Part shown: positions 1 through 64,000 of the stretch, piece after piece | Position numbering within the stretch: position 1 is the first letter of the stretch | Layout: the number at the start of each line of letters is the position of its first letter | NCBI GenBank assembly: GCA_963715865.1 | Contig: OY970280.1 | Location: 1,632,001-1,696,000, forward strand | Length of the DNA stretch: 64,000 nucleotides | Reading direction: 5' to 3' | Source of the DNA: Candidatus Bathyarchaeota archaeon | Lineage (GTDB): Archaea; Thermoproteota; Bathyarchaeia; Bathyarchaeales; Bathycorpusculaceae | Made by a program: the position numbers and the translations under genes | The notes under the pieces: model-generated | Told to the model about the DNA's origin: nothing | The model's database searches: none | The model's input: the letters and a program-made list of their open reading frames with translations, nothing else

Positions 1-2
1 TC

Positions 3-629
3 ATGGCCAGATTGCTGTACAATGCTGACCTCCTGAAGATGGCTAACGCTTCCCGTGTTCCAGTAATCAACGGCTGCGACGAGAAGTATCATCCAACACA
101 AGCTTTAGCAGATTTAATCACCATAAAAGAAAAGAAAGGCAAACTGAAAGGCGCTAAACTCGTTTACATTGGCGTCCACAATAACGTCTGCAACTCGCTC
201 ATTGAAGGCTGCACCAAAACAGGAGCCAAACTAACAACGGTTACACCGATTTTCAACGAAGTAGCAAGAGACGATGAATTGCTGGCTGAAGCGAAGAAGA
301 CTGGATTGTGGCAGTCAACCTTAGATGTAAAAAAAGCGGTTAAAGAAGCGGATTTCGTTTACACGGACACGTGGATTGACATGGAATTCTTCACTGACCC
401 AAAGTTTGCTGCTGAAAAGGACAAGCGGATTAAGCTTATGATGCCATACCAAATCAACGCTGAACTGCTGAAAGGCAGCAGCGCGTATATTATGCATGAC
501 ATGCCTATTCACAGAGGATACGAAATAAGCGCAGAAGCCATTGAGAATCTGAAGTCGGTGATTTATGAGCAGGCAGAAAATAGGCTATACTCAGCTAAGG
601 CAATTTTTCTTAAGCTGCTGGGTGCTTAA
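3..629 (+). CDS. argF: Ornithine carbamoyltransferase, C-terminal part (5' end probably outside window)
   Basis: HPTQALAD motif, DTW-DM and IMHDMP (HCLP-like) motifs of OTCases. Confidence 0.9.
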   Translation: MARLLYNADLLKMANASRVPVINGCDEKYHPTQALADLITIKEKKGKLKGAKLVYIGVHNNVCNSLIEGCTKTGAKLTTVTPIFNEVARDDELLAEAKKTGLWQSTLDVKKAVKEADFVYTDTWIDMEFFTDPKFAAEKDKRIKLMMPYQINAELLKGSSAYIMHDMPIHRGYEISAEAIENLKSVIYEQAENRLYSAKAIFLKLLGA

Positions 630-783
630 GCGCTCTTTTTTATCTATACCCCTCTATGAATAGTCTTAACGTTTGATTAGGTGACATGCTGAGGTTTATG
701 TGCTCTCAAACAAGAAGAGTGTAGCCAATCTTTGTGAGCAGCTTTTACGTTTTTCTTTTTGTTTACAGACAAGCTGCCAATGA

Positions 784-1245
784 TTATTTAGTTTCGCTTA
801 TTGTTTGGATTTTGAAGTTTGGGTTTATGGTTGAGAGAAGTTCGAGATACCTTTTGTTTTTCTTCAGGTTTTGAATGCCCTGATCCTCTGTTATTAAGGC
901 GTCACAACAGTTGAGTGCAGTTGAAAGGATTAGGCAGTCTATGAAGTCAACCATTAAGCTCCGGAGAATGAAGGCTGTTAAGAGGATTTTGCTATCATAC
1001 GTTGGGATTTTTTCGATAATATCATCATAAAACAATGACCTAATACCGCGTGTGACTCGCTCAGGTAAGAGTTCCTTATTGAGAACGTATTTTGCGCCTT
1101 TTGCTGAAAGCTCGTAAAGGCTTATCTGGCTAATAGCGATTTCATGCCCTTTTGTGTTTAGTGTGATTAAGGCATCTTTGGAAAGCCCTTTAATAGAAAT
1201 GCCTACGGTTGGAAGAAGATAGGTTGTATCCAGTAAAAGTTTCAA
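784..1245 (-). CDS. vapC: PIN-domain toxin (VapC family)
   Basis: N-terminal LLLDTTYL, later D-FID and LITED acidic PIN motifs; overlaps upstream antitoxin. Confidence 0.88.
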   Translation of the reverse strand: MKLLLDTTYLLPTVGISIKGLSKDALITLNTKGHEIAISQISLYELSAKGAKYVLNKELLPERVTRGIRSLFYDDIIEKIPTYDSKILLTAFILRSLMVDFIDCLILSTALNCCDALITEDQGIQNLKKNKRYLELLSTINPNFKIQTISETK

Positions 1246-1475
1246 GCCTCAGCCTGCCTGGAAAGTTCTTTTCTTTGTTTGTGAAATTCTTCCAAGGTTA
1301 TTTCTACAGGAGTATCTTCTTGGAGCACTTCTTTGATTGTTGGGACTGGTTCGACTATAAGCCTTCCTGATTCCATCTTGAAGATTACTTTAGTGCAGGC
1401 TTTAAGTCCTAATTTTTCTCGTATTTTCTTGGGAGGAAATAATTCCCCTTTTGAGCCTACTCGACTTTCTTGCAT
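1242..1475 (-). CDS. vapB: AbrB/MazE-type antitoxin (VapB)
   Basis: SRVGSKGELFPPKKIREKLGL AbrB signature; 4-nt overlap with PIN gene. Confidence 0.85.
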   Translation of the reverse strand: MQESRVGSKGELFPPKKIREKLGLKACTKVIFKMESGRLIVEPVPTIKEVLQEDTPVEITLEEFHKQRKELSRQAEA

Positions 1476-1601
1476 TCTTCTGAATCACCGAATGTAATAA
1501 AGATTACAGAAAAAATTAAACTTTTCGGAATAGTTTGATTTTTTGAAGGCATATTTTCTACAAGAAAAAAATTTTAGTGAGAATATTTCAAAAAAAATCA
1601 G

Positions 1602-2030
1602 CTAAAGACACTTAATGTAGCCGCATGAGTAGCATTTTCCGTCATGCACACAGACCACGTCTCCGCAGCTTGGGCATCGGTGCTTCTCTGTTTGACTTGC
1701 TAAAAACTCGTCCATGCCGTTAGCTTTCAGCATTTTGAGGTTTTCAACCATGCTCATGCCATAGCGTTCTCGGTAGCGCCTGTCTAAGCGGTCTAGGTTC
1801 TTGCAGGGCATCGCTTCGCATTCGTAGCAGAATTGGATTTGGTGTTTGGAGAGTTTGCTGCATTTTCTTTTGATGAAACAGTTCTTGCCTCTGGGAAGAC
1901 AGCCTGCGCAGTGAGTTACTTTGCCCCTTTGCCGCGGTATTCCTCGCGAATAGGCTATGTATCCTTTGCATAAGGCGCAGTTCATTCCGCAAGGCGCAAT
2001 TAGCTCAGAGACAAAATTGTGTTTGTTCAT
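1602..2030 (-). CDS. Cys-rich DUF3795-like protein
   Basis: APCGMNCALC, CxGC, CFIKxKC, FCYEC motifs and C-terminal CPSCG...CYSCG. Confidence 0.75.
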   Translation of the reverse strand: MNKHNFVSELIAPCGMNCALCKGYIAYSRGIPRQRGKVTHCAGCLPRGKNCFIKRKCSKLSKHQIQFCYECEAMPCKNLDRLDRRYRERYGMSMVENLKMLKANGMDEFLASQTEKHRCPSCGDVVCVHDGKCYSCGYIKCL

Positions 2031-2262
2031 TAGTTTTTATTTGAAATGTTATGAACTTAACGGTTTCGCTATATGTTAGCGAATTCACAAAAAACTCTAC
2101 GTTTCGGCTTAATCTGGTGTTATGTTTGTTGGTTGACGTTAGCATTGTAACTGTGTCAATACAACAACAAAGTTTTTTTAAACAATTCAGCACTAACTCC
2201 TTTAGCGGAATTTTGGTTTAGAGCACGAAGAGAGGATAATTAATATAGCCTTAGTGAAGTGA

Positions 2263-3216
2263 ATGCTATTGTTTTTATCTAGAGGTTTAAAGAACATTCT
2301 TGCACGCGGTATCTCAGCAGTTTTGCCTAAGGTAGCTTGGGATGAAAAATGTTTCCTCATATTTGAGAAAGCGGGCTTTCATATTACGCCAAACAATTTT
2401 TACTATCCAATCCCTGAACTAAACTCTTTAGATGCTAATTTATGGGAAAATGAATCTGAGCTTACTGGTTTAGACATTAATATAAACGAGCAACTTAGAT
2501 TATTGACCCAGATCTTTCCACTGTTCAAAGAAGAATATACTTTTCCAATAGAAAAAACAAGCATACCACATGAATACTACCTAAATAACTCCTGTTTTGG
2601 CGCGGTTGACGCAGAAGTATTGCATTCAATGATACGTTACTTTAAACCTAAAAAAATAATAGAAATCGGCTCAGGATTCTCAACATACATTTCCGCAAGA
2701 GCAAGCCGCCTAAACAAGGAGAAAGATGAAGTAAACACTGAGCTTACTGCGGTTGAACCATTTCCAAATGACACCTTAAAAAAAGGTTTCCCAGGCTTAT
2801 CTACCTTAATTCAAAAACCGCTTGAACAGGTGAATTTAGATTTATTCTCAAGTTTAGAAGCGAATGATATTTTGTTTATTGATTCAACGCATGTGCTAAA
2901 AATTGGTGGTGACGTAAAATACTTGTATCTGGAGATTTTGCCCAGACTTAGAAATGGCGTTATCGTTCATAGCCACGATATTTTCCTTCCCAGAGAATAT
3001 CCTAAAAGTTGGGTGCTAGAGAACCATTGGTTTTGGACTGAACAATACCTTTTGCAAGCCTTCTTAGCTTTCAATAGTGCCTTTGAAATCTTGTGGGCTA
3101 GTCAATACATGAGCCGCAAGTATCCTAACGAATCAAGTTTTGTGTTTCCTTCCTACCGTAAAGATAGCTTATTAGGCCCAGGCAGTTTTTGGATCAAAAG
3201 AAAGGTAAATAGTTAA
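2263..3216 (+). CDS. Class I SAM-dependent methyltransferase (Methyltransf_24-like, surface-glycan associated)
   Basis: IIEIGSGFST motif I, LFIDSTH, HSHDIFLP motifs. Confidence 0.82.
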   Translation: MLLFLSRGLKNILARGISAVLPKVAWDEKCFLIFEKAGFHITPNNFYYPIPELNSLDANLWENESELTGLDININEQLRLLTQIFPLFKEEYTFPIEKTSIPHEYYLNNSCFGAVDAEVLHSMIRYFKPKKIIEIGSGFSTYISARASRLNKEKDEVNTELTAVEPFPNDTLKKGFPGLSTLIQKPLEQVNLDLFSSLEANDILFIDSTHVLKIGGDVKYLYLEILPRLRNGVIVHSHDIFLPREYPKSWVLENHWFWTEQYLLQAFLAFNSAFEILWASQYMSRKYPNESSFVFPSYRKDSLLGPGSFWIKRKVNS

Positions 3217-3336
3217 AAATTAAATTTCAACCGTACCTTTGAAAGAGGACTATGTGATTAACAGGTTACCTTGGTTTTGAGGGATAATTCTTAATTACCG
3301 CGTCCTCTAAAGTGTCTGGCTTGAGGGAAAAATAAA

Positions 3337-4404
3337 ATGGTAAAGATGGATTTCGGTGGCGTCATAGAAGATGTCATCACTCGTAAAGAGTTCACAGTGG
3401 CGCAAGCCCAAAAAATCCTAAAAGACGAAGTCGTCGTCTCACTTGGCTACGGCATTCAAGGCCGAGCTCAATCACTCAACATGCGAGACAACGGAATAAA
3501 AGTAATCATTGGACAAGAAAACACAGGCGTACACAAAGCATACTACGACTTGGCAGTCCAAGACGGATGGGTTCTAGGAAAAAACCTGTTCCCAATGGAA
3601 GAAGCAGCCAAAAAAGGAACAATCAAAATGTTCCTACTCACAGACGCAGGACAAAAAGACGTTTGGCCAACTGTTAAAAAAACACTCAAAGAAGGCGACG
3701 CCCTGTACTTCTCACACGGATTCTCAATCGTTTACAAGGAACAAACAGGCGTCATTCCACCAAAAAACGTCGACGTTATCCTAGTAGCACCAAAAGGTTC
3801 AGGCACATCCGTTAGAAGAAACTTTGTTGACGGAAGCGGCATAAACTGCAGCTTCGCCGTCCACCAAGACGCCACTGGCAAAGCACAGGACCGCGTAAAA
3901 GCCATCGGCATCGCCATCGGCGCAGGCTACCTGTTTCCAACAACCTTCGAAAAAGAAGTGTACAGCGACCTCACTGGCGAACGAGGCGTTTTAATGGGTG
4001 CTTTAGCAGGCATCATGGAAGCACAGTACAACACGCTGCGCGAACGCGGACACAGCCCAAGCGAAGCCTTCAACGAAACCGTCGAAGAACTAACCCAAAG
4101 CCTAATTCGCCTTGTAGATGAGAACGGCATGGACTGGATGTACTGCAACTGCAGCGAAACAGCACGCATCGGCGCACTGCGCTGGAGAGAACGCTTCCGC
4201 GACGGAACCAAGCCACTGTTCGATTCATTGTATGATTTGGTGGCTGCAGGCGAAGAAACACGCATCGTTCTGGAAAAAAGCAAAGCACCGGACTACAGGC
4301 AAAAACTCGCTGATGAACTTAAAGCCATGGGTAACAGCGAGATGTGGCGCACAGGCGCAACCGTGCGCTCATTAAGACCAGGAAAACAGAAGAAGCAAGA
4401 ATAA
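3337..4404 (+). CDS. ilvC: Ketol-acid reductoisomerase
   Basis: GYGIQGRAQSLNMRDNG NADPH site, YFSHGF, VAPKGSG, SDLTGERG, EAFNETVEE motifs. Confidence 0.95.
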   Translation: MVKMDFGGVIEDVITRKEFTVAQAQKILKDEVVVSLGYGIQGRAQSLNMRDNGIKVIIGQENTGVHKAYYDLAVQDGWVLGKNLFPMEEAAKKGTIKMFLLTDAGQKDVWPTVKKTLKEGDALYFSHGFSIVYKEQTGVIPPKNVDVILVAPKGSGTSVRRNFVDGSGINCSFAVHQDATGKAQDRVKAIGIAIGAGYLFPTTFEKEVYSDLTGERGVLMGALAGIMEAQYNTLRERGHSPSEAFNETVEELTQSLIRLVDENGMDWMYCNCSETARIGALRWRERFRDGTKPLFDSLYDLVAAGEETRIVLEKSKAPDYRQKLADELKAMGNSEMWRTGATVRSLRPGKQKKQE

Positions 4405-5079
4405 ACTTCTTTTTCCAATCTTTTAATTTTATTTTTATGCAGTTTCCGCCTTGACTATACGTCAAGTTCTTGGGTTTGGCAAGCTAATTTTTTATATCTG
4501 AAAGCAACGCTTTGCTAAAACAACAAGGGGCTTAGTCTTGGATTACATTACAGTTGCTGCAGTAGCTGTCTTTGCAGTGACGCTTTTCTTGATGATTAAG
4601 CGTCCACGCGGTTTGCGGCTTGGCTATGCGGCTGGAAACGATGCGGCGGAAAGGCGTCAACATCAGCCTTAAAGAATACCTGAAAGTTGGTGCTGTATTG
4701 TCCATCGCGCAAGTTGCTATTGCATCAGCGGTGTTGTGGGCTGAATTGGGCATGGGCTTTAGGTTAATGCTATAGCGCTCTGAAAAGGCAATATAATCTC
4801 TATCTGGTACGTTCAATTTCCTTCCTTGACTGAAAACTACTAATTATTAGGATACGATAGCTAAAACTAACTTTTGATGACTGGTGAGTATCCATTTATC
4901 CTGCAAAATAGATGAGTTAAATTGCATGAGCCTCACCAGAGTAAACACTTGGACTATTCTATTAAACTTTTAATACTTAACAAATCCTTGAGGGTAAAAC
5001 TAGAAAAAGAAAAGAAGAACCTGAAGACTGGGCAATGAGTCTTATTTCAATTTCTTTCAGTTAAATACAAAGCTGACAT

Positions 5080-5394
5080 CTATTTCTTTAGTTCTATCAC
5101 TAACAAGTCTATAACGGAGTCGCCAACATTTGTCGCTTCATGATTTTGTGCAGTCATAAAAACTGCTTTGCCTTCAGTTAAGTCCATCGTGTCAGTTTTT
5201 CCTTCAGAAGTAATCTTTAATTTTCCACCCTTTAACACGTAGACTACATGTTCGGGGTGATGATGCATTTTTGCTGTGTCGCCTGGCTTAAAAACTACTT
5301 TGAGAACGCGTACCTTCTCATTTTCATTAATAAAATTGTAGACGTTTGAAGCAACAGAAACCGGGTCCAAATCCATTTGTGTCTTCATCAGCAA
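5080..5394 (-). CDS. Cupin domain protein
   Basis: MHHHPEHVVYVLKGG and HEATN cupin motifs. Confidence 0.85.
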   Translation of the reverse strand: MLMKTQMDLDPVSVASNVYNFINENEKVRVLKVVFKPGDTAKMHHHPEHVVYVLKGGKLKITSEGKTDTMDLTEGKAVFMTAQNHEATNVGDSVIDLLVIELKK

Positions 5395-5585
5395 TCACCT
5401 CCAAAATCGGTCTATGACAAACAGAGAATGTTACAAAAACATAAAATAAAACCTTGTGGCGAACACCATGCAACCACACAAAAAAGTTCAAAATGGTGGA
5501 GCTAAGTGCACTTGGATTCAAGCTTTTTTAAATACAAGCAAATAACAGATTTAAACAAAGCAAAAACCACTTTAAGTGAACCAAA

Positions 5586-6797
5586 ATGATAATCAACAAA
5601 GCAAACTTGAATCCTGACTCCTTAAAAGGAGAAATTGCCCTTGTAACAGGGGCTGGACGAGGAATCGGCTATGAAGCAGCAAAAACCCTTGCTTGGCTTG
5701 GCGCAAAAGTAGTTATCGCCGAAATTAACGAACAAAACGGAAAAACCGCTGAAGAAAGTATCAACAAAGAGTTCGGAGCTGGAGAAGCGTTTTTTGTTAA
5801 AACAGATGTTGGCAATGAAAAAGACCTTGATAAACTGGCTGAAGCAGCACTAAAAAAGTTTGGCAAAGTTGACATAGTTCTAAATAATGCTACAGTGTTT
5901 CCAATTGGCGCCGTTAAGGATACACCGATTGATTCATGGGATTTTAGTTATCGTGTTAATTTAAGAGGCCCAGTTCTTCTGGCAAGAAAATTCCTTCCAG
6001 CCATGACAGAACGCAAACACGGCGTATTCGTCTGCGTTTCATCCTCAGGCGCTGCACCATTCATAGGAGCGTACGAAGTGTTCAAAACAGCTCAAGTTGA
6101 ACTGGCAAACACTATCTCCGCTGAAGTTGAAGGCACAGGAGTATACGCTTTCACCATTGGCCCAGGCATTTCCCGCACGCCCGGATTTACTGAAGGCGGA
6201 GGAAAAGTTGCTTCGCTCATGGGAATGAGCTTGGATGAACTGTTTGAAATGAACAAAAACGCTCAGATTTCACCTGAAGCTGCCGGAACAGGCTTTGCAA
6301 TAGCTATTGCCCTTGCCAAAAGGTATCATGGTCAAGAGACAAGTTCAATCCAAGTGCTTAGGGAAGCTGGAATAGAGTTAACAGACGAGAAACAGAAAGC
6401 GCAAGAACAAGAAAAATTAGTCACTAAACCTATCGATATCCAAAATACAATTGAACTTTATGAGTTAGTGCAAAAAACATATCTTGAACAATCGGAAGGA
6501 TGGAAAAAACGCAACCTCTTCGAGAGGCAATGGATATCAAGAGACTTCAAGAAGAACACTGGAATGTCCATTGATGAGATGCAAACAACAGTAAAAGCCT
6601 TGGGAAACAGCTTAAAAACTCAGGCTTCAACAGCAGAGTTCGTTGAACCATTAAATCGGTTAGCAGCTTACTACGTACATCAGCAAGAACAGCTTAAAGG
6701 CTTCGAGAAAGACCCAAAGAAGCTAGAGGAAAACCTAAAAATCATTGACGGCTGGATAATAGATGTTAAGCAATTGGTGCAAGTATTAACAGCTTAA
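5586..6797 (+). CDS. SDR family oxidoreductase with ~150-aa helical C-terminal extension
   Basis: TGAGRGIG, NNA, YEVFK (YxxxK) motifs. Confidence 0.85.
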   Translation: MIINKANLNPDSLKGEIALVTGAGRGIGYEAAKTLAWLGAKVVIAEINEQNGKTAEESINKEFGAGEAFFVKTDVGNEKDLDKLAEAALKKFGKVDIVLNNATVFPIGAVKDTPIDSWDFSYRVNLRGPVLLARKFLPAMTERKHGVFVCVSSSGAAPFIGAYEVFKTAQVELANTISAEVEGTGVYAFTIGPGISRTPGFTEGGGKVASLMGMSLDELFEMNKNAQISPEAAGTGFAIAIALAKRYHGQETSSIQVLREAGIELTDEKQKAQEQEKLVTKPIDIQNTIELYELVQKTYLEQSEGWKKRNLFERQWISRDFKKNTGMSIDEMQTTVKALGNSLKTQASTAEFVEPLNRLAAYYVHQQEQLKGFEKDPKKLEENLKIIDGWIIDVKQLVQVLTA

Positions 6798-6819
6798 GTT
6801 TCAAATGCCTGTGCTTGGT

Positions 6820-7863
6820 TTATTCAAGTTTTTTTAGTATTTCCCTGTAAACCGTTAAGGCAGTTTTTTCGTCGGTGACTCCTTTTAGGAGCATGCGTCC
6901 ACCATTAAATAAGCTAACTTCATATCCCTTGTAATTGAACATCAGAGCTAAACGCGACTTCAAACGCACATTAAACCGCTTATTTACGACTGGGTATACT
7001 TCATCAAGGTTCAGCTTTAACAGTTTTTCAGGGTTAATGTTAGCTGTATCTTTTCCACAAAGCCAAACAAGCCGCTCACCACCAGCAACCGAAGACAGCG
7101 CACCGTGGCACACAGGGCAGCGGGTGCTTTTTGAAATATCTATGCTGGTGAAATCCATGTCGCTGAAGTCGCAGACTAACAGTTTGCCCTTCAAAGTTGA
7201 GCCGATTCCAGCTAAGAGTTTTATGGTTTCCATAGCTTGCAAAGCGCCGATTATTCCAGTCGTTGCACCTAACACGCCACGAGTGCTGCAAGTTAGCAAG
7301 TCTGAGTCGGAAAGGTTAGGCATCAAACATTCTAAGCATCCAGTTTCAGGCGGAACAAACACCGATAGGTTGCCTTCAATTCCGATGGCTGCTCCGAAAA
7401 CGTATGGAACCTTCAATTTTACGCAGGCACGATTAACAAGGTAACGAGTCACCATGTTATCTAACCCGTCCACAACGCAGTCCACGCCATCTAAAAGGCG
7501 TTCAACATTGCTGGCGTTCACGTTTTCAGGAACTGCTTCAGCCTTGACAAGTGGATTAAGCTCTTGTAAACGTTTTGCTGCCACCTCAGCTTTTGGATAA
7601 TGCAAATCAGCCATTGTGTATAGGATTTGGCGGTGAAGATTCTGCGCCTCAACTGTGTCTTGGTCAATTAAACGAATGTAGCCCACGCCAGCCAAAGCAA
7701 GATAAAGTGAAGAAACCGTGCCCAATCCACCTGCACCGACAACTGCAACTTTAGACTTAGCCAAGCGCAGCTGTCCTTTTTTGCCTAATTCTTTCATTAT
7801 AACTTGGCGACTGCAGAAATCTTTAGCGAACGCTTCCTTTTCTGCCGCATCCACCTTAACCAT
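6820..7863 (-). CDS. moeB: HesA/MoeB/ThiF (E1-like) adenylyltransferase
   Basis: GAGGLG, DQDTVEAQNLHRQ, CLEC...CPVC zinc motifs. Confidence 0.88.
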   Translation of the reverse strand: MVKVDAAEKEAFAKDFCSRQVIMKELGKKGQLRLAKSKVAVVGAGGLGTVSSLYLALAGVGYIRLIDQDTVEAQNLHRQILYTMADLHYPKAEVAAKRLQELNPLVKAEAVPENVNASNVERLLDGVDCVVDGLDNMVTRYLVNRACVKLKVPYVFGAAIGIEGNLSVFVPPETGCLECLMPNLSDSDLLTCSTRGVLGATTGIIGALQAMETIKLLAGIGSTLKGKLLVCDFSDMDFTSIDISKSTRCPVCHGALSSVAGGERLVWLCGKDTANINPEKLLKLNLDEVYPVVNKRFNVRLKSRLALMFNYKGYEVSLFNGGRMLLKGVTDEKTALTVYREILKKLE

Positions 7864-8088
7864 TCTCCGAGTTAGTGTTGTTATTCAGTCTTATATCTGC
7901 CTTTTATTCGGAACTGCCTTTCATATATTTCCCTAATTTTCTCGATGGTATCCGCGTCCTCTGGGCCTTTGTTGTCCCTGACGTGGATTATTCTGGCGAA
8001 CCGCAAGGCTTTATTATGGATTTCTCACAAGAACTGTTGGTGTTAAGAATTTGGAACAGAAAAACAAAACAACTAATATTAACGCTGT

Positions 8089-8712
8089 CTAATTGTCTGT
8101 GCCAGAATTTCGAAGCTGATACTGGAGAGCTCTTATGACGGCTTTCTTAAGGTCGTTTTCTCCTTGGTAAGTTCGCATTTTGACCCCGTATTTGTCCAGA
8201 TACTCCATAAGCATTGATGAAAGCACTATGCTATTTTTACTCAGGAACCATAATTTTCCAGCATGCTCACGGAAGAGCGCATGCATAAGTTCCAAGTATT
8301 CGCCTCCGCGTGTTTCCTCTTTGTCTCTTAGCAAGAAAATGACTTGGGCATTCCGCATTAAGACATCCAGCTTTTCGAAAATGGGAAATCTATGGAATTC
8401 TGTGATTTTGTATCTCTTTTTTAGGTAATCATAAACAGTTTTATCGATTCCCTCTTTTTCCAGTTTCAGGTCGTTCATGTCAACGAGCTGATTTTCCTGA
8501 AATATGAAGAGGGTAATTCTGTCCTCGTCTGAAAGTTCTGTCAAAACCTCCACGACATCTGAAAAATACACTTCCACGCCATCAAGCAGCAACGCATATA
8601 CGTTTTCTCCTGAAAAAGTCTTCACTATTTCTTCTTTAACGTTTTCGAGTCGGGCTTTTGTTTGAGGATCAAAACTGCCCAATAGCAAAATTGTGACTAA
8701 GGGTTTGTCCAA
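8089..8712 (-). CDS. Hypothetical protein
   Basis: 207-aa ORF, co-oriented in a three-gene operon. Confidence 0.7.
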   Translation of the reverse strand: MDKPLVTILLLGSFDPQTKARLENVKEEIVKTFSGENVYALLLDGVEVYFSDVVEVLTELSDEDRITLFIFQENQLVDMNDLKLEKEGIDKTVYDYLKKRYKITEFHRFPIFEKLDVLMRNAQVIFLLRDKEETRGGEYLELMHALFREHAGKLWFLSKNSIVLSSMLMEYLDKYGVKMRTYQGENDLKKAVIRALQYQLRNSGTDN

Positions 8713-8725
8713 TCCGATTTCACTG

Positions 8726-8983
8726 CTATTGATCCTCTGTTATCTTCAGGGTTACTATTTTTAAGTTTTCATCCAGTTTCGCTTCGAATCTGCCTTTTCT
8801 CTTTGCTGTTGTTGACAAGAATGGAACAACTTTGAACGAGCCTTTGATAGAATAGGTGTCGTCAACGTTTATTTCGGAGATTTCTATTTCAGCGCTCGCG
8901 TATGCTTCGTTAAGGGCTTCTGAAATCTCTTTTTTCAGTGCGCTTTTGATTTGATATAGTTCATATTTTGTTTGCATTATCAA
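8726..8983 (-). CDS. Hypothetical protein
   Basis: 85-aa ORF overlapping upstream wHTH gene by 4 nt. Confidence 0.65.
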   Translation of the reverse strand: MIMQTKYELYQIKSALKKEISEALNEAYASAEIEISEINVDDTYSIKGSFKVVPFLSTTAKRKGRFEAKLDENLKIVTLKITEDQ

Positions 8984-9312
8984 GCAGTCTCCTTAACAGC
9001 TTTGAGGAGATCTTCTCCGATTAGTCTTTTTAGTTCTGAGAGCTTGTCGTTCACGATCTTGTATCTTGGTTGTCCCCTGATGTCAATTTTCGCAATAAAC
9101 CCCGCGCTCATAAGTTCGCCTAGGTGGAAGCTTAGCGTGTTCGGGTTGATGCGGCCTGCCCATTTTTCTATGGCATCCTTCAGTTCAGACCATGTGGCTT
9201 CTTCTTTGGCAGCGATAAATGCGGCGATGAAGCTTCTTAATGGGTTTGCGAATATTTCGCATTTTTTGCTTGCCTGCGCAATTAAGTCTTCGATACTCAT
9301 GTTTAGCACCAA
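8980..9312 (-). CDS. Winged helix-turn-helix (ArsR-like) regulator
   Basis: NPLR...ATWSELK...NTLSFHLGELMSAGFI pattern. Confidence 0.75.
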   Translation of the reverse strand: MVLNMSIEDLIAQASKKCEIFANPLRSFIAAFIAAKEEATWSELKDAIEKWAGRINPNTLSFHLGELMSAGFIAKIDIRGQPRYKIVNDKLSELKRLIGEDLLKAVKETA

Positions 9313-9485
9313 TTTTAGTTAGGCAGCTCCAAGATATATAGTTAACTGTAATTAACTTAAAGTTAATCATGATTAACCTAGCAGAATTTCCAGCCAAGAT
9401 AACCAATCGCCAAAAATGCTAAAACCTTAAAAAAAAAGCGGTAGGTTCACGTTGCGATAAAAAGAGTACGTTAAGGGATGTGAAT

Positions 9486-9860
9486 TTAGAAGGAAGCTTC
9501 GAGTTTTTCTTTGACTTCTTTGATTTTTTTGGTTAGCTCTTCGACTTCCTTTGTGTTGCCTAATGCTTTTTGGCAGTCTCGTGCATAATCTAGTGCGCTG
9601 ACGCCGTACCTGTCGAATCCCTTGTTAAACGAGATTTCTGCGGACTTCATGAAGAGCTCTAGGCTTTTCGTGTAGTCTTTGAGGGCAAAGGCGCATTCGC
9701 CAGCCTTATAGTACATTTCTGCTGAGCCGAAATAGTTCTGCCCTTTGTAGTAGAGTTCAGCCACTTTGACAAAAATGTCCTTCGCTTCAGCGTACTTGGC
9801 GTTTTCCATTAACGCATTGGCATCTTTGTGGAGTTTTATTGGGTCTTCTTTTACGCTCAT
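9486..9860 (-). CDS. Small TPR-like helical repeat protein
   Basis: Repeated A-x-x-Y/F-x-K-A helix pairs (AELYYKG, AEMYYKAGE, LELFMKSAE). Confidence 0.7.
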   Translation of the reverse strand: MSVKEDPIKLHKDANALMENAKYAEAKDIFVKVAELYYKGQNYFGSAEMYYKAGECAFALKDYTKSLELFMKSAEISFNKGFDRYGVSALDYARDCQKALGNTKEVEELTKKIKEVKEKLEASF

Positions 9861-10010
9861 GAATTATCACTTACAATCGTCATTATTTTGCGGTGAACTT
9901 CCATTTAGATATTACTCTCCCACAAGGCTCTGTCTCTAAATAATCAGAACTATCGGCAAATGGCATAACATAAAAGGCTCTTCCAATATGCAGTTAGTAG
10001 GGAATAAATC

Positions 10011-11402
10011 TTGATGCTTCGATGCATTCGCTGCGGCGCTGAGTTTTCGGTTTATCCGTTAAGGAGTAACTGTGAAAAATGCGGCGGTACACTGGAATTC
10101 GCAGCAGACTTGCCTGAGGCTGGAAAGTTGAAGTTTTCAGGACCGCAAAGATTCTGGAGATACAAACAGATGCTTCCGCCGGTTAAGCACATGGTCAGTT
10201 TGGGAGAGGGTGGAACACCATTGCATAAAGCGGAAAGGCTTGCCAAAGCAGTCGGATTGAAAGACCTCTATTTGAAGGATGAAACCCGCAACCCCACAAA
10301 CTCCTACAGGGACCGTGCAGCAGCTTTCTTGACATCAAACGCGATTGATCAAGGTTTTGAAGCACTAGTTTGCGCCACTAACGGAAACATGGGAGCTTCT
10401 TTGGCTGCCTACGCCGCAAAAGCAGGACTGATTTGCCATGTCTTAGTCCCCAAAATTGTTGATGTCGGAAAACTAGCGCAGATGATTGCTTACGACGCCG
10501 TCATCGAGGAATCAGGCGACATTGTGGACGATTCCATCCGCAAAGCAGCTGCCTTAGCCAAGGAAACAGGCTGGTACCAAGCCACCGCCGAACTCAACCC
10601 GCTGGTGGTTGAAGCTCAAAAAACCATTTCGTATGAAATTTATGAGCAGTTTGCGGTTCCTGACTGGGTTATCGTTTCGATGGGAAGCGGTGGAACCATC
10701 TATTCTCTTTGGAAAGGCTTCAAAGAACTCAAACAGCTAGGGCTGACCAACTCGTTACCGCGAATGGTAGGAGTTCAGACTGAAGGCTGCGCTGTCATAG
10801 TTAACAAATTGACAAAACCATCATCTTCAAAATCTTGTAGCCTGTCCACACGTGCCCTAGCTATTCTCGTAGGCGAACCATTACAAAGCGAATTGGCAAT
10901 CAAAGCAATCCAAGAATCAAACGGCTTAGCTTTAACCGTCTCAGACGTGGACATTCTGGCTGCAGAGCTTCAAGTCGCTAAACTTGAAGGAGTCTTCGCC
11001 GAACCCGCAAGCTCAGCCACCGTGGCAGCATTGCATACGCTGAAAGCTGACCGAATTTCCAGCGACCGCAGCGTAGTCTGCCTCATCACTGGGAGCGGGC
11101 TTAAAGCGACCGATGTTCTGCAGGCGTTGACGAAAAAACAGAAAGCAGCAGGCTTAGGACTTGCAGTAAGTACAAAGCAAAAAATCCTCAAAATCCTAAG
11201 CGAAAAGGACACTTATGGATATTATTTGTGGAAGCAACTGGGGCAGATAATGACTCGTGCCGCTGTGTATCAGCATCTTAATGAGTTGGCGGATAGGGGG
11301 TTGGTGGTTGGTTATGAGGAGAATGGCAAGAAGTTTTTCCGCATTACTGAGCGCGGTAAGAAGGTTTTGGCGGCTTTTGGCGAGATCCAACTGCTTATGT
11401 GA
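10011..11402 (+). CDS. thrC: Threonine synthase with C-terminal PadR-like wHTH domain
   Basis: Zn-ribbon N-terminus, SLGEGGTPL, NPTNSYRDR, EPASS, TGSGLK; C-terminal TYGYYLW...AVYQHLNELADRGLV...FRITERGK wHTH. Confidence 0.85.
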   Translation: MMLRCIRCGAEFSVYPLRSNCEKCGGTLEFAADLPEAGKLKFSGPQRFWRYKQMLPPVKHMVSLGEGGTPLHKAERLAKAVGLKDLYLKDETRNPTNSYRDRAAAFLTSNAIDQGFEALVCATNGNMGASLAAYAAKAGLICHVLVPKIVDVGKLAQMIAYDAVIEESGDIVDDSIRKAAALAKETGWYQATAELNPLVVEAQKTISYEIYEQFAVPDWVIVSMGSGGTIYSLWKGFKELKQLGLTNSLPRMVGVQTEGCAVIVNKLTKPSSSKSCSLSTRALAILVGEPLQSELAIKAIQESNGLALTVSDVDILAAELQVAKLEGVFAEPASSATVAALHTLKADRISSDRSVVCLITGSGLKATDVLQALTKKQKAAGLGLAVSTKQKILKILSEKDTYGYYLWKQLGQIMTRAAVYQHLNELADRGLVVGYEENGKKFFRITERGKKVLAAFGEIQLLM

Positions 11403-11484
11403 TTGATTGTTGTTGTTTTGGTAACATTTATTAGATAGTATAGCTGCAACTATACTAAAGTTATAACTGTACCAAGGCGAAAAC

Positions 11485-12021
11485 ATGCAACCCAAACCCG
11501 ACCAAAAAGGAGTCACCCTCAAAATTGCACTGGCGGGAATTATGGCAGCCCTTGTTGCAGTAGCCACCCTCTTATTTGTGGTTCCTATCCCAGCCACCAG
11601 CGGATACTTCAACCTTGGCGAGACACTCATCTACATAGCAGCATTACTTTTGGGACCACTAGTAGGTGCAACAGCAGGTGCAGGAGCAACAATAGCCGAT
11701 ATTCTTGTAGCCGCACAGTTTGCTCCAGGAACCTTTACAATTAAAGCAATCGAAGGTTTCCTTGTTGGCTTCTTAAACAAGAAACTAAACAAAAAGACCC
11801 GAAGCATCACTTTGAGCGCCACAGTAGCGATTGTTATTGGTGGCTTTGAGATGGTTTTAGGATACTTCCTCTACGAACAACTTGTCTTAGGCTATCCTTT
11901 CGCTTTGGCACTGGTTGAGGTTCCCTTTAACATTGTACAGATGCTAATCGGCTTATTAGTAGCCATCCCTGTCATGCACGCGGTTTTACGTGTTTTCCCA
12001 CAGCTTAAAAGCATGGTTTGA
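11485..12021 (+). CDS. ECF transporter S component
   Basis: Hydrophobic; IPATSGYFNLGE, G-GA-IAD, TIKAIEG motifs. Confidence 0.88.
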   Translation: MQPKPDQKGVTLKIALAGIMAALVAVATLLFVVPIPATSGYFNLGETLIYIAALLLGPLVGATAGAGATIADILVAAQFAPGTFTIKAIEGFLVGFLNKKLNKKTRSITLSATVAIVIGGFEMVLGYFLYEQLVLGYPFALALVEVPFNIVQMLIGLLVAIPVMHAVLRVFPQLKSMV

Positions 12022-12034
12022 CAGAGGATTATCT

Positions 12035-13042
12035 ATGAAACTTCCGCCTGGAAAAATCCCCATAAACATCCTAAAAGAAGTAGTATTCAAAAACCTTGGC
12101 GCCGAACGCAGCGAAGTAGTTTTAGGTCCAGCAGCTGGAATAGACGGTGCAGTATTAGATGTTGGAAATAAAAACGTCATTGTCTCCATGGACCCAATCA
12201 CTGGTGCAGTTGAACGCATCGGATGGGAAGCCATTAACATTAACGCGAATGACGTTGCTACTTTCGGGGTTGAACCAGCCTTTTTCTTTTCATGCCTGCT
12301 TTTACCAGAGAACGCGGACAGCAAAATCGTTGAAACCATAAGCACCCAAATGCACAATGCCGCAAAGGAACTCGGCATAGCCATTGTGGGCGGACATTGC
12401 GAGTCAACGCCGGGACTTGCTAATCCTATTGTTGTTGGTTGCATTATGGGCTTAACAGAAAAAGGCAAATACGTGACTGCTGCAGGAGCAAAAACTGGCG
12501 ATAAACTGATTTTGACCAAGAGCGCTGGCATTGAAGGCACTGCAATTTTAGCTTCCGACCGCGAGGCGCAACTGGCAAAAGCCTTCAGCCCCGCAATGCT
12601 TGAGAGTGCCAAGGGCTTCTACAATCAAATAAGCGTAGTAAAAGACGCTTTAACGGCTTATAAAACGGGCGGAGTCCATGCCATGCATGACCCAACCGAA
12701 GGCGGAATACTAAACGGCATCCACGAAATGGCAGACGCCGCAAGCTTAGGTGTCCGCGTTTTTGAGGAAAAAATCACAGTTGAACCTGAAACAGCCAAAA
12801 TCTGCAGGTTCTATGAGATTGACCCGTTGCAACTGATTAGTTCAGGCGCCCTGCTCATTGCTGCAGAGCCGGAAGCCTCAAACAAAATAGTCGACAGTTT
12901 ATGCCAAGAGCACATTTACGCTGATGTGATAGGCGAATTCAACCCAAACATCAACAAACGCTTACTAATGCATAAGGATGATACGGCGGAGATGCTGCCA
13001 AGACCAGTCTCTGACCATTTGTGGCTGGCGTTAACGCGTTAA
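12035..13042 (+). CDS. AIR synthase-related (HypE/ThiL/PurM-like) protein
   Basis: GKIP, GIDGA, INANDVAT, VGGH, MHDPTEGG motifs; start moved to ATG 12035. Confidence 0.85.
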   Translation: MKLPPGKIPINILKEVVFKNLGAERSEVVLGPAAGIDGAVLDVGNKNVIVSMDPITGAVERIGWEAININANDVATFGVEPAFFFSCLLLPENADSKIVETISTQMHNAAKELGIAIVGGHCESTPGLANPIVVGCIMGLTEKGKYVTAAGAKTGDKLILTKSAGIEGTAILASDREAQLAKAFSPAMLESAKGFYNQISVVKDALTAYKTGGVHAMHDPTEGGILNGIHEMADAASLGVRVFEEKITVEPETAKICRFYEIDPLQLISSGALLIAAEPEASNKIVDSLCQEHIYADVIGEFNPNINKRLLMHKDDTAEMLPRPVSDHLWLALTR

Positions 13043-13789
13043 GCTGACCCTGAAACCGCTAAGCGGAAGCTGTAAACACCAGTAGAGAAAGAATACGGGG
13101 TAAAAAATCATGTACTCAAACAAGTGCGAATAAACCAAGCCGCATTTAAACTCGACAATGGCTTGTGCAATACCGTTTTGCAGCCTCCAGTTAGTCGGCG
13201 GCTTATAATGCAAACAGTAAATGTTACTACCAACCGATACTTTGTAACCGTGTGTTTCAATCCACTGTACAATGAACGCGTCTTCATAAGCGTGCAACTG
13301 CTCAGGAATCCTAATGCCCTCAACGGCTTTACGCAAAATCAATGTATCATGCATTCCGCCTCGCAAGTAAAAACATTGCCTAGCAACTATGCTTTGCAGC
13401 TTCAGGATATGCTTATCTTTCACGTTGGGGATAACGTCAATGTTTAAGCCCCAAACAGCGCCCACACCGCTTGCCAAGTCTGCCTGAGCTTTTTTATACC
13501 AGTCTGTGCAGAGCAACACGTCGCTGTCAACAAACATGAACCAGTCCGTGCCTACGCGGCGTATGCCTTCTGTGCGTGCTTTAGCCCTTGAACCCTTCAT
13601 CTGAAACAGAGAAATATTGCCATATTTTTCGTTAAATTTGTCGAGGATTTGCAGGGTACGGTCTGTTGAGAAACCATCAATCACAATTAAGTTTTTCACA
13701 GGCACATTCTGGTAGATTGATGTAAGGCATTTGCTTAGCACGTGCTCGCTGTTTTTTGTCAGCAACACTACATCAACTTGCTGCATCAA
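13031..13789 (-). CDS. Glycosyltransferase family 2
   Basis: VIDGFSTD, FVDSD (DxD), YED motifs. Confidence 0.85.
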   Translation of the reverse strand: MMQQVDVVLLTKNSEHVLSKCLTSIYQNVPVKNLIVIDGFSTDRTLQILDKFNEKYGNISLFQMKGSRAKARTEGIRRVGTDWFMFVDSDVLLCTDWYKKAQADLASGVGAVWGLNIDVIPNVKDKHILKLQSIVARQCFYLRGGMHDTLILRKAVEGIRIPEQLHAYEDAFIVQWIETHGYKVSVGSNIYCLHYKPPTNWRLQNGIAQAIVEFKCGLVYSHLFEYMIFYPVFFLYWCLQLPLSGFRVSLTR

Positions 13790-14456
13790 TGGTCCTCAAC
13801 ATTTAAAGTTCTTAATAAGCACTTAACGCGTCTACAGCATAAAAATCTAAGTAACCTCAAAAACACTTTTTTCCGCTCAGGGTCTGCCTTGTTCTGCTCT
13901 ATTGTACTCGACGGTAATTGGTGCTATCAGTATTAGCCTGTTGAGGGTAAGCAGGTTTGGGAAAGTGAAAAATTTAGACTCCAGAGTAGTTGCTTCGTGC
14001 TTGTGAGCCAAACCAGGAAACCAACCGCTAACTCTATAATTCGATAATTTAAAATAGTTTTCTAAAATTTTTAATCGTAAATTTTCGTTCTAAAACATAA
14101 AAGTTACCTGCATCGGTAACAATAAAAATCTTATGGCTATTATATTAAGAGAATAATTCATGATTGAATTGAACTTCGAATTGGTAAAAAAAATCCAAAT
14201 TCCGCTATTTTTGTCTGCCTGCTTTTTCTGCAACAAAATTTTTTTAAAAGTTTGTTGTGTGAGTGACTATCGCTGGGATTTTCCGCATTCTTTGCAGAAG
14301 ATGTCAGAGGCGTCTATTGTATGCCCGCAGTACGCGCACTTTTTTGCCTTGTCAGAATCGGTTACTGTAGACGACATGGGTGACTCTTTCTCGTATCTCT
14401 TAGCAATAAAGGGATAAGGCACTTAGGTAAAGCTGGCTGGAAATCAACGCTTACGG

Positions 14457-15614
14457 ATGGCATTTCTATCGCAAACCAAAAAAGTATGGTGTTTAGATTC
14501 GGATAATGGTTTTTATAGTTCCAATCTGATTAACTGTAATATCAATGAAGCGGCTAGTGACATTTATTTGGCGACAGGTATCAAGAAAGTGGTATCCATA
14601 GCAGCACGTTCACTTGCTCCCGGCAAGCCTCACCATGCTCAATGGTTAGTCACAAGAAAATGTAACTACCGCTGTGCCGGTTGCAATGTCTGGAAGGAAC
14701 AAGACCAAAGAGAACTTGCAACAGATGACATAAAAAAAGGATTAGATATTCTAAGAAAAGTCGGCATAGTTGAACTTGTATTCTCAGGTGGAGACCCGCT
14801 GCTTAGGGATGACATTGGCGAGATAATTGATTATGCCTCAAAATTTTTCGTCACAACCGTTTATGATAACGGAAGCATGGCTGTAAAAAAAATCGATTCC
14901 CTGCGAAATGTAGATTTCGTGGCAATTTCAATAGACAGCTTGGACGAAGCAAAAAACGATTACATAAAGGCTGTTCCAGGTGCATGGAAAAAGGCAATGG
15001 AAGCCGTAGAAATGCTTCATAATGAGGGAATAAACGTTAGTGTCACGCCGACAATTTCACAAAAGAACCTCTATGAAATAGTTGACATAACTAACTATTT
15101 CACTCAAAAGGGAATTCCCGTCTGGTACTGTCTTTACGCGTATGACGTTTCGGTGGACGAAAAACAACTCTTTAGGATTGGCAAAGCAAACGATGAGCTC
15201 GTGATAACGGATAAGCAAGCCATGGTTAAACTTTGCGATTCCCTAATTGAAATGAAAAAGAAAAATAAGAAAATCCTCATGACAAACAAACTTCTAAAGG
15301 CGTTGAGAAGTCTCTATGAGGAAGACAAGAGAACATGGAAATGCCAAGCACTGAGTAACTTCCTAGTCGTTGACCATTTAGGCAGAATCGCGGGGTGCCA
15401 TAGCCACAATTTTGCAGGTTCAATTTTTGATTTGCCTAAGAAATGGAAAAGCAAAGAATTCAAGGAACTGCGCGAAACTTACCATAAATGTACGCAATGC
15501 AACTACCTATGCTACGTTTTCTATTCGCTTCAGGGAAGCCCATGTGGTCATTTGTCGTTGGCTATGGACCAGTGGAAAAACGCGCGATTACTGATTAAGA
15601 AAGAGAAAAACTAA
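14457..15614 (+). CDS. Radical SAM protein (SPASM-type C-terminus)
   Basis: CNYRCAGC (CxxxCxxC), SGGDPLLR, C-terminal CTQCNYLC. Confidence 0.88.
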   Translation: MAFLSQTKKVWCLDSDNGFYSSNLINCNINEAASDIYLATGIKKVVSIAARSLAPGKPHHAQWLVTRKCNYRCAGCNVWKEQDQRELATDDIKKGLDILRKVGIVELVFSGGDPLLRDDIGEIIDYASKFFVTTVYDNGSMAVKKIDSLRNVDFVAISIDSLDEAKNDYIKAVPGAWKKAMEAVEMLHNEGINVSVTPTISQKNLYEIVDITNYFTQKGIPVWYCLYAYDVSVDEKQLFRIGKANDELVITDKQAMVKLCDSLIEMKKKNKKILMTNKLLKALRSLYEEDKRTWKCQALSNFLVVDHLGRIAGCHSHNFAGSIFDLPKKWKSKEFKELRETYHKCTQCNYLCYVFYSLQGSPCGHLSLAMDQWKNARLLIKKEKN

Positions 15615-15877
15615 ACTTCCAAGTTTGGAATCAGGTAGAGGAAACTGGCAATATTTATTGTCGATTGACTGTCAAATTTCTGCTCTTCTTCAATGTTTGT
15701 TATGGGAATTTTTAGGGTACTGATTCTTATTTTTGCGATGTTATCATTTATTAGTCGTGGTCCCGCATCTTTAGGTTTCTTTAATTCTATGATTGCTGGT
15801 AAGAGCATAAGCAGGAAGGTTATGGTTGCTATGGCTGTCAGAGTAAAGAGTGTATTTGAAATCTGAATCATAAGCAT
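15611..15877 (-). CDS. Small membrane-anchored hypothetical protein
   Basis: N-terminal TM helix; co-oriented with GT2 operon. Confidence 0.55.
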   Translation of the reverse strand: MLMIQISNTLFTLTAIATITFLLMLLPAIIELKKPKDAGPRLINDNIAKIRISTLKIPITNIEEEQKFDSQSTINIASFLYLIPNLEV

Positions 15878-15900
15878 CTAACGAGCATTATTTCTTAATT

Positions 15901-17175
15901 CTAAATATAACGGTTTCCATTACCCGAGTGCTCAGTCTTCTCCCAATCACTCTTGGTACTACCAACCAGCTTTCCAGCCAATAAATCGAAAAAAGCCTTC
16001 GTACAGATGAGTATGTTAAACAAGAAGGAGAAAATTAAAAAAGGCATCAACCATTGGATTCGTTTTCTGCCGTCTAAGTATGCGCCAATTCCAATCTCAA
16101 AAAAAGGCGCATAGTTACCCACGAAACTGTAAAAAGAGACAGGTACAGTAAACCAAAGTGCACCAGCAATTGATGAACCATTAAGAATAAGCAAACTGCC
16201 TACAAAGAAAGAAAGCAGGGTTAAAATGGGCATAAAATATACATGCAAAAGAAGTAAGCCATCAATTTTCTCTCTTAGCTTCATTTTTTTGCTTCTCAAA
16301 ACATTGAATGCTTGCTTGAAACAAACTTGCATATGTCCTCTTGCCCACCTGTGCCTTTGCCGCCAATATGCCTTCCATGTATCCACCGCTTCCTCGTAGC
16401 ATTCAGCGTCTCCTACATAGCGAATTTTATAGCCTGCTAGATAAACTTGAAAAGTTAAATCAGTGTCCTCAGTAAGCATTGACTCGTCAAAGCCACCTAA
16501 ACTCTCCACAATACTCCGCCTAAAACCGCCAACTGTGCCGCCGAACTGCGGTACAAGACCTAAAATATCACGCGCTTCTTGGTCAACTCTGTATCCGCCT
16601 ATTCGCTCTAAAGCTATTAAACGGGTTACAATATTGTGTGGTTCATTTAAAACAACGGGTCTTCCCTGTACCGCTCCAACGTTTGGGTCAGCGAATTTCT
16701 CCACAAGCTTTTTCGCTATGTCAGCACAAGGGAGGTAATCTGCATCGAAACAAAGCACGATTTCTCCTGTTGAGTGCTTTAAACCAGCATTTAATGCTGA
16801 GGCTTTTCCCTTGCCACCAATTCCGCTGTCTCTGTGCAAGACTTTTATGAAATTATATGATTTTGCATATTCTTCTGCAATCTTTCCTGTATTATCCGAG
16901 GAAGCATCATCAACTAATATAACTTCCAGTTTGTTTTCAGGATATGATAGCTGAGTCATTTTATCTAATAATTTGCCGATTACATTTTCCTCATTGTGAG
17001 CGGGAATAAGGATAGAAACTGTTGGTTCATATCTTAAATTTGGGTTAGTATTGGAAGCTTTATTGGTTTTTGATCTCCTTAGAACGGTTAAGGTAAAAAC
17101 ATAATGACGAATTAAGTAAATTGTAATAACCGAAGTAAAGAAAATAAAAATTAAATTTAAGATTTCGATAATCAA
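15901..17175 (-). CDS. Processive GT2 glycosyltransferase (cellulose synthase/PNAG-like)
   Basis: D, DxD (FDAD), TED and QRHRW (QxxRW) motifs, flanking TM helices. Confidence 0.9.
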   Translation of the reverse strand: MIIEILNLIFIFFTSVITIYLIRHYVFTLTVLRRSKTNKASNTNPNLRYEPTVSILIPAHNEENVIGKLLDKMTQLSYPENKLEVILVDDASSDNTGKIAEEYAKSYNFIKVLHRDSGIGGKGKASALNAGLKHSTGEIVLCFDADYLPCADIAKKLVEKFADPNVGAVQGRPVVLNEPHNIVTRLIALERIGGYRVDQEARDILGLVPQFGGTVGGFRRSIVESLGGFDESMLTEDTDLTFQVYLAGYKIRYVGDAECYEEAVDTWKAYWRQRHRWARGHMQVCFKQAFNVLRSKKMKLREKIDGLLLLHVYFMPILTLLSFFVGSLLILNGSSIAGALWFTVPVSFYSFVGNYAPFFEIGIGAYLDGRKRIQWLMPFLIFSFLFNILICTKAFFDLLAGKLVGSTKSDWEKTEHSGNGNRYI

Positions 17176-17558
17176 TCTTTCGCCTGCCTAATTGCTTCTT
17201 GTTGTTTTGGAAGAAAGCCTAAACTCAAGGACCAGAAAGGTACTATCCACATGAGGTTTAAAATAGGGTAAATTAAGGTGTAGAAAGCGTTGAATGCTAC
17301 TCCAAAATAGTCATAGCCAGCTAAAGAGAAGTAATAAAAAATTAGATTCCAGAACAAGCCAACTATGTTACCTGCTGTTAACACGCAGATTTTTTTTAAT
17401 ACGCTACCGTTTAGCTGAAAAATTAGCGAGACGAAAAGTATATTGAAGATTAATAATGTGACGGTAGATTGGAGATTAATTAGGCGGAAAGAGGTTATGA
17501 GGCATAGGATGATTGCTTCTAAGAAGATAAGCGAAGCTATGCGGTTTAAGGTTTTCAC
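17172..17558 (-). CDS. Membrane protein
   Basis: 128 aa, ~4 TM helices, overlaps GT2 start. Confidence 0.7.
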   Translation of the reverse strand: MKTLNRIASLIFLEAIILCLITSFRLINLQSTVTLLIFNILFVSLIFQLNGSVLKKICVLTAGNIVGLFWNLIFYYFSLAGYDYFGVAFNAFYTLIYPILNLMWIVPFWSLSLGFLPKQQEAIRQAKD

Positions 17559-17659
17559 TTGTTTCCTCCCCTTTCTCTTAAGTTTTGCGCTTTGAAAGAG
17601 GAGTCTAATTTGTTATTTGTGGTTTTAAGTCGTCTGTAACTTTGTTATAGAAGATAGTT

Positions 17660-18274
17660 CTAGTTAGACTTGGGAACGGAAAGAACCACGTTATTTATTA
17701 CTCTGCAAAGAACTTCAAAAACCTCTTCTGCATTCAAATTATCGGTATCTAAAACCAAGTCAAACGGCGCAAAATCCTCGCCTAAAACGAAACCGTAAAG
17801 CTTCTTGTATATTGCCTTTGTCCTATCTTCTTTTTCTTCCAGCACTTTGAATGCTTCGTTAACGGTTATTTTGTCGCGTTCGGCAACTCTTGTTGCTCTC
17901 TTCTCAATTGAAGCCATCAACCAAATCTTAAAACCCTCTTTAAGCAGCCACGGCATCGTCCAACTATCCAAGAGGACATTGCCTTGCTGTGCGTATTCCA
18001 GGAGCTTAGCGTCTACTGCCTTGTCAAATTTAGGGTCAATTACTCTTTCTTTAAGAAAATTTAAGCCTTCAAGGCTCTCCCACCAGCCTTGACACGACAC
18101 GTCATAGCCTTCTGCCTTTGCCAGTTCTTTAAGCGCGTCGCCGCCTGAATAACATTTTAGATTGTATTTTTCTGCAAGTTTTTTGGACAGAGTGCTTTTC
18201 CCTGTTCCAGCCATTCCTGAAATGCAAATTACTATTTTTTTCTCGGCTAAGCATGCTTTTGTGTTTTTAGCCAT
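17660..18274 (-). CDS. cmk: Archaeal cytidylate kinase
   Basis: ISGMAGTGKST P-loop; position after DUF106. Confidence 0.88.
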   Translation of the reverse strand: MAKNTKACLAEKKIVICISGMAGTGKSTLSKKLAEKYNLKCYSGGDALKELAKAEGYDVSCQGWWESLEGLNFLKERVIDPKFDKAVDAKLLEYAQQGNVLLDSWTMPWLLKEGFKIWLMASIEKRATRVAERDKITVNEAFKVLEEKEDRTKAIYKKLYGFVLGEDFAPFDLVLDTDNLNAEEVFEVLCRVINNVVLSVPKSN

Positions 18275-18297
18275 TTAGCGTCACCACGTTTTCTGCA

Positions 18298-18762
18298 TCA
18301 AGTTTCGATGGGCATTATGCCTATTATGCGTGATGAAAGCAACCCGAAGAACAGCGAACAAATGGGATACCAGTAAAATACGGGAATAGCCCCAATGCCT
18401 GGCACGTAAGCCATAGTGGTGCCTCCAAACGTTGGCGTTAATATTAAAAACCAGACAATTAGATAAATGAAAGAAATTCCAAACTGGACCATTTGAGGCT
18501 TCATCATTTTTGTCTGCATGCTATTTATTTGAGATTGCCTCTTTTTGAGTTTTTCCATTTGCTTTTTATCGTTAGCTCGCGCAGCTTTCATGGTTTCTGA
18601 CCGGTATTCAGCCATTTCTTTCTGCATGACTCGGTATTGTTCCCAGCCTACGAAATAGTTGATTAGAACCCTGTTTATTCCAGAGTTTATGAACGCAATG
18701 ACAGCTGAGATACCCATAATTAAAATTGTTGCCAAAGGCAACGAAGTGACTGCTAAAGACAT
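18298..18762 (-). CDS. EMC3/TMCO1 (DUF106) Oxa1-superfamily membrane protein
   Basis: TM-coiled coil-TM-TM layout, FYWYPIC motif, synteny with secY and cmk. Confidence 0.85.
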   Translation of the reverse strand: MSLAVTSLPLATILIMGISAVIAFINSGINRVLINYFVGWEQYRVMQKEMAEYRSETMKAARANDKKQMEKLKKRQSQINSMQTKMMKPQMVQFGISFIYLIVWFLILTPTFGGTTMAYVPGIGAIPVFYWYPICSLFFGLLSSRIIGIMPIET

Positions 18763-19133
18763 TGCATGTTTCCTCTTGACTTTATGCTTATGCGTATCTT
18801 GTTTCCTCGTTAATAACCGTTTTTACTTCTCAGCGTTGTAACTGTTTTAGAAAAAACTTTTTCCTGTTGGCGCATAGGTTCATTTAGAAACTCCCTTGCA
18901 TATCAAATTGGCTGATAACATGTTTTTAGTGAGGTCTGCTGAATCTCAGAGATTATAAGAGAAAAATGCTTAGAATAGGATTAAACGTTTTTTATCCAGA
19001 GCCTTCTCAGCCCATCGATTTTTATTATTAATTATTTAATAACAAAATAAAAAGAGGGAAAGAATATGCTTCCTGTGTTGGTGTCGTAGTTGGCTCGGTC
19101 TATTGCCGATTGTTTCGCCTCATAGAATCAAAC

Positions 19134-19790
19134 TTAAGGTTTTTTCCAAAACAAGTAAACCTTTGTTTGCAGTAGCATTCCAACGAGCTTAACCAGCTTC
19201 GCAATTTTCGATACATCCGCATTCTGAATACATTTAACATAGACAGAGGTTTCCCCAAAGGGCTGATGACGACTGACTGCAAACTCTTTTTTGAACCGTA
19301 GATGTTTGTTTTTGACGAATGCTTCTTTAAGCTTGCACATTTGTTCATGGCTTAAACTTTCAAGTTTTACTCGGACATAGCGCTCACTGCCTAATAGATG
19401 CAGGTCAAAACCCAACTCCAAGAGCATTCTAGAAACTTCAGAAACGCTGTCCGCAGATTGCTGCTGCACTATTTTCTTCATTCCTGCCTTTTCTGCAAAC
19501 GGGTTATACTTTGCCATTACTGCAATCATCTCAACGTAAGGTGTCCCCACTAAAGGCAAGGTTTCACGTATCAGTTTAGCGCCTAAGCCTATTGTTCGGT
19601 ACTTTGGATGGATAACCACTCGGCTGATGATGCTTAATTGCTTGTTCATTTCCTGAATTGAAATTCGCGGAAGCACTAAGCGTCTTCCGTAACAGGCGGG
19701 TGGAGGATAACTGTAAACGATTACACCACAGAGCTCTTCTCCACGAACTAATCGGAAAATCTTGCGGGAAACAGCAACCTTATGACCTCG
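19134..19790 (-). pseudogene. 5'-truncated GNAT-domain gene (C-terminal half of an ABC-ATPase/GNAT fusion type)
   Basis: Frame open upstream of the called start, giving YRGHK...GVIVYSYPPP...ISRVVIHPKYRTIGLG (GNAT motif A), but no proper start; ends where the RHH gene begins. Confidence 0.65.
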
Positions 19791-20135
19791 ATAATCGACC
19801 AGCTGATAAAGCGTGGGATAAGAGGATACAAAAGCAGAGCAGAATTCATAAAAGAAGCCATAAGAAAAAGGTTTGAAGAGCTACAAACCGCACAGCATAT
19901 GCTTGAGCTGCCGCCCCTCGAACATTTTAACATAGACGAACAAGGGGTCAGAATTCTGGACCGAACTCTTGCGAGCAAAACATCAAGGGGAAGAATAATA
20001 GACGTTTACTTTAAGCCCGACAACGTTTGGTGCGATTACTGTCAATCCAGCAACTGCCAACACGTCAAATTCGCCCTAGACCTCCCAGCGGTACAGGAAA
20101 TCCTAAACAAAAAAGGCTGGACAATAAAAGCATAA
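19782..20135 (+). CDS. RHH (CopG-like) plus C-terminal Zn-binding regulator, probably lacking its N-terminal strand
   Basis: GYKSRAEFIKEAIR helix B; WCDYCQSSNCQHV; in-frame TAA at 19749. Confidence 0.6.
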   Translation: MTSIIDQLIKRGIRGYKSRAEFIKEAIRKRFEELQTAQHMLELPPLEHFNIDEQGVRILDRTLASKTSRGRIIDVYFKPDNVWCDYCQSSNCQHVKFALDLPAVQEILNKKGWTIKA

Positions 20136-20379
20136 AAATGCTCGTAAATACCTGAACAAAAAAGAGGTTTGAAGCCTTTAACTTCCTCTCTCCAATAAGA
20201 AAATTGAGCAGCGTGAGTATAACCGAATTAATTTCAACGCTAACCTCACCTTAAGTTCAATCTATTTAAAGGCGGGGAGATAGCCATCAGAGAGCACTAG
20301 AGCCGTTTAACTATTCAAAGCCAACAACTACTCTCCTTTAAATAAGGAACGATAGTTTTTTCAAGCAAACCTGTTAAGC

Positions 20380-21795
20380 CTACTCTCCAAGGATTCTCCT
20401 GAAGGCAGGGAACATCTCGGCTGCTCTCTCGCGCATTAGCAATTCATAGTACTGGTAAATTATACCCACCGATAACAAGATGCCTACGCCTGTACCGAAG
20501 GTGCCAAGGAAATCTGCAAGCCCAACCAAAAGCCCAACGATGATTCCGCCGAGAACCGTGACTACAGGAATGTAACGTTTAAGGATAGACTCAATTGGTC
20601 TTCCTGACCTCCGGTAACCAGGAATCTGCATGCCTGAATCCATAAGCTGCTGCGCAACTTTTGAGGGACCTAAACCGCCAACCTCAAGCCAAATCAGCGA
20701 GAAAACAGCGCAGAAAACCACAAGAATACCCAAAAAAGCAGCAGCCCTTAGCGGGTCAAGCGCAACTTGGTGAATGTTATTTGGCGCAGTAACAAGGTAA
20801 GCAAGACCACCTACAGGTGTTATACTGCCAGTTGTTACGTTTTGGCTAAAGTCGCCTATTATCTGGAAGAAAAGATTTGTTCCAGGAAGAGGGCGACCCT
20901 GAGTACCCCATAACAATTGCGAAAAGAAATAAACGTTTGCAAATAATGCTGACGCAAATATAACTGGAAGGTTAGAAACGTACAACAATTTAATTGGATA
21001 CCTGCTTCTGAAACCTTTGTACCCTGCATAACTCATTGGAAGCTCAATTCTAATTCCATTCAAATAAATAACCAACAAAAAGACTCCAATAGTAGCAAAA
21101 AACCCAAGCAAAGACGGATATATTCCAGAAATAGAACCAAACACCCAAGCCATCAATGTCTGCCCACCGCCCAAGTAAGCTGAAAGAGAACCAACAAACA
21201 AACCAGTAGTCGGCGAAAACGTATCCCAGACAACAGTCTGGGCAACACCAGCCATAATGAAAAGGCTGATTCCACTGCCTAGCCCCCAGCCCTTCTGAAC
21301 AAGTTCGTCCATTAACATAACAATTAGCCCAGCACCCAGAAGCTGCAAGAAAATAACCAGCGTTACCGGTCCAGAAAGCGCACCGTACATGCCGCTTATA
21401 ATATACGCTGCACCCTGAATACCAGTAAGAACAACAGTGAACACTTTACTTGCAGAAGTGAATAATCCTCTATCCTCAGCATTTGACATATCACATTCGA
21501 TAATTGATGAACCAGCAAGCAACTGCAAAATCAAACCAGCCGTAACAATAGGCCCAATGCCCAACTCCATCAATGTGCCACGGTTCGAAGCAAAAATAAC
21601 CCTTAATTGGCTAAACTGGTCTGATGCTGATGCTGCAACCCCGTAAAGTGGGATTTCAGTCATTACAAGGAAAATGACTAAAACAAGTCCGGTCCAGAAG
21701 ATTTTCTCGTTAAAGCTTACTTTTCGTTCGGGCTTTTTTATTTCTGGCAGAACTCTTCCTATGGGTTTGAAGAGGCTGAGGAATCTTCCGGCCAT
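20380..21795 (-). CDS. secY: Preprotein translocase SecY
   Basis: GTLMELGIGPIVTAG, GLGSGISLFI, YPIKLLYVSNLPVI, IPGYRRS. Confidence 0.98.
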   Translation of the reverse strand: MAGRFLSLFKPIGRVLPEIKKPERKVSFNEKIFWTGLVLVIFLVMTEIPLYGVAASASDQFSQLRVIFASNRGTLMELGIGPIVTAGLILQLLAGSSIIECDMSNAEDRGLFTSASKVFTVVLTGIQGAAYIISGMYGALSGPVTLVIFLQLLGAGLIVMLMDELVQKGWGLGSGISLFIMAGVAQTVVWDTFSPTTGLFVGSLSAYLGGGQTLMAWVFGSISGIYPSLLGFFATIGVFLLVIYLNGIRIELPMSYAGYKGFRSRYPIKLLYVSNLPVIFASALFANVYFFSQLLWGTQGRPLPGTNLFFQIIGDFSQNVTTGSITPVGGLAYLVTAPNNIHQVALDPLRAAAFLGILVVFCAVFSLIWLEVGGLGPSKVAQQLMDSGMQIPGYRRSGRPIESILKRYIPVVTVLGGIIVGLLVGLADFLGTFGTGVGILLSVGIIYQYYELLMRERAAEMFPAFRRILGE

Positions 21796-21804
21796 TTAGC
21801 AGTG

Positions 21805-22230
21805 TTACTCTCCATTGGCTTGGGAGTTTACGATTTCTCCGCCTGCTTTTTTGATTTTTTCAGCTGCCGATTTTGAGTATGAGGGCACTTGTATGGTTAG
21901 GGGTTTTGTGATTTTTCCTGTGCCTAAAAGTTTTGTGTAGCCTAACGCTGTTAGGTTGATTTGAGGTTTTTCCTGCTGGCTTGTTTGAGCTATTTCTTCT
22001 AGTTTCTTGAGGTTTATTGTGTTTTCATGGCGGTGAAGGCTTTGGGGTGAGGTGAAGCCATGTTTGCCAAAGTAGTCAGGTTCATGGGTTACGACGTAGC
22101 TCCATAAGTGTTTGTGTCGCCCAACTTTTCTATATCCCTTGGAGCCTGAGTCTCGGTGTTGACCTACTCTTCCATAGCCTTGTGTTCTTGAGCCCCTTGT
22201 TTTTCGTATTTTTCTTAGTTTATGCGGCAT
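21805..22230 (-). CDS. rpl15: Ribosomal protein uL15
   Basis: RGSRTQGYG, FGKHGF, KLLGTG motifs. Confidence 0.95.
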   Translation of the reverse strand: MPHKLRKIRKTRGSRTQGYGRVGQHRDSGSKGYRKVGRHKHLWSYVVTHEPDYFGKHGFTSPQSLHRHENTINLKKLEEIAQTSQQEKPQINLTALGYTKLLGTGKITKPLTIQVPSYSKSAAEKIKKAGGEIVNSQANGE

Positions 22231-22678
22231 TTTGGTCAGCTTCTTTATTAATTGCTGTTTCAGCTTTTTTAAGTTTGATTTCTAGCACACCGTTCTTGAA
22301 TTTGGTGTACATAACGTCTGGAATCACTACCTTCGGCAGATTTAAACTTTTATAGTATCTGCGATCTTTCGATTTTGCTGAGAGAGTGAGTTTTTGATCT
22401 TTCACATTTATTTTAAGAGTTTCCTTATTAAAGCCTGCGATTTCAGCCACGATTGTTATGTAGTTGTTTTCTTGGAATATGTCAATTAATGGTTTGGGTT
22501 CTTGGAAATTGCGCTTGGCAAAGCTTTTGGATGGACGAAAGCTTGAGGAGACGGATATTGATTTTACGCGGTAGGCGTGTTCTGGCTGGGTTATTCTTTG
22601 CTTTTTGCTTTTTATACCTGAGTTATTGAAGTCTAGCCATTTGCGATTTTTGTTAGTTCTTCTCCATTTTGCACTTAT
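22220..22678 (-). CDS. Hsp20/alpha-crystallin family protein, probable ATA start
   Basis: PLIDIF...AEIAGF...YYKSLNLP...FKNGVLEIKL; frame open to 22711; GGAGG 9 nt upstream of an ATA at 22678. Confidence 0.7.
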   Translation of the reverse strand: MSAKWRRTNKNRKWLDFNNSGIKSKKQRITQPEHAYRVKSISVSSSFRPSKSFAKRNFQEPKPLIDIFQENNYITIVAEIAGFNKETLKINVKDQKLTLSAKSKDRRYYKSLNLPKVVIPDVMYTKFKNGVLEIKLKKAETAINKEADQNAA

Positions 22679-23096
22679 GTCTTTCCCCCTCCAATTAACT
22701 AACGAATTTCTTCATCGTAACTATAAAACGTATCGCACATAAACAGTGAGAAAACACGCGTTAACTCTGGAACAGTTTGCCTGAGAAAATGGTGATTGCT
22801 GCTTATTTTGCGGTGAGGAACTCGATTGCCTGAAGCACCTTATAGCCCCCAATAATTTATACATACTTAAATTAAGAAAGACTAATTAGATTCATTCACA
22901 GCCAATCGCTTAAAGTAATCCGAAGCATTTAGGCGCTAGCTATGCTACAAAGAAAAAATATACCGAATTATTAGGTCAAAATGTGCAAAAAACTGTGGAA
23001 GCCAAAGAATGTGTTGTTGAATCTGCAACGTTTTCTAGAAACTGAAAAATAAGCAAACACTCTTTTGAACCAGAACTAAAAGGTTTGTAGAAGATT

Positions 23097-23645
23097 TTAT
23101 TTTTGCCTTTTTATATATGCATCAGCAAGCTTCTCAAAAGTTGCTCTCATTTTCTTCATTTCTTCGGAAATTGACCCGTATTTCTCTTTCATAGTTCCAA
23201 AGTTACTGCTTGTTTCTTTTCTAAACATTGAAAACTCGTCTTTTAGTAAGCCAAACTCGTCACGGGATGAAGCAACATAAATCGTTCCGTTTTCCAAGTT
23301 TTCAAGAAGTGCACGGTCCACAGGCGACTGAACCTCAAACCCATAATCAATTTGGAAATCACTGTATTCTTTCCAAGGTCCAAGATAGCCTTTCTCGCCT
23401 TCCGTGTAAAAGCTTAAGTTTTCAACAAAAACACTCAACGCATCATCCTTTTTACCCTTGTAATCCATCTTTTGCAAGAGCTTGTTAATCTTAGTCAGGT
23501 CACCTTCACAGAAAACCTCGACTTTTCCATCAGGCAAATTCCTCACAAGCCCCTTTAACCCAAGCTGACTAGCAACACGCTTAACAAAAGCACGGTACCC
23601 AACGCTTTGAATCCAGCCTTCAGCAATAATTGTAGCTTTAGCCAT
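23097..23645 (-). CDS. Acylphosphatase-domain protein with C-terminal coiled coil
   Basis: GWIQSVGYR, GLVRNLPDGKVEVFCEG. Confidence 0.8.
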   Translation of the reverse strand: MAKATIIAEGWIQSVGYRAFVKRVASQLGLKGLVRNLPDGKVEVFCEGDLTKINKLLQKMDYKGKKDDALSVFVENLSFYTEGEKGYLGPWKEYSDFQIDYGFEVQSPVDRALLENLENGTIYVASSRDEFGLLKDEFSMFRKETSSNFGTMKEKYGSISEEMKKMRATFEKLADAYIKRQK

Positions 23646-23769
23646 TAAAGGAAACCTCAGTTGACTCCCAATTCTTCTCTATGCTTAGCCGCTCCTTCTA
23701 GAGGGCTCTATGCTTTTAAGATTTATCGAAAATAAAACAAAATGAAGAAATTGCCAAGTTAAACGCACA

Positions 23770-24258
23770 TTAGATCATGCGTTTTACTAGGTCGTTTATT
23801 GCTTCACCGCGGTAGCCTGCTTCGCCGCCTGCCTTAAAGCCCTTCTTGGTTTTGCCCTTATAGCCTTTACTTGGCGGATGCAACTTAAAACGAGGCTGCA
23901 TGTCGGGCAGTTTCTGGAATTCTACTTTGCAGTTTACTATGGCTTCTGCAAGGTCATCAATGGATTTGTAGCCTGCTTTCTTGATGTACTCATCTGTTAG
24001 CTTCTTGTCGCCTGCTAACCTTGCGCGTTTATGCAGCATCATGGCAACGATTTCTTTTGAGGGCTCGCCCCAAGTGACATAACTGTTTACGCGTTGCAGC
24101 ATTCCTTTGTAGGCTGGTCTGCTATCGATGAGCACTGCATGGTTAGTATGTGCTAAATGCAAGAAGTCAAGGGTTTCTCGTGTTTCACGCTGAGCACTAA
24201 TAGTTCCACGAATCTTAACCACGACAAGGCACTTGCATATTTCAGTTTTCTGCGCCAA
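23770..24258 (-). CDS. rpl30: Ribosomal protein uL30
   Basis: KIRGTI, YVTWGEP, FKLHPP, GYRGEAINDL. Confidence 0.96.
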   Translation of the reverse strand: MAQKTEICKCLVVVKIRGTISAQRETRETLDFLHLAHTNHAVLIDSRPAYKGMLQRVNSYVTWGEPSKEIVAMMLHKRARLAGDKKLTDEYIKKAGYKSIDDLAEAIVNCKVEFQKLPDMQPRFKLHPPSKGYKGKTKKGFKAGGEAGYRGEAINDLVKRMI

Positions 24259-24259
24259 T

Positions 24260-24904
24260 CTACTTCACCCAGTCCACCGTAGTAATCAAATTATAAGTCT
24301 TCCGTAAACCATCAAAAATTGCGTATGCATAAGACGGCACCGTACGTGTTGAACCATAACTTCTCATCCACAAGTCCTTCACGCCAGCTAAGCCTAAGAT
24401 GACTTTGGCTACTTCACTTGAAACTAAGCCTAAGCCTCTGGGTCCCGGAACAATAACCACTCGGACACCGCCGCATTTTCCTTCAACTTGGAATGGAACT
24501 GAATGAGGTTTACCGCAACCGCACTCCCAACTTCCGCATCCGCGTTTTACTGGAATAATGTTTAAGCGGGCATTCACAGCAGCCTTCTCAATGGCGTTTC
24601 GCACTTGGCTGGCTTTTCCTGAGCCTAAGCCGATGTAGCCGTCTCTGTTTCCAACGGCGACTATGGCTTTGAAACGGGATTTTTCGCCAGCGTCAGTTTG
24701 CTTCTGCACTAGGTTAACGTTTATGACTTCTTCTTGAAGATCAGGAATTAATGAGTCCACGATTTGGGGTTCAGAAATTTTTATGCCACTGAGGAAGACA
24801 TCTTCAATAGTGGTAATTTTGCCTTCTTGAATCATTTTGCCCAAACGAGTTTTTGGAACCCATTCTTCTAAGTTAGTTCGTCTTTCACTGTGCATTTTAC
24901 TCAT
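24260..24904 (-). CDS. rps5: Ribosomal protein uS5
   Basis: WVPKTRLG, VQKQTDAGE, GCGSWECGCG. Confidence 0.97.
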   Translation of the reverse strand: MSKMHSERRTNLEEWVPKTRLGKMIQEGKITTIEDVFLSGIKISEPQIVDSLIPDLQEEVINVNLVQKQTDAGEKSRFKAIVAVGNRDGYIGLGSGKASQVRNAIEKAAVNARLNIIPVKRGCGSWECGCGKPHSVPFQVEGKCGGVRVVIVPGPRGLGLVSSEVAKVILGLAGVKDLWMRSYGSTRTVPSYAYAIFDGLRKTYNLITTVDWVK

Positions 24905-25506
24905 GCTTTCTTTTCACCTTTCTTAAATGAACCGGTAATTTCAGCCTTAACCTTGTTGAAGTGCTCAGGTATTTTTTCAGGCGCAACACCTTGTGCTGTG
25001 TACTTGGAGAATTTGGCAGAGTACTCTTCAGAACCGGCGCCTAAGCTTTTAGCGTACTTGGCGATATGTTCACCTTTATTGCGTTCCTTAACAATCTTCT
25101 CTTCACTGTGAGGAACATCTACACCAGCATCCAAAACCCCGCTCAATGCAGCGAAAACCTTGGAGCCCTTTGTGGGAGAAACCAAGCCAATATCTAAGAT
25201 GGCTTCTTCAACGTCTTTAGCTTTCGCCTTTAAACCGCAAAGCAAACCCGTAAGGTAAGCTGCTGGGACATTGCCAGTTGGAGCCTTCCAACCGTAATTC
25301 TTGACTAGTTCGCGGCTGTTCGCTGCAGCTAAAACCTCATCACCATGCGGCTTAGCAACGATTATTTGTACTGTAACATTCTTTAATGAAGCTCGAGTAA
25401 CAAGCCGAGGCTTTCCAGAAATAACCAGAGCCTTCCGCGCTTGATAATCAGTTTTTCCCTCGCGTCTGCGTCTTAATTGTACGCGGTAATTGCCGTTTTT
25501 TGCCAT
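24901..25506 (-). CDS. rpl18: Ribosomal protein uL18
   Basis: RRRREGKTDY, AAYLTGLL, LDIGL. Confidence 0.97.
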   Translation of the reverse strand: MAKNGNYRVQLRRRREGKTDYQARKALVISGKPRLVTRASLKNVTVQIIVAKPHGDEVLAAANSRELVKNYGWKAPTGNVPAAYLTGLLCGLKAKAKDVEEAILDIGLVSPTKGSKVFAALSGVLDAGVDVPHSEEKIVKERNKGEHIAKYAKSLGAGSEEYSAKFSKYTAQGVAPEKIPEHFNKVKAEITGSFKKGEKKA

Positions 25507-25507
25507 C

Positions 25508-25963
25508 TTAACGTTTCCTCCATAAATCGTTAGCTTTCAAATTACGTTCCAGTTCAGCAATAGATTCGAACCTGCCGCTACCAGCCATCCTGTAATACTG
25601 ACTGTATGTAGCTTCAGTTATGATTCTGCTTGCCTTCAACTCACGAAGCTTGCGTCTTAGAGAGCGGATCTTTATCATCCAAGCCTCTTTCTGAGTAACC
25701 TTCGCGTAACCAGCACCAGTAATGCTGCCGGGACCACTGCGCCTGCCCTTACGCTTTTTCTCTCGGATAATTTTTGCTCTGGACCTGCTTACGCCTTTCT
25801 CAGGCAAAGTAACGATGACTTTCTCGTGAATTAGCTTTCTGATTTCTTCACGTGTAATTGCGCCTTCAACATCATCCATGCGTTCAGGATCAATCCACAC
25901 GCGGTTTTGCCCAATCTTTAAGATTTGAGACGCTAAACGTCTTTGGCTGCTTAAGTCTGTCAT
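25508..25963 (-). CDS. rpl19e: Ribosomal protein eL19
   Basis: QRRLAS...RVWIDP, ITREEIR, KGRRSGPGS. Confidence 0.97.
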   Translation of the reverse strand: MTDLSSQRRLASQILKIGQNRVWIDPERMDDVEGAITREEIRKLIHEKVIVTLPEKGVSRSRAKIIREKKRKGRRSGPGSITGAGYAKVTQKEAWMIKIRSLRRKLRELKASRIITEATYSQYYRMAGSGRFESIAELERNLKANDLWRKR

Positions 25964-26532
25964 TGTTTTTCTTCTTCCTTCTTGGGTTTAGGTTTGGTTT
26001 TCTTTGGTGCCTTTTCTTTCTTAGGCTTCTCTTCTTTCTTGACCTCTTTCTCTTCCTCTTCCGCTTCTTCCGCCTGCTCCTTCTCCTCGCCTTCAGCTGC
26101 TTCCTCTTCTTTCTCTTCGGTTTCTGCTGAAACTTTGACGTTTAAGATTTTAATGTTAAGTTTCTTGGCTTCGGCAATAATTAAGGCACGCTTTCTTTTG
26201 CCGACTGTGTGTGCGATGCGTATGGCTTGAGTATTAGGGTCAATAGTGGATAGGCCCTGTGCATTGTAAACTATAACTTCCCTGTATCCCGACGGATGTA
26301 AGCCTCTGGCGATTTTTGGTCCCTTATAGCCAACGCTTACTCCAGGCGGCCAACCCTTAATTTTTCGCCTAATCTTATTATCTAAACCTCTGGGTCTTCG
26401 CCAACTTAAGCTGAATCTTGAATATCGCCAGCTTTCTGGTCTTATGAATTCTGGTTTCTTGTTTTTAGCTCGTGCTCTAGCTTTGAGGGCTTTTCGTGAT
26501 GGTGATGGCTTCTTCTCGGTCTTTTCGGTCAT
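25960..26532 (-). CDS. rpl32e: Ribosomal protein eL32 with E/K-rich tail
   Basis: WRRPRGLDNK, GYKGPK, GLHPSG. Confidence 0.96.
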   Translation of the reverse strand: MTEKTEKKPSPSRKALKARARAKNKKPEFIRPESWRYSRFSLSWRRPRGLDNKIRRKIKGWPPGVSVGYKGPKIARGLHPSGYREVIVYNAQGLSTIDPNTQAIRIAHTVGKRKRALIIAEAKKLNIKILNVKVSAETEEKEEEAAEGEEKEQAEEAEEEEKEVKKEEKPKKEKAPKKTKPKPKKEEEKQ

Positions 26533-27078
26533 TTAGGCAACTCCCTCGTTTTTTTCATACACGTATATGCCGTCAAGGAAAACTCTCGGGTCTTTTCTTC
26601 TTATTCTTGTAGCTTGCTCAATGTTGGCGGCGGTTTGGCTTACATCTTCCAAGTTTACGCCTTCAACAATGATATCTTCGGGTTCAATTTTCACTTTGAC
26701 GTCGCCGATTATTTTTACTCTGCGTGCTCTTCGTTCACCAGTAAAGTTTTCAATCAAAACAGATTTGTCTTGAAGCTTCACTGAGATTGGGAAGTGTGAG
26801 AACACGATTTTAAGCTTGTACGAGTAGCCTTTTGTTACTCCAGTAATCATGTTTTGAATGTGCGAGTATATTGTTCCTACAAGAGCGGCTTCCTTTTTAC
26901 GTGGCCACTTTGCCCAAACGCGAATATTTTTGCCTTCGCCTTCTATTGCGATTGGAGCAAAGGAAAAGTCACGTGTTAAGGATCCTTTGGCGCCTTTGAC
27001 GTTGACTTTTTTGCCTTCTAGGCTGACGTCTACGTTATCAGGAACTTGAATGGTTTTAGATATTTCTGGGAGCCGCAT
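26533..27078 (-). CDS. rpl6: Ribosomal protein uL6
   Basis: HIQNMITGVTKG, SHFPI, NFTGE, DPRVFLDGIY. Confidence 0.97.
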   Translation of the reverse strand: MRLPEISKTIQVPDNVDVSLEGKKVNVKGAKGSLTRDFSFAPIAIEGEGKNIRVWAKWPRKKEAALVGTIYSHIQNMITGVTKGYSYKLKIVFSHFPISVKLQDKSVLIENFTGERRARRVKIIGDVKVKIEPEDIIVEGVNLEDVSQTAANIEQATRIRRKDPRVFLDGIYVYEKNEGVA

Positions 27079-27089
27079 AAATTACACCT

Positions 27090-27473
27090 CTAATACACGA
27101 AGGCTAACAGCCTTCCTCCAATATTCTTTTCTTCAGCATTCTTATGGGCTATAACGCCTTTTGAAGTGGAAACAACCATTATTCCTATGTCTCTGGATGG
27201 CAAGAACTTCTTTTCCCAATCTTCAAACTCGCCGACTTTAACTGGGAAGCGTGGTTTAATTGGTCCACACTTGTTTATTCTGCCTAACAGTTGAACTTTG
27301 AATTTTCCAGAGCGCCCATCATCGATAAACTCGAATTCGCCTATGTAACCATTCAACTGCATTATGCGTAGGACTCGCCCCAAAAGTTTAGAGGCAGGGC
27401 TAATGATGCATTCGCGCTTGTTTCGCATTTCGTTGTTTATGATGGTTATCAAACCATTGGTTAAAGTATCCAT
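27090..27473 (-). CDS. rps8: Ribosomal protein uS8
   Basis: [32 protein letters not shown]. Confidence 0.97.
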
Positions 27474-27487
27474 ATTCTTTTTAGCTC

Positions 27488-27652
27488 CTACTCATATTTT
27501 TTGAACCCAAGTTTTGGGGCAGCCTCTCTAAAACAGTGCCTACATAAATATAAATTGTAACGTCGAATAACTGGCCCATAAGATCCACATCTGACACATG
27601 GCCGAGAACCTTTGCCGTATTTTCGTACTTTCTTTATTTGCTGTTTTCCCAT
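27488..27652 (-). CDS. rps14: Ribosomal protein uS14 (54 aa, missing from ORF track)
   Basis: Manual translation [23 protein letters not shown]...[19 protein letters not shown]; expected operon position. Confidence 0.96.
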
Positions 27653-27668
27653 ACATTCATCCTCAGTT

Positions 27669-28211
27669 TTAAACGATTTCGACTCCTAACGTTTGTCTGA
27701 CGAAAACTATTGATTCTTCAGGCGTTAACATGTGCTTAGCACCAACGGGCCTTTTCTCTCTTCTTCGAATTTTCACTCGTTGCCCAGGACGATTAACAGA
27801 GACACACACATCCATTCCGAAGATGCCGATTTCAGGGTCGTATTTTACGCCTTTAATCTCAATGTGTTCTTTAAGGCCGAAAGCAAAGTTACCACGTAAA
27901 TCAAAGGAAGACTTTGAAATCTTGTTATCAACAACAGGTAACACTTTCTTAAGGAAATCAATCGCCTTTTGCTTTCGCAATGTTACGACAACCGCGATAG
28001 ATTCTCCTTCTCGTATGCCAAAGTCTCGGATAGTTTTTTTGGCTTTTCTCTTTACAGGCGTCTGATTCGTTATTTCTTTGAGTACTTTGTTGGCTTTTTC
28101 GAGTGGTTCGCCTGATTTCCCAACGTTAAGGTTTACCACTACTTTTTCGATTCGGGGCTTAAGCATTGGATGCTCTTCCCATTTCTTGACTAAAGCTTCT
28201 TCCTCAGACAA
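27669..28211 (-). CDS. rpl5: Ribosomal protein uL5
   Basis: [31 protein letters not shown]. Confidence 0.97.
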
Positions 28212-28968
28212 CTGCAGATGCCTCCGGTAAACCTATGAGCGGTTCAGCTTCACCTATGGAAAAGACAAAGTCTAAGATTGTTTGATAACGAACGCCTTGC
28301 GCGTCTTCGACGACTACTAGGGCTTGCCGTCGTTTTTTCGCCTCAGTCTTTTCTATTTCGACTATTTTGCCTTGTTTGCCGATGTTTTTTCCGCCAGTGA
28401 GTACTGCCAAATTTCCTTCCTTGGTTTTCAAGCTAAGAGCTACTTGTTTTTCTGGATAAGTTATTTTTAGAACGTCAAATGTGTCATAAGTGACTTCTTT
28501 TGGATTTTTCGGGTCCGCGACTTTCATGAGCATGTTTGAGCCGTCATGGAGAGCAATTTGTATGCCGTTTTTAACGGTGGTTTTATCTTCAACGCGGACT
28601 AGCTTGAAGTTTGCTTCTTCCTTGCTTATTGGATTTAAAAATAGCCCTTTGTGGGAGGGCATTACACGGTAATGCTTGTTCATGTCAGGAATGGAGATAA
28701 CATCCATCAAGCCAACAGGAAAATCATCTTTTCGCCTGACTTTCCCGTCAACTTGCACTTTGCCTTGAGCAAGTATCATTTTGGCTTCTTTCCTTGTTTG
28801 TGCAACGCCGAGAATGTCTCGAAGAACGAGAGTTAATGGCAGACAGTTCTGGAGCGAGTGTGAACCAGATGAGGGCTTCACTATCCAAGGTAACTCTTTT
28901 CTGTGAATTGGCCAGAACCTTGGAGCTGGCTTACGTTTCAGTCTTGCTGTTTTTCCTTTTTTACCCAA
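28204..28968 (-). CDS. rps4e: Ribosomal protein eS4
   Basis: LKRKPAPRFWPI, VQVDGKVR, FPVGLMDVI. Confidence 0.97.
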   Translation of the reverse strand: MGKKGKTARLKRKPAPRFWPIHRKELPWIVKPSSGSHSLQNCLPLTLVLRDILGVAQTRKEAKMILAQGKVQVDGKVRRKDDFPVGLMDVISIPDMNKHYRVMPSHKGLFLNPISKEEANFKLVRVEDKTTVKNGIQIALHDGSNMLMKVADPKNPKEVTYDTFDVLKITYPEKQVALSLKTKEGNLAVLTGGKNIGKQGKIVEIEKTEAKKRRQALVVVEDAQGVRYQTILDFVFSIGEAEPLIGLPEASAVV

Positions 28969-28970
28969 AA

Positions 28971-29855
28971 TTATTTTCCTCCTTCAGTTTGTTCAGAGGT
29001 TTTACGTTTAGCACGCGGTTTAGGCGCCGTTTTTTTGGCTGCCGTTTCTTTTGCTGGCGCCTTTTTTGATGAGGTTGCTTTCTTTGCTGCTGTCCTTGGT
29101 TTCGCTGCTTTTTTAGCAGGCGTCTTTTCTTCTACTGCTGGTACTTCTGCCTTGGCAGGTTTCTTTTTCTGTGGGGCTGCTTCTTTTTTAGCGGCAGGTT
29201 TCTTGGCTGCAGGTTTCTTGGCTGCAGGTTTCTTGGCTGCAGGCTTCTTTGCTGCTGCTTTCTTTGCTGCTGGAGCTTTTTCAGGTGCCTTCTCCACTAT
29301 TTTTTCAGGAACTTTTTCTGGTGGTACTTGCTCTTTTGCAACTTCAGATACTGCTTCTTGAACTGGCGGTGCTTCTACGGGTTTTTCCTCTTTTATTTCT
29401 TCAACCTTAGCTTTCGGCTTTTCTGGAGCTTTTTCAGCTTTCTTTGCCGGTTTTGCTTTTTCTTCTTTCTCAGGTTTTTCTATTTCCTTCTTCCTTTCAA
29501 GGATTTCTTTTCGCCATTTATCGTCAAGGTTGAGGTTTCTTATCATGACTTTGGATGGGTGTATTGGAAGGAAAATGTTTGTTCCATCGACTTTCTCGCG
29601 TGTTAATCCTTCAATGTAAATTCGGTACTCTTTTAGAGAAATGCGTGAAACTTTGCCTTCAAAGCCCTTGTGATCTCCACGTTGAATGCGAACTGTGTCG
29701 CCTTTTCTTACTGGAAGAGTTTTTACGCCTCTTGAAGCAGCAAGCTCGTTTGATAGGGGAGCTGCCATAAGCTTGTGGCGCACGTGAGCAGGAGCGTTAA
29801 AAAGCTTTTTTCGCTGTTTACGTGGATTTTTTACTCGTTTGGTCTTTTGCATCAT
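28971..29855 (-). CDS. rpl24: Ribosomal protein uL24 with ~170-aa K/A/P/E-rich tail
   Basis: PRKQRK, LPVRKGDTV, IHPSKVMI; start moved to ATG 29855. Confidence 0.95.
   Translation of the reverse strand: MMQKTKRVKNPRKQRKKLFNAPAHVRHKLMAAPLSNELAASRGVKTLPVRKGDTVRIQRGDHKGFEGKVSRISLKEYRIYIEGLTREKVDGTNIFLPIHPSKVMIRNLNLDDKWRKEILERKKEIEKPEKEEKAKPAKKAEKAPEKPKAKVEEIKEEKPVEAPPVQEAVSEVAKEQVPPEKVPEKIVEKAPEKAPAAKKAAAKKPAAKKPAAKKPAAKKPAAKKEAAPQKKKPAKAEVPAVEEKTPAKKAAKPRTAAKKATSSKKAPAKETAAKKTAPKPRAKRKTSEQTEGGK
29194..29270 (-). repeat. 15-bp tandem repeat encoding KKPAA in the uL24 tail
   Basis: gcaggtttcttggct repeated, giving KKAAAKKPAAKKPAAKKPAAKKPAAKKE. Confidence 0.9.
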
Positions 29856-29863
29856 CTTTGCAC

Positions 29864-30304
29864 CTACACGATTATGCTTGAGGCACTTGCAATTCTTGGC
29901 CATCTTTCGGCTGCCTCTCTAGCTACTGGACCTCTTATTTCTGAACCTTTCATTTCACCATCAGGAGTAATGATTACTGCCGCGTTATCTTCAAACTGAA
30001 CCCAAACACCGTCAACACGTCTGAAAGTTTTTCTTTGACGAACTATTACTGCTTGGAAAATCTTTTTCCTCATGTCAGGCGACCCTTGCCTGACAGAAAC
30101 AGTTACTTTATCGCCTACAGTGGCAGATGGGTAACGTCGCAGTCGACCTTTATAGCCCATGGCTTGAATCAAGCGTAATACTCGTGCACCTGTGTTATCG
30201 GCGCATCTTAATTCTGAACCTGATAAAAGACCACGGCTAATTTTTTGTCCGTGTGAAAGCATTCCTTTTGCAACAAGTGCTCTCTGTTTTGCCTTCGCCG
30301 CCAT
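29864..30304 (-). CDS. rpl14: Ribosomal protein uL14
   Basis: CADNTGA, FEDNAAVI, IRGPVAREAAERWP. Confidence 0.97.
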   Translation of the reverse strand: MAAKAKQRALVAKGMLSHGQKISRGLLSGSELRCADNTGARVLRLIQAMGYKGRLRRYPSATVGDKVTVSVRQGSPDMRKKIFQAVIVRQRKTFRRVDGVWVQFEDNAAVIITPDGEMKGSEIRGPVAREAAERWPRIASASSIIV

Positions 30305-30305
30305 T

Positions 30306-30632
30306 CTACTTCTCCTCTCCTAATTTTTCAACTACAACAAAGGACACGGTTTTGCTGACTGGTCTGCACTCGGCGATTCTCACTCTGTCGCCTTCTTTAA
30401 CATCGATACATGGTGGGTTGTGGGACGCAATGTGACCGTGTCTTCGTTCGTACCTTTGGAATTTTGATGAGAACTGTAAGAATTCTCTGTCAACTATGAC
30501 GGTTTTATCCATTTTAGCCGTGTGGACTATACCGTCAAATACACGTCCTCTCACTGAAAGAGTCCCATGGAATGGACAGCTTCGATCGTCACATGTTTTT
30601 TTAGGCTGCTTGAAAGTTAGAGACATTACCAT
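30306..30632 (-). CDS. rps17: Ribosomal protein uS17
   Basis: CPFHG, RYERR, ECRPVSKT. Confidence 0.96.
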   Translation of the reverse strand: MVMSLTFKQPKKTCDDRSCPFHGTLSVRGRVFDGIVHTAKMDKTVIVDREFLQFSSKFQRYERRHGHIASHNPPCIDVKEGDRVRIAECRPVSKTVSFVVVEKLGEEK

Positions 30633-30907
30633 AACCTCTTAATGCTTTTTTTAAGTCGGTCCTCAGGTCTGCCGACTAAAAGTTTACCGTCAATCTCTAC
30701 AACTGTGCCATCATCAAACTTAAAGTTGAAAACGGCTGATTCTTTAATTACGCTCTTCTCTTTGCCTTCCTTAAGAAAAGTGAAGGTATTTTTTGTTTCG
30801 CTTATGACTTTGCCGCCTAAACCAACATAGCCTTCATGAGGGCTTCTGGCGACTTTGCCTTCAGTGCCAATAAACTCATAACGAATAATTTCGGGGGTTA
30901 CTTTCAT
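30626..30907 (-). CDS. rnp1: RNase P protein subunit Rpp29
   Basis: EFIG, GKVISETKNT, GKLLVGRPEDRLKK; conserved position. Confidence 0.92.
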   Translation of the reverse strand: MKVTPEIIRYEFIGTEGKVARSPHEGYVGLGGKVISETKNTFTFLKEGKEKSVIKESAVFNFKFDDGTVVEIDGKLLVGRPEDRLKKSIKRLW

Positions 30908-31209
30908 TGGGAAGTCTCCTCAGTTTCTTTTTTAGCCTCAGGCTTCTTTGCTGGCTTTTCGGCTTTTTTCTTTTGTTTTTTCTCTGGTTCCTCGGTTGTT
31001 TTCCTGATGCCCAATTTATTCTCGTTTTCTACGGTTAGTATTTGAGCGATTGTTTTGCGCAGTTCCCTTATTCTTGCTGGGTTATCAATGGCGCCGCCTG
31101 CCTTAACCATGGTTTTGATGCGGGTTAGTTCTGCGCGTAAATCAACAAGTTTTTGGGTTCTGTCCTCAGAGGACATGGCGGTGATTTCTTTAAATCGCAA
31201 TATTGCCAT
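30904..31209 (-). CDS. rpl29: Ribosomal protein uL29 with K/E-rich tail
   Basis: NPARIRELRKTIAQILT. Confidence 0.95.
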   Translation of the reverse strand: MAILRFKEITAMSSEDRTQKLVDLRAELTRIKTMVKAGGAIDNPARIRELRKTIAQILTVENENKLGIRKTTEEPEKKQKKKAEKPAKKPEAKKETEETSQ

Positions 31210-31968
31210 TTACTCTTTTGCCTCCTCTTTCGGTTTGTCTGCGACTTCTGTTGCTTGTACTTCTGGCTCTGGCTGGGGCGCTTCTTCCGCTTGAGGTGGT
31301 GCTTGCTCTTCTGCTTGTTCTGGCGGCTTGGCTTCTGTTTGTTCTGGAACAGTGATTTTTTCTTCTTCGGGCAATGCATCGATGATTTTAACTCTGTCAG
31401 GGAAATATGCGTCTGGCGGCATGATTTTTACTCTTACGCCGATAATGCCTGGTTTTAGTTGGACATGAGCTTCAGCTTTTTTCATGGCTCGTAGGGCTGG
31501 TTCTCCGCATCGTGGGAAGTAGCCAGCTCGGAACTTTTCGAAGCGTGCTCGTTCTGTGGTAAGTTTTCCGCTTATGACTATTTCAGCGCCAAGTGCGCCT
31601 GCTTCCATAACTTGGTTTAGCGCCCAAAAACCAGCACGCCTAAAGTGAACGCCTCGCTGAAGCGCTGAGGCAACTCTGGATGCGACGACGAAAGCGTTGA
31701 ATTCTGGGACTTCGATTTCTGAAACTGAAATTTGAGGATTAGAAACTTTAAAGTTTTGTTCTAGGGCTGAGGCGAGTTCTTTTATTGTTTCTCCGCCTCT
31801 GCCGATGACTAAGCCTGGACGCATGGCGTAAATTACAACATGAGTTCCAAGCGGGGTTTTGGAAATGTTTACTCCGCCGTATCCGGCTCTGTCAAGTTTT
31901 TTTTGTAAAAATTCATCTATTTCTGTTCTTTTGATTGATTCTGTTATAAAACGTTTGACTATGCTCAT
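31210..31968 (-). CDS. rps3: Ribosomal protein uS3 with P/E/A-rich tail
   Basis: RPGLVIGRGG, GAEIVISGK, GIIGVRVKIM. Confidence 0.97.
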   Translation of the reverse strand: MSIVKRFITESIKRTEIDEFLQKKLDRAGYGGVNISKTPLGTHVVIYAMRPGLVIGRGGETIKELASALEQNFKVSNPQISVSEIEVPEFNAFVVASRVASALQRGVHFRRAGFWALNQVMEAGALGAEIVISGKLTTERARFEKFRAGYFPRCGEPALRAMKKAEAHVQLKPGIIGVRVKIMPPDAYFPDRVKIIDALPEEEKITVPEQTEAKPPEQAEEQAPPQAEEAPQPEPEVQATEVADKPKEEAKE

Positions 31969-32454
31969 TTATTGTTCTCCTTGGGTAGGTTTCTCGTCTA
32001 GGACTATTTCGACGTGCGTTGTAGTGTCGTATTTTGGTGATGCTCTTCCATGTGCTCTTGGCGTGTAACGTTTGAGTTTGATGCCTTGGTAGGCTGCTGC
32101 GTGCATTATGCGTAAGCGGTCTACGTCTAAGCCTTTGTTTTCAGCGTTTGATTGGGCTGCTTCTAGGACGTTTAGGATTTGTTGGGATGCTTTGATTGGG
32201 TATCTTCCTGCAAAAGTTTTTGTGAGTCCATGGCGATGGGGCAGTTTTTTGTTGTATCTTGTGTAGGGGACAGCTTTCTTTTTGGCTGCGACATCCCGTA
32301 AATACTGTTTTGCATCGTTTAGCATCATGCCTTTGATTGCTTTGCAGACTTCTCTTGCTGCTTTATGGGATACTTTTAGTTCTCTGCCGCTGGCTTTCGC
32401 TGTTTTTTCTGGGTTAAGCATTTCTTCGATTATTGAGTATCCCCATTTTGGCAT
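31969..32454 (-). CDS. rpl22: Ribosomal protein uL22
   Basis: VSHKAARE, GRYPIKA, PRAHGRA; start moved to ATG 32454. Confidence 0.96.
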   Translation of the reverse strand: MPKWGYSIIEEMLNPEKTAKASGRELKVSHKAAREVCKAIKGMMLNDAKQYLRDVAAKKKAVPYTRYNKKLPHRHGLTKTFAGRYPIKASQQILNVLEAAQSNAENKGLDVDRLRIMHAAAYQGIKLKRYTPRAHGRASPKYDTTTHVEIVLDEKPTQGEQ

Positions 32455-32950
32455 TCTTATATCTCCGATGCGCAAACAAACACGTAAAAGCAATTTATAT
32501 GGCTTTCCGTATCACAACTAAGATTTCGACTAAGCTGACTAGGTTACTATCCCCCGGATAAGGGTGTAGTTCGTCTGTGAGGTGTACAAGTTTTGGAGTG
32601 CAGTTTTACCTTTTATAGTTTTTCCAAAAAAAACCTTTTTAGCCTGTAAATTAGTCGCTGATGGTTGCGGTTTGCTTAAGCAGACTGCAAAAGAGTCTTA
32701 CTTACTCTAGCGATCCAAAAAAAAACTATCCCTCCGTATATAAACGATAAAGTGCAGAGAGAACTACAGGTTCAGTTTACAATCGGGACTCAAGTCGTGA
32801 GTAGATAGCCAATATCTAAAATCACCGCTTAGTAGCCATCAATTATTAGAGGTTGCATCTGATAATTCCTGACTAATCCTGCGATTTGTTTATGTTTTAC
32901 CTCTTTTAGAGTATTTGCTATTGCAGTTGTTAGAGTAGGAAGCAATCGGA

Positions 32951-34018
32951 ATGTCAAGCAAAAACGAAAAGATTACTATGTTGCATGGTGCTGGCGGTAC
33001 TGTCATGCATGACCTAGTCAAAAACTATATTGTAAAGTATTTTGGCGGTTTAGGCAACGTTGCCGAAGTGCCATTGGAAGCCATGGATGACGCCGCAGTT
33101 ATCGGCGACGTGGTGTTTAAGAGTGATTCTCACGCGGTTAAACCCATATTTTTCCCCGGCGGCGACATCGGGCGCTTGGCAATTTCAGGCACGGTTAATG
33201 ACATTTCAGCTTTAGGCGCTGAGCCTTATGCGTTGGCTTGCGGTTTTATTTTAGAAGAAGGCTTAGCGATGAGCGATTTTGAGAGGATTTTGGCGAGTAT
33301 GCGGCAGACCTGTGTTGAAGCAGGCGTGGGCATCGTCACAGGCGACACGAAGGTGGTGGAGAAGGGCAGTTTAGGAGGCTGCGTCATTAACGTTTCAGGA
33401 ATCGGCAGAAGAACCCCAGCCTTAGACAGCAACCTCAGGGTGGTTAGGCAGTACCGAAACCTTACCGCTCGCTGGACACTTGACTCGAACCTTGCCGCAG
33501 GCGACAAAATAATCCTGTCAGGAACCATCGGCGACCATGGCTTAGCGGTGCTATCGGCGCAGCAGGGGTTAACGTTTGGAAGCGGCATAAAATCAGATGT
33601 GAAACCACTCAACCGCATGATACAGCGTTTACTTGGCGAAGTCGGCGGAGTAGTCACCATGAAAGATCCAACCCGTGGAGGATTAGCAGATGCTCTCAAC
33701 GAGTTCACGGAAAAATCAAAAGCAGGCATCCTAATTCACGAAGACAAAGTGCCAATCAGAGATGACGTGCAAGCCGCATGCGAAATGCTCGGCTTAGACC
33801 CCCTAGAAGTGGGAAACGAAGGAAAAATCATCATCGGCATCGTACCAGCCAAAGCAGAAGAAGCCCTCCAGTTTCTAAGAAGCACGGATGAGGGTAAAAA
33901 CGCTCAAATCATCGGCGAAGTAACTAAGGAATTTAAGGGCGTGGCTATGCAGACAACGGTGGGCGGAAAAAGAATAATCGCCAGGCCAATAGGCGATCCA
34001 GTCCCGAGAATCTGCTAA
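32951..34018 (+). CDS. hypE: Hydrogenase maturation carbamoyl dehydratase HypE
   Basis: HGAGG, FFPGGDIG, GDTKVV, ANEG-like GNEG, C-terminal PRIC. Confidence 0.96.
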   Translation: MSSKNEKITMLHGAGGTVMHDLVKNYIVKYFGGLGNVAEVPLEAMDDAAVIGDVVFKSDSHAVKPIFFPGGDIGRLAISGTVNDISALGAEPYALACGFILEEGLAMSDFERILASMRQTCVEAGVGIVTGDTKVVEKGSLGGCVINVSGIGRRTPALDSNLRVVRQYRNLTARWTLDSNLAAGDKIILSGTIGDHGLAVLSAQQGLTFGSGIKSDVKPLNRMIQRLLGEVGGVVTMKDPTRGGLADALNEFTEKSKAGILIHEDKVPIRDDVQAACEMLGLDPLEVGNEGKIIIGIVPAKAEEALQFLRSTDEGKNAQIIGEVTKEFKGVAMQTTVGGKRIIARPIGDPVPRIC

Positions 34019-34028
34019 AACTTGCAGT

Positions 34029-34541
34029 TTATCCTGAGCCAATTATTTCAATATTAACGCTAAAGCTTGTTATTCCGCTTATACTGGATGACACTGCTAA
34101 TGATAGTACTGCAGAAGTTGATTGCCCAACGTTCAACGATGCACCCGACTTATCCCAAGTAATAGTTATGGGTCCGTTAGCCCCTGAAGGACTCCAACTG
34201 TCTGTTGACATGCTCAACGCTATAGGGGCGTTGCCTGTGCTTTTAATGTAAATTGCTTTTGAAGCAATACCGCCCGGTGCTATTTGACCCCAACTTATAG
34301 ATGTTAACGATTGCGTGCATGCACTATCCGAGTATACTCCAACGTTAAGTGCCGTTATCGTGCCCGAAGAGGAGATTGTTTGAGTAACAGTAAGCAACCC
34401 AGCCGTTGTAAAAGACAACAAAACCACAATTGCCGCAATAACCAAGATCAAGCGTGGTGACAGCTTACGCAAAAGACTAAATTTCATAAAAAGATCCCTA
34501 CGTAATCGTTCGGCAGCGCGTTTATATCGGTTTGTTGGCAT
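34029..34541 (-). CDS. Secreted/surface Ig-like hypothetical protein
   Basis: Basic N-region plus hydrophobic signal/anchor helix, S/T-rich beta body. Confidence 0.6.
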   Translation of the reverse strand: MPTNRYKRAAERLRRDLFMKFSLLRKLSPRLILVIAAIVVLLSFTTAGLLTVTQTISSSGTITALNVGVYSDSACTQSLTSISWGQIAPGGIASKAIYIKSTGNAPIALSMSTDSWSPSGANGPITITWDKSGASLNVGQSTSAVLSLAVSSSISGITSFSVNIEIIGSG

Positions 34542-34762
34542 CCAATGGTTGATACAATCACCGCTAACTAATAGCGATTAAGTCAAAAAACGAATACAAA
34601 ATTTTTTTAAAAACCCCAGAAAAAACCGAAAGCAAGCACAAAACTAACTAACTCACCCAAACAGCGAAAACCGATAAATTAAGTTATACTTCACACATGG
34701 AAGCAGCAACCGCGCAAAATTGAAAATTGCTGTAAAAACAGCAATTTCCTCAATTCATAATT

Positions 34763-35845
34763 TTATTCAGAAGCAGTTTTCGCCCAAACCCTGCAAGTAC
34801 CCTCGCTACTAACCATACAAGCACCAATCGGCTTAGCAGGCGTACAAGCCTTCATAAACATGGGACACTCGTTAGGCTTAATTTTCCCAATAATCACCAA
34901 ATGGCACTCACAACCAAGCAGAATATCCCGACCCTGCTCCACCTTAACACCAAACTTCGCTCGAGCGTCAAAATCCTTAAGCGACTCCCGCAATTGCAAA
35001 GCAGAGTCAGGAAGCCTTCCAATACCGCGCCAATTCCCATTGGTAACCATGAAAGCCCGGTTCATCAAGTCCAGCGCCTTAGTGTTTCCCTCCCACTTCA
35101 CCACACGAGGATACTCATTCTCCAACCTAGCCGCTCCTTCACTAACCTGTTTAACAATCATGTAAACAGCCATTAACACGTCAATAGGTTCAAAACCAGC
35201 CACCACCGTGGGCATCCGATAAACCCGCGGAAACAATTCATAAGGCTTCATCCCAATAATCGCGCTCACATGCCCCGGAGCAATAAAACCGTCAATCTGC
35301 AAATCACCAACACCAAGCAACAATTCCATGGCAGGAGGAATCAAACGATGAGAAACCAAAAAACTAAAGTTCAAAGGCGGATTCCCAAGCGCCTCAACCG
35401 CCGTCGATGGAGCAGTAGTTTCAAAACCTACAGCGAAAAACGCAAACTGTTTATCAGGCTCACGCTTAGCCATTTCAACCGCGTCAGAAACCGCATATAC
35501 AATTCGCACGTCAGCGCCAGCGGCTTTAGCCTCCAAAAGCGACATTTGGCTACCAGGAACGCGCAACACGTCACCGAAACACGTAACTACGATACCTTTC
35601 TGAGCTAACTGTACAGCCTCATCAATCTCAGCAGCTGGCACAACGCAAACTGGGCAGCCGGGACCGGCAATAACCTCAATGTTCTCAGGCAAGAGGCTGC
35701 GCAATCCATAATGCGTTATAGTCCACTCATGGGTTCCGCAGATGTGGCAAATTTTCACTTTACCAGCCTTAGGCGCTAAGCTTTTGATTTTTGAGGCTAT
35801 GCCCTTAGCAAATTCTGGGTCTCTGAACCTGAGTTTCTCAGCCAT
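34763..35845 (-). CDS. hypD: Hydrogenase maturation protein HypD
   Basis: CGTHE, GPGCPVC, GFETT, PGHVS, CMVSSEGTC. Confidence 0.97.
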   Translation of the reverse strand: MAEKLRFRDPEFAKGIASKIKSLAPKAGKVKICHICGTHEWTITHYGLRSLLPENIEVIAGPGCPVCVVPAAEIDEAVQLAQKGIVVTCFGDVLRVPGSQMSLLEAKAAGADVRIVYAVSDAVEMAKREPDKQFAFFAVGFETTAPSTAVEALGNPPLNFSFLVSHRLIPPAMELLLGVGDLQIDGFIAPGHVSAIIGMKPYELFPRVYRMPTVVAGFEPIDVLMAVYMIVKQVSEGAARLENEYPRVVKWEGNTKALDLMNRAFMVTNGNWRGIGRLPDSALQLRESLKDFDARAKFGVKVEQGRDILLGCECHLVIIGKIKPNECPMFMKACTPAKPIGACMVSSEGTCRVWAKTASE

Positions 35846-35867
35846 GCCTTTCGACTCGCATTTGCCT

Positions 35868-36092
35868 TTATTTTTGTCCAGCTTCGAGAATATCATTCCA
35901 TAAACTTATGGTTTCTAAGGCTTCTTTTTCTTCAATAACCTGAATCGCGTATCCAGCGTGAACTAAAACGTAATCTCCAACTTTAGCTTCAACAAGCGTT
36001 ATGTTAACGTCTCGTACGACACCTTGACCAAAATCCACATTGGCTTTTGTGCCTTCAACGCTCATTACTCGAGCGGGAATTGCTAAACACAT
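35868..36092 (-). CDS. hypC: Hydrogenase chaperone HypC
   Basis: MCLAIPA, LVHAGYAI. Confidence 0.97.
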   Translation of the reverse strand: MCLAIPARVMSVEGTKANVDFGQGVVRDVNITLVEAKVGDYVLVHAGYAIQVIEEKEALETISLWNDILEAGQK

Positions 36093-36142
36093 ACTTTATC
36101 AGTTATTAAAGACGCATTAAAGGGCGATAAAAAGAGATTGGT

Positions 36143-38425
36143 CTAAAATCGTGAAAATCCACCTACAACTGCCTGACCGAACGAAACTCCGCCGTCACCA
36201 GCTGGAACAGCCTCATGAACCAGAAAACGCAGTCCAGCAAGCTCAACGGTCTCACGCGTGACTTTAGCAAGTATCTGGTTACATGCTGCGCCGCCAGAAA
36301 ACCCAACGGCTTTAACGCCAAGCGCCAAGGCTTTCTCTACTGCCAAAGAAGCTAACCCTTTTGCCAAGTAAGCATGAGCAGAATAAGCTAAGTTAGCGGT
36401 GGATAGTTTTTGTTTGTTTTCAAAGATTGACCTTAGCATGTACGTGGTATCCAGTGTGTCTCCATGCAAGATGGGCTTTAGGTTCAAGGCATCTTTGCCA
36501 GTTATCGCGGCTGATTCCAGTTTCATGGCTGGTTCACCCTCATAACTGCGCTCGTAACATACGCCTAAAACGGCAGCGACCGCGTCTAAAACTCTGCCGC
36601 AACTTGTAGTTTCAACCGTTCCTAAGCCTTTTTCAAGTTGGTTGAGAATTAGGTTGGCTTCAGTTTCGCCGAAAGGCAAATGCGCACTGTTCTGCATCAG
36701 CCAAGGCTCAACCTCTACGCCGGCTTTAGCAAGCATTCCAACGGCTACACGCAAGGGGAAACGGCTAGCCACATCCCCACCCAATAATGGCTGTGGTTCC
36801 AGATGCCCCAGCCGCCTAAACTTTGCCGACTCACGTGTGCAAAACAGGATTTCGCCGCCCCACGCTTCGCCATCGGTGCCGTAGCCGTACCCGTCGCAAA
36901 CGATGCTAACAGCTTCTTCTAAGTTATGTTCTGCCATTAAAGCGGCGGCGTGCGCGTGGTGATGCTGAACCTGAATCAGCGGTGAACCGTCTGCTTCCGC
37001 CATCTCTTTGGCTAGTGCGGTTGTGGTGAATTTTGGGTGCAAATCGCAAACCACAGTTTCAGCGTGGCAGTTGGTTAAGTGGTAAAGGTGATTTGTTGCT
37101 TCTTGAAGAAACGTGCGCGTTTCCACGTTTTCCACGTCGCCGATGTGTTGGCTGATGAAGGCTTTATCCTCAAGCAAAACGCAGGCTGTATTGTTTAATT
37201 CGCCGCCTAAACCGACGACGCACCGTTTTGATTTGGCTTTGAGCCTTATGGGTGCTGGAGCGTAACCTCTGCTTCGCCTAAGGAACACTTGGCGGTTTCC
37301 ATGGGTGCGCATTACTGAGTCGTCGCATCGGTGGGCGATTTTGCGGTTGTGAAACAGGAAATAATCCACTGTGCTGCCCAGAGTTTTGAGTGCTTCATCG
37401 TTGTCTTTCACGATGGGTTGGTTTGGCGGATTCGCGCTGGTCATCACAAACGCTGAGTCATCAACTTGGTCGAAAAGCATGTAATGCAAACCGGTGTAAG
37501 GCAGCATTACGCCGACGTTATGCAGGTTCGGCGCAACTAACGGTGAAAGATTGTAACTGCCGCTTTTATTTAGCAATACTATTGGGCGTGCAGGGGAAGA
37601 TAGCAGTTCTTGCTCCTTCGAACTTACTTCGGCGAAACTTGTCGCGGAATCAAGGCTTTTTGCCATGATGGCAAAGGGTTTTTCGCGCCTATGCTTCGTT
37701 CGTCGAAGCGCCGCCAAAGGCTTCTCTTCTATGGTGGATGCTGCAATGTGGAAGCCGCCGTAGCCTTTTATGGCAAGCACGTTGCCTTCAGAGAGCAACT
37801 TTCCCGCTTCACGCACTGGATCTTTAGCTTGGATCTGCTCGCCAGATCGTGTTGTTAAATAGGCTTTTGGACCGCATTCTGGACAAGCGACGGTTTGCGC
37901 GTGAAACCGCCTGTTTGCTGGGTCATTGTATTCTTTTTGGCAGAAGCCACACAAGGGAAACTCGCGCATGGTGGTGTTTTCGCGGTCGTACGGCAATCGC
38001 TCGATGATTGTGAAGCGTGGACCGCAATTGGTGCAGGTTATAAAGAAGTATTCATAGCGCGGGTTTTTTGTGTCTCGCAGTTCAGCGAGGCACTCGTTGC
38101 ATATTGCGATGTCTGGCGGTATGATTGAGCCTGAAAGCTCCGCTTCTTCGGAACTCTTGTAAATCGTAAATTTATCGTATTGGTTTTTGCCTGAAAGCTC
38201 AGTGGATTTAACCGAGTCGATTTGGGCTAAAGGCGGCTTGTTCTCGGTCAGGTCGCACATAAAATTCTTGATGCTTTGCGCGCTGCCTTCCAAGAGGATT
38301 TCTACTCCCGCATCGCCCCTGTTGCGAACGTACCCTGCCAAGCCGTTTTTTGTGGCTACGCGGTATATGAATGGACGGAAACCGACGCCCTGAACAATCC
38401 CTGTAATGTTTAATTTAACTCTCAA
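36143..38425 (-). CDS. hypF: Carbamoyltransferase HypF
   Basis: GIVQGVGFRPF, CTNCGPR, RRFHAQ, KGYGGFH, HHHAH, PAGDGG. Confidence 0.98.
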   Translation of the reverse strand: MRVKLNITGIVQGVGFRPFIYRVATKNGLAGYVRNRGDAGVEILLEGSAQSIKNFMCDLTENKPPLAQIDSVKSTELSGKNQYDKFTIYKSSEEAELSGSIIPPDIAICNECLAELRDTKNPRYEYFFITCTNCGPRFTIIERLPYDRENTTMREFPLCGFCQKEYNDPANRRFHAQTVACPECGPKAYLTTRSGEQIQAKDPVREAGKLLSEGNVLAIKGYGGFHIAASTIEEKPLAALRRTKHRREKPFAIMAKSLDSATSFAEVSSKEQELLSSPARPIVLLNKSGSYNLSPLVAPNLHNVGVMLPYTGLHYMLFDQVDDSAFVMTSANPPNQPIVKDNDEALKTLGSTVDYFLFHNRKIAHRCDDSVMRTHGNRQVFLRRSRGYAPAPIRLKAKSKRCVVGLGGELNNTACVLLEDKAFISQHIGDVENVETRTFLQEATNHLYHLTNCHAETVVCDLHPKFTTTALAKEMAEADGSPLIQVQHHHAHAAALMAEHNLEEAVSIVCDGYGYGTDGEAWGGEILFCTRESAKFRRLGHLEPQPLLGGDVASRFPLRVAVGMLAKAGVEVEPWLMQNSAHLPFGETEANLILNQLEKGLGTVETTSCGRVLDAVAAVLGVCYERSYEGEPAMKLESAAITGKDALNLKPILHGDTLDTTYMLRSIFENKQKLSTANLAYSAHAYLAKGLASLAVEKALALGVKAVGFSGGAACNQILAKVTRETVELAGLRFLVHEAVPAGDGGVSFGQAVVGGFSRF

Positions 38426-38439
38426 AATTAAGTCATCTT

Positions 38440-38676
38440 CTAAATAAGTTGTCGCCTTTTTGCCCTGTTTACGGCATCTTCACAGGCAAGTTTTTCAGCT
38501 TCAACTTTCAGTTCTTTCCTATCTTTGTTGGTAGATAACCATTTTTCTGCAGTTTTTGAAAGGGGTATAGTAATGAAATAAGAGCCTGCTGCTATGACTA
38601 TCGCTTTGGTTTCCTTGATGCCTAACTTTTCTGGGATAGTCATTCTTCCTCTCTTGTCGATTTCCACAACAGGCAT
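38440..38676 (-). CDS. AbrB/MazE-type antitoxin-like protein (orphan)
   Basis: VEIDKRGRMTIP signature; no adjacent toxin. Confidence 0.7.
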   Translation of the reverse strand: MPVVEIDKRGRMTIPEKLGIKETKAIVIAAGSYFITIPLSKTAEKWLSTNKDRKELKVEAEKLACEDAVNRAKRRQLI

Positions 38677-38737
38677 AGTAATCCCTTATGGTATAAGAAA
38701 TCCTTAGAGTTAAAAATTGCCCAAAAACAATCAAATT

Positions 38738-39026
38738 CTAAACCGATTTCTGTTTCTCTTTCTTGAGAGCGCGCCTTAAAACTTTGCCCACTGAACTGAT
38801 TGGCAATTCTTTTCTGAATTCTACTTCATGGATTGCTTTGTAGGGTGCGATTTTATCGTTAACGAAAGCCATGATTTCCTCTGCCGACACAACCGTGCCC
38901 TCTTTGAGGACAATGAAAGCCTTCGGAACTTCGCCTGCCAACTTGTCTGGTTTGCCGACGACTGCGCACAGTTTTACGGCTGGGTGCTCGTAGAGGACGT
39001 CTTCGAGTTCGCGTGGGTAAATGCTG
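38738..39026 (-). pseudogene. Duplicated 3' fragment of the acyl-CoA ligase gene
   Basis: SIYPRELEDVLYEHPAV...GEVPKAF...RKELPISSVGKVLRR; colinear with 41380-41634 at a constant 2608-bp offset. Confidence 0.9.
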
Positions 39027-39135
39027 GACTATAAGAGAGGTCTTAGCGAACCAACAACCCTTTTTCTTTCAAACTAAGCCTAAAAGTCTAGTTGAACGGT
39101 GACTATTCTAACAAGCGCCCTAATGGAGATCAAAT

Positions 39136-39582
39136 TTAGAGCATGTTTATACTCTCTTCATGTTTTCTACGTTGGATAAGCATTCTCTTTCCTGATATCG
39201 TTATTCTATAACTAAGCAGCGCACGGTTTATAATTCCATGGAATGAGCTTGCGCATAGCAAAGGTACAATTCTGAAATCCCTGTCAGAGTTGGGCAAGAT
39301 ATTAAGCATAGTGTTAACACAATATTGAATCTTTGCTTGCACTTCAGTTAAGTTAGGATTACCTTGTTTAACCTCGATGACGTACATGGTAGGCCTTTGG
39401 TTAAGGGGAAACCTGAAAATTATGCAATCACACCTCTTTGCGGGTTCGTCTTTGCACAAGCAGCCATCAAATCTTACATGAATATATTCATCAATATTAT
39501 TATTCCAAGAAATATTTCCTAACTCAATGCAATCTTCCGCTGGATTATGGATAAAAGCTTGGAGTGTGGGGTGGCTACTTAT
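39136..39582 (-). CDS. Putative PD-(D/E)XK-like partner of the ATPase, probable ATA start
   Basis: RCDCIIF...YVIEVKQG motif; frame open to an ATA overlapping the ATPase TAA (ATAA). Confidence 0.65.
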   Translation of the reverse strand: MSSHPTLQAFIHNPAEDCIELGNISWNNNIDEYIHVRFDGCLCKDEPAKRCDCIIFRFPLNQRPTMYVIEVKQGNPNLTEVQAKIQYCVNTMLNILPNSDRDFRIVPLLCASSFHGIINRALLSYRITISGKRMLIQRRKHEESINML

Positions 39583-41051
39583 GCTTTGGGCGATAACGGT
39601 AGCTCTTTTTGGAATATTTGTTCACCTTTAAAATCCTCATTCTCCAATTTGAGTTCTGTCTCATAAAGTTCTTTGATTACGTCATCAAAAGAAGAAATAT
39701 CTTTGATAATTCCTCTTTTTGATATTTTTATTTCCTCTGAGGTACAGCCTGTTTCTCCCTCTTTCAACCAGTAAATAGTTGCGCTTGCCTTAATTTGAGG
39801 TGGCGCTTTGCCGTAAGCTTGACCAAACATATGACCAACCGCACGTAGCATAATGTCGCTGTGAGTAGTAATCAGGACATTAACTTTATTAGATGCTATA
39901 TCGCCAATCACATTGGCCATTTTAATTTGGGCACCAGGATGTAAATGGGATTCTGGTTCTTCAATGAGCAAATAGTCTCCATGCTTTACGAATTCTTTGA
40001 CAATGAAATAAATTGGTGTTAGTTCTTTAATCATTGAAGCCGCATGGATTAAATCGGTCTCACCAGTCCTCTTACCCGAAGAGAACTTATAAACCAGTCT
40101 GGATTTTAGCTGACCTTTAACTTTCCTAAATTGTATTTCTCCTCTAAACATTTGTTTAAAAGATTCGGAGACAATTTTGTTCAATGGACCTTTATGATTT
40201 TTCAATTGAAGCATAACTGAATAAAATTGAGCTGCCATACCTGGCATAGGCGGCATCGATAGCCCTCTAACGGGAGCTACGGGCGATAATGAAACAAGAC
40301 CTTGCACTACCGTTTCATAGCTCTCAATTAACCCACCTCTTCCCGCCGGGATATAGTATGGTTTTCCATGCCAGCATTTCCTTGTTTCATTGGAAATAAG
40401 GAGGCTCGATATTTCCCTATATAATTTAGCGAGATGGACATTCTTTCGTTTCCTGACGGTTCTTAGGGTCTCAAAAATTTTGGATTCTGCAAGGATTTCC
40501 GAGTAAGGTTTCCATCTGAGCTCATCTACTTTAGCAATCGATGTCGCGTTTCCTTTTCTTGTTAATTCCACTGAAACTTCTAGAAGCTCGTTGATATCCC
40601 ACCTAATTTTTGAGAAATTGTGGTTGATATTTACAAGTTTGCTTACATCAACACCAAAACTTCTTTCTAAAGAAGGCTGAAATATTTTGGTAATTCGGTT
40701 AGATAAGCTCTTCAAAAAAATATCTGTTAAATCTTTTATTATTGAAGAATTATCTTTGTTATCAACTGTTATTTTTTTTGCTAAATCCCTTAATTGCTCC
40801 CTTGATTGAAGATTCGTATAAAATAGATAATCTTCATCTTCTAATTCCACATTTAACTCTACAGCCCAAGAAGGTAGCGTTGGTTCAATTGCCTGTTTAG
40901 TGCAATCAATAATAGAGTAGTAAAGCTGGGCTAAATAGGATTTGCCCAAGTTGTTTTTCCCTATCAGAACAGTAAGATTCCGAAAATCAACATCAACTTG
41001 TTGTAAAGGACCAAAGTTTTTGACCCTGAGTCGCATAAGGTACCCTATCAA
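39579..41051 (-). CDS. ABC-type AAA ATPase (AAA_15/AAA_21-like)
   Basis: Walker A GKNNLGKS, Walker B LLIEEPESHLHP, H-loop LITTHS. Confidence 0.9.
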   Translation of the reverse strand: MIGYLMRLRVKNFGPLQQVDVDFRNLTVLIGKNNLGKSYLAQLYYSIIDCTKQAIEPTLPSWAVELNVELEDEDYLFYTNLQSREQLRDLAKKITVDNKDNSSIIKDLTDIFLKSLSNRITKIFQPSLERSFGVDVSKLVNINHNFSKIRWDINELLEVSVELTRKGNATSIAKVDELRWKPYSEILAESKIFETLRTVRKRKNVHLAKLYREISSLLISNETRKCWHGKPYYIPAGRGGLIESYETVVQGLVSLSPVAPVRGLSMPPMPGMAAQFYSVMLQLKNHKGPLNKIVSESFKQMFRGEIQFRKVKGQLKSRLVYKFSSGKRTGETDLIHAASMIKELTPIYFIVKEFVKHGDYLLIEEPESHLHPGAQIKMANVIGDIASNKVNVLITTHSDIMLRAVGHMFGQAYGKAPPQIKASATIYWLKEGETGCTSEEIKISKRGIIKDISSFDDVIKELYETELKLENEDFKGEQIFQKELPLSPKA

Positions 41052-41229
41052 CGAAATAAGACCCCATTGTTTAAAAGACTTACTATAAAACTTGATATGT
41101 TGGTACAGAATTCTTGTTACTTAAATTATGTGCTCCAAACGTTTCTCTTTCAAACAAAGAACGTTCGTCATACTGTTAATCCGCATTGTTTCAATCAAGT
41201 AATTAATTTTCACCCAGATGGTAAATAGA

Positions 41230-41281
41230 GCCTCGGGCGGGATTTGGACTCCAACCGCTGCCTTACCCAGCAAGGTGCTCT
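41230..41281 (-). pseudogene. Degenerate tRNA 3'-half remnant (tRNA-Thr-like)
   Basis: gcctcgggcgggatttg is the reverse complement of a tRNA acceptor/T-arm 3' end; ccttacc and tgctct resemble anticodon and D-arm remnants. Confidence 0.4.
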
Positions 41282-41336
41282 GTTTTCAGTAAATTTTTCT
41301 TAGCAAAAATAATTTCTACCATTTGATATAATTCTG

Positions 41337-42986
41337 TTAGGTATGAATTGTTTTTGTTCTTTCTTCTTCTTGAAGCAAACGCCTTAAAACTTTGCCTGCT
41401 GAACTAATAGGCAATTCTTTTCTGAATTCCACTTCGCGGATTGCCTTGTAGGGTGCAACTTTACCGTTAACGAAAGCCAGGATTTCTTCTGCCGATGTAA
41501 CTGCGCCTTCTTTGAGCGCTATGAAAGCCTTGGGGACCTCGCCTGCCACAGGGTCTGGTTTGCCGACGACTGCGCACAGCTTCACGGCTGGATGCTCATA
41601 GAGTACATCTTCGATTTCGCGTGGGTAAACGCTGTAGTCCTTGTATTTTATAAGGTCTTTTTTGCGGTCGGTTATGTAAAAGTAGCCATCCTCGTCCATT
41701 CGTGCGATGTCGCCTGTGAGAAGCCACCCATCGCGAAAGACCAAAGCTGTTTCCTCAGGCTTACGCCAGTAACCCTTCATTACTTGTGGCCCTTTCACCG
41801 CCAGCTCGCCAGTTTCCCCTTGCTCCAGCGTTTTTTCGCCTGTAACTAAATCAACGATTCGTGCTTCGGTGTCGGGCAGTGGCAAACCGATTGAGCCAAC
41901 CTTTACCGTTTTCATTGTCCTGTCCACGGGAGTGCAATGTGTAACTGGTGAGGCTTCAGTTAAACCGTAGCCTTCGGCTAAAAATCCGCCTGTAACTTCC
42001 ATGAATCTTTTTTGGACTTGTGGTGGCAATGGTGAAGCGCCAGAAATGCATACGCGAATCGAGGTTAAGTCGTATTTGCCAAGTTCTGGGTAGGCTAGCA
42101 GTACCGAGTACATGGTTGGGACGCCGCAAAAAACCGTAACCCTATGTTTCTGGATGGCTTGTAAGGCTTTTGCTGGTTCGAATTTTGGCATCAGAACCAT
42201 TTTTGCCCCTAGACTGATAGGCACTGTCATGCTTGTGGTCATGCCGTAAATATGGAACAGGGGCAGTGCTGTTAGGAATGTTTCTTTGACTGTTGTGCCT
42301 TTTATCCACGCCGCAAACATGAGCGCATTCGAAACCAAATTGGTATGGGTTAGCATTGCGCCTTTTGCTGTTCCGGTGGTGCCGCCCGTGTACTGCAAGA
42401 CGGCTAAATCCTCATGCGGATTAATTTCGACCTTGATAGGCGTTTTTGGGGCTTCTTTTATTAGCTGCTGAAAAGTCCACACGTTTGGTTTGATTGAGGA
42501 ACTGGCTTTTTTGGATGCTGGTTCGTCTAAGCTTGTAACTATCATGTTCTTTAGCTTAGTTTTAGTCCAAACATTATCTACGATGGCGTAAAGGGAATCT
42601 AAAGCAATTATGGTTCCGGCTTCTGAATCGCGTAGTTGATACTCAACTTCGCGCTCACGGTGCAAGGGGCTTATGGCTGTTGCGACTGCACCTGCCTTGA
42701 GGATTCCGAAATAAGCGATTATGAACTGGGGAATGTTGGGCAGGAAAATTGCAATTTTATCGCCTTTTTTCACGCCTAACTTGATGAGAGCATGGGCAAA
42801 CTGGTTTGAAAGCGAATCCAACTGCGCATAAGTAATTTCTTTCCCATCATAAACTATGGCAACTTGCGCCGGGTAATTTTCAGCAGTTTTCTGCAGAATC
42901 CCGTGAAGAGGAACGGCAGGATACTTCATGTTTTTTGGCGCATCAGCAGGCCACGCATTGAACCAAGGCTTGCTCTTATTAACCAT
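41337..42986 (-). CDS. Long-chain fatty acid-CoA ligase
   Basis: YTGGTTGTAKG, EGYGLTE, TGDIA, DRKKDLI, VYPREIE. Confidence 0.93.
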   Translation of the reverse strand: MVNKSKPWFNAWPADAPKNMKYPAVPLHGILQKTAENYPAQVAIVYDGKEITYAQLDSLSNQFAHALIKLGVKKGDKIAIFLPNIPQFIIAYFGILKAGAVATAISPLHREREVEYQLRDSEAGTIIALDSLYAIVDNVWTKTKLKNMIVTSLDEPASKKASSSIKPNVWTFQQLIKEAPKTPIKVEINPHEDLAVLQYTGGTTGTAKGAMLTHTNLVSNALMFAAWIKGTTVKETFLTALPLFHIYGMTTSMTVPISLGAKMVLMPKFEPAKALQAIQKHRVTVFCGVPTMYSVLLAYPELGKYDLTSIRVCISGASPLPPQVQKRFMEVTGGFLAEGYGLTEASPVTHCTPVDRTMKTVKVGSIGLPLPDTEARIVDLVTGEKTLEQGETGELAVKGPQVMKGYWRKPEETALVFRDGWLLTGDIARMDEDGYFYITDRKKDLIKYKDYSVYPREIEDVLYEHPAVKLCAVVGKPDPVAGEVPKAFIALKEGAVTSAEEILAFVNGKVAPYKAIREVEFRKELPISSAGKVLRRLLQEEERTKTIHT

Positions 42987-43034
42987 GAAACGTGACTTCC
43001 ATCTGCCAAGTATACGAATAAGCTATTTAAAAAG

Positions 43035-43143
43035 TGGTGCCGGGGGCGGGATTCGAGCCCGCGACTTCTGGGTATAAGGCGCTTGCCCCTATGACTCTCC
43101 AGATTATGAGTCTGGCGCCCTAGCCAGGCTGGGCTACCCCGGC
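43035..43143 (-). tRNA. tRNA-Met(CAT), elongator type, CCA encoded, 31-nt intron at 45/46 (43066-43096)
   Basis: GCCGGGG/CCCCGGC acceptor, CCAGA-CTCATAA-TCTGG anticodon arm, GCGGG/CCCGC T-stem; removing the intron restores AGGTC variable loop. Confidence 0.9.
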
Positions 43144-43398
43144 AAATTGCCACTTTTTTCATGGCTGATGTCATGTTAGTTTGTTTTCCTTGATTTAAAC
43201 TTTTAAAAGGTATGATTAAGATTTGCTTGTGGCGCATTCAACATGGCATTGCATGTTGAGTTAAGCTTGTTGGGAGGAAGGTAGGTTGCCGAGAGCATTA
43301 GTGTGTTCAAAACTGCTTAGAGTCAACATTAAATAAACAGGGTTTATAACATAAAATTTATTGGAGTGGAAAACGCAAGATAAGCGTGGTGAGTGTTA

Positions 43399-43989
43399 AT
43401 GTCTTCAGATGAGGATTACCCTGAATGGTTCAAGAAGAGACGAAGTAAAGACCCGTTTTTCGGTGATATGGATGACATGTTCCGTGAAATGGAAAAAATG
43501 ATGGATGAGGAACTGAAAAGTTTCACGGAAAAGGTGCCCAAGGAATACATTAAGGAGCGCAAACTGCCTGATGGCAGCACAGTTAAGGAGCTGGGACCCT
43601 TCGTTTATGGTTACAGTATGAAAATTGGTCCTGACGGCAAGCCTGAAATCCAAGAGTTTGGAAACATCAAAAAAGGCCTCAAAGGTACACCGCAAGTTAA
43701 AGAAGAACGCGAGCCACTCGTTGACATTGTTGAAACAAACAGTGAAATCCATGTGGTCGTGGAGTTGCCAGGCGTAGAAAAAAGCGACATAAAACTTCAC
43801 GGCACAGAAGACTCACTGACGATTTCGGTTGATACTCCTCAATCCAAATACTACAAGGAAGTTGCCCTGCCAGTAAAAGTGAAGGTTAAAGAAGCAAGCT
43901 CAAGCTACAAAAACGGCGTCTTAGAAGTGGTGCTTCCCAAGGCTGAGTCAGAAAACAAGCCTAAGGGAGAACAAATCGACATAGGCTAA
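43399..43989 (+). CDS. hsp20: Archaeal small heat shock protein Hsp20
   Basis: GPFVYGYSMKIGPDGKP, REPLVDIV, YKNGVLEV. Confidence 0.93.
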   Translation: MSSDEDYPEWFKKRRSKDPFFGDMDDMFREMEKMMDEELKSFTEKVPKEYIKERKLPDGSTVKELGPFVYGYSMKIGPDGKPEIQEFGNIKKGLKGTPQVKEEREPLVDIVETNSEIHVVVELPGVEKSDIKLHGTEDSLTISVDTPQSKYYKEVALPVKVKVKEASSSYKNGVLEVVLPKAESENKPKGEQIDIG

Positions 43990-44038
43990 AAGCTAAAATT
44001 CCCAGTCCCTCCTAATCTTTCCAGTAGCGAGTGTATAA

Positions 44039-44449
44039 ATGAACGATAACTCAGAACTAGACACGTTAAACGCTATTTGTCGAGAAGCAAAAACAGCAGG
44101 CAAACTGTCAGGCAGCAACCTAACTGAACTCTACGAGCTTTTCGGATCAAGATTCACAAAAGCCCTCGATGCGCTGAAAGAGAACAGGGTGAAAAAGTAC
44201 ATTTTCAAGCCGAGCGGAAGAACCGTTTGGATAGTTGTTGGAAGAGAGCGGGATTATCTCATAATGCCTGAAGCTGAATTTTGCACTTGTGACGATTTTT
44301 ACTTTCGAGTTTTAGACAGAAAAATCCATATGTGCTATCACCTGTTGACGCAGAAAATCGCGCAAAATCTAGGCTGGTTTGAAACCATAGAAGAAAACGA
44401 CGACAGCTATGAAATGTTGATGAATGAGTGGAAAAAAGCTACTCCTTAA
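44039..44449 (+). CDS. SWIM zinc finger protein
   Basis: FCTCDDF...CYH (CxC...CxH). Confidence 0.85.
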   Translation: MNDNSELDTLNAICREAKTAGKLSGSNLTELYELFGSRFTKALDALKENRVKKYIFKPSGRTVWIVVGRERDYLIMPEAEFCTCDDFYFRVLDRKIHMCYHLLTQKIAQNLGWFETIEENDDSYEMLMNEWKKATP

Positions 44450-44622
44450 ATATTAAGACGTTACAAGAATAAGTAAAATACAAGGAGAACCTCGATGGAT
44501 TTAGGCGCATACTTCGTAAGTTTACAATATGTCCTTATGGGTTCAGTGTTTATTTCTATAATCCTGATCTTCCTCTACGCGTATTATGGTAAGGATGAAG
44601 AAATAAACCAGTAAAAACCCCT

Positions 44623-44925
44623 TTAATTGCTAAACCTTCCTAATCTTCTATTTATAATCAAAAAGAGCACTATACTCAAAACGGCAAGAATTATTCCAAT
44701 TAAGATAAGCCAATCGGCATTCGGTCCTGAACCAATAACAATTGGAATTGGGCCGATAAAAATAACAATCCCAACACTGCTTGAAGAGTTGGCTAAAACC
44801 ACGGAAGCAACCACCAAAACCACTATGCCAATGAAAACTAAAGCTATTCCTAAAATCAAAAAACCAAGAAGTCTGCTGGAAACAGCGATACCCTCGTCCT
44901 CTGGTTCTTGGGAGCTTGTTGACAT
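44623..44925 (-). CDS. DUF131-like membrane protein
   Basis: IFIGPIPIVIGS motif, TM helices. Confidence 0.8.
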   Translation of the reverse strand: MSTSSQEPEDEGIAVSSRLLGFLILGIALVFIGIVVLVVASVVLANSSSSVGIVIFIGPIPIVIGSGPNADWLILIGIILAVLSIVLFLIINRRLGRFSN

Positions 44926-44931
44926 GCCAGT

Positions 44932-45192
44932 TTACCTCAACAACCAGTAATATATTACCATAGCAACCACTAGTGCTATGGTGAGCGCTAAAGCAAGCGC
45001 CAAAACAGCCTTAACCGATTTCTTATCTGTCCCGAAAATTATCGGAATAGGACCAATCATGATTACGCCTGCACCTTTCACCTTTCCTTTTCCAGCGCCA
45101 CCTGCAGAGACTATGATAATCGCTATTACAATAATTATGATTCCAACAGCAACCAACGCTAAGCCAAGCGAGTAAAACACTGCAGGATCCAT
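44932..45192 (-). CDS. DUF131 (TIGR00304-like) membrane protein
   Basis: GAGVIMIGPIPIIFGTD; real start MDPAVF at 45192. Confidence 0.82.
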   Translation of the reverse strand: MDPAVFYSLGLALVAVGIIIIVIAIIIVSAGGAGKGKVKGAGVIMIGPIPIIFGTDKKSVKAVLALALALTIALVVAMVIYYWLLR

Positions 45193-45313
45193 GTTTTTTC
45201 CTCCAGCGCTCCAAGCTAAAAATGAAACAGCGCTTTTAATAAACATAGCAACACCTAGCCAGAAAATGCAAAAAATTAAAAGCGCCAGCATATCTTTATC
45301 GTGTCGGCGCAAA

Positions 45314-46468
45314 ATGACCACCCCAGACATAATTGAAAAAATTCTCGCGAAAAACCCAGAAGTTAGCCGAGAACAAATTCTCGAAAAATTGCGAGCTGAA
45401 AAATCCAGAACAGGCGGTCTACTCGGTGATGAAACGCTTCTGAGGTTAATTGCCGCTAAATACGGCGTTGAAGTGCAGCAAAACACAATTCAAAACAACG
45501 GAAACTTATCGACAAGCCGTTTATTCGCTGGCTTAAACGATGTTACAGTAGCGGGTCGCTTAATTGCGGTTTTTCCAGCGCGAACTTTCGAGGGAGAAAA
45601 ATCTGGTAAATTCGCAACTTTAATGGTCGCAGATAACGATGGCATTCTGCGGGTGGTGCTGTGGAATGACAAGGCTGATTTGGTTGAAAAGGGCGAGATG
45701 AAAGTTGGACAGGCAGTTCGGCTGCTTCATGGGTACACGCGAGAGGATCATTATGGCAAAGTAGAGTTGCATCTTGGCGGCAAAAGCCAAATTGAAGTTG
45801 AGCCCCAAGAGAAAACAAGTGAATACTTAGCCTTCGATAAGTTTGCTACAAAAATAGGTTCTCTAAATAAAACGTCTGGGAATGTGCATCTTTCTGGCAC
45901 TGTAAAAGCGGTTTTAGGCTTAACCAAGTTCACCCGAAGTGATCAAAGCGATGGAACAGTCATGCGATTCACTTTAGCGGATGATTCTGGAGAAGTGACG
46001 GCGGTTGCTTGGAATGAAAAAGCCTTAGAGTTAGAAAAAACCCTCAAAGCGAACGCGTATTTGCAATTGGGTAACGCTAAAGTGAAAGAAGCCCAAAATG
46101 GCGGCATAGAAGTTCACGTTGACTTCACCAGTTTTGTTAATGTTCAAGCTGCCGCTTTGCAGTTGACGAAAATAGCAAGCTTAACTGAGAACCAAAGCGC
46201 CAACGTTGAAGGCGTAGTTTCAACGGTTCCTGAAAGCAAAGAAGTAACCACAGCGAAAGGCGAAACCGTGAAGCTGACGGTTTTTGGGTTAAAAGACGAC
46301 TCTGGCGCTGTTCAGGTTTCGGCTTGGCGGCAACATGCTGAAGCGCTTAATGGGTTAAAGGTTGGTGACAAGTTGCTTTTGGAAAATGCTTATGTGAAAA
46401 AGGGGTTTGGGAATAAAATGGAGCTATCTACCCGAAGTGCAACGGTTGTCTCAGTTATGCCGCCTTGA
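45314..46468 (+). CDS. rpa: Replication protein A / multi-OB-fold ssDNA-binding protein
   Basis: Three OB folds (ADNDGILRVVLWN, ADDSGEVTAVAWN, KDDSGAVQVSAW). Confidence 0.88.
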   Translation: MTTPDIIEKILAKNPEVSREQILEKLRAEKSRTGGLLGDETLLRLIAAKYGVEVQQNTIQNNGNLSTSRLFAGLNDVTVAGRLIAVFPARTFEGEKSGKFATLMVADNDGILRVVLWNDKADLVEKGEMKVGQAVRLLHGYTREDHYGKVELHLGGKSQIEVEPQEKTSEYLAFDKFATKIGSLNKTSGNVHLSGTVKAVLGLTKFTRSDQSDGTVMRFTLADDSGEVTAVAWNEKALELEKTLKANAYLQLGNAKVKEAQNGGIEVHVDFTSFVNVQAAALQLTKIASLTENQSANVEGVVSTVPESKEVTTAKGETVKLTVFGLKDDSGAVQVSAWRQHAEALNGLKVGDKLLLENAYVKKGFGNKMELSTRSATVVSVMPP

Positions 46469-47480
46469 GTTTTGCCGCTATGGCGTTTGCCATGTCGCTG
46501 GTTGATGCTGAACCGCCTAAATCTGCCGTTCTCACCTTGCCTTCGTTTAGCACGCTTATCACTGCTTTTTCGATTTTAGCTGCGCCTGCTTTTTCGCCAA
46601 GGTAATCCAGCATCATTGAGCCTGCCATAATGGTGGCTATGGGATTAACCCTGTTCATACCCGTGTATTTGGGCGCTGAACCGTGGACAGGCTCAAACAT
46701 GCCGTATGTTTCGCCGATGTTTGCTCCTGCCGCTAAGCCTAAACTTCCCGTAACCTGCGCCGCCTCATCCGAAAGTATGTCGCCGAAAAGGTTAGTTGTA
46801 ACAATCACATCGTAGGCTTCGGGCTTTTTAATTAGTTGCATGGTTGCAGCATCAATGTGCAAGTCATCAACGGTCACGTCAGGATACTTTTGCTGGGCTT
46901 CTTTAACGGCGTCTTTGAAGATGCCATCGGTTATTCTTAGAATGTTGCCTTTGTGCACGTAGGTTAAGTGTTTTCTGCGCTGAGAAGCAAGCTTAAACGC
47001 GAAATTGGCTATTTTCAATGAAGCTTCCCTTGTGATTATTCTTAGGGCTATGCCGACGCCTGGAGCAAGGAGAGATTCTGCGCCCGAGTATAAGCCTTCT
47101 GTATTCTCGCGGACAACGACTAAGTCTATGTTTGGTTTTAAGGCTTCAACGCTTGGAAAGCTTCGGCATGGACGCACGTTTGCATAGAGATTGAAAATTT
47201 TGCGGAGTGTCACGGCTACGCTTACTGGTGCACCTGGCTCTTCAGGCGTAGTCATTGGTCCTTTCAGGCAAGCGCTGGTTTGCTTTATCAGCTCTAGTGT
47301 TTCTTTGGGCAGGTTGGTGCCGTATTGGGCTATGCAGTGGTATCCTGCTTCGCCGTAAAGAAAGTTAAGTTTGAAATGTGATTTTTCTTGGATAGCTTGG
47401 AGGACTTTTACGGTTGCTTCTGTTACTTCTGGTCCGATGCCGTCGCCTTTAAGGACGGCTATGTTGTAAGTTTTAGTCAT
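46455..47480 (-). CDS. Isocitrate/isopropylmalate dehydrogenase family protein (LeuB/AksF-like)
   Basis: GDGIGPEV, NLYANVRP, RENTEGLY, HKGNI, EPVHGSAP. Confidence 0.93.
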   Translation of the reverse strand: MTKTYNIAVLKGDGIGPEVTEATVKVLQAIQEKSHFKLNFLYGEAGYHCIAQYGTNLPKETLELIKQTSACLKGPMTTPEEPGAPVSVAVTLRKIFNLYANVRPCRSFPSVEALKPNIDLVVVRENTEGLYSGAESLLAPGVGIALRIITREASLKIANFAFKLASQRRKHLTYVHKGNILRITDGIFKDAVKEAQQKYPDVTVDDLHIDAATMQLIKKPEAYDVIVTTNLFGDILSDEAAQVTGSLGLAAGANIGETYGMFEPVHGSAPKYTGMNRVNPIATIMAGSMMLDYLGEKAGAAKIEKAVISVLNEGKVRTADLGGSASTSDMANAIAAKLKAA

Positions 47481-47567
47481 TTTGGTTGCCTTCTTGTTTC
47501 TGGTTTTGTAAATAGTGTTTTTGCTTATCAGCATTCCTGTTGACTTTTTCCTAAAAATGAAGTTTCA

Positions 47568-48038
47568 TTATGCTTTCGGCTTAGCAGTGTATTTTTCGCA
47601 GTATTCTTCGGCCGTTGGTAAAACTGCTTTTACGCGGTCAAAACGCTTCTGCCCGTTAATTTTCTCTTCAAGCATGATAAAGTCTTTTGGCTTGCTGAAC
47701 CGTTCAACTTTGTCGTCCTCGCGTTTCCGCTCGATTTTCATGCAGTCATCAACCATGCAGCTTAACACGCAAGCGCCGCAGTAAACGCACAAGTCCTCGG
47801 TGATTCCTACTTCGCCAGATTTCCAGTATAAAGCGTTGGTTGGGCAAACTTTGACGCATAACTTGCATTCCACACCAAGGCACGTGTGCTTGTTTATTTT
47901 GATACTTCCTTCCTTGAAAAGTTCTTTTACGCCTGTTGGCTCCAAAAGTTCTTGTCTGCGCTTCTTTTTTGCCTTCTCACCATTATCGTCTGATAACAAG
48001 CCGAATATGTCGACGGTAGAAGCGCTTTTCGCTGGCAT
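47568..48038 (-). CDS. 2x[4Fe-4S] ferredoxin-like protein
   Basis: CLGVECKLCVKVCP and CVYCGACVLSC. Confidence 0.85.
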   Translation of the reverse strand: MPAKSASTVDIFGLLSDDNGEKAKKKRRQELLEPTGVKELFKEGSIKINKHTCLGVECKLCVKVCPTNALYWKSGEVGITEDLCVYCGACVLSCMVDDCMKIERKREDDKVERFSKPKDFIMLEEKINGQKRFDRVKAVLPTAEEYCEKYTAKPKA

Positions 48039-48078
48039 TTGGAACCACAACTGAACTAGGTTTATTCAAAAATAGGTT

Positions 48079-49436
48079 TTATGAATTATAATTACTTATC
48101 CCTATAGTTTGGGACTTATTATCCATATTTTTGAAGCTTCCGAAGCGTTTAGGCTTCCTGTAGAAATGCATCGTAATTCCGTTGAATGTAGCTTCATCAT
48201 ATTTTGTCCAGCCAGCCTTTCCTAAAGCACGAATCTCTTCAACTGTTGTTACAACGGTTTCCTCATAATCTTCCTCTTTGAACTCGATAGTATGCACATA
48301 TTTCTGCGTGCTCTTCCACGACTTATGCCTCAGCAATCTTGCGATAACAACAGCATTCCCATTCGAATAGTACGCTATCATAGAGCCGCCCCAATGACGG
48401 AACGATTTAAAACTGATCTGTAGCAATGCAGGATTCTGGAATTTTGCGGCAGCCTTTACGACGAAGCGCTGCAAGGCATACATAAGCAGTCCGATAGGTC
48501 ATTGGAAAAATCCGTTTGTTTTCCCTAGGCAAAGCATTCAACATGCAGGTCAAACGCATCGACAACTCGTATTTACCAGGGTAATGGAACTTCACTGGAT
48601 GATTAATACTGAACACATTATCCTTGAGGTCAATCCATTCAGCATCAAGAATCTCTGACGGATCAGCAAAAGTCTCTTTAAGGCACAGCAGAAAAGTAGC
48701 CATACGCTTACTCGCAGCACTAATAAGCAAATCAAGGTCTTTCTCATCAGGCACAATGATAGTAGCTTCCCTCTGACGATACAGCGGACGCTGCCAAACA
48801 ATCCCCTCCATCTGACAAAACGCATCATAAGCACACACCGCCAGCATTTTCATACTGTCACTCCAAGGCTCACCATTCTTCTTTTTCTGCTTAGCAATTA
48901 CCATCTTCACATTTTCAGAGTCCAACAGGTCAGCGCCATCACCGACAAGATGCGTCAGAATATCAGGGTACGTTATATCTTCATCAAAACCATTACGCTC
49001 CAAGTACGCCATGAATTTTGTAATCAAGCCACGCACAGCTTCAGGTAACAGGTCCAGATGCTTCAGTTTTCTTCTTGTCTCCCGCAACAGTCTTTAATTC
49101 TGCTGCAGAGGTCAAATTTTTCGCTCCCAAAGCGCATATTTGGCGTTTAGAAGCTAAGGCACTGGACGTATTTAATGACCTTTCAGAACTTTCTTGTAAC
49201 GGTGGTGACCCTTTAAGGGTCGGTCTCTCGCTAAAACGGAATCCGCAATCCCTGCAAAGCCAACGCTGAACACTAGATTTATCACTCCTATAACGCAGGC
49301 CATCACGATAAACCTTCGTCACCTTAGGACTGCAACTGGGGCATAGGGGGCTGGCGCCATCACTAGCCAACTTGCCCAAACCAACACTGCCAAATACACG
49401 CTCTTGAGCAAGACCAACCATTCCCTCCCCAGCCAT
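48079..49436 (-). pseudogene. int: Tyrosine integrase with N-terminal Zn ribbon, split by two frameshifts
   Basis: CPSC...WLCRDCG; core in 48407-49087; catalytic FRHW...LLRHKSWKSTQKY in 48079-48483. Confidence 0.88.
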
Positions 49437-49437
49437 C

Positions 49438-49605
49438 TTAACCCTCCGTAAATACGCGACCGTTCTCTTCAGCCAAATCCATCAATTCTTTGCGTTTAGC
49501 AGCTTCCTTAAGGCGTCTATCACATGGTCCACAATAATTAACAAACCGAGAAACGACGTCACCGCATTCTCGGCAGTGATGATGCTCAGGGACGCCTTCA
49601 GCCAA
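49438..49605 (-). CDS. 55-aa zinc-finger protein (not in ORF track), candidate recombination directionality factor
   Basis: MAEGVPEHHHCRECG...NYCGPCDRRLKEAAKRKE; overlaps RAMP stop, ends 1 nt before integrase start. Confidence 0.7.
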   Translation of the reverse strand: MAEGVPEHHHCRECGDVVSRFVNYCGPCDRRLKEAAKRKELMDLAEENGRVFTEG

Positions 49606-50248
49606 CAGTTTCACCTAACTCGCCTTTTGGACCTACAGAAGAATCCACGGTGACGGCGGCGCCTTCAGCGGCAGCTACTTCTTGACCATCATAGGTGAAG
49701 CTGACAACTTCGAAAGTTCCAAACGAGCCCTTATGCTGAGGCCTATAATCCAGCAAACCCATCCGGACACCCGCATCTTCCAAAATTTCTTTCAGCGTAG
49801 CCTCGATGCCTTCAGGCAGCCACTTAACATTATAGACAAGCCTAAACTTTGCACTCCATTGCAATAGTTTCGCTCTGCCTTTAAGAACCCGCTGCGACTG
49901 AATCACAACCGCCCGCTCATCAACCACGTACTGATCCGTACCCAAAGGAATCTTCTCAGGCTCCACACGCATCGTACCAGCAAGCAAACTCGAAAGCGAA
50001 ACCCTATGAACCCTGTACTGCTTAGCCGTATTGATAAGCATGCTCTGCACGCATTCCTGAGGAATGTAAAGCTGGTTTTTGCCGTTGATCACTGCCATGT
50101 AAGCGCTGTTCTTTGCATCGTTCTCTGTACTATAGTTCTGCGTCTTCATTTTACTTTTACTTTTCAAACTTTCCGGATTCAACCGGTTCATTAGCAAGGG
50201 CGTTAAGCCCTTAATTTCAACATCTATTTTTTTAAAGTTTTGACTCAT
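49598..50248 (-). CDS. Stand-alone Cas7/RAMP-like protein
   Basis: N-terminal strand IKGLTPLLMN, LYIPQECVQSML (YIP-SxKG-like), C-terminal Gly-rich loop GVRMGLLDYRPQHKGSFGTFEV. Confidence 0.75.
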   Translation of the reverse strand: MSQNFKKIDVEIKGLTPLLMNRLNPESLKSKSKMKTQNYSTENDAKNSAYMAVINGKNQLYIPQECVQSMLINTAKQYRVHRVSLSSLLAGTMRVEPEKIPLGTDQYVVDERAVVIQSQRVLKGRAKLLQWSAKFRLVYNVKWLPEGIEATLKEILEDAGVRMGLLDYRPQHKGSFGTFEVVSFTYDGQEVAAAEGAAVTVDSSVGPKGELGETVG

Positions 50249-51288
50249 TTTTGTAACCTCACGTTACCATACCTGAGAGCACTGTAGCTAACGGCGCCCC
50301 GCCTTCCCTCACTAAACCAAAATAGCGGCTTACCATGCCTCACAATACATCGCATCACCAAGCCAGGCATCACTGAACTCAACCTAACTGGACACCGCAA
50401 AACATGACCTAACCGCGATGATACCAAGGAATACCACGCATTACGCGACAGGACAGTACCAAGCCAAACTTGACCCCGCCTTAATAACGCCAAAGAACAC
50501 TTCGCCTTGCTGTACCTCACCACTGCTAACCACAATGAAAGCAAAGATTGCAGCAACCGTGCCAAACCGCAACTCACAAAACCCCGCTTGACATTGCCAA
50601 ACCTCAATAAAACCATGCCAAGCCTTGCATAACCGTACTTCACAGGACCAAACTTCGCCACGCCGTAGAGTGCCTCGCGACTCCAAGCCACGCAACGCCG
50701 TAATAACGCCAAACCATGCAAAACCATACCGTGCAGTACACCAACCCGCTCCACGATACCAAACAGGGCCTCTCCAAACCACGATAACACTTTACCACAC
50801 AAAACCAAGCCCCGCACCACAGATCCCCACGCAACGCAACAGGACCTCGCTAAGCCACAATAGCACCTAACCGTAGAGAACAAAGCACCACTTGACCCAA
50901 CAGAACCGGACTCCACTCCGCTACACCATAATAAAAGCTTGGCTTGCCTTGCTTCACCCAACCGGACCGTTCCCTGCCATAATGAAAGCTTAGAGAAACT
51001 ATCCTCGCAAAGCCGTACCTTACGATACCTAACCGGACAGGACAGAATAGTGCCATGCAATACTAAACCTCGCAACGCCTCAATAATAGCAAACCTAGCA
51101 AACCTTACTTTACTCAACCTAGCAGTACAGGGCCTCACAAGACCTAGAAACACAAGACCAGACCTAAGAATACACTGCCGGGCACCACTACACACCACAG
51201 GACCATACCTGACATCAATAGCGCCACACCTTACCTTAGAGGACCGGGCAACACCGCATCTTACCCCACGACACTTGACCCTAAACAT
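50245..51288 (-). other. Stop-free 347-codon ORF spanning the whole array
   Basis: ATG at 51288 overlaps ParB-like stop; TGA overlaps RAMP ATG (ATGA); G/R/V/L/C-rich low-complexity product. Confidence 0.55.
50256..51282 (-). ncRNA. Pentameric NN-GGY repeat array, putative multi-guide RNA precursor
   Basis: ~185-190 in-phase 5-mers (plus strand RCC-nn, e.g. gccgt acctt acgat accta accgg acagg), 12 AT-rich separators, directly upstream of RAMP gene. Confidence 0.8.
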
Positions 51289-52033
51289 GAAAACGCAACC
51301 TCTCAAAATCCAAATGCGCCCGATTAACCAACTCTTTAATGACAGGATCATCCAGCGGAAAACGCCCCGACTCCGCCAGACTACAAAACAGCACCAAAGC
51401 GTTCTTCAGCTCCACAAGCTCACGGCCACTCAAACCAGGCTGAACCTTCCCATTCTTGGAATCCACATGAAACCGCTTGCCGCATGGCGCCGTCAAAGTC
51501 ACAATAGGCGCAGCAGACTCACGGTAAATCTCAGCAGCCGGAACATGCACAAGCGCCACGATATCTTTCACGTCAAATTTGAACTTTTTAAGCCGAGCAA
51601 TGTTATCCTTAAGCTCCACGTCGCTGAAACCCTTGCCATGGCCACTATTAAGCCTCACCGCCTCAGCAAACAACTCAGCCTCACTAGAAAACGGCAACTC
51701 AGAACATTCCGCATACTCAACCTTGCGAAGCTTCCGAGAACTAAACCGATGAACACCATCAACAAGAATCTTCTGACCCTTGAAAACGCCAACCTTCAAA
51801 GTTGGAAAAACACAACCCGCATCCAAAGCCCTGGCATAATTTTCAACAACCCTCTGATCAATCTCCTTACGCGGATAAAGACTCCAATCAAAAACCAGAT
51901 CAGCAAGCTTCTCAATACGAACTGGCGCCCTATCCCAATCCTTAAACGCAAAACCAGCAGCTGGCTTAACCTCAACGCTCTTTTGCGGAGCAGGCGGCAT
52001 ATAAACAACTTTACCAGCAACAGGAGACTTCAA
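51281..52033 (-). CDS. ParB/Srx-like domain protein
   Basis: LYPR, ILVDGVHR, AVRLNSGHG motifs. Confidence 0.8.
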   Translation of the reverse strand: MKSPVAGKVVYMPPAPQKSVEVKPAAGFAFKDWDRAPVRIEKLADLVFDWSLYPRKEIDQRVVENYARALDAGCVFPTLKVGVFKGQKILVDGVHRFSSRKLRKVEYAECSELPFSSEAELFAEAVRLNSGHGKGFSDVELKDNIARLKKFKFDVKDIVALVHVPAAEIYRESAAPIVTLTAPCGKRFHVDSKNGKVQPGLSGRELVELKNALVLFCSLAESGRFPLDDPVIKELVNRAHLDFERLRFHV

Positions 52034-52242
52034 CTAGACGCCTCCAGCTTTGGCTTTTTCAACGGTATAAAAACAACCGGGTGCTTATCCAACCGACTAA
52101 AAATACACCTGTAACCCTCAGCTTCAAGGGCAGTCTTCCAAGCAGCATCGAACTCTGGCTTCTGAATAACTAGGCACTCTCCATACGGCGTCACATCTTT
52201 AGGCGGACCAAAACGCGACTTAAGCTCATCAACCGAAACCAT
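52030..52242 (-). CDS. Viral hypothetical protein
   Basis: 70 aa, GGAGG RBS, coupled overlaps. Confidence 0.7.
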   Translation of the reverse strand: MVSVDELKSRFGPPKDVTPYGECLVIQKPEFDAAWKTALEAEGYRCIFSRLDKHPVVFIPLKKPKLEASS

Positions 52243-52422
52243 CTAAGCCGGAACCTCCAATGAGCCAAAAAATAAATCATGCCTCTTTTTTTTGAGAAGT
52301 TTAACTGTGTTCCTTAATGCTTTGTTGTCTTTGTGAAGCTGTGATATCAAGTTGCAGTTATCTTTGATGCTACTATTGATAATTGCCAAGTCTTTGCTGA
52401 TTTGCTGCAATTCCTCAGTCAA
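52243..52422 (-). CDS. 59-aa coiled-coil viral protein (not in ORF track)
   Basis: MTEELQQISKDLAIINSSIKD...; TTGA overlap with upstream stop; GGAGG RBS. Confidence 0.6.
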   Translation of the reverse strand: MTEELQQISKDLAIINSSIKDNCNLISQLHKDNKALRNTVKLLKKKRHDLFFGSLEVPA

Positions 52423-52781
52423 ACAGAAACCTCCAAAGGTTTTTTCGCAAATAAGACTTCATTCGGCATGTAGAGGCCAGCCGTTGCAGCAACAACCTTA
52501 GGCACCCCATCCTCATAATAGGAACTGCACGCGCTTTCGTTTACGCGGCGATCCCACCAACGCTTCTCATGAACCCTGTAAGGCCAACGCCTACAATCAC
52601 GCAGCACAGCAATCCTGCTGCAAACCTCCAAGTAAATCTGCCTTAAACTAACCGGCTGCGAAGGCATACCCATCTTGCTCAGGATATCGCTTTTCTGCCT
52701 GTGCAAACTAAAGATCACTTCACGAATCAACTGCCTGAGAATCCGCAAGCTCCCGGCTTTCAGCAGGCCTACCCTGAGCAC
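52419..52781 (-). CDS. Viral hypothetical protein (possible wHTH)
   Basis: 120-aa ORF in operon; start uncertain. Confidence 0.55.
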   Translation of the reverse strand: MLRVGLLKAGSLRILRQLIREVIFSLHRQKSDILSKMGMPSQPVSLRQIYLEVCSRIAVLRDCRRWPYRVHEKRWWDRRVNESACSSYYEDGVPKVVAATAGLYMPNEVLFAKKPLEVSV

Positions 52782-52811
52782 GCCAACCAGCCGCCTTATA
52801 GGTTTGCTCGC

Positions 52812-53042
52812 TCATTTCTCAGGTCCCTCTATGATTTTGTCTAGTTTCTTCTGAGCGTAAGCTTCAATCCTGACAGTAACATTATGCCCTAACGGGTACT
52901 CCTGGTACAGTGCGGAACTCTCGCTCTTAATAGACAACTTCATTTTCGGGTCACTGCATTCCAGCGTAACCTTGAACACTGGCAATTCAGCGGCGTTCTG
53001 GCTTTTCGTATGACTGCGTACAATCATGTCATATTCAGTCAA
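52812..53042 (-). CDS. Viral hypothetical protein
   Basis: 76 aa, overlapping neighbours. Confidence 0.65.
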   Translation of the reverse strand: MTEYDMIVRSHTKSQNAAELPVFKVTLECSDPKMKLSIKSESSALYQEYPLGHNVTVRIEAYAQKKLDKIIEGPEK

Positions 53043-53895
53043 GCTTCTTCACCTCTGTTTTTCTCGGTTTATTTTGTAAGCGATAGAACTCTCTGATTTT
53101 TTCAAAGATTACATTACGCAACTTGGCATCGACAGCATCGCGCTCAGGCTTCCACTTGGCATCGACAGCATCGAGCTCAGCGTTCCACTTGGCATAGACA
53201 GCATCGCGCTCAGGCTTCCACTTGGCATCGACAGCATCGCGCTCAGGCTTCCACTTGGCATCGACAGCATCGCGCTCAGGCTTCCACTTGGCATAGACAG
53301 CATCGCGCTCAGCGTTCCACTTGGCATAGACAGCATCGCGCTCAGGCTTCCACTTGGCATCGACAGCATCGAGCTCAGCGTTCCACTTGGCATAGACAGC
53401 ATCGCGCTCAGCGTTCCACTTGGCATAGACAGCATCGCGCTCAGGCTTCCACTTGGCATAGACAGCATCGAGCTCAGCGTTCCACTTGGCATAGACAGCA
53501 TCGAGCTCAGGCTTCCACTTGGCATCGACAGCATCGAGCTCAGCGTTCCACTTGGCATAGACAGCATCGAGTTCAGCGTAATATCTCAACAAAAGCTCTT
53601 TTGAAATGCCGTTAGGATCTTGATTCTTTAGCAACCGCACAGATCGACAAACACATTTCTTGTTCTCATCACTCCAAGCCTCAATTCCATAAGCCTCAGC
53701 GAAAAACACTTGACAATCAGAGTTAAGCCAGTCCCGTGGGTCCATCGTTAAATGAAAACCCCGACTGCACATCGACAAATTGCCTTTCACAATATATTTC
53801 TTGCCAAGCTTCCAGGTCTGATGACCACCGTTGTAGCTCTGCATGTTCCGCAGGACTTTGAAAAGAATCACAGGTTTTTCTTTTTTATCAGTCAT
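53035..53895 (-). CDS. Viral protein with globular N-terminus and 11-aa tandem repeats
   Basis: GNLSMCSRGFH...KCVCRSVRL N-domain; E(L/R)DAV(Y/D)AKW(NA/KP) x13.7. Confidence 0.85.
   Translation of the reverse strand: MTDKKEKPVILFKVLRNMQSYNGGHQTWKLGKKYIVKGNLSMCSRGFHLTMDPRDWLNSDCQVFFAEAYGIEAWSDENKKCVCRSVRLLKNQDPNGISKELLLRYYAELDAVYAKWNAELDAVDAKWKPELDAVYAKWNAELDAVYAKWKPERDAVYAKWNAERDAVYAKWNAELDAVDAKWKPERDAVYAKWNAERDAVYAKWKPERDAVDAKWKPERDAVDAKWKPERDAVYAKWNAELDAVDAKWKPERDAVDAKLRNVIFEKIREFYRLQNKPRKTEVKKLD
53122..53574 (-). repeat. 33-bp coding tandem repeat, 13 full plus 1 partial copy
   Basis: 453 bp = 13x33 + 24. Confidence 0.95.
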
Positions 53896-54131
53896 GCTGG
53901 CGGCGCCTCCAAATCAGGAACCCGTTTATCAATCAAACTCTTAGTCGCAGCACTGGCCTGCATTTCAACTTCACGACGCCACGCCTCCAACTCCTGCAGC
54001 CGACCCTCATGATCAGCCCTGCCACGCTTCAACTCAGCAACTTCACCGCACAAACGCTCAAAACAACCGCCCAAACCTTCCAGCGCACGCTTAAACGCAA
54101 CAGCAACATGTTTCGCAAATTTTTCGCTCAA
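53892..54131 (-). CDS. Viral coiled-coil hypothetical protein
   Basis: 79 aa, coupled overlaps. Confidence 0.65.
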   Translation of the reverse strand: MSEKFAKHVAVAFKRALEGLGGCFERLCGEVAELKRGRADHEGRLQELEAWRREVEMQASAATKSLIDKRVPDLEAPPA

Positions 54132-54268
54132 GAAACAGCCTCCTTTTTGTCCTTGCTGAAGGAATCCACAAGCTTAGGCTTACATTTGCCGAACGGAACA
54201 TCCACGCACCGGACACCTGGATTATCAGCGCAAAAGAGCAGTTGCGGATCCAACTTTTCACAAACCAC
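54128..54268 (-). CDS. 46-aa Cys-containing viral protein (not in ORF track)
   Basis: GGAGG then GTG; VCEKLDPQLLFCADNPGVRCVDVPFGKC; TTGA overlap. Confidence 0.55.
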   Translation of the reverse strand: MVCEKLDPQLLFCADNPGVRCVDVPFGKCKPKLVDSFSKDKKEAVS

Positions 54269-54588
54269 GCCTACAGCCTCCTAACAGGCCTACGCTTACG
54301 CCAAAGCCAAGGAGGGCTACCGTTCTTGTTTAGGAAGCAATTTGAGGGGGAGAGAAGAGCAATAAAACCAGCTCGAGGCTTAAAACTAAACTTCCCAAAA
54401 GCAAATCCTTCAAAAAGCCTAATCCCCAAGGTATTAGCCCTCCTGCTTGCAACCTTGCAAAAGTAGATGCTCTATTACCTCAGGAATCGTACGATTCGTA
54501 TTTTCCGCGATTTTTTCAAGTTTACCATAAATAGCATCTTTTACGGTTATGCTTCTATAGCCTTCTCGTGGCATTCACCTATCTCCTT

Positions 54589-54678
54589 GAATGTACTCTA
54601 TTGTACCGTACCATATATAAGATTTGGGTACATTCTGGTACATGAAATAACGTTTATATAGAATGTACGGTACATTCT
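54589..54678. promoter_or_regulatory. Divergent promoter/operator region
   Basis: Perfect inverted repeat AGAATGTAC-G-GTACATTCT (54660-54678), further half-sites at 54589 and 54628, TATA-like boxes on both strands. Confidence 0.7.
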
Positions 54679-54692
54679 GTTTTGACACAATC

Positions 54693-54878
54693 ATGCCAAG
54701 AATAGGATACAAAAGTATAACCGTACCTAACGATGTTTACGAGTTTTTCAAAAATGAATGGTTAAAAAACAAAGATCAACTACGCCGAAGAGGAATCCGT
54801 AGTTTCTCTGGGTATGTTACTTCTCGTCTTAATCAATTAATGGAAGAAGAAGAGAAGAAACGTAATGAAGAAACGTAA
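54693..54878 (+). CDS. RHH/antitoxin-like DNA-binding protein, candidate repressor
   Basis: GYKSITVPNDVY...GIRSFSGYV; divergent from early operon. Confidence 0.75.
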   Translation: MPRIGYKSITVPNDVYEFFKNEWLKNKDQLRRRGIRSFSGYVTSRLNQLMEEEEKKRNEET

Positions 54879-54958
54879 TCACTAACACTCACATTAAGGT
54901 CTTCAGCTCTCTGTGCTAATTTACGGTAAACTTCTCTTGAAACAAATAATTTCTTCAA
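54833..54958 (-). CDS. 41-aa RHH (CopG-like) protein (not in ORF track)
   Basis: MKKLFVSREVYRKLAQRAEDLNVSVSDYVSSL: strand-helix-helix pattern. Confidence 0.55.
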   Translation of the reverse strand: MKKLFVSREVYRKLAQRAEDLNVSVSDYVSSLRFFSSSSIN

Positions 54959-55140
54959 ACAGACTCTTAGCGCAAAAATACATCAAAACCCTATATAAAA
55001 CCAATCCCAAAACAACCATCCAGCACAGTGGAGGGTGCACTGAAAGTAAAATTACCACGTACATTGTAGGTTTCGGAATCCAATCCAAGCCACTTTAAAA
55101 GCACCTTCGGAATCAATTCCAAACTACGTATATTCAAGCC

Positions 55141-55998
55141 CTAAGATGTACGTGGTAAACTTGGCGGAAAAAGCAACGTTTGAATTTGCTTACCGTACTT
55201 CACAGCCATGGCTGTCTTGATTTCTTGATATTCAGCAGGATCCAAGGAAGTTCCGCAGCACGGACAAATCGGCGTACCCTCCGGAATAGTTTCGGGTACC
55301 ATAATTTTTTTAGGTTTAGGCTCTGTAGACGATGTAACCGATGTAGACGATGTGGGAATTCCCTCTTTTTTGCTGTCGGATATCTCACTACTGGAAGTAA
55401 CCCTATGCACTTCCTCTTCTCGCGCTGTCTCATACTTTGATTTTAGCGCCTCCGAGATTTTTCCCGATGTCTCACTCTTAAGTTCTTGAGGCATGTACTT
55501 GTAAATTGTTTTTTTACTAATGCCTGTGACTTTAGCGATTTCTTCAGGCTTCAACCCGGCCTTAACAAGAAAAGTTACGCGCTGCGCAATCTCTTCAGGC
55601 GAAACTTTGCGCCTGTTAAAATTAGCCGCCAACATAGCTAACTGAAGCTTAACAGGCGTATCAATTTGAGGCCTCACTTCAGTATGCCACTTCGGGTTTT
55701 CCCCCAGCCTATGGAAACCATCAATAACATTCCCATGCGCATCCATCAACACCGGATACAGTTCGCCAAGCCCTTCACCTGATGTGGCAAGACTGTAAGG
55801 CGCTTCCTCATCCGCTTTCGGCTCTTCTACCTCTTCTACCGCCTCTACCTTCTCTACTTCCTCTACCTCAGTTTCTTCAAGTGCCTGTTGAGTCAGGGGC
55901 GCAGGAACAGGCCCATAATGACTATGCGACCAATGAAGTCTATACTCAAGCCCTGAATCAAAAACCCTATGGCATTTGGGACAAGCAACCTTACCCAT
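55141..55998 (-). CDS. C2H2 Zn finger + ParB-like + HTH protein
   Basis: CPKC...HWSHSH; VIDGFHRL; KPEEIAKVTGISKKTIYKY; C-terminal CPCC. Confidence 0.8.
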   Translation of the reverse strand: MGKVACPKCHRVFDSGLEYRLHWSHSHYGPVPAPLTQQALEETEVEEVEKVEAVEEVEEPKADEEAPYSLATSGEGLGELYPVLMDAHGNVIDGFHRLGENPKWHTEVRPQIDTPVKLQLAMLAANFNRRKVSPEEIAQRVTFLVKAGLKPEEIAKVTGISKKTIYKYMPQELKSETSGKISEALKSKYETAREEEVHRVTSSSEISDSKKEGIPTSSTSVTSSTEPKPKKIMVPETIPEGTPICPCCGTSLDPAEYQEIKTAMAVKYGKQIQTLLFPPSLPRTS

Positions 55999-56223
55999 CT
56001 ACAACGCCTCCGCAATTATCGCAAGAGCCTTAACGTTCCGGTCATAATGACCCTCAAAAGCTTCTGTCTTGCCCTGAAAGACCCGATTAAGCTTTTCGCG
56101 CAACGGATCATAAGGCGGCAGCCGAACCACATTCCGATCATTGATGTTGTAAAACTTCTTGCCATTCCAACTGAACTCCAATAGCCACGGCGCCACCTTG
56201 CTCTTACGCAAAAACATCTTCAT
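55999..56223 (-). CDS. Viral hypothetical protein
   Basis: 74 aa, abuts ParB-like gene. Confidence 0.6.
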   Translation of the reverse strand: MKMFLRKSKVAPWLLEFSWNGKKFYNINDRNVVRLPPYDPLREKLNRVFQGKTEAFEGHYDRNVKALAIIAEAL

Positions 56224-56345
56224 AGCCCAGCCTCCCCACTATACCTTACCCAAGAGCAACCAGAACATTTCCTTCCAGGACGCCTAGCTAAAGTCGGCGG
56301 ATTCTGCGGACAATAAGTAGCGGTGCAGATTGGCCGCTGCTTCAC
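56220..56345 (-). CDS. 41-aa Cys-rich viral protein (not in ORF track)
   Basis: ICTATYCP...KCSGC; GTGA and ATGA overlaps at both ends. Confidence 0.55.
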   Translation of the reverse strand: MKQRPICTATYCPQNPPTLARRPGRKCSGCSWVRYSGEAGL

Positions 56346-56500
56346 CATAAACCCAACCCCTTAACACCCTTCAAGCTTGCCAGAGTTTTTTCCGTTCGAT
56401 CTAAGACTGCGCTTCGGTTAACTGAATCAATCACAGAACCCTTGTAGATCTGTACCGTGTAAAAGTTTGCGCGGTAATCGATTTTTGCTTGAGTGTTCAT
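56342..56500 (-). CDS. 52-aa viral protein (not in ORF track)
   Basis: MNTQAKIDYRANFYTVQIYKG...; first gene after divergent promoter. Confidence 0.5.
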   Translation of the reverse strand: MNTQAKIDYRANFYTVQIYKGSVIDSVNRSAVLDRTEKTLASLKGVKGLGLW

Positions 56501-56516
56501 TTTGCTTATTCCTCAC

Positions 56517-56564
56517 GTAACTGTAATAGTCACAGTAAGATATAAACGTGACGGTGACAGTTAC
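56517..56564. promoter_or_regulatory. Second divergent promoter with inverted repeat around a TATA box
   Basis: gtaactgt-n4-gtcac ... gtgac-n4-acagttac flanking atataaa. Confidence 0.55.
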
Positions 56565-56602
56565 ATTTAAATATTAAGCAACACATGATACCTTGAGGAA
56601 AA

Positions 56603-56782
56603 ATGAGACAATACATACTAACACCGCAAGAGAGAGAAATCATCAAAAAATACCTAGAAACAGGCGAAAAGCATGTCTGGTTCAGAATGCTACTATCCAG
56701 GTGTCGCCACATGGAAATCGTGCAAGAAGACCTGCAGTTAATTGAGCAATTCCTCAAAAAAACAGAAGGCGGAAAACCGTGA
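56603..56782 (+). CDS. 59-aa helical putative DNA-binding protein (not in ORF track)
   Basis: MRQYILTPQEREIIKKYLETGEK...; GAGG RBS. Confidence 0.65.
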   Translation: MRQYILTPQEREIIKKYLETGEKHVWFRMLLSRCRHMEIVQEDLQLIEQFLKKTEGGKP

Positions 56783-56931
56783 CGTTAAAAACAATCAATG
56801 TTTATTTGCGAATAATCGCTTTTATGGCGTTCGATATGCTTATGTTCCCAGATTTAACGGTTAAATTGTTTTGGCGTGTACTTCACAATGATATTCCATA
56901 GAAAAAAAAGCAGGAAATAGGCGAATAAAAA

Positions 56932-57201
56932 ATGAGTGAAAAAGAAGGCCAACTAAAACAAAAAATAGACACATTAGATAAAACGTTGCATGAAAGTGTT
57001 AAGTTTAGCCCACCAGCAGCTGTAATAACAAATTTTGAAAAAGTACGCGTTAACTTGGAAGATCTGAAAAATAGTTTGGATGAGGCAAAAAAAGATGCTA
57101 TTAAATCCACATCTTATGACATCAACGCCGACATAATTATTTGGGTTGCAATTGTTGAAGCATGGGAAAAATGGTTCGAGAAATGGTTTGGCAAGTCCTA
57201 A
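56932..57201 (+). CDS. Viral hypothetical protein
   Basis: 89-aa ORF. Confidence 0.55.
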   Translation: MSEKEGQLKQKIDTLDKTLHESVKFSPPAAVITNFEKVRVNLEDLKNSLDEAKKDAIKSTSYDINADIIIWVAIVEAWEKWFEKWFGKS

Positions 57202-57289
57202 GATGTACGTAGTAAATAGCCTCCGCTGAAATCTTAATTTAAATGCCGAAAAAAAAGAGCAAAACGTGCTCTCCAAGCGAAAAAAAACA

Positions 57290-57694
57290 TTAACTCACTG
57301 TTGCTGTTGACTGCGGCGCCGTAGTCTGCTGCTGAGTCTCCTCAAGCTTTTGCACTGCACCTGCAACAGCATTTAACGCTGTTTGCTGCGGGTTGCTAAC
57401 GTCAACTGGGCCGACGGCTGCTGCAATGGGCGCAACAACTTCTCGGATGCTGTTAAGATACTTGCTTGCTACCGTGCCGACAAGAGTTGACGCGAAAGGC
57501 GAAACGTAAATGCTGCTAAGCGGAGTCCCAGAGACGCTGAATCCAAGCGCCATAGCAAAACTGATTGCGACAGTGCGCAGAAACTTGGTTTCGCTGAAGG
57601 CTTCACCGCTGAGTTTCCAAGCAATCAACGCGTAAACGATTGACGTTACGACTGCAGCGAGTAAGCTGTAATAAACTGAAATATCCATGTTCAT
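57290..57694 (-). CDS. Holin-like / small multi-TM viral membrane protein
   Basis: GGAGGTGA RBS; TM helices around GEAFSETKFLRT; downstream of tail genes. Confidence 0.5.
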   Translation of the reverse strand: MNMDISVYYSLLAAVVTSIVYALIAWKLSGEAFSETKFLRTVAISFAMALGFSVSGTPLSSIYVSPFASTLVGTVASKYLNSIREVVAPIAAAVGPVDVSNPQQTALNAVAGAVQKLEETQQQTTAPQSTATVS

Positions 57695-57798
57695 TCTCAC
57701 CTCCATTAAACAAGCAATTACCGTGACTAGGAAAAACCAAGACTATGGTACCACGTACATCCTAAGCCCTAATGTACGTAGTAAAAAAAAACTTTAGA

Positions 57799-58068
57799 TT
57801 ATTCCCTTTTTGTTTTTTCTTCCGCTTTAAAATTAGCTTTAGCCACTGGAAGCGGCACATCCTTGTTAGCTTCCTTCACCACTTGACCTTTCAACTTCTG
57901 AATTTCCTGATCTTTCTCAGCGAGCATGGCATTCGTCACTTGAATGTAAGCCCCGAACGATTTAGCCAAGTCACTGTACGGCTTAAGCGCTATACTATAG
58001 TTCGTGTTAAACTCCGCCAGGATAGACTGGATTTGCTTTTCATGTTGAGATTCTGGTTGCTTCATCAT
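57799..58068 (-). CDS. Viral coiled-coil hypothetical protein
   Basis: 89 aa. Confidence 0.6.
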   Translation of the reverse strand: MMKQPESQHEKQIQSILAEFNTNYSIALKPYSDLAKSFGAYIQVTNAMLAEKDQEIQKLKGQVVKEANKDVPLPVAKANFKAEEKTKRE

Positions 58069-58120
58069 CTAGTTAATCCCTCCTTTACTTTTCTTTAAAA
58101 CTTCAATTTGTAACCGCAAA

Positions 58121-61100
58121 TCATAGTGCGTATTCTATCCATGAATCTATCCATGAATAAGACGTATTTTCGCTCCAATTATTATGCAACGAATACGTCG
58201 ATCCATTCGGAACTATGGCTGTTATGCAAGAAGACATGTAATTGTAGAGGGAATTACAAATTCTACCAGCCTTAACCCCATCTACATAAAGCGTTGTCCA
58301 AATCGCGTATGATGAACCAGCGGGAGCAGTAATTATGGTTATAACTATAACTTTATCATAACCAGTATTATTGGTATAGTCAGTACCAAGGGCTCTTGAT
58401 GCTGTTACATCAAGCACGTAAGTTGATAGATGGCTCGAATTGTATGAATTATTATATCCAATAGCAGTTAAGTTTCCTGCAAGCGTCAAGTTTCCCGAAC
58501 TATCTAAACTCCACAACGTAGAGTTTAATAGAAGTTCTTGAGATGTAACCTTAAATGGATTGGTATCAACAGACGTTATATACGCCGAAGGAACCTCCGA
58601 CCAATGGTGCCCATCAAGCAAATCAGCGTTCAAATTGGGGCACATGGTTGTCGATATGACGCTTAACGGTGCGGTTCCAATCGCTATGTTGATGCCGACG
58701 GCGTTATCGGTTGAAAACGCTTTCGCCCATAAATTTTGCTCAACAATCAAACCGCCATCTGAAGGCGTTTGAACGCGCAAACTGTCCTTATTCGCTTGTG
58801 TCCCCGTTGTTGGACGGTAAAAAGCCACGTTCGTGTCTAAAAAGTTAAAGTCAGACTGAACCGTAATATAAGTGTGGTCTAAACCTAAAAGTTGATTGCA
58901 GAAAAGTTGGTCGCTGTCAACAAACTTGAGATAATGCCCTGAGCTGCCGAACCCAAATGTTTTGTCTGAACCGTCAGGAACCAAGTAGCGGATTCCGCTT
59001 GTGATGCCCACGGTGAAACTGGTTGTCGCGCCGTTGCCGTTGCCCCTGATCGTCAATGTGAGAGCGTCAAGGTCATTCAAGTACAGGTTCGCAGGTAACT
59101 CAGTGTCAGCGCGAAGCAGAAAAAGCGTATCGTAATCAGCGCTTAAAACATCAAAGTATTTTTCTGCCCACGCACCGCTTATGTAACACCACAAGCTTTT
59201 GCGGTCAGTGCGATAGAAATAGTCGTACGGGTTCATTCCCGACGTCGGGTTACTAGTTCCACTCGGGTAACTGCCAAGCGGATCACTCATGCCAATGATC
59301 GTGCCCGTTAAATCAAACAGGGGCGGGCAATACCTGCCCTGGAAACCCTCACCCATCAAGATTGCGCCGCCGCCCGTGTGCTTGTACGGGTCACTGCTTG
59401 TACCCAGAAAACCGAAAGTCTGAGTGTCTTTCTCTATGAATAAAGCTTGGTTAATGCAAAACATCGGATCAGAAAGCACAGTTGAATGGTCTAACGGGCT
59501 GATTACGGACGCAAAAATGTCAATATAGTTCCCTGAAGGATTAGCAACGTTAGTCGGAACACCATCAACAAGTACGTCGCCGTTATCCTTCAAAACCAAC
59601 AAGTTATCCAAAGTAAGCTGATTAATGATTTCAAGGTTAGCAAGCTGACCTGGAAAACCGCCTGCGCCGCCCCCACTGCTCCCTCCGCCGCTGCCCTGCG
59701 ATTGCTTCGCCAAAACACGCATCAAATAATCCATCATCACCGGCTCATCACTCAACAACAACTCGCTTGTCCAGTACACGTCAATAATCGAGTGCGTAAC
59801 TTCCAAAATGCGGAAATAAGCGTCAACGCCCTCATTCGCCAAAACCACGTGCTGCATGTAACCAGGAACAAAATCATAATTGCCAACACAGCTTACCTTC
59901 AACGTGACAACTTTGTCCTGAGTGTACGCAAGCTTCCCAGCAGCCGCGAGAGCGCAAGCCTCATCACTTGCCAACGTAGTGTCAGTGACAGGATCAGCCC
60001 AGCGAACACCATACTTAGCGAGACGCGCAGCATCAGTGTCCATGGCGGTGCCGACACAGGGCATACCACTAAAATACAAATCATCAAGCAAGAAGTAAAA
60101 TGTATCGTTGGAACTACCAGGCGTACCTTGAACGTAGAAGCATACGTCTGAAATATTATTCCAGTCTGGGCTTCCAACTTCAACCCATTTGCCGCTGGGG
60201 TTAGTTATAGCGTCATAAACTTGGTCTGGACCGACGGGAATAGTTGTTTCTTCTTTCCAAGTGTCATTAGGATTTGTTAATTCTACATAGAAATAGTTTG
60301 AAGCATCAGGCGCATACAAGCGGATTTGCTCATGCTGCATCGATGCTAACCCACCTATGTGATATTTCCAATAGAAATGCACATTTGTAGCGGCTGATTT
60401 ACCGACAAAAACTAAGGTTGAAGGTAAGGCGCGGTGAAATTGAATTGTTCGAATACCTGATATGCCAGCCGAATCTGCTTCAAGCGAGTCACTACCGATT
60501 TTTTTATCACTTGAATTCGCAATTACTTGAACACCTAAATCTAGTACCCAACCAGTGCCATATGTCCAATCATCACCTGTCGCAGGCACCATCTTCAACG
60601 GAACAGTCTTGTTAACGCCGCCTTCAACAACAACCTGCGTTGACGCGCCGTACACGATGTACGCGTTCCGCACACGCAGCGCGTCGTCCTCTTTAATATA
60701 AACTTGGAAAACGCCTGCCAAGTCAACCGTGCTGTTACGGCTGCCACGCGCAAACACCTGCAACACGCCAGGAGGAGAAACGTAACCGTCAAAACCAACT
60801 GCGCCCCCGCTTGTTTCCGCAGCAGGCAAAATAGCTTTAAGAACTTTATCAGGCGAAGCATCATCAAAAGTCTCACTGAAAAGCGACGCAATAGCATTTT
60901 CCACATCCACGCCTGCAGCGCTCAAATAATTACAGAGTGCAACGGCTTCCTGAATGATTGTTTTGCCGTTTTCAGCCACATAGTTTTTGGTAAGCGTAGC
61001 AGGCGGGGCTTGCGCTTCCTCGCCGTAATCCATACATTCCACAGGAATATAGAATTCCTGCGTATCCGCGTTGCCCGACGATGTGGGCTTAGTGATTTTG

Positions 61101-61753
61101 CCGCCGAACACTTTCTTAGGCGATAATCCAGTTCGGGCAACCCATAAGAGTACATGGTCAAACTCGCAGACTTTCCCCGTGTACTGCCCAGCAATGTTAG
61201 GCAGTTTAAACGTGCAACCGCCAACGCCACGACTCCAAATACTCTGAATCAACTGCAACTCTTCAACCGCATCAAAAGTGGTTACGCCGTCGCATGGAAT
61301 AAGAAACGTGCCTGTGATTGCACAGTAATCGAAAACTACGTTTTGCCCTGCAGAGCCAGAAGCAACTAGGTCAATGTCTGTGATGGTGCTTGAAGGCGGA
61401 CTGGAAAGGTGCGTGTACCAGTAGTAAAGGTCAACTTGCTGCAGGCCTGTTGCTGTGCCCGAGGTTACAAGCCGCCAACTTGAGTCGCCTTGAAGCATCA
61501 AGTAAACTTGCCAAGTTGCAGTACGACTGTTAACCCTGAAAACAAGAGCCAAAGGGTTAACAACTGGAATGCTAAGGGCCTTGCTGAAGTGCTGCAGTGT
61601 TTGCCCAGACTTAATAGTTAAAGTTGCAGCGTCACCATCCAACGTAACCTGGCCCGTAGGCGTTTGAACCCAACCTACTTCTAAGAAGTGGTCTGAGAAC
61701 AGCTTTGGCGCATGAAAGACTTCAACGTACGTCAAAGCATTACCTAAACTCAT
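58121..61753 (-). CDS. Large tail/baseplate-fibre protein (1210 aa)
   Basis: Follows tape-measure-like gene; hub-like region (YIPVECMDY, GFDGYVSPPG, RVRNAYIVYG), Gly linker, NLNADLLDGHH fibre motif. Confidence 0.75.
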   Translation of the reverse strand: MSLGNALTYVEVFHAPKLFSDHFLEVGWVQTPTGQVTLDGDAATLTIKSGQTLQHFSKALSIPVVNPLALVFRVNSRTATWQVYLMLQGDSSWRLVTSGTATGLQQVDLYYWYTHLSSPPSSTITDIDLVASGSAGQNVVFDYCAITGTFLIPCDGVTTFDAVEELQLIQSIWSRGVGGCTFKLPNIAGQYTGKVCEFDHVLLWVARTGLSPKKVFGGKITKPTSSGNADTQEFYIPVECMDYGEEAQAPPATLTKNYVAENGKTIIQEAVALCNYLSAAGVDVENAIASLFSETFDDASPDKVLKAILPAAETSGGAVGFDGYVSPPGVLQVFARGSRNSTVDLAGVFQVYIKEDDALRVRNAYIVYGASTQVVVEGGVNKTVPLKMVPATGDDWTYGTGWVLDLGVQVIANSSDKKIGSDSLEADSAGISGIRTIQFHRALPSTLVFVGKSAATNVHFYWKYHIGGLASMQHEQIRLYAPDASNYFYVELTNPNDTWKEETTIPVGPDQVYDAITNPSGKWVEVGSPDWNNISDVCFYVQGTPGSSNDTFYFLLDDLYFSGMPCVGTAMDTDAARLAKYGVRWADPVTDTTLASDEACALAAAGKLAYTQDKVVTLKVSCVGNYDFVPGYMQHVVLANEGVDAYFRILEVTHSIIDVYWTSELLLSDEPVMMDYLMRVLAKQSQGSGGGSSGGGAGGFPGQLANLEIINQLTLDNLLVLKDNGDVLVDGVPTNVANPSGNYIDIFASVISPLDHSTVLSDPMFCINQALFIEKDTQTFGFLGTSSDPYKHTGGGAILMGEGFQGRYCPPLFDLTGTIIGMSDPLGSYPSGTSNPTSGMNPYDYFYRTDRKSLWCYISGAWAEKYFDVLSADYDTLFLLRADTELPANLYLNDLDALTLTIRGNGNGATTSFTVGITSGIRYLVPDGSDKTFGFGSSGHYLKFVDSDQLFCNQLLGLDHTYITVQSDFNFLDTNVAFYRPTTGTQANKDSLRVQTPSDGGLIVEQNLWAKAFSTDNAVGINIAIGTAPLSVISTTMCPNLNADLLDGHHWSEVPSAYITSVDTNPFKVTSQELLLNSTLWSLDSSGNLTLAGNLTAIGYNNSYNSSHLSTYVLDVTASRALGTDYTNNTGYDKVIVITIITAPAGSSYAIWTTLYVDGVKAGRICNSLYNYMSSCITAIVPNGSTYSLHNNWSENTSYSWIDSWIEYAL

Positions 61754-61845
61754 CGAATATTCACCTCAAACATAGACGTTCAGCATCCACTCCTCGAAAT
61801 AAACTTGATAAGCAACCGTTACCCATAACAAAATAGGCAGAAAAC

Positions 61846-62157
61846 ATGGATTCCACAACAAAGAAAGGCATAGCCGAATTCGCCATAATCGCGATAATCG
61901 TGGCAACCTCAGCCAGCTTAGTCTGGTACTGGGGCCTACGAACTTACAGCGTCACAGGAACCATAACTGAGTTAAATTCAACACCTGACGGAGAGTACAT
62001 TGTTCATTTAAATAACAACGTAACTTTAACGGTTGAAAGCAACCTGTGGGTTCGCTCAAACCTAAGCGATAAGCAACTTTTTGAGTCATTAAAGGTTGGT
62101 GCTTCATATAATTTTTCTTGTTGGGGTGAAACACCGCACATATATCAAGCAAAATAA
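61846..62157 (+). CDS. Single-pass membrane protein, opposite strand inside tail module (moron-like)
   Basis: N-terminal TM helix, beta-rich ectodomain. Confidence 0.6.
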   Translation: MDSTTKKGIAEFAIIAIIVATSASLVWYWGLRTYSVTGTITELNSTPDGEYIVHLNNNVTLTVESNLWVRSNLSDKQLFESLKVGASYNFSCWGETPHIYQAK

Positions 62158-62165
62158 ATCAGTAA

Positions 62166-63134
62166 CTAAGGCTGGCTAAGCGGGAACCCGTTTCTCCGCA
62201 AATTACTCAACACGCGATTCGTAAGCTTATCAGCATCATAATTACTAGCGAACGTGCTACCTCTCGCGTCAACACTTATGCTCATCGCGTTATTGCGAGT
62301 TTCAGACGCAGTTTGAACAGATTCGCCCTGGTGCAGCTGGTACATGCCCGTTTCAGCAACGTAGTTAGTTTCAGACGCAGTTTGAACAGATTCGCCCTGG
62401 TGCAGCTGGTACATGCCCGTTTCAGCAACGTAGTTAGTGCCAAACTGATGACTACCCAAGCTTTCATACGCAACAATGCCGGCGACAGCAGCAGCGCCAG
62501 CAAGCATAAACGGAACAGCAGCACCCATCGAAGACACTGCATTCGCAATAAAAGATGCGGCTGCCCGAGCGTACTCAGCGATTGATGCTGCAATACTACT
62601 AGCCGTTATCGCGGCTATAGCAGCTGCGAAGGCTCCACTCACGGCGGCGCCGACAGTTGAAATAGCCGAGGTAAAAGCGGTTGCAGCGCCCCGAGCATTC
62701 TCCGCAATCGCCGCAGCAATACTACTACTTGTGATAGCAGCTATGGCGCCTGCGAATGCACCGCTAACAGCAGCCCCAACACTTGAGACCGCTGTTGTAA
62801 ATGTGGTTGCAGCAGCACGCGCGTTCTCAGCAATAGTAGCCGCAGTTTCAGCCGACGTCAAAACCGAAAGAGCCGCCGAAAAATCGCGGATAATGCTAAT
62901 TACGCTCATGGCTGCGCCGACAGCTTCAAACGCAGCAGCCATCTGCTTCAACGTAGTGTTATTCAAGCCAAGCAAAGTGTTCAAGCGCATGATGCTTGTG
63001 CCAGCACGGCTAAAATCCATAGCTAAGCCGCGAACGCTCAAGCTAACGCCTGAAATGTTACCCGTAACCTCGTCAGTTGTAGCTTTCACCAAGTTACGGC
63101 CAGTAAACGTGAAAACTACTTCATGCTCACTCAA
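62166..63134 (-). CDS. Short tape-measure-like protein
   Basis: Ala-rich with 42-aa repeats, C-terminal GSHQFGTNYVAETGMYQLHQGE motif, position after chaperone. Confidence 0.72.
   Translation of the reverse strand: MSEHEVVFTFTGRNLVKATTDEVTGNISGVSLSVRGLAMDFSRAGTSIMRLNTLLGLNNTTLKQMAAAFEAVGAAMSVISIIRDFSAALSVLTSAETAATIAENARAAATTFTTAVSSVGAAVSGAFAGAIAAITSSSIAAAIAENARGAATAFTSAISTVGAAVSGAFAAAIAAITASSIAASIAEYARAAASFIANAVSSMGAAVPFMLAGAAAVAGIVAYESLGSHQFGTNYVAETGMYQLHQGESVQTASETNYVAETGMYQLHQGESVQTASETRNNAMSISVDARGSTFASNYDADKLTNRVLSNLRRNGFPLSQP
62299..62436. repeat. Perfect 69-bp tandem duplication in tape-measure gene
   Basis: Two identical 69-bp units (23 aa: TNYVAETGMYQLHQGESVQTASE). Confidence 0.95.
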
Positions 63135-63475
63135 CCAAGAAACTCCCCAATTTTATCAGCCAAAGCACTAAACGCGTACTCAGCATACTCCCAAGCAAGA
63201 GTCAGAAACATTTTCGCTCGGACCCACCGTGTACCAAACTCCTGATAAACCGCGTAGCTGGCGCCAGCAATCAAATGCCACTCATCACCGACACGCTCCC
63301 AAAAAATCGTTGAACGCAAAAAACCAGTCCGCACAGGCGCAACCGACTTAGCAACCTCAACAGCCCCATCCATCACTTCACCCATCTCCACCGTGATTAA
63401 ATCGTCAAGTTCACCAGCGAAACCGCTAATAAACTGCTCCACCGCCGAATCGTCGACGTCAATTTCAACGCTCAC
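63131..63475 (-). CDS. HK97 gp10-like tail completion protein
   Basis: APVRTGFLRSTI...YAVYQEFGT motifs. Confidence 0.85.
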   Translation of the reverse strand: MSVEIDVDDSAVEQFISGFAGELDDLITVEMGEVMDGAVEVAKSVAPVRTGFLRSTIFWERVGDEWHLIAGASYAVYQEFGTRWVRAKMFLTLAWEYAEYAFSALADKIGEFLG

Positions 63476-63992
63476 TTTTTCGTTTGCTCCTTCAACCTCG
63501 TGTTTTGCCCATCCAAGTAGGCGCTCACTACGAGAATTTCCCGGGCATCTTCACGCTTAAGCATGCTAGGCAAACAATGCAGTTCACTGCAGAGCATCGC
63601 CATGTGCGCCTCGCTACCTACAACTACTGTTCCGCTGTAGGCGGCGTCAAAGATTTTTTTCTGTCATCCTCCGACAAGAAACTATGCTTATTAATGCAGT
63701 TAGTCAGTAAATCAACGATTCCGAATGGAACGCCATTCTCGGTTTTGTCAAGCAGTTTTTCGCGAGTGATCACTGGTTTACCGTCTGCATCCATGGGTTG
63801 CGATTTAAGTGCAGCCATGATTTTGTCAGCGTTAATCTGGTCAACATTGATTTTCACGATTTGCCCCTGCGGAGTCATAACCGTCTGCTTAGCTTGAATC
63901 TCCACCATCCGCCCAAAACTTACCCTAACAATAACGTATGTACCAGCGTATTCCTCGTAGGCTTCGTCCAAGACGATTTTTGCTTCCTTCAT
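63472..63992 (-). CDS. Tail assembly chaperone with programmed -1 frameshift (gpG 63624-63992; extended gpGT to 63472)
   Basis: A AAA AAA slippery heptamer at 63654-63660; -1 frame open to a TGA overlapping the next GTG. Confidence 0.8.
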
Positions 63993-64000
63993 TCTTTCAC

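What the first reader, a model, noticed from the sequence alone, without database searches (positions are those of the whole stretch)
49598..51288. Proviral RAMP/Cas7-like gene fused in an operon to a 5-nt-periodic NN-GGY array: candidate viral RNA-guided system with non-contiguous guides
Seen: from 50256 to 51282 the sequence parses into ~185-190 in-phase pentamers. On the minus (sense) strand these read NN-GGY (e.g. AG GGT CA AGT GT CGT GG GGT). The G-Y core is nearly invariant, about 55-60% of units in the block I counted are exact GGY, and the NN is freely variable. The array ends at the ATG of a 216-aa protein with RAMP hallmarks. There is no CRISPR repeat, cas1/2, cas5/6 or nuclease anywhere in the window. 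Established: Cas7/RAMP proteins polymerise along guide RNA with a fixed nucleotide period. Inference: each subunit clamps a GGY and displays NN, so the concatenated dinucleotides spell a gapped target. This matches my recollection of recently reported viral RAMP + GGY/NN repeat systems (VIPR), which I cannot verify here. An archaeal proviral instance with ~13 guides would be notable either way. Likely role: silencing competing viruses or MGEs, or host genes.
Basis: partly seen in the sequence, partly recalled or inferred. Interest (0 to 1): 0.97.

Follow-up and report, generated by a model that had tools for sequence, protein, structure and literature searches.

The report
Archaeal provirus VIPR guide-RNA system
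A provirus in a Bathyarchaeia genome carries a VIPR system, a CRISPR-related RNA-guided DNA silencer first described in 2026. Its roughly 14 five-base-repeat guides spell the catalytic motifs of DNA-modification genes, and the whole guide array is unexpectedly kept free of stop codons in one reading frame.

Summary
On the minus strand, 51282-50251 holds about 205 pentamers NN-K-G-Y, where position 4 is G in 87% and position 5 is Y in 96%. Conserved YYAT|Y separators, each adding one base, cut them into about 14 blocks.

The 216-aa protein (49598-50248) has a Cas7-like RAMP fold. A family profile matches the solved SUSP1 Vipr protein (E 3e-6) and keeps its GGY-binding residues.

VIPR systems were published in 2026 preprints, and this scan has already noted them in at least 50 other genomes. 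The kind is therefore known.

Three observations go beyond the text of the main VIPR preprint:
- Under the published 1-nt-skip rule, the guides read, always in sense, as conserved motifs of C5, N4/N6 and HsdM methyltransferases, a PAPS-reductase-like enzyme and a terminase. The best genome-wide hits fall in Pfam-verified host genes, with 20/20 bases in hsdM.
- In the window and seven close relatives, one frame of the array has 0-1 stop codons against 7-25 in the others. That frame starts at the upstream gene's stop and ends at the vipr start.
- A ParB/Srx-like gene is the conserved partner.

Expression, processing and silencing are untested.

The parts
49598..50248 (-). vipr: 216-aa stand-alone RAMP (Cas7-like) protein
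   Evidence: The AF2 model has pLDDT 81, and its top Foldseek PDB hits are Cas7/Csm3/Cmr4. A family profile hits SUSP1 Vipr (PDB 36pp) at E 3.4e-6, and the protein matches phrog_4652 at E 4e-14. The functional residues of SUSP1 Vipr align to conserved residues here: E71->E65, K82->K76, K88->R82, R138->R125, D177-W178-R179->D167-Y168-R169.
50251..51282 (-). vrRNA array: about 205 pentamers NN-K-G-Y in about 14 guide blocks (a 'staggered' array)
   Evidence: The separators YYAT|Y begin at 51221, 51086, 50985, 50934, 50863, 50787, 50706, 50610, 50538, 50487, 50421 and 50325, and each adds one base to the phase. The same motif bounds the blocks in 7 relatives.
51223..51277 (-). guide g01; NN decode [HQ]VG[KN]AVPP.. 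= C5-methyltransferase motif X
   Evidence: Decode. Its best match within two Pfam-verified C5-MTase loci of relatives falls on QIGNAVPPLLA and QVGNAVPPLFA.
51102..51216 (-). guides g02 (51216-51172, [DE][HQ][IM]PGVGP, helix-hairpin-helix-like) and g03 (51166-51102, ..L[DE]PTY[CW], DPPY-type MTase motif IV)
   Evidence: Decode. Relatives carry [DE]PPY[CW] at the same place. There is no significant host hit.
50987..51081 (-). guide g04; decode [DE]V[DE][FL][IM][IM]TSPPY.. = N4/N6 (beta-class) MTase motif IV
   Evidence: 19/20 at host G000 1848388 (VDLVITSPPY) and 18/20 at 1504775 (VQLMVTSPPY). Both genes are PF01555.
50936..50980 (-). guide g05; decode [IM][RS]TP[CW][DE][KN][KN][KN] = terminase large-subunit motif
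   Evidence: 16/18 at host G000 977074-977100 (LSTPWDKNH), inside a Terminase_6N/6C gene. This is borderline against shuffles, whose maximum is also 16.
50865..50929 (-). guide g06; decode [IM]VGGPSCQGFST = C5-MTase catalytic motif IV (PCQ)
   Evidence: Decode. The best match in each of 3 Pfam-verified C5-MTase loci falls on ..GGPPCQGFS... The host genome has no PF00145 gene.
50789..50858 (-). guide g07; decode V[FL][DE]P[CW][CW]GSGG[FL][FL]V = HsdM/gamma-class N6-MTase motif I
   Evidence: 25/28 (89%), with the first 10 dinucleotides perfect, at host G000 558672-558713 (VFDPCCGSGGMF). The shuffle maximum is 22. The target gene is N6_Mtase + HsdM_N and sits in an hsdM-hsdS-hsdR operon.
50708..50782 (-). 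guide g08; decode V[FL][DE]P[FL][IM]GGGTT.. = beta-class MTase motif I (DPFxGxGTT)
   Evidence: The two best genome-wide hits (23/30 and 22/30) are both in PF01555 genes.
50612..50701 (-). guide g09; decode ..[FL]V[DE]TTV[DE][FL]P[DE]TY = PAPS-reductase-family motif (DTxxxFPET)
   Evidence: The best genome-wide hit (26/36) is DVVFLDTTIELPETVEYT, inside the host's strongest of three PF01507 matches. The equivalent guides of relatives L005, L007 and L009 hit it at 17/18.
50256..50605 (-). guides g10 (50605-50556), g11 (50533-50489), g12 (50482-50423; [KN]G[HQ][FL][FL]TPR = HsdM 'GxFFTPR' motif), g13 (50416-50327) and g14 (50320-50256)
   Evidence: Decode. The g12 motif assignment rests on established knowledge of HsdM and no host hit was found. 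The targets of g10, g11, g13 and g14 are not identified. The last unit of g14, GAGGT (50260-50256), doubles as the Shine-Dalgarno-like site of vipr.
50245..51289 (-). stop-free reading frame through the whole array (ATG 51289, overlapping the upstream stop by 8 nt; TGA overlapping the vipr ATG as ATGA)
   Evidence: Stops per frame are 24/0/20 here. The same pattern holds in 7 relatives, and 0-18 of 5000 pentamer-order shuffles reach it. The Y before AA/AG/GA is T in 70% of units out of register but C in 67 of 69 where T would make an in-frame stop. An in-frame start lies at -5 from the upstream stop in 6 of 7 loci. The frame's translation (368 aa counted from the farther upstream ATG at 51351) has no Pfam family, and its single-sequence AF2 model has pLDDT 38.
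51281..52033 (-). ParB/Srx-like protein (250 aa), candidate vipr-accessory protein (vap)
   Evidence: It matches phrog_1033, 'ParB-like partition protein', at E 3e-8. Its relatives have an invariant D-G-x-H-R. It is found beside vipr in 13 of 15 related loci, including loci where Vipr is only 28-40% identical. No Pfam or PDB sequence hit was found.
48079..49087 (-). integrase, read as two overlapping ORFs, at the provirus end; host genes begin at about 48050
   Evidence: It matches phrog_1/216 integrase. The arrangement is conserved downstream of vipr in L002, L003 and L007. Neighbouring host genes are a ferredoxin, isopropylmalate/isocitrate dehydrogenase and RPA.

Best explanation
This is a VIPR (Viral Interference Programmable Repeat) system carried by an integrated head-tail-like virus of a Bathyarchaeia archaeon.

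The operon reads, on the minus strand: ParB/Srx-like accessory gene, then a 1.03-kb 'staggered' vrRNA array, then vipr. The integrase lies further downstream, after a 58-aa zinc-ribbon ORF and a 131-aa ORF.

By analogy with the solved SUSP1 system (inferred here), Vipr protomers polymerise one per pentamer. They clamp the constant K-G-Y bases and present each NN. The roughly 14 guides are kept apart by YYAT|Y separators that lack the G-G and shift the register by one base.

Shown here: when the NN are read with one skipped target base (NNx), they match protein-coding DNA in codon register with the wobble base skipped. Every guide that could be assigned has the sequence of the coding strand, so it would pair with template-strand DNA, not with mRNA.

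Shown here: nine of the 14 guides spell the most conserved motifs of genes in five groups:
- C5 methyltransferases (motifs IV and X)
- beta-class N4/N6 methyltransferases (motifs I and IV)
- HsdM/gamma-class methyltransferases (motif I and GxFFTPR)
- a PAPS-reductase-like enzyme
- a large terminase

Most likely role (inferred): family-wide transcriptional silencing of DNA-modification and packaging genes of rival mobile elements. The host's own type I restriction-modification operon is a possible additional target.

Shown here: the array is also kept as an open reading frame that starts on the upstream gene's stop and ends on the vipr start. Inferred: ribosomes read through it and couple vipr translation to the upstream gene, and Vipr loading on the array and on the GAGGT ribosome site could feed back on vipr expression.
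For: - Protein: RAMP fold and Cas7-family structural neighbours. Profile hit to SUSP1 Vipr at E 3.4e-6, with the GGY-contact residues conserved.
- Array: periodicity and phase parse. Conserved separators in 8 arrays.
- Linkage: an array lies next to vipr in 15/15 related loci. Vipr is present in only 1 of 41 related genomes, as expected of a mobile element.
- Skip rule: only skip 1 gives above-background matches in the 2.35-Mb genome.
- Targets: the top hits lie in Pfam-verified HsdM, N6_N4_Mtase, PAPS_reduct and terminase genes, in frame and in sense.
- C5 guides: they land on the PCQ and GNAVPP motifs of Pfam-verified C5 MTases of relatives.
- Relatives: the same decoded motifs recur in 7 relatives' arrays, and their guides hit the same host genes.
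- Stop-free frame. It is absent from the distant VIPR loci L010-L016.
- ParB/Srx partner.
- No CRISPR array in the window and no cas1 in the genome.
Against: - No expression, processing, RNP or silencing data exist for this clade, and no RNA run is listed.
- Five of the 14 guides have no verified gene match, and four of those (g10, g11, g13, g14) spell no motif that I recognise.
- Apart from hsdM (89%) and the short terminase guide (89%, borderline), full-length guide matches in the host are 71-77%. That is below the 80% the VIPR authors used.
- Exact-pattern scans of IMG/VR for two guide cores found nothing, so the natural targets in rival viruses are not in hand.
- The first constant base is G in only 52% of units, and the H17 contact of SUSP1 Vipr could not be aligned.
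- The link to SUSP1 Vipr is a remote sequence match: E 0.02 for the single sequence and 3e-6 for the profile.
- Translation of the array frame is inferred from sequence statistics only.
Confidence: 0.88

Rival explanations
1. The system is aimed mainly at the host. The provirus silences the host's own restriction-modification genes, namely the hsdM-hsdS-hsdR operon and the N4/N6 methyltransferases, as an anti-restriction or host-takeover device. Rival mobile elements are not the main target.
For: The best match of any guide (20/20, 25/28 overall) lies in the host's type I hsdM, the first gene of an hsdM-hsdS-hsdR operon. Guides g04 and g08 have their best genome-wide hits in host PF01555 genes. 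An earlier scan note reports a phage VIPR whose guides spell type I restriction-gene motifs (unchecked).
Against: Two guides, g01 and g06, spell C5-methyltransferase motifs, yet the host has no C5 methyltransferase. The guides resemble family consensus more than host alleles: GGFL in the guide against GGMF in the host gene. The same guide families occur in relatives from other hosts and samples. A terminase guide fits conflict between viruses. Most host matches are below 80%.
Confidence: 0.3
2. The 1.1-kb open frame across the array encodes a functional repetitive protein (pattern x-[VA]-[GRW]-x-G). That protein, alone or alongside the RNA, is the selected product.
For: One frame is stop-free in 8 arrays against strong odds. 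A conserved start with an SD-like site overlaps the upstream stop, and the frame ends on the vipr start.
Against: The fundamental period is 5 nt, not 15: lag 5 is stronger than lags 10 and 15. The open frame differs relative to vipr among relatives (frames 2, 0 and 1), and blocks are gained, lost and reordered as cassettes, so the protein sequence is not conserved. The translation has no Pfam or PHROG family. Its single-sequence AF2 model has pLDDT 38, which is weak evidence. The NN positions are fully explained by target motifs.
Confidence: 0.07
3. The guides act on RNA, through mRNA binding or cleavage as in type III CRISPR, rather than on DNA.
For: Vipr's nearest structural neighbours are Csm3/Cmr4 backbone subunits of RNA-targeting complexes. 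The VIPR structure paper reports that the filament can pair with ssRNA in vitro.
Against: Every assigned guide has the sense sequence of its target gene, so it is identical, not complementary, to the mRNA. No nuclease or Cas10-like partner is present in the locus. The published system silences through dsDNA binding.
Confidence: 0.03

Closest known systems
VIPR systems (Vipr + vrRNA + vap), bioRxiv 10.64898/2026.04.26.720920. The characterised example is the type II system of Escherichia phage SUSP1, with Vipr structure PDB 36pp (bioRxiv 10.64898/2026.04.26.720927).
   Same: A lone minimal RAMP protein homologous to SUSP1 Vipr with the G-loop D-[WY]-R and thumb Arg conserved. Guides are built of pentamers with a constant G-Y-containing triplet and a free NN. 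The target code skips one base, and the skip falls on the codon wobble. The carrier is viral or proviral, there are no cas genes or CRISPR array, and the locus is a small operon with one accessory gene.
   Different: Guides lie in one uninterrupted 1-kb array directly upstream of vipr. They are separated by 6-nt YYAT|Y units, not by about 100-nt RNAs each capped by a pseudoknot tail. The first constant base is relaxed (G 52%, T 28%). The accessory gene is ParB/Srx-like. The array is an open reading frame bridging the two genes. The inferred targets are catalytic motifs of DNA-modification genes, not satellite-phage genes or lysis-lysogeny regulators.
'Staggered vrRNA arrays' of VIPR (fig. S18 of 10.64898/2026.04.26.720920)
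   Same: The legend describes adjacent vrRNAs taken from positions offset or overlapping by 1 nt in a continuous array, where the end of one is the start of the next. That fits the +1 register shift seen at each separator here.
   Different: Only the legend could be read, not the figure or the tables. I therefore cannot say whether this clade, its separator motif or its VIPR type number is among the published examples. The main VIPR preprint does not mention an open reading frame, translation or methyltransferase targets.
Class 1 CRISPR backbone subunits (Cas7, Csm3, Cmr4, type VII Cas7)
   Same: The RRM/RAMP fold, and one subunit per fixed number of guide nucleotides with a thumb that flips bases out. 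These are the top structural neighbours, at Foldseek E about 1e-6 and TM about 0.5.
   Different: The period is 5 nt with 3 bases sequestered, against 6 nt with 1 flipped. There are no repeat-spacer array, no Cas5, Cas6, large or small subunits, and no adaptation genes. Sequence identity is only 8-16%.

Membership tests
VIPR system | The Vipr protein is a minimal RAMP with an RRM core, glycine-rich loop and thumb | tested here: met
   The AF2 model has pLDDT 81 and pTM 0.76. There are 125 PDB matches at E<=1e-3, and the 50 listed are all Cas7-family chains. The loop G-L-L-D-Y-R-P-Q-H-x-G-x-F-G is invariant or nearly so in 28 relatives.
VIPR system | Sequence homology to established Vipr proteins | tested here: met
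   The best PDB sequence hit is 36pp, 'SUSP1 Vipr protein': E 0.022 for the single sequence and E 3.4e-6 over 159 residues with the family profile.
VIPR system | Residues that read GGY in SUSP1 Vipr (R138; D177, W178, R179; E71) | tested here: met
   They align to R125, D167, Y168, R169 and E65, all invariant or >=90% conserved in the clade, with Y/F in place of W. H17 lies outside the aligned region, so it was not assessed.
VIPR system | Adjacent tandem YNNGG-type pentamer repeats (at least 4 units) with conserved constant bases and hypervariable NN | tested here: met
   About 205 units were found. G is 87% and Y is 96% at their positions, and the NN are free. Consensus is the 'related' form NN-K-G-Y. 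Arrays are present in 15/15 related loci.
VIPR system | Targets obey the 1-nt-skip (NNx) rule, with the skip at the codon wobble | tested here: met
   Skip 1 gives 20/20 and 19/20 in the own genome. The maximum is 17 for skip 0 and skip 2, and 18 for shuffled guides. The hits are in frame in Pfam-verified genes.
VIPR system | Non-CRISPR context: no cas operon and no CRISPR array; a small operon with a vap gene; a viral carrier | tested here: met
   No interspaced repeats in the window. No Cas1 in the genome. The ParB/Srx-like partner is conserved. An integrase is adjacent and relatives sit in IMG/VR.
VIPR system | vrRNAs are expressed, processed and bound by Vipr; the complex binds dsDNA and represses transcription | not testable with these tools
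   No RNA run is listed for this sequence. This needs sRNA-seq, pull-down and reporter assays.
VIPR type II (SUSP1-like) | Separate vrRNAs of about 100 nt, each ending in a conserved structured 3' tail (pseudoknot) | tested here: not met
   The blocks abut each other with only a 6-nt separator. No Rfam family matches in 48000-53000. RNAalifold does not support a hairpin before vipr.
CRISPR-Cas class 1 | A repeat-spacer array plus Cas5/Cas6/large-subunit and adaptation genes | tested here: not met

The most novel reading that the evidence does not exclude
In this archaeal clade the guide array has two roles. First, it is a battery of protein-motif-level guides that can silence whole families of DNA-modification genes (C5, N4/N6 and type I methyltransferases, and PAPS-reductase-type modifiers) in rivals or in the host, whatever their synonymous codon choices. 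Second, it is a translated linker ORF. Ribosome traffic through this ORF, and Vipr occupancy of it, would set the level of Vipr itself, because the vipr ribosome site is the last pentamer of the last guide.
Probability: 0.4. Interest if true: 0.8.

Novelty: new variant of a known kind. Interest (0 to 1): 0.62.

Why it matters
VIPR is a months-old discovery, characterised only in two bacterial type II systems. This locus extends it to an uncultivated archaeal lineage, Bathyarchaeia from peat and wetland samples. It also independently reproduces the 1-nt-skip code from genome sequence alone.

Two points would interest specialists:
- The guides read as catalytic motifs of DNA methyltransferases and related modifiers. 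Wobble skipping is therefore used to hit whole enzyme families, not one rival's gene. This points to RNA-guided attack on epigenetic self-marking, either anti-restriction or disarming rivals' anti-restriction.
- The non-coding guide array is under clear selection to stay open in one reading frame that bridges the accessory gene and vipr. The main VIPR preprint never mentions an ORF, translation or stop codons. The feature is absent from the distant VIPR loci examined here and is easy to test.

Both points are directly testable with reporters and stop-codon insertions.

Tried and rejected
- **Chance or simple repeat:** rejected by the periodicity, the phase composition and the conservation in relatives.
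- **Ribozyme-interspersed array or known RNA family:** no Rfam match reaches its family's gathering score in 48000-53000; only two weak chance-level matches lie outside the array.
- **Conserved terminal hairpin before vipr:** several loci can pair GTAAC/GTTAC-like arms, but RNAalifold gives no supported consensus. The conserved element is better read as the SD-like GAGGT.
- **Exact-pattern scans of IMG/VR:** the g09 core and the g06 core gave 0 matches. Exact matching is probably too strict.
- **Mismatch-tolerant scan:** g13 against 301 Bathyarchaeia genomes with up to 3 mismatches gave 0 matches. The targets of g10, g11, g13 and g14 remain unknown, and their antisense decoding gave no motif I recognise.
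- **Topo VI subunit A hit:** the 18/20 hit of g13 in this host gene is treated as chance, since one shuffled control also reached 18.
- **Array-frame protein:** no Pfam or PHROG family, and single-sequence AF2 gives pLDDT 38.
- **ParB/Srx-like partner:** no Pfam hit and no significant PDB sequence hit with sequence or profile. The assignment rests on PHROG 1033 and the D-G-x-H-R motif.
- **58-aa CxxC..CxxC ORF (49438-49614):** it has no counterpart in relatives by tblastn, so it is not counted as part of the system.
- **Sequencing runs:** no RNA holder is listed.
- **att sites:** no convincing direct repeat was found within 47400-64000. The far provirus end probably lies beyond the window.
Full report
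**1. Observation**

Read on the minus strand, 51282-50251 is strongly 5-periodic. Base identity at lag 5 is 0.43, and multiples of 5 stay at 0.33-0.39, against about 0.25 at other lags. Lag 5 exceeds lags 10 and 15, so the unit is a pentamer, not a 15-nt coding repeat.

A phase-tracking parse gives 195 clean pentamers out of about 205 units:
- Positions 1-2 are unconstrained.
- Position 3 is G 52% / T 28%.
- Position 4 is G 87%.
- Position 5 is C or T 96%.
The G-Y core occurs in 163 of 195.

The units are not in a single phase. The register moves by +1 at 12-13 places, and nearly all of these carry the same short motif..GGY-N-Y-Y-A-T | Y-NN-GG... This splits the array into about 14 blocks of 9-19 pentamers.

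The array begins right after the stop codon of the upstream gene. It ends at a GAGGT, seven bases before the ATG of the 216-aa ORF.

**2. The protein**

P0001 (49598-50248, minus strand) has no Pfam family but matches phrog_4652 end to end (E 4e-14).
- Its best hit among all PDB sequences is 36pp, 'SUSP1 Vipr protein' (E 0.022).
- A profile of 28 relatives raises this to E 3.4e-6 over residues 27-185.
- The AlphaFold model (pLDDT 81, pTM 0.76) finds only Cas7-family backbone subunits at the top of a Foldseek search of the PDB. These are type VII Cas7, Csm3, Cmr4 and Cascade Cas7, with 125 matches at E<=1e-3 and TM about 0.5.

I mapped the residues that the VIPR structure paper identifies as reading the GGY triplet and holding DNA onto the alignment:

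| SUSP1 Vipr | P0001 |
|---|---|
| E71 | E65 |
| K82 | K76 |
| K88 | R82 |
| R138 | R125 |
| D177-W178-R179 | D167-Y168-R169 |

All of these are invariant or nearly so in the clade. The RAMP claim and Vipr membership are therefore both met.

**3. What is already known**

VIPR systems were described in two 2026 preprints. They comprise a lone ancestral RAMP (Vipr), an accessory gene (vap) and vrRNAs of alternating GGY/NN. The NN pair with dsDNA while every third target base is skipped, which causes transcriptional silencing.

The systems occur mostly in phages, proviruses and archaeal viruses. Seven types are defined, including 'staggered arrays' in which neighbouring vrRNAs are offset by 1 nt (fig. 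S18 legend). The +1 register shifts seen here fit that description.

This scan has also noted VIPR systems in at least 50 other genomes.

**4. Comparative support**

- Vipr homologs at 65-86% identity are abundant in metagenomes.
- The nearest genomic relatives are Bathyarchaeia MAGs, and thirteen relatives lie on IMG/VR viral contigs.
- Every one of the 15 loci fetched has a 5-periodic stretch in the vipr locus. In the close clade it is 650-1100 nt and lies directly upstream.
- Among 41 related genomes, only this one has the gene.
- The locus sits next to an integrase at the edge of an insertion, and ordinary host genes follow. HK97-gp10-like and other phage-like ORFs lie further in.
- The upstream 250-aa gene is ParB/Srx-like (PHROG 1033, with invariant D-G-x-H-R). 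It accompanies vipr in 13 of 15 loci, including those where Vipr is only 28-40% identical. It is the best candidate for the vap of this type.

**5. Testing the code and finding targets**

I slid windows of ten consecutive NN along each block and scanned the 2.35-Mb host genome on both strands, with 0, 1, 2 or 3 skipped bases.
- Skip 0 and skip 2 never exceeded 17/20.
- Guides shuffled at skip 1 reached 18 once.
- Skip 3 only rediscovers the array itself.
- Skip 1 gave one 20/20, four 19/20 and six 18/20.

The two top sites lie in frame, in sense, with the skipped base on the wobble position:
- VFDPCCGSGGMF lies in a 530-aa HsdM, the first gene of an hsdM-hsdS-hsdR operon.
- VDLVITSPPY lies in a PF01555 methyltransferase, and a second PF01555 gene (VQLMVTSPPY) scores 18/20.

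This independently reproduces the published rule.

**6. Decoding the guides**

Reading each NN as codon positions 1-2 turns nine of the 14 blocks into recognisable motifs.

| Guide | Decoded motif | Assignment |
|---|---|---|
| g01 | QVGNAVPP | C5 methyltransferase motif X |
| g06 | VGGPSCQGFS | C5 methyltransferase motif IV |
| g08 | VLDPFxGGGTT | beta-class N4/N6 methyltransferase motif I |
| g04, g03 | IITSPPY and a DPPY-like unit | beta-class N4/N6 methyltransferase motif IV |
| g07 | DPCCGSGGFL | HsdM/gamma class motif I |
| g12 | GQFFTPR | HsdM/gamma class |
| g09 | FVDTTVEFPETY | PAPS-reductase family |
| g05 | STPW.. | large terminase |

The motif names rest on established knowledge of these families. 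I checked them against real genes where I could.
- Per-guide scans with 30 shuffles each show g07 at 25/28 in hsdM, against a shuffle maximum of 22.
- The two best hits of g08 are both in PF01555 genes.
- The best hit of g09 lies inside the host's strongest of three PF01507 matches. That gene also carries SGGKDST, which other relatives' guides spell.
- The best hit of g04 is in a PF01555 gene, and the best hit of g05 is in a Terminase_6N/6C gene.
- The host has no C5 methyltransferase. In three Pfam-verified C5 genes from related genomes, g06's best match falls on the PCQ motif each time. g01's best match falls on Q[IV]GNAVPP in two of the three.

The same decoded motifs recur in all seven relatives' arrays with different flanks and order. 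Their guides hit the same host genes at 17/18.

All assignable guides are sense. They would pair with the template DNA strand and cannot pair with the mRNA.

The main VIPR preprint does not mention methyltransferases. A first-stage note on this same stretch and a follow-up on a termite-gut phage made similar readings. I tested the claims made about this stretch myself.

**7. The open frame**

ORF listing showed a 368-aa frame across the whole array. On the sense strand, the stops per frame are 24, 0 and 20.

The same holds in every close relative, with one frame at 0-1 stops and the others at 7-25. Shuffling the order of pentamers reaches this in 0, 0, 0, 1, 0, 5, 0 and 18 of 5000 trials.

The mechanism is visible in the sequence:
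- The pyrimidine before an AA, AG or GA dinucleotide is T in 160 of 229 cases out of register.
- It is C in 67 of 69 cases where T would create an in-frame stop.
- TA-G units are almost absent from the critical register (3 against 59).

The frame ends at +1 (ATGA overlap), -5, -8 or -9 from the vipr ATG. In six of seven loci an in-frame start lies 5 nt before the upstream gene's stop codon, behind an SD-like GGTG/GAGG.

Arrays of the distant VIPR loci L010-L016 have stops in all frames. The preprint does not mention ORFs or translation.

The encoded sequence is not conserved. Blocks come and go as cassettes bounded by the separators, and the open frame relative to vipr differs among relatives. 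The translation has no family and no confident fold.

My reading is that selection is for uninterrupted translation, not for the protein. This would give a chain of coupled ORFs running ParB/Srx-like gene, array, vipr. Because the vipr ribosome site GAGGT is itself the last in-phase pentamer of the last guide, Vipr loading could feed back on its own synthesis. This last step is inference.

**8. How it most likely works**

Shown:
- the parts
- their conservation
- the code
- the identity and polarity of most targets
- the open frame

Inferred from the SUSP1 work:
- one Vipr per pentamer
- sequestered K-G-Y bases
- an R-loop triplex on dsDNA
- a transcription block without cleavage, since no nuclease is evident, although a ParB/Srx domain could be one

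Inferred here:
- The separators lack the G-G and shift the register. They would end one filament and start the next, and probably mark processing sites.
- The guide set is a family-level weapon against DNA-modification and packaging genes.

Two readings of the target remain open: rival elements (favoured) and the host's own restriction-modification genes. The favoured reading rests on three points. The C5 guides have no host target, the guides resemble family consensus, and a terminase guide is present. For the host reading, the 89% match in hsdM keeps the host operon in play.

**9. Verdict**

This is a well-supported VIPR system, so it is not a new kind.

It is a variant with features that the accessible text of the main VIPR preprint does not describe:
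- an array kept as a bridging ORF
- a relaxed first constant base
- YYAT|Y separators
- a ParB/Srx partner
- a guide repertoire that spells DNA-modification enzyme motifs

Everything functional remains to be shown experimentally.

Noticed in passing
window 53088-53615 (inside ORF 53035-53895, minus strand): Fourteen head-to-tail copies of a 33-nt unit at 89-100% identity give an 11-residue repeat in a 286-aa proviral protein. The protein has a DUF7666 N-terminus and weak coiled-coil or tape-measure-like hits.
   Followed up: partly
window 48079-49087 (minus strand); also L002, L003, L007: The integrase next to vipr reads as two overlapping ORFs (226 aa and 134 aa). The same split arrangement is conserved in three relatives, so it may be a genuine two-ORF or frameshifted gene, not decay.
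   Followed up: partly
host genome G000 555000-562500 (locus L017:2084-2647, minus strand): A 187-aa ORF with two TATA-binding-protein (TBP) domains sits between hsdM and hsdS in the host type I restriction-modification operon that guide g07 matches.
   Followed up: no
window alignment A4 (window 50246-51290 against L002 3113-4003): The arrays of two viruses whose Vipr is 94% identical differ by whole-block gains and losses. For example, the 96-nt PAPS-reductase guide g09 is present here and cleanly absent in L002, with the break falling on the TTATT separator. There is also a 15-nt indel inside a guide. Guide turnover therefore looks cassette-like, yet no acquisition machinery is evident.
   Followed up: partly
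window 62298-62435: A perfect tandem duplication of 69 nt lies inside a proviral ORF (62166-63134, minus strand). A neighbouring 126-nt pair is 71% identical.
   Followed up: no
window 29136-29264: A run of 15-nt repeats (GGCTGCAGGTTTCTT-like, 6 copies) probably encodes a short Lys/Ala/Pro-rich peptide repeat on the minus strand. It is unrelated to the VIPR locus.
   Followed up: no
window 39579-41051 (minus strand): This ORF encodes an AAA_15/AAA_21 (AbiEii-like, OLD-family-type) ATPase. It is a possible host defence gene about 7 kb outside the provirus end.
   Followed up: no
host genome G000 976294-977685 and 1023152-1024696: A terminase large subunit lies next to a SocA/Panacea-domain gene. 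A PAPS-reductase-like gene with a zinc ribbon and 4Fe-4S motifs lies about 46 kb away. Both are matched by guides, and they may belong to other resident or decayed mobile elements. Their context was not examined further.
   Followed up: partly

What the first reader, a model, noticed from the sequence alone, without database searches (positions are those of the whole stretch)
50245..51288. The guide-like array is held as a stop-free, translationally coupled ORF (dual RNA/protein coding)
Seen: ATG 51288 overlaps the ParB-like stop and the frame runs 347 codons to a TGA overlapping the RAMP ATG (ATGA). I counted ~44 stop triplets on the sense strand of the array. None falls in this frame, versus ~15 expected (naive (2/3)^44, about 2e-8). 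Nine of 12 separators sit in the same codon phase, and many blocks are 51, 66, 81 or 96 nt, i.e. 6 nt + 9/12/15/18 pentamers (steps of 15 nt = 5 codons). A 5-nt period is not protein-driven, so the RNA pattern is primary, yet the frame looks selected. Inference: ribosome transit keeps transcription coupled across 1 kb of non-coding RNA, avoiding FttA/aCPSF1-type termination of untranslated archaeal RNA. It would also drive coupled translation of the RAMP gene, and ribosomes might compete with RAMP loading as a regulatory switch.
Basis: partly seen in the sequence, partly recalled or inferred. Interest (0 to 1): 0.88.

Follow-up and report, generated by a model that had tools for sequence, protein, structure and literature searches.

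The report
Guide-RNA array kept as open frame
This 1-kb stretch is the guide-RNA array of a recently described virus-borne, CRISPR-like VIPR system, and in this group of archaeal viruses the array is also kept free of stop codons in exactly one frame, so ribosomes probably read through it although the peptide itself is not conserved.

Summary
On the minus strand, ATG 51288 overlaps the stop of the upstream ParB-like gene. The frame then runs 347 codons to a TGA that overlaps the start of the downstream gene. Stops by frame are 0, 20 and 24, and none of 20,000 shuffles that keep the repeat scaffold gave an open frame.

The system itself is already known. The downstream "RAMP" is a Vipr protein and the 5-nt GGY/NN repeats are its vrRNA guide array (VIPR, bioRxiv 2026). 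This scan has met VIPR arrays before on other phage DNA.

The open frame appears to be new. About 20 diverged related arrays from Bathyarchaeia viruses keep one of six frames stop-free. They share a conserved Shine-Dalgarno (SD)-like site and ATG at the upstream gene's stop. Stops are avoided by using C instead of T at the free Y position, and by excluding TA guides in that phase. There is no selection on the amino acids.

Sister clades have the same gene order but no open frame, so translation is a clade-specific add-on and not intrinsic to VIPR. Why ribosomes should transit (coupled vipr translation, anti-termination, or a feedback switch) remains untested.

The parts
51281..52033 (-). vap-type accessory gene (ParB-like, 250 aa, VDGVHR motif). 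Its TAG stop is at 51283-51281.
   Evidence: PHROG phrog_1033, ParB-like partition protein, E=3.4e-8. A 220-275 aa ORF sits in this position in every related locus.
51298..51302 (-). Shine-Dalgarno-like GAGGT, 9 nt upstream of the array-frame ATG
   Evidence: Read directly. The equivalent AGGTG/GGAGGTG is conserved at the same spacing across the open-frame clade and is absent in the outer clades that lack an open frame.
51286..51288 (-). ATG start of the array frame, 5 nt before the vap stop (ATGnnTAG overlap)
   Evidence: ATG at -5 occurs in 13 of 22 non-redundant open arrays, and TTG or GTG at -5 in 2 more. In several loci a stop 20 nt upstream leaves it as the only possible start. Public gene callers chose exactly this start: P0004 is on record in NCBI, ENA and Logan.
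50245..51288 (-). vrRNA guide array: about 190 degenerate GGY/NN pentamers (here xGY-NN) in about 13 units. It is also one stop-free frame of 347 codons.
   Evidence: 5-nt periodicity, HMM segmentation, stop counts of 0/20/24 and shuffles. The 5-nt signal is conserved upstream of every Bathyarchaeial Vipr homologue (L001-L007) and weak upstream of the Thermococcus one (L008).
50324..51220 (-). 12 short unit separators of the form YAT-YNN-GG. First bases on the minus strand are 51220, 51085, 50984, 50933, 50862, 50786, 50705, 50609, 50537, 50486, 50420 and 50324. A thirteenth, in-phase separator lies near 51049.
   Evidence: Regex and HMM. Unit lengths are mostly 5k+1. There is no long structured 3' tail of the kind seen in type II VIPR.
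50792..50856 (-). One 13-pentamer guide. Read by the published 1-nt-skip rule, its NN bases match motif I (FDPCCGSGG) of the host type I methylase gene hsdM.
   Evidence: 23 of 26 NN bases match in codon register at genome position 558,672. The best of 150 shuffled guides reached 21. Skip lengths of 0 and 2 give 19 and 18. The target ORF carries N6_Mtase and HsdM_N domains.
50256..50260 (-). SD-like GAGGT of vipr, 7 nt upstream of its ATG
   Evidence: It is weaker (5-6 nt match) than in arrays without an open frame (7-9 nt match to GGAGGTGAT).
50245..50248 (-). ATGA overlap: the stop of the array frame lies inside the start of vipr
   Evidence: The same overlap occurs in 9 of 22 non-redundant open arrays. 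In most of the others the frame stops 4 to 31 nt upstream of the vipr start; in L020 and L029 it stops 50 and 127 nt upstream.
49598..50248 (-). vipr gene (216 aa): a single-RRM RAMP protein, the RNA-binding subunit of VIPR
   Evidence: A profile of 60 homologues hits PDB 36pp_D, 'SUSP1 Vipr protein', at E=1.6e-9. The AF2 model has pLDDT 86, and its top fold matches are Csm3, Cmr4 and type VII Cas7 at E~1e-6. PHROG phrog_4652 matches at E=4e-14.

Best explanation
The stretch is the vrRNA guide array of a VIPR system (Vipr RAMP protein plus GGY/NN pentamer guide RNAs) carried by a provirus in what is probably a Bathyarchaeia genome. In this viral clade the array lies between the ParB-like accessory gene and vipr.

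The array is also kept as a single uninterrupted reading frame. The frame starts at an SD+ATG overlapping the accessory gene's stop and ends at or next to the vipr start. Selection acts only on the absence of stop codons, not on the encoded peptide. In-frame T-AA, T-AG and T-GA are avoided by using C at the free Y position of GGY, which keeps the guide intact. The guide dinucleotide TA is excluded wherever TA-G would be a codon.

Shown here: the VIPR identity, the selected openness, the conserved start and stop context, and the lack of constraint on amino acids.

Inferred: ribosomes actually traverse the array (about 85% likely). Their transit most likely serves expression of the distal operon. 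That could be termination-reinitiation coupling onto vipr, whose own SD is weak where the ATGA overlap exists. It could also be protection of a long, G-rich, otherwise untranslated nascent RNA from premature termination or decay. The two purposes are not yet separable (together about 55%).
For: VIPR identity:
- Sequence and fold matches to Vipr and RAMP proteins.
- The 5-nt array is conserved upstream of every Bathyarchaeial homologue and is weak upstream of the Thermococcus one.
- One guide matches host hsdM by the 1-nt-skip rule in codon register.
- The published description fits (10.64898/2026.04.26.720920).

Selected openness:
- Stops are 0/20/24 by frame, and 0 of 20,000 scaffold-preserving shuffles are open.
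- In 22 non-redundant arrays the linking sense frame has 0 stops over 462-1,233 nt. The other five frames have 2-25 each.
- The trait clusters in one Vipr clade: 26 open, 8 partly open and 3 closed among 38 rows.

How the frame stays open (2,785 pentamers):
- In-frame Y before AA/AG/GA is C 151 times and T 0 times. Off-frame it is T 298 and C 150.
- C-plus-stop-prone NN makes up 16.0% of in-frame pentamers against 8.1% off-frame.
- NN=TA makes up 0.3% of pentamers where NN plus the next base (normally G) forms an in-frame codon, against 4.8-7.9% in the other two phases.
- Homologous units that are read in different frames in different loci differ by exactly such T-to-C swaps.

No protein-level constraint:
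- Substitution rate by codon position is 0.154, 0.172 and 0.182 (p=0.31). By pentamer position it is 0.27, 0.07, 0.25, 0.17 and 0.10.
- Synonymous changes number 84 against 76.8 +/- 7.2 expected. Stop-creating changes number 0 against 10.4 expected.
- 21% of homologous bases are read in different codon phases in different arrays.

Translation signals: SD-like AGGTG plus ATG at -5 of the vap stop occurs only in this clade. The ATGA overlap and nearby stops are shown.

Purpose:
- The vipr SD match is 0-7 nt (mostly 5-6) in ATGA-coupled arrays, 4-9 in other open arrays, and 7-9 in arrays without an open frame.
- Open arrays are longer (median about 850 nt) than closed ones (about 450 nt).
- The one clear secondary loss (L049/L050) has gained a T9 tract and a strong SD between the array and vipr.
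Against: There are no expression data. No RNA run was listed, and no ribosome or peptide data exist.

Sister clades with the same gene order, including a Thermococcus contig, have arrays of up to about 600 nt with stops in all frames. These abut the vipr SD directly. Co-transcription of an untranslated array is evidently tolerated in some archaea.

vipr keeps an SD of its own in most loci, so coupling is not strictly needed.

The trends in SD strength and array length are not corrected for phylogeny and rest on few independent lineages.

Three loci inside the clade (L012, L039, L041) carry the array as 2-3 overlapping ORFs in different frames. These could be assembly indels or tolerated breaks.
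Confidence: 0.72

Rival explanations
1. Feedback switch. Vipr protomers assembling on the nascent GGY repeats compete with ribosomes that translate the same RNA. When Vipr is abundant it blocks transit, and with it the coupled translation (or transcription) of vipr, so Vipr level is set against guide supply.
For: The array frame feeds directly into the vipr start (ATGA) where the vipr SD is weak. Published structures show that Vipr polymerises along the vrRNA and sequesters each GGY (10.64898/2026.04.26.720927). That would be a physical block to a ribosome.
Against: Nothing here tests it. Closed-frame clades regulate vipr without it. Many open arrays end 4-50 nt before vipr and have a strong SD.
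Confidence: 0.2
2. True dual coding. The 347-aa Gly/Val/Arg/Cys/Leu-rich basic polypeptide is itself functional, for example as a nucleic-acid-binding or repeat protein with a 5-residue period.
For: The frame is open, has an SD and ATG, and is called as a CDS in public records. A 15-nt superperiod would give a 5-residue repeat.
Against: There is no codon-position effect and no excess of synonymous change. The same homologous units are read in different frames in different loci. No Pfam, NCBIfam, PHROG or PADLOC family matches. Only 5 weak protein-level relatives were found although hundreds of loci exist. Length varies from about 150 to about 410 aa.
Confidence: 0.06
3. Transit for RNA handling rather than for vipr. 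Ribosomes keep the long G-rich nascent RNA off the template (avoiding R-loops), or keep it unfolded and protected until it is cut at the YAT separators and loaded.
For: The transcript is strongly G-rich: GC skew is -0.34 on the plus strand over 50-52 kb. The units have only about 6-nt separators and no structured tails. Open arrays are the longest.
Against: Closed-frame arrays are just as G-rich, with canonical GGT repeats, and manage without it. There is no direct evidence.
Confidence: 0.1
4. The open frame is a by-product of low A content, of the repeat scaffold, or of shared ancestry, and there is no translation.
For: The strand is A-poor (16%). Other VIPR arrays found by this scan in GC-rich phages are open in several frames by composition alone (earlier notes e1-3441004 and e1-3439898).
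Against: The other two sense frames carry 20 and 24 stops and the antisense frames 6-24. Shuffles that keep composition and scaffold never give an open frame. The frame persists across arrays of different content and length. Ten stop-creating substitutions are expected between relatives and none is seen.
Confidence: 0.03

Closest known systems
VIPR systems (Vipr + vrRNA; bioRxiv 10.64898/2026.04.26.720920, 10.64898/2026.04.26.720927, 10.64898/2026.10.15.759431)
   Same: A single-RRM RAMP protein homologous to SUSP1 Vipr. Guide RNA built from GGY/NN pentamers. A minimal locus of vipr plus one DNA-related accessory gene. A viral or proviral setting. A guide that matches a coding sequence with the skipped base at the wobble position.
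   Different: Published vrRNAs are described as non-coding and intergenic; the three VIPR preprints I text-searched never mention an ORF over the array, its translation or stop codons. Here the whole ~1-kb array is one frame coupled to both neighbouring genes. The first G of GGY is degenerate, which is close to the 'YNNNG' variant named in that paper's methods. The units are joined by ~6-nt YAT-YNN separators and lack the structured 3' tail of type II.
Staggered or contiguous VIPR arrays (fig. S18 of the first VIPR preprint) and the closed-frame sister clades found here (L059, L071, L078)
   Same: Many guides are packed head to tail with minimal separators between vap and vipr.
   Different: The sister clades keep strict 5-nt phase with a TTCGN or TTYNN separator pentamer and canonical GGT. 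They have stops in every frame and a strong vipr SD.
Translational coupling of overlapping genes (ATGA-type and ATGnnTAA-type overlaps; reviewed in PMC12548453)
   Same: Stop and start overlap at both ends of the frame, with SD-like sequences placed inside the upstream coding region.
   Different: The bridging 'gene' is 1 kb of guide RNA whose peptide is unconstrained.
Leader peptides and upstream ORFs, where the act of translation matters and not the product (own knowledge)
   Same: Selection acts on ribosome passage only.
   Different: Those are tens of codons long. This frame is 150-410 codons and doubles as a guide array.
Antitermination of untranslated bacterial CRISPR arrays by boxA/Nus factors against Rho (Stringer et al. 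2020, eLife; own knowledge, not retrieved here)
   Same: The problem is the same: a long untranslated guide array is exposed to factor-dependent termination.
   Different: If the anti-polarity reading is right, the solution here is translation itself. The archaeal terminator would be FttA/aCPSF1, whose role in policing coupling is still hypothetical (PMC11616081).

Membership tests
VIPR system | Vipr protein: a minimal RAMP (RRM core, G-loop, thumb) homologous to described Viprs | tested here: met
   A family profile hits PDB 36pp_D, SUSP1 Vipr, at E=1.6e-9 over residues 23-184. The AF2 model has pLDDT 86, and its best folds are Csm3, Cmr4 and type VII Cas7.
VIPR system | vrRNA made of tandem YNNGG (GGY/NN) pentamers next to vipr | tested here: met
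   5-nt G periodicity is 0.27-0.31. About 190 pentamers are segmented. The second G and the NN are the most conserved positions between homologous units, and the first G and the Y are the least. The first G is degenerate here.
VIPR system | Minimal locus of vipr plus one vap accessory gene with a DNA-related function | tested here: met
   A ParB-like 220-275 aa gene lies directly upstream of the array in all loci with enough sequence. Which numbered vap it corresponds to could not be determined.
VIPR system | Guides recognise DNA by the 1-nt-skip (xNN) rule, typically in coding sequence with the skip at the wobble position | tested here: inconclusive
   One guide matches 23 of 26 NN bases (88%) to host hsdM motif I in codon register. 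Shuffled guides reached at most 21, and other skip lengths gave 18-19. The other guides do not exceed their controls in the host genome, and viral targets were not searched.
VIPR system | vrRNAs are expressed, processed and bound by Vipr | not testable with these tools
   No RNA run could be listed.
VIPR type II architecture | Discrete ~100-nt vrRNAs, each ending in a conserved structured 3' tail | tested here: not met
   Units are joined by ~6-nt separators only. By contrast, Pseudomonas phage LESphi2 shows repeats plus ~40-50-nt tails in an annotated intergenic gap.
Conventional protein-coding gene | Open frame with a start codon and a ribosome-binding site | tested here: met
Conventional protein-coding gene | Purifying selection on the amino-acid sequence (third-position excess, excess of synonymous change) | tested here: not met
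   Rates by codon position are 0.154, 0.172 and 0.182 (p=0.31). Synonymous changes number 84 against 76.8 +/- 7.2 expected.
Conventional protein-coding gene | Recognisable protein family or protein-level homologues | tested here: not met
   No Pfam, NCBIfam, PADLOC or PHROG hit. Only 5 weak relatives were found.
Translationally coupled operon | Overlapping or abutting stop and start codons at gene junctions | tested here: met
   ATGnnTAG at 51288-51281 and ATGA at 50248-50245. Both are recurrent in the clade.
Translationally coupled operon | Downstream translation depends on upstream translation | not testable with these tools
   This needs a stop-insertion experiment.

The most novel reading that the evidence does not exclude
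In one clade of archaeal viruses a guide-RNA array is an obligatorily translated 'transit ORF'. Ribosomes must run the full length of the array for the effector gene behind it to be expressed. Effector protein loading onto the same nascent RNA competes with them, which would give a built-in feedback between guide supply and effector level. This would be the first guide array whose sequence space is shaped by the genetic code: TA guides are forbidden in one phase, and the Y of GGY acts as a 'synonymous' site.
Probability: 0.22. Interest if true: 0.82.

Novelty: new variant of a known kind. Interest (0 to 1): 0.62.

Why it matters
Guide-RNA arrays (CRISPR, TIGR, VIPR) are treated as non-coding, and the published surveys look for them in intergenic DNA. 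Three consequences follow from what is shown here.

First, a whole clade of VIPR arrays is annotated as a hypothetical protein, so it is invisible to intergenic-only searches.

Second, the need to stay open limits which guides can be encoded. The tolerated T/C position of the GGY scaffold is used to pay that cost. This is a clean natural example of two codes, with 5-nt and 3-nt periods, sharing one sequence.

Third, it gives a simple handle on an open question in archaea, namely whether untranslated RNA is policed by termination or decay. A single C-to-T change makes a stop without touching the guide code.

Tried and rejected
- Tandem Repeats Finder and Rfam found nothing in the array, because the repeats are too degenerate and no family exists.
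- Pfam, NCBIfam and PADLOC gave no hit for the array frame, vipr or vap.
- Single-sequence AF2 of vipr was useless (pLDDT 35). The alignment-based model was used instead.
- No RNA holder was listed for the locus or the array.
- A protein-level homologue search with the array peptide returned only 5 relatives. It is unsuitable for tracing arrays, so loci were traced through vipr.
- My first per-locus ORF script took only the last stop-free run and under-called open frames. It was replaced. Four loci (L035, L037, L038, L040) have a ~100-nt gap between array and vipr. Those four were classed from the numbers. L048 (contig cut at its 5' end) and L072 (gene start mis-assigned) also failed the second boundary rule; L048 fell into the 'short' class and L072 was left unclassed.
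- Rejected: an antisense gene as the cause of openness.
- Rejected: block quantisation in 15-nt steps as a system property.
- Rejected: avoidance of T runs as an informative test. The scaffold itself caps T runs at 4.
- Rejected: the longer 368-codon frame from ATG 51351 as the real start. The upstream extension is not conserved, and several loci have a stop 20 nt before the vap stop.
- PHROG annotation of the neighbouring large ORFs was uninformative for virus type.
Full report
**1.
All coordinates are on the minus strand. ATG 51288-51286 lies 5 nt before the TAG (51283-51281) that ends the upstream 250-aa ORF. From this ATG the frame runs 347 codons to TGA 50247-50245, which overlaps the ATG (50248-50246) of the next gene. 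The body has 0, 20 and 24 stops in the three sense frames and 6-24 in the antisense frames. G shows autocorrelation of 0.31, 0.27 and 0.28 at lags 5, 10 and 15. When the sequence is printed in fives, xGY-NN pentamers appear, broken by short YAT-YNN separators.

Openness is not a by-product of composition or of the repeat scaffold. None of 20,000 mononucleotide shuffles gave an open frame. The same holds for 20,000 shuffles each of the NN dinucleotides, the YNN triplets or whole pentamers with scaffold and separators kept. These averaged 14-16 stops per frame and never fell below 3.

**2. What the locus is.**
The downstream 216-aa protein has more than 250 close relatives in metagenomes. A profile of 60 of them hits one solved structure, 'SUSP1 Vipr protein' (PDB 36pp_D), at E=1.6e-9. 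The alignment-based AF2 model (pLDDT 86) is most similar to the Cas7-type RAMPs Csm3, Cmr4 and type VII Cas7.

VIPR (Viral Interference Programmable Repeat) systems were described in 2026 preprints. A Vipr RAMP polymerises on vrRNAs made of GGY/NN pentamers. The NN bases read double-stranded DNA while skipping every third target base. Loci are minimal (vipr plus one vap gene) and mostly viral (10.64898/2026.04.26.720920 and .720927).

The upstream gene here is ParB-like (PHROG E=3.4e-8). Relatives lie on IMG/VR viral contigs and in Bathyarchaeia MAGs. The host genome has one copy.

One 13-pentamer guide (50792-50856) matches 23 of 26 NN bases, in codon register, to the SAM-binding motif I (FDPCCGSGG) of the host's type I methylase gene hsdM. 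The best of 150 shuffled guides reached 21, and skip lengths of 0 and 2 gave 19 and 18.

So the 'guide-like array' is a vrRNA array and the 'RAMP' is Vipr. That part is already known, and this scan has met VIPR arrays on other phage DNA before.

**3. The open frame is conserved in a clade.**
I fetched 84 loci through Vipr. Every Bathyarchaeial homologue (L001-L007) has a 5-nt-periodic array directly upstream. The Thermococcus locus L008 shows only a weak signal over about 300 nt.

In 22 non-redundant arrays, exactly one of six frames has no stop over 462-1,233 nt. The other five frames carry 2-25 stops each. These arrays have Vipr 54-94% identical to the window's copy, and their content and length differ widely.

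On a Vipr tree the trait sits in one clade of 38 rows: 26 open, 8 partly open and 3 closed. Of the exceptions inside the clade:
- L012, L039 and L041 carry the array as 2-3 long overlapping ORFs in different frames. These are recent frameshifts or assembly indels.
- L049/L050 have truly lost the frame, and have gained a T9 tract and a strong SD in front of vipr.

The outer clades have the same vap-array-vipr order but 6-17 stops in every frame. They are L059/60/65/66, L071, L068, L076 and L078 together with the Thermococcus contig L008. They also keep strict 5-nt phase with TTCGN-type separators, canonical GGT, and a 7-9-nt SD for vipr. Translation is therefore an add-on of one viral lineage and not a property of VIPR arrays.

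**4. How the frame is kept open, and what is and is not selected.**
With a GGYNN scaffold, stops can only arise as T-AA, T-AG or T-GA (Y plus NN) or as TA-G (NN plus G). Every frame meets each of these positions once per 15 nt.

Counts over 2,785 pentamers:
- In the open frame, Y before AA, AG or GA is C 151 times and T never. In the other two phases T is preferred 298 to 150.
- C-plus-stop-prone NN makes up 16.0% of in-frame pentamers against 8.1% off-frame. About half of the would-be stops are therefore rescued by the T-to-C choice, with the guide kept, and half are absent.
- The guide dinucleotide TA makes up 0.3% of pentamers in the phase where NN plus the next base forms an in-frame codon, against 4.8-7.9% in the other two phases.

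Homologous units that are read in different frames in different loci differ by exactly these swaps, for example T-AA against C-AA and T-GA against C-GA.

In ten independent locus pairs (824 aligned codons):
- Substitutions depend strongly on pentamer position (0.27, 0.07, 0.25, 0.17, 0.10).
- They do not depend on codon position (0.154, 0.172, 0.182; p=0.31).
- Synonymous changes are not enriched (84 against 76.8 +/- 7.2 expected).
- The 10.4 stop-creating changes expected are all missing.

In addition, 21% of homologous bases are read in a different codon phase in another array. The only constraint at the 'protein' level is the absence of stops. The peptide itself is very unlikely to matter.

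**5. Signals of translation.**
Within the open clade, the 3' end of vap carries an SD-like AGGTG (GAGGT at 51302-51298 here), followed 9-10 nt later by the start. That start is an ATG 5 nt before the vap stop in 13 of 22 arrays, and TTG or GTG in 2 more. In several loci an upstream in-frame stop leaves this as the only possible start. The motif is absent from the outer, closed clades. It persists as a relic in L049.

The frame ends in the ATGA overlap with vipr in 9 arrays. In most others it ends 4-31 nt upstream; in L020 and L029 it ends 50 and 127 nt upstream. Public gene callers have annotated exactly this ORF and some relatives as hypothetical proteins.

**6. Why ribosomes should pass: inferred, not shown.**
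Three observations lean towards 'expression of what lies behind':
- Arrays with the ATGA overlap have a weak vipr SD (0-7, mostly 5-6 matching bases). Open arrays that stop earlier have 4-9, and closed arrays 7-9.
- Open arrays are about twice as long as closed ones.
- The one clean loss coincides with a terminator-like T9 and a new strong SD.

This fits termination-reinitiation coupling onto vipr. It also fits protection of a long, G-rich, otherwise naked nascent RNA from premature termination or decay.

Against it as a general need, closed-frame arrays of up to 600 nt abut the vipr SD in sister clades, one of them from Thermococcus. These trends rest on few lineages and are not phylogenetically corrected.

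Competition between ribosomes and Vipr on the same RNA is an attractive feedback idea and remains open. So does a role for transit in keeping the G-rich RNA off the template. No RNA data could be found.

**7. Comparison and novelty.**
The system is a member of VIPR. Its array architecture differs from the characterised type II, which has discrete ~100-nt vrRNAs with structured tails in intergenic DNA. Pseudomonas phage LESphi2 shows that form. The array here is nearer to the 'staggered' or contiguous arrays and to the degenerate YNNNG repeat variant mentioned in the first preprint.

The three VIPR preprints, by text search, never mention an ORF, translation or stop codons in connection with the arrays. 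A fourth preprint, read only for its VIPR passages, surveys intergenic regions only. Arrays called as CDS would be missed by such a survey. I therefore rate the finding as a new variant of a known kind.

Unit lengths across the clade follow 5k+1 and are not enriched for multiples of three (39:40:26).

**8. Verdict.**
- The most useful next step is a single C-to-T change at an in-frame C-AA, C-AG or C-GA pentamer. It makes a stop without altering the guide code and separates the candidate purposes.

Noticed in passing
window 50792-50856 (-); host genome position ~558,672 (L086:755-2347, -): Read by the 1-nt-skip rule, one guide spells motif I (FDPCCGSGG) of the host's own type I restriction-modification methylase HsdM. 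It matches 23 of 26 NN bases in codon register. A provirus guide aimed at a conserved methylase motif would suggest silencing of host (or rival) restriction-modification genes rather than only rival phages.
   Followed up: partly
window ~50615-50699 (-); host genome ~1,023,680 (L087:668-2197, +): The best host match of a 17-pentamer guide is 26 of 34 NN bases, in codon register (shuffled guides reached 24). It falls in a 509-aa PAPS-reductase-domain plus 4Fe-4S protein (DndC-like). This is below the published 80% threshold, so it is only a lead.
   Followed up: partly
L059:1969-2477, L078:1699-2310: Sister-clade arrays keep one unbroken 5-nt phase for 400-500 nt. They mark unit boundaries by replacing GGY with TTC or TTT in a single pentamer (TTCGN, TTYNN). 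This is a different separator grammar from the YAT-YNN (5k+1) separators of the window's clade.
   Followed up: partly
L049:2423-2467 and L050 (same place): This is the only clear loss of the open frame inside the clade. It has a T9 run and a new GGAGGTG SD between the array and vipr, as if the array had become its own transcription unit. The relic ATG at -5 of the vap stop is still present.
   Followed up: partly
L012, L039, L041: The arrays are covered by two or three long overlapping ORFs in different frames. Each is far longer than chance allows. These may be recent frameshifts, assembly indels, or tolerated re-initiation.
   Followed up: no
window 43038-43143 (-): A 106-nt tRNA match (Rfam, 58.9 bits), longer than a standard tRNA and so possibly intron-bearing. 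It lies about 5 kb from the zinc-ribbon and integrase-like ORF fragments at 48079-49436, and could be the provirus attachment site.
   Followed up: no
window 50939-52114 (+): A 391-codon antisense ORF spans vap and part of the array. It is explained by the T-poor composition of that strand and is not conserved as open in relatives.
   Followed up: yes
L088 (Pseudomonas phage LESphi2, locus 2093-2425) and L089 (Mycobacterium phage Brocalys, locus ~2041-2340): Distant Vipr homologues (24-27% identity) occur in cultured Pseudomonas, Gordonia and Mycobacterium phages. They have strong 5-nt-periodic tracts in the annotated gap just upstream. In LESphi2 there are three vrRNA-like units with ~40-50-nt tails. 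The genes are annotated only as hypothetical proteins.
   Followed up: partly
window 55141-55998 (-): A second ParB-like / HTH protein (PHROG hits E~1e-5) lies about 3 kb upstream of the VIPR operon in the same orientation.
   Followed up: no

Follow-up and report, generated by a model that had tools for sequence, protein, structure and literature searches.

The pentameric repeat tract at positions 50249-51285 of the 64,000-nucleotide stretch of Bathyarchaeia DNA analysed here (the window) is very probably, with a likelihood that we put at about 0.8, the array of guide RNAs belonging to a VIPR (Viral Interference Programmable Repeat) system that sits on a Bathyarchaeia provirus, with about 14-16 guides that are delimited by broken repeats and aimed at DNA-modification motifs. 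VIPR was described in 2026, and the available part of the preprint reports vrRNAs of 9-16 YNNGG repeats with one protomer per repeat, whose NN dinucleotides base-pair with DNA, leaving out each third target base, usually the wobble base of a codon (bioRxiv 10.64898/2026.04.26.720920). A preliminary description of the same stretch, made from the letters alone, had already read it as a guide array, which is borne out by a neighbouring Vipr homolog and by decoding with a 1-nt skip; that description did not, on the other hand, recognize a system already published as VIPR in 2026, and it omitted the conserved stop-free ORF that covers the array. The locus comprises the following elements:

50249-51285, minus strand: probable VIPR array of ~200 pentamers, nnKGY in RNA sense (YNNKG in the notation of the preprint)
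49598-50248, minus strand: vipr, 216-aa RAMP protein (Vipr homolog by profile match to PDB 36pp), directly downstream of the array
50245-51351, minus strand: stop-free ORF of 368 codons that holds the whole array, with a gene-caller start ATG at 51288 (347 aa)
51281-52033, minus strand: upstream gene of 250 aa, ParB-like, candidate accessory (vap) gene (phrog_1033 match, E 3.4e-8)

A 5-nt period runs through positions 50256-51282, where the autocorrelation is 0.42-0.49 at lag 5 (about 0.38-0.42 over lags 5, 10 and 15) against ~0.25 at other lags, and the 64-kb window holds no second stretch of such periodicity. On the minus strand, the pentamer unit reads nn-K-G-Y, position 3 being K and position 5 a pyrimidine. 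The G of position 4 is present in 76-90% of the repeats regardless of codon position, and the first G of GGY is loosened in the array (G 50%, U 30%, A 15%). Three strings of variable dinucleotides listed in the preliminary description proved correct when rechecked against the sequence. No direct repeats other than the pentamers were found at the array, a search of Rfam over 48800-52300 gave no family above noise (neither hammerheads nor known tails), and the MFE fold of the array gave no information. The sequencing runs found to contain the sequence are DNA metagenomes (small share), with no RNA run among them.

The assignment to VIPR comes from the gene directly downstream, Vipr being a minimal RAMP protein that consists of an RRM core, a thumb and a G-loop. 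A profile built from eight orthologs of the 216-aa protein matched SUSP1 Vipr (PDB 36pp_D) with an E of 8.5e-5, residues 28-185 aligning with residues 35-191, and R125, D167, Y168 and R169 fall on R138, D177, W178 and R179 of SUSP1 Vipr and are invariant in the eight orthologs. According to the available text of a preprint on the SUSP1 protein, R138 in the thumb and D177, W178 and R179 in the G-loop hold the second G and the pyrimidine of the repeat (bioRxiv 10.64898/2026.04.26.720927). H17 of SUSP1 Vipr, the residue that contacts the first G, falls outside the aligned part of the profile match. With this match to SUSP1 Vipr, and with conservation of the residues that contact the second G and the pyrimidine, the system most probably belongs to VIPR. 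A Foldseek search with the model of the protein, the confidence of which is moderate (pLDDT 60), returned Cas7-family structures in all of the top 50 positions, and VIA gave a Z of 9.1 to Csm3 (6ae2_B). The protein matches phrog_4652 and has no match in Pfam, and the omega of the vipr gene is 0.07-0.17. Phages of Pseudomonas, Mycobacterium and Gordonia carry distant Vipr homologs, and in the four phages examined (LESphi2, Brocalys, UmaThurman and Medea1) the strongest lag-5 signal invariably adjoins the homolog gene, with nnGGC repeats on the same strand. The homolog of LESphi2 (Pseudomonas) shares 39% identity with a Felixounavirus coliphage protein.

This association with a RAMP gene bears directly on another reading, in which the array would be a cis-acting DNA element, such as a centromere or a packaging site for the adjacent ParB-like protein. 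The ParB-like gene does lie directly upstream and is syntenic (in the related loci L003 and L005 it is 52-83% identical), and a period of 5 bp corresponds to half a helical turn; however, across bacterial and archaeal viruses the array accompanies the RAMP gene and not ParB, the strand sense of GGY always agrees with the direction of vipr, and the published rule for RNA guides turns the NN dinucleotides into gene motifs, all of which leaves such an element hardly credible. The ParB centromere, G-quadruplex or telomere-like DNA, and a TRAP-like RNA-binding site were dropped as candidates given the RAMP link and the decoding.

In a VIPR array of this kind, one Vipr protomer would bind each pentamer, sequestering K-G-Y and presenting the two variable bases to DNA. 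Each block of the array was written as NNx and scanned against the 2.35-Mb host genome, the controls being 120 shuffled blocks and skips of 0, 2 and 3 nt. With the 1-nt skip, three blocks matched the host at 23, 22 and 21 of 24 bases, whereas the maximum was 20/24 in the 120 shuffled blocks and 19/24 with skips of 0, 2 or 3 nt. The earlier proposal that the dinucleotides can be decoded with 1-nt gaps thus stands, as three blocks exceed every shuffled control and the other skips give background. All three host matches lie in ORFs, where NN falls on codon positions 1-2 and the skip on the wobble base. As each guide has the coding sense, its partner must be the template strand of the DNA, pairing with the mRNA being impossible. 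The blocks for which a target motif could be assigned, with their host matches, are these:

50784-50858, minus strand: guide block of 15 repeats, V-F/L-D-P-C-C-G-S-G-G, motif I of HsdM-type N6 methyltransferases; matches host hsdM at 23/24 bases, the first 10 NN perfectly (L015:9670-9714; host reads VFDPCCGSGG)
50987-51081, minus strand: guide block of 19 repeats, D-L-I-I-T-S-P-P-Y, motif IV of N4/N6 methyltransferases; matches a host N6_N4 methyltransferase at 22/24 bases (L016:9387-9443; host reads VDLVITSPPY)
50612-50701, minus strand: guide block of 18 repeats, V-V-F-V-D-T-T-x-D/E-F-P-E-T-Y, PAPS-reductase motif (DTG/PET); matches a host PAPS_reduct + 4Fe-4S gene at 21/24 bases (L017:9678-9731; host reads VVFLDTT..LPET)
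50703-50782, minus strand: guide block of 16 repeats, V-L-D-P-F-x-G-G-G-T-T, motif I of PF01555-type methyltransferases; best host match 20/24, not above the shuffled controls
50423-50482, minus strand: guide block of 12 repeats, G-Q-F-F-T-P-R, N6_Mtase motif, nucleotide-identical in the four loci inspected
50860-50934, minus strand: guide block of 15 repeats, G-G-P-S/P-C-Q-G-F-S, motif IV of C5 cytosine methyltransferases; no match in the host genome in the 1-nt-skip scan
51218-51275, minus strand: 3′ half of the first block, Q-V-G-N-A-V-P-P, motif X of C5 methyltransferases

LDP-Y is a further decoded motif. When the GQFFTPR guide was searched for in 301 Bathyarchaeia genomes with three mismatches allowed, a single match was returned, which reads EGQFFTPRNVI, and none for the reversed control pattern. 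All eight related arrays contain the same motif guides in changed order, as well as guides for NPPF and SGGKDS, and the GGP-CQ-FS motif guide is present in all 8. Altogether, about half of the blocks have an assigned target, and the decoded strings of blocks 50936-50985, 50556-50610, 50484-50538, 50322-50421 and 50246-50320 gave no family. Over whole blocks, NN identity to the host genes is 71-83%, a single block passing the 80% criterion of the preprint at full length. Viral contigs gave no match to the exact 1-nt-skip patterns of two blocks (22 and 24 specified bases), a search that is probably too stringent, given that mismatches are tolerated in natural targets.

The hsdM gene is the first of a host hsdM-hsdS-hsdR operon (type I R-M), the N6_N4_Mtase gene heads a cluster of methyltransferase, Csa1/Cas4-like and BrxC/D-like genes, and the PAPS_reduct gene heads a cluster with a PLD nuclease and an AAA/HerA-like ATPase. 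The guides are written at the level of amino-acid motifs, with NN standing for codon positions 1-2 of conserved catalytic motifs, and the classes addressed are N6, N4/N6 and C5 methyltransferases, PAPS-reductase/DndC-like proteins and PP-loop ATPases. As the leading gene of a host restriction or defence operon is matched by each of three guides, the guide set suggests a role in the transcriptional silencing of restriction-modification systems, or else of the protective methylases of rivals.

A second question concerns the way in which the guides are delimited. The array is divided into in-phase blocks of 10-23 pentamers, plus two 3-pentamer fragments, so that the 8-25 pentamers per block given originally were close to the measured range without coinciding with it; positions 51286-51351, at the 5′ side of the first block, fall outside the array and form the 3′ end of the gene upstream. 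All 12 separators proposed in the preliminary description were found exactly at the plus-strand coordinates claimed, and they coincide with 12 register slips of +1 nt located by a Viterbi phase tracker that was blind to them; the tracker placed three further slips at 50555, 51099 and 51323. The 12 separators, which are supported by the coordinate check and the 8-locus consensus, are listed below in RNA sense together with one in-phase broken repeat:

51217-51222, minus strand: separator GCUAUU (short class)
51082-51092, minus strand: separator UUGCUAUUAUU (long class)
50981-50991, minus strand: separator AAGCUUUCAUU (long class)
50930-50940, minus strand: separator AAGCUUUUAUU (long class)
50859-50864, minus strand: separator GCUAUU
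50783-50788, minus strand: separator GUUAUC
50702-50707, minus strand: separator GUUAUU
50606-50611, minus strand: separator UUUAUU
50534-50542, minus strand: separator GCUUUCAUU
50483-50488, minus strand: separator GUUAUU, just before the guide conserved in four inspected loci
50417-50422, minus strand: separator AUCAUC
50321-50326, minus strand: separator GCUAUU
51147-51151, minus strand: in-phase broken repeat gtUUC, with no register slip, which divides a 23-pentamer block into two motif units

Both separator classes were found again in seven related loci, and the separators are thus no accident of the present copy. The 67 slips present in the 8 related loci share a consensus of nn-YAU plus one extra U or C, or the variant GGU-U-uYAUY, and their distribution over the three codon phases (19, 26 and 22) is even, which indicates that they are features of the nucleotide sequence and not of a peptide. 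Moreover, pentamers that lack the invariant G amount to 38% of the first and 58% of the last pentamers of blocks against 13% of the inner ones, the host matches and decoded motifs begin 0-1 NN downstream of a separator, and the GQFFTPR guide begins directly after a separator in 4/4 inspected loci. Most simply, Vipr could not grip a repeat that lacks the G, and the filament would break at that point. At the broken repeats (nnYAU, usually with one additional U and a register shift of +1) Vipr should not bind, and the end of the filament would leave naked A/U-rich RNA exposed to host RNases.

The separators could also be neutral scars of guide gain, duplication or recombination, in place of working caps or sites of cleavage, the ends of the guides being set in some other way, for example by the length of the filament or by RNase trimming of the RNA that Vipr leaves uncovered. 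Long in-phase blocks in L004, L007 and L009, as well as one in the present array, do contain several guides with only in-phase broken repeats (gtUUC, gtUAU) between them, and thus guides that abut with no +1 slip. Two long separators 51 nt apart are, in addition, near-identical, which suggests a block duplication, and the "staggered arrays" in the available part of the VIPR preprint have no dedicated spacer. In contrast, the consensus of YAU plus a pyrimidine persists across loci whose arrays share only about 55-65% nucleotide identity, the invariant G is lost specifically at block ends, and a separator precedes the conserved GQFFTPR guide in all four loci inspected, so that neutral scars seem an unlikely origin. 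The view of broken repeats as guide boundaries, which for the separators goes back to the preliminary description, is therefore retained with comparative support from the G-less repeats, the motif starts and the conserved guide, but a separator is not obligatory, as there are boundaries without a +1 shift. Since guides are also parted by in-phase broken repeats without a slip, the extra base at a boundary is optional. For the same reason (e.g. gtTTC at 51147-51151), the array is better described as about 14-16 units than as the ~13 blocks first counted, although the segmentation itself was right.

The array lies within an open reading frame. The frame of the array ORF has 0 internal stops, against 24 and 24 in the other two sense frames, and the ORF is joined to both of its neighbours: it overlaps vipr by ATGA, and the stop of the ParB-like gene overlaps its internal ATG as ATGTTTAG. 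At free pyrimidines from which a T would open a TAA, TAG or TGA codon, the base is C in 66/72 cases and T in 0/72, whereas T occupies 167/282 of the free pyrimidines in the remaining two codon positions. The Y and K bases are chosen so as to keep stops out, and TA-G is avoided likewise. The open frame is actively kept. Among the loci found through the downstream gene, and hence without ORF bias (n=8), all have a 750-1100-nt periodic tract with one open frame. Among 32 arrays of at least 600 nt found through the RAMP gene, the frame is open over at least 90% in 16, over 50-90% in 8 and over less than 50% in 8, so that the clade favours the ORF without depending on it.

Such a conserved frame raises the question of whether the main product is a protein, namely a fast-evolving basic repeat of the pentapeptide type (x-V/A-R-x-G) born from a pentanucleotide repeat, with the 5-nt period as a by-product. 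In favour of this is a single stop-free frame (0 stops vs 24 and 24) that is at least 90% open in 16/32 independently found arrays, that is coupled to both neighbours and predicted by gene callers, and whose "family" counts at least 85 cluster representatives in public databases. The pattern of substitution is, however, that of the pentamer, and the constraint acts on the nucleotide sequence. Sites that differ between homologs follow the position in the pentamer (0.14-0.17 at the G, ~0.4 elsewhere) at all three codon positions, with no codon-position signature, whereas the neighbouring vipr gene shows the usual pattern of 0.20/0.13/0.48. The omega of the array ORF is 0.5-0.86, well above that of vipr (0.07-0.17), and the invariant G is kept in 85-90% of the repeats when it falls on the wobble position, against 76% and 78% at codon positions 1 and 2. 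The ORF has no match in Pfam (E <= 0.1), PHROG, NCBIfam or PADLOC, and the AlphaFold model of its product, built with 27 homologs, is helical or disordered (pLDDT 53.5, pTM 0.29) with no beta-helix. The frame is, moreover, broken in 8/32 relatives, and the phage arrays are short and intergenic. Taken together, these data make a protein as the main product very improbable, and the pentapeptide-repeat or pentamer-born protein was dropped on the substitution pattern, the omega, the lack of family matches and the poor model. Translated eukaryotic (GGCAC)n microsatellites also match the profile of the array ORF.

For the guide array, the frame may still have a meaning of its own. A tentative and rather doubtful extension would be that the archaeal array is truly translated, that its freedom from stops belongs to the working of the system, and that the transit of ribosomes protects the 1-kb G/U-rich transcript against premature termination, or times the loading of Vipr and couples vap, array and vipr, all of this together with an anti-restriction repertoire written at the level of motifs. 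If so, a single provirus that reads no more than codon positions 1-2 of universal catalytic motifs could shut down entire classes of defence operons led by a methyltransferase, among them the type I R-M operon of its host, starting at the first gene, or else the protective methylases of rival viruses. The avoidance of stops is a clear case of one sequence carrying two codes, with C placed over T at the very positions where T would make a stop. The available text of the three VIPR preprints makes no mention of an ORF over the array, of its translation or of methyltransferase targets.

The locus has several implications for VIPR. Previous examples came mostly from intergenic regions of phages, and a later survey, as far as its available text goes, was restricted to such regions; here, a 1-kb multi-guide array of archaeal origin is hidden in an annotated "hypothetical protein". 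Because arrays of this kind sit inside annotated proteins, surveys confined to intergenic regions would be expected to miss them. The array would also represent a simple multi-guide layout without structured tails, in which broken repeats act as punctuation, and it offers concrete targets in the motifs of DNA-modification enzymes that head host defence operons. This would extend VIPR beyond the competition between viruses to anti-restriction, or to attack on the protective methylases of rivals.

With pentapeptide-repeat proteins and Ohno-type ORFs, the array shares a 5-nt period that gives a 5-residue peptide period of the A/V-x-hydrophobic-G-like type; unlike them, it has no Pfam pentapeptide match and no beta-helix, and its conservation goes by pentamer position. 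The likeness to the crRNA-Cas7 filaments of class 1 CRISPR (Csm3, Cmr4, Cas7) lies in the RAMP fold with thumb and G-loop, in one protomer per fixed RNA increment and in the periodic flipping of bases. In contrast to class 1 CRISPR, the increment is of 5 nt instead of 6 nt, only 2/5 bases would pair, and the locus has no repeat-spacer array, Cas6, Cas5, Cas10, Cas11 or adaptation genes; the neighbouring genes have no Cas matches in Pfam, PADLOC or NCBIfam, and the Cas7 sequence models do not match.

Within VIPR, two layouts are comparable. The available part of the preprint mentions variant consensus repeats, including "YNNNG" and degenerate forms, to which the nnKGY units of this locus correspond, and "staggered arrays" offset by 1 nt, which were unconfirmed by RNA sequencing (bioRxiv 10.64898/2026.04.26.720920). 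Judged by the legend of fig. S18 alone (10.64898/2026.04.26.720920), the "staggered vrRNA arrays" resemble the present one in their contiguous tail-less guides, and their offset or overlap of 1 nt fits the +1 slips, so that they may already describe this layout; the ORF found here has no counterpart in the available text of the preprint. Type II VIPR, as described for the Escherichia phage SUSP1 and a Pseudomonas fulva prophage in the available text of bioRxiv 10.64898/2026.04.26.720920, has in common with this locus a small RAMP protein homologous to Vipr, with a thumb Arg and a G-loop D-aromatic-R, tandem 5-nt repeats beside vipr and on its strand, each made of a variable dinucleotide and a constant trinucleotide, targets that appear only under the 1-nt-skip rule with the wobble base skipped, and a viral or proviral element as carrier. 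The differences are that ~200 repeats form one 1-kb tract here, against vrRNAs of about 100 nt with 9-16 repeats, that the guides are separated by broken repeats of 5-11 nt and carry no invariant structured 3′ tail or pseudoknot, and that the first G is relaxed. As the spacing elements measure only 5-11 nt and no Rfam family was matched, the layout is not that of type II. Moreover, the host is archaeal, the array lies in a stop-free, translated-looking ORF instead of an intergenic region, and its targets are catalytic motifs of DNA modification, including host defence operons, instead of satellites and lysogeny regulators. An archaeal, ORF-embedded and tail-less array with DNA-modification guides is what this locus adds to published VIPR.

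A guide of the VIPR array, decoded as Y-x-F-G-P-Y-S-S-D-L-F from window positions 50322-50421, was found in seven of the eight arrays formed by that of the window and its equivalents in the related loci (among L003-L010). Further decoded guide strings read Y-V-T-S/R-L-F-T-C/W-A and F/L-I/M-P-D/E-C/W-D/E; decoding of these three strings led to no protein-family assignment. In the host locus L015, where hsdM is the predicted target of one guide block, a gene for a TATA-binding protein (TBP) domain lies between hsdM and hsdS of the type I restriction-modification operon (L015:8084-8647; host genome 557083-557646, minus strand).

The Vipr protein of the provirus (window 49598-50248) carries an asparagine, N21, in its N-terminal PLLM-N motif, at the position where the LESphi2 homolog has a histidine (PLLM-H). 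In SUSP1 Vipr, H17 contacts the first G of the repeat, and the PLLM-N part falls outside the alignment to that protein (PDB 36pp). The relaxed first G (K) of the array would fit the loss of this histidine, if the LESphi2 residue is the equivalent of H17.

Integrase-like fragments (window 48079-49087 and 46455-47534; a weak Phage_integrase match and Zn-ribbon ORFs), adjoined by an isopropylmalate dehydrogenase gene, seem to mark the end of the provirus, about 1.5 kb past vipr. Elsewhere in the window, the ORF at 53035-53895 (minus strand) encodes a 286-aa protein with weak tape-measure and apolipoprotein-like matches, whose 11-residue repeats are encoded by a 33-nt tandem repeat (53121-53576; 13.8 copies, 92% matching).

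The profile of the array-ORF translation also matched two eukaryote-like proteins, P0065 and P0072, whose (HGTAR)n runs are a translated (GGCAC)n pentanucleotide microsatellite; the same peptide pattern arises from any GGY-rich pentamer repeat.

Among the phage relatives, LESphi2 (Pseudomonas phage, OQ594955) carries three short nnGGC sub-arrays upstream of its Vipr homolog (L011:3590-3905), set apart by hairpin-like spacers of ~60 nt that may be the structured tails of separate vrRNAs. The nnGGC VIPR array of Gordonia phage UmaThurman (NC_031249; L013:4583-4905) is recorded as gp40, a 107-aa 'hypothetical protein', so vrRNA arrays are concealed as ORFs in public annotations; its counterpart in Mycobacterium phage Brocalys (L012:3565-3825) is intergenic DNA without annotation.
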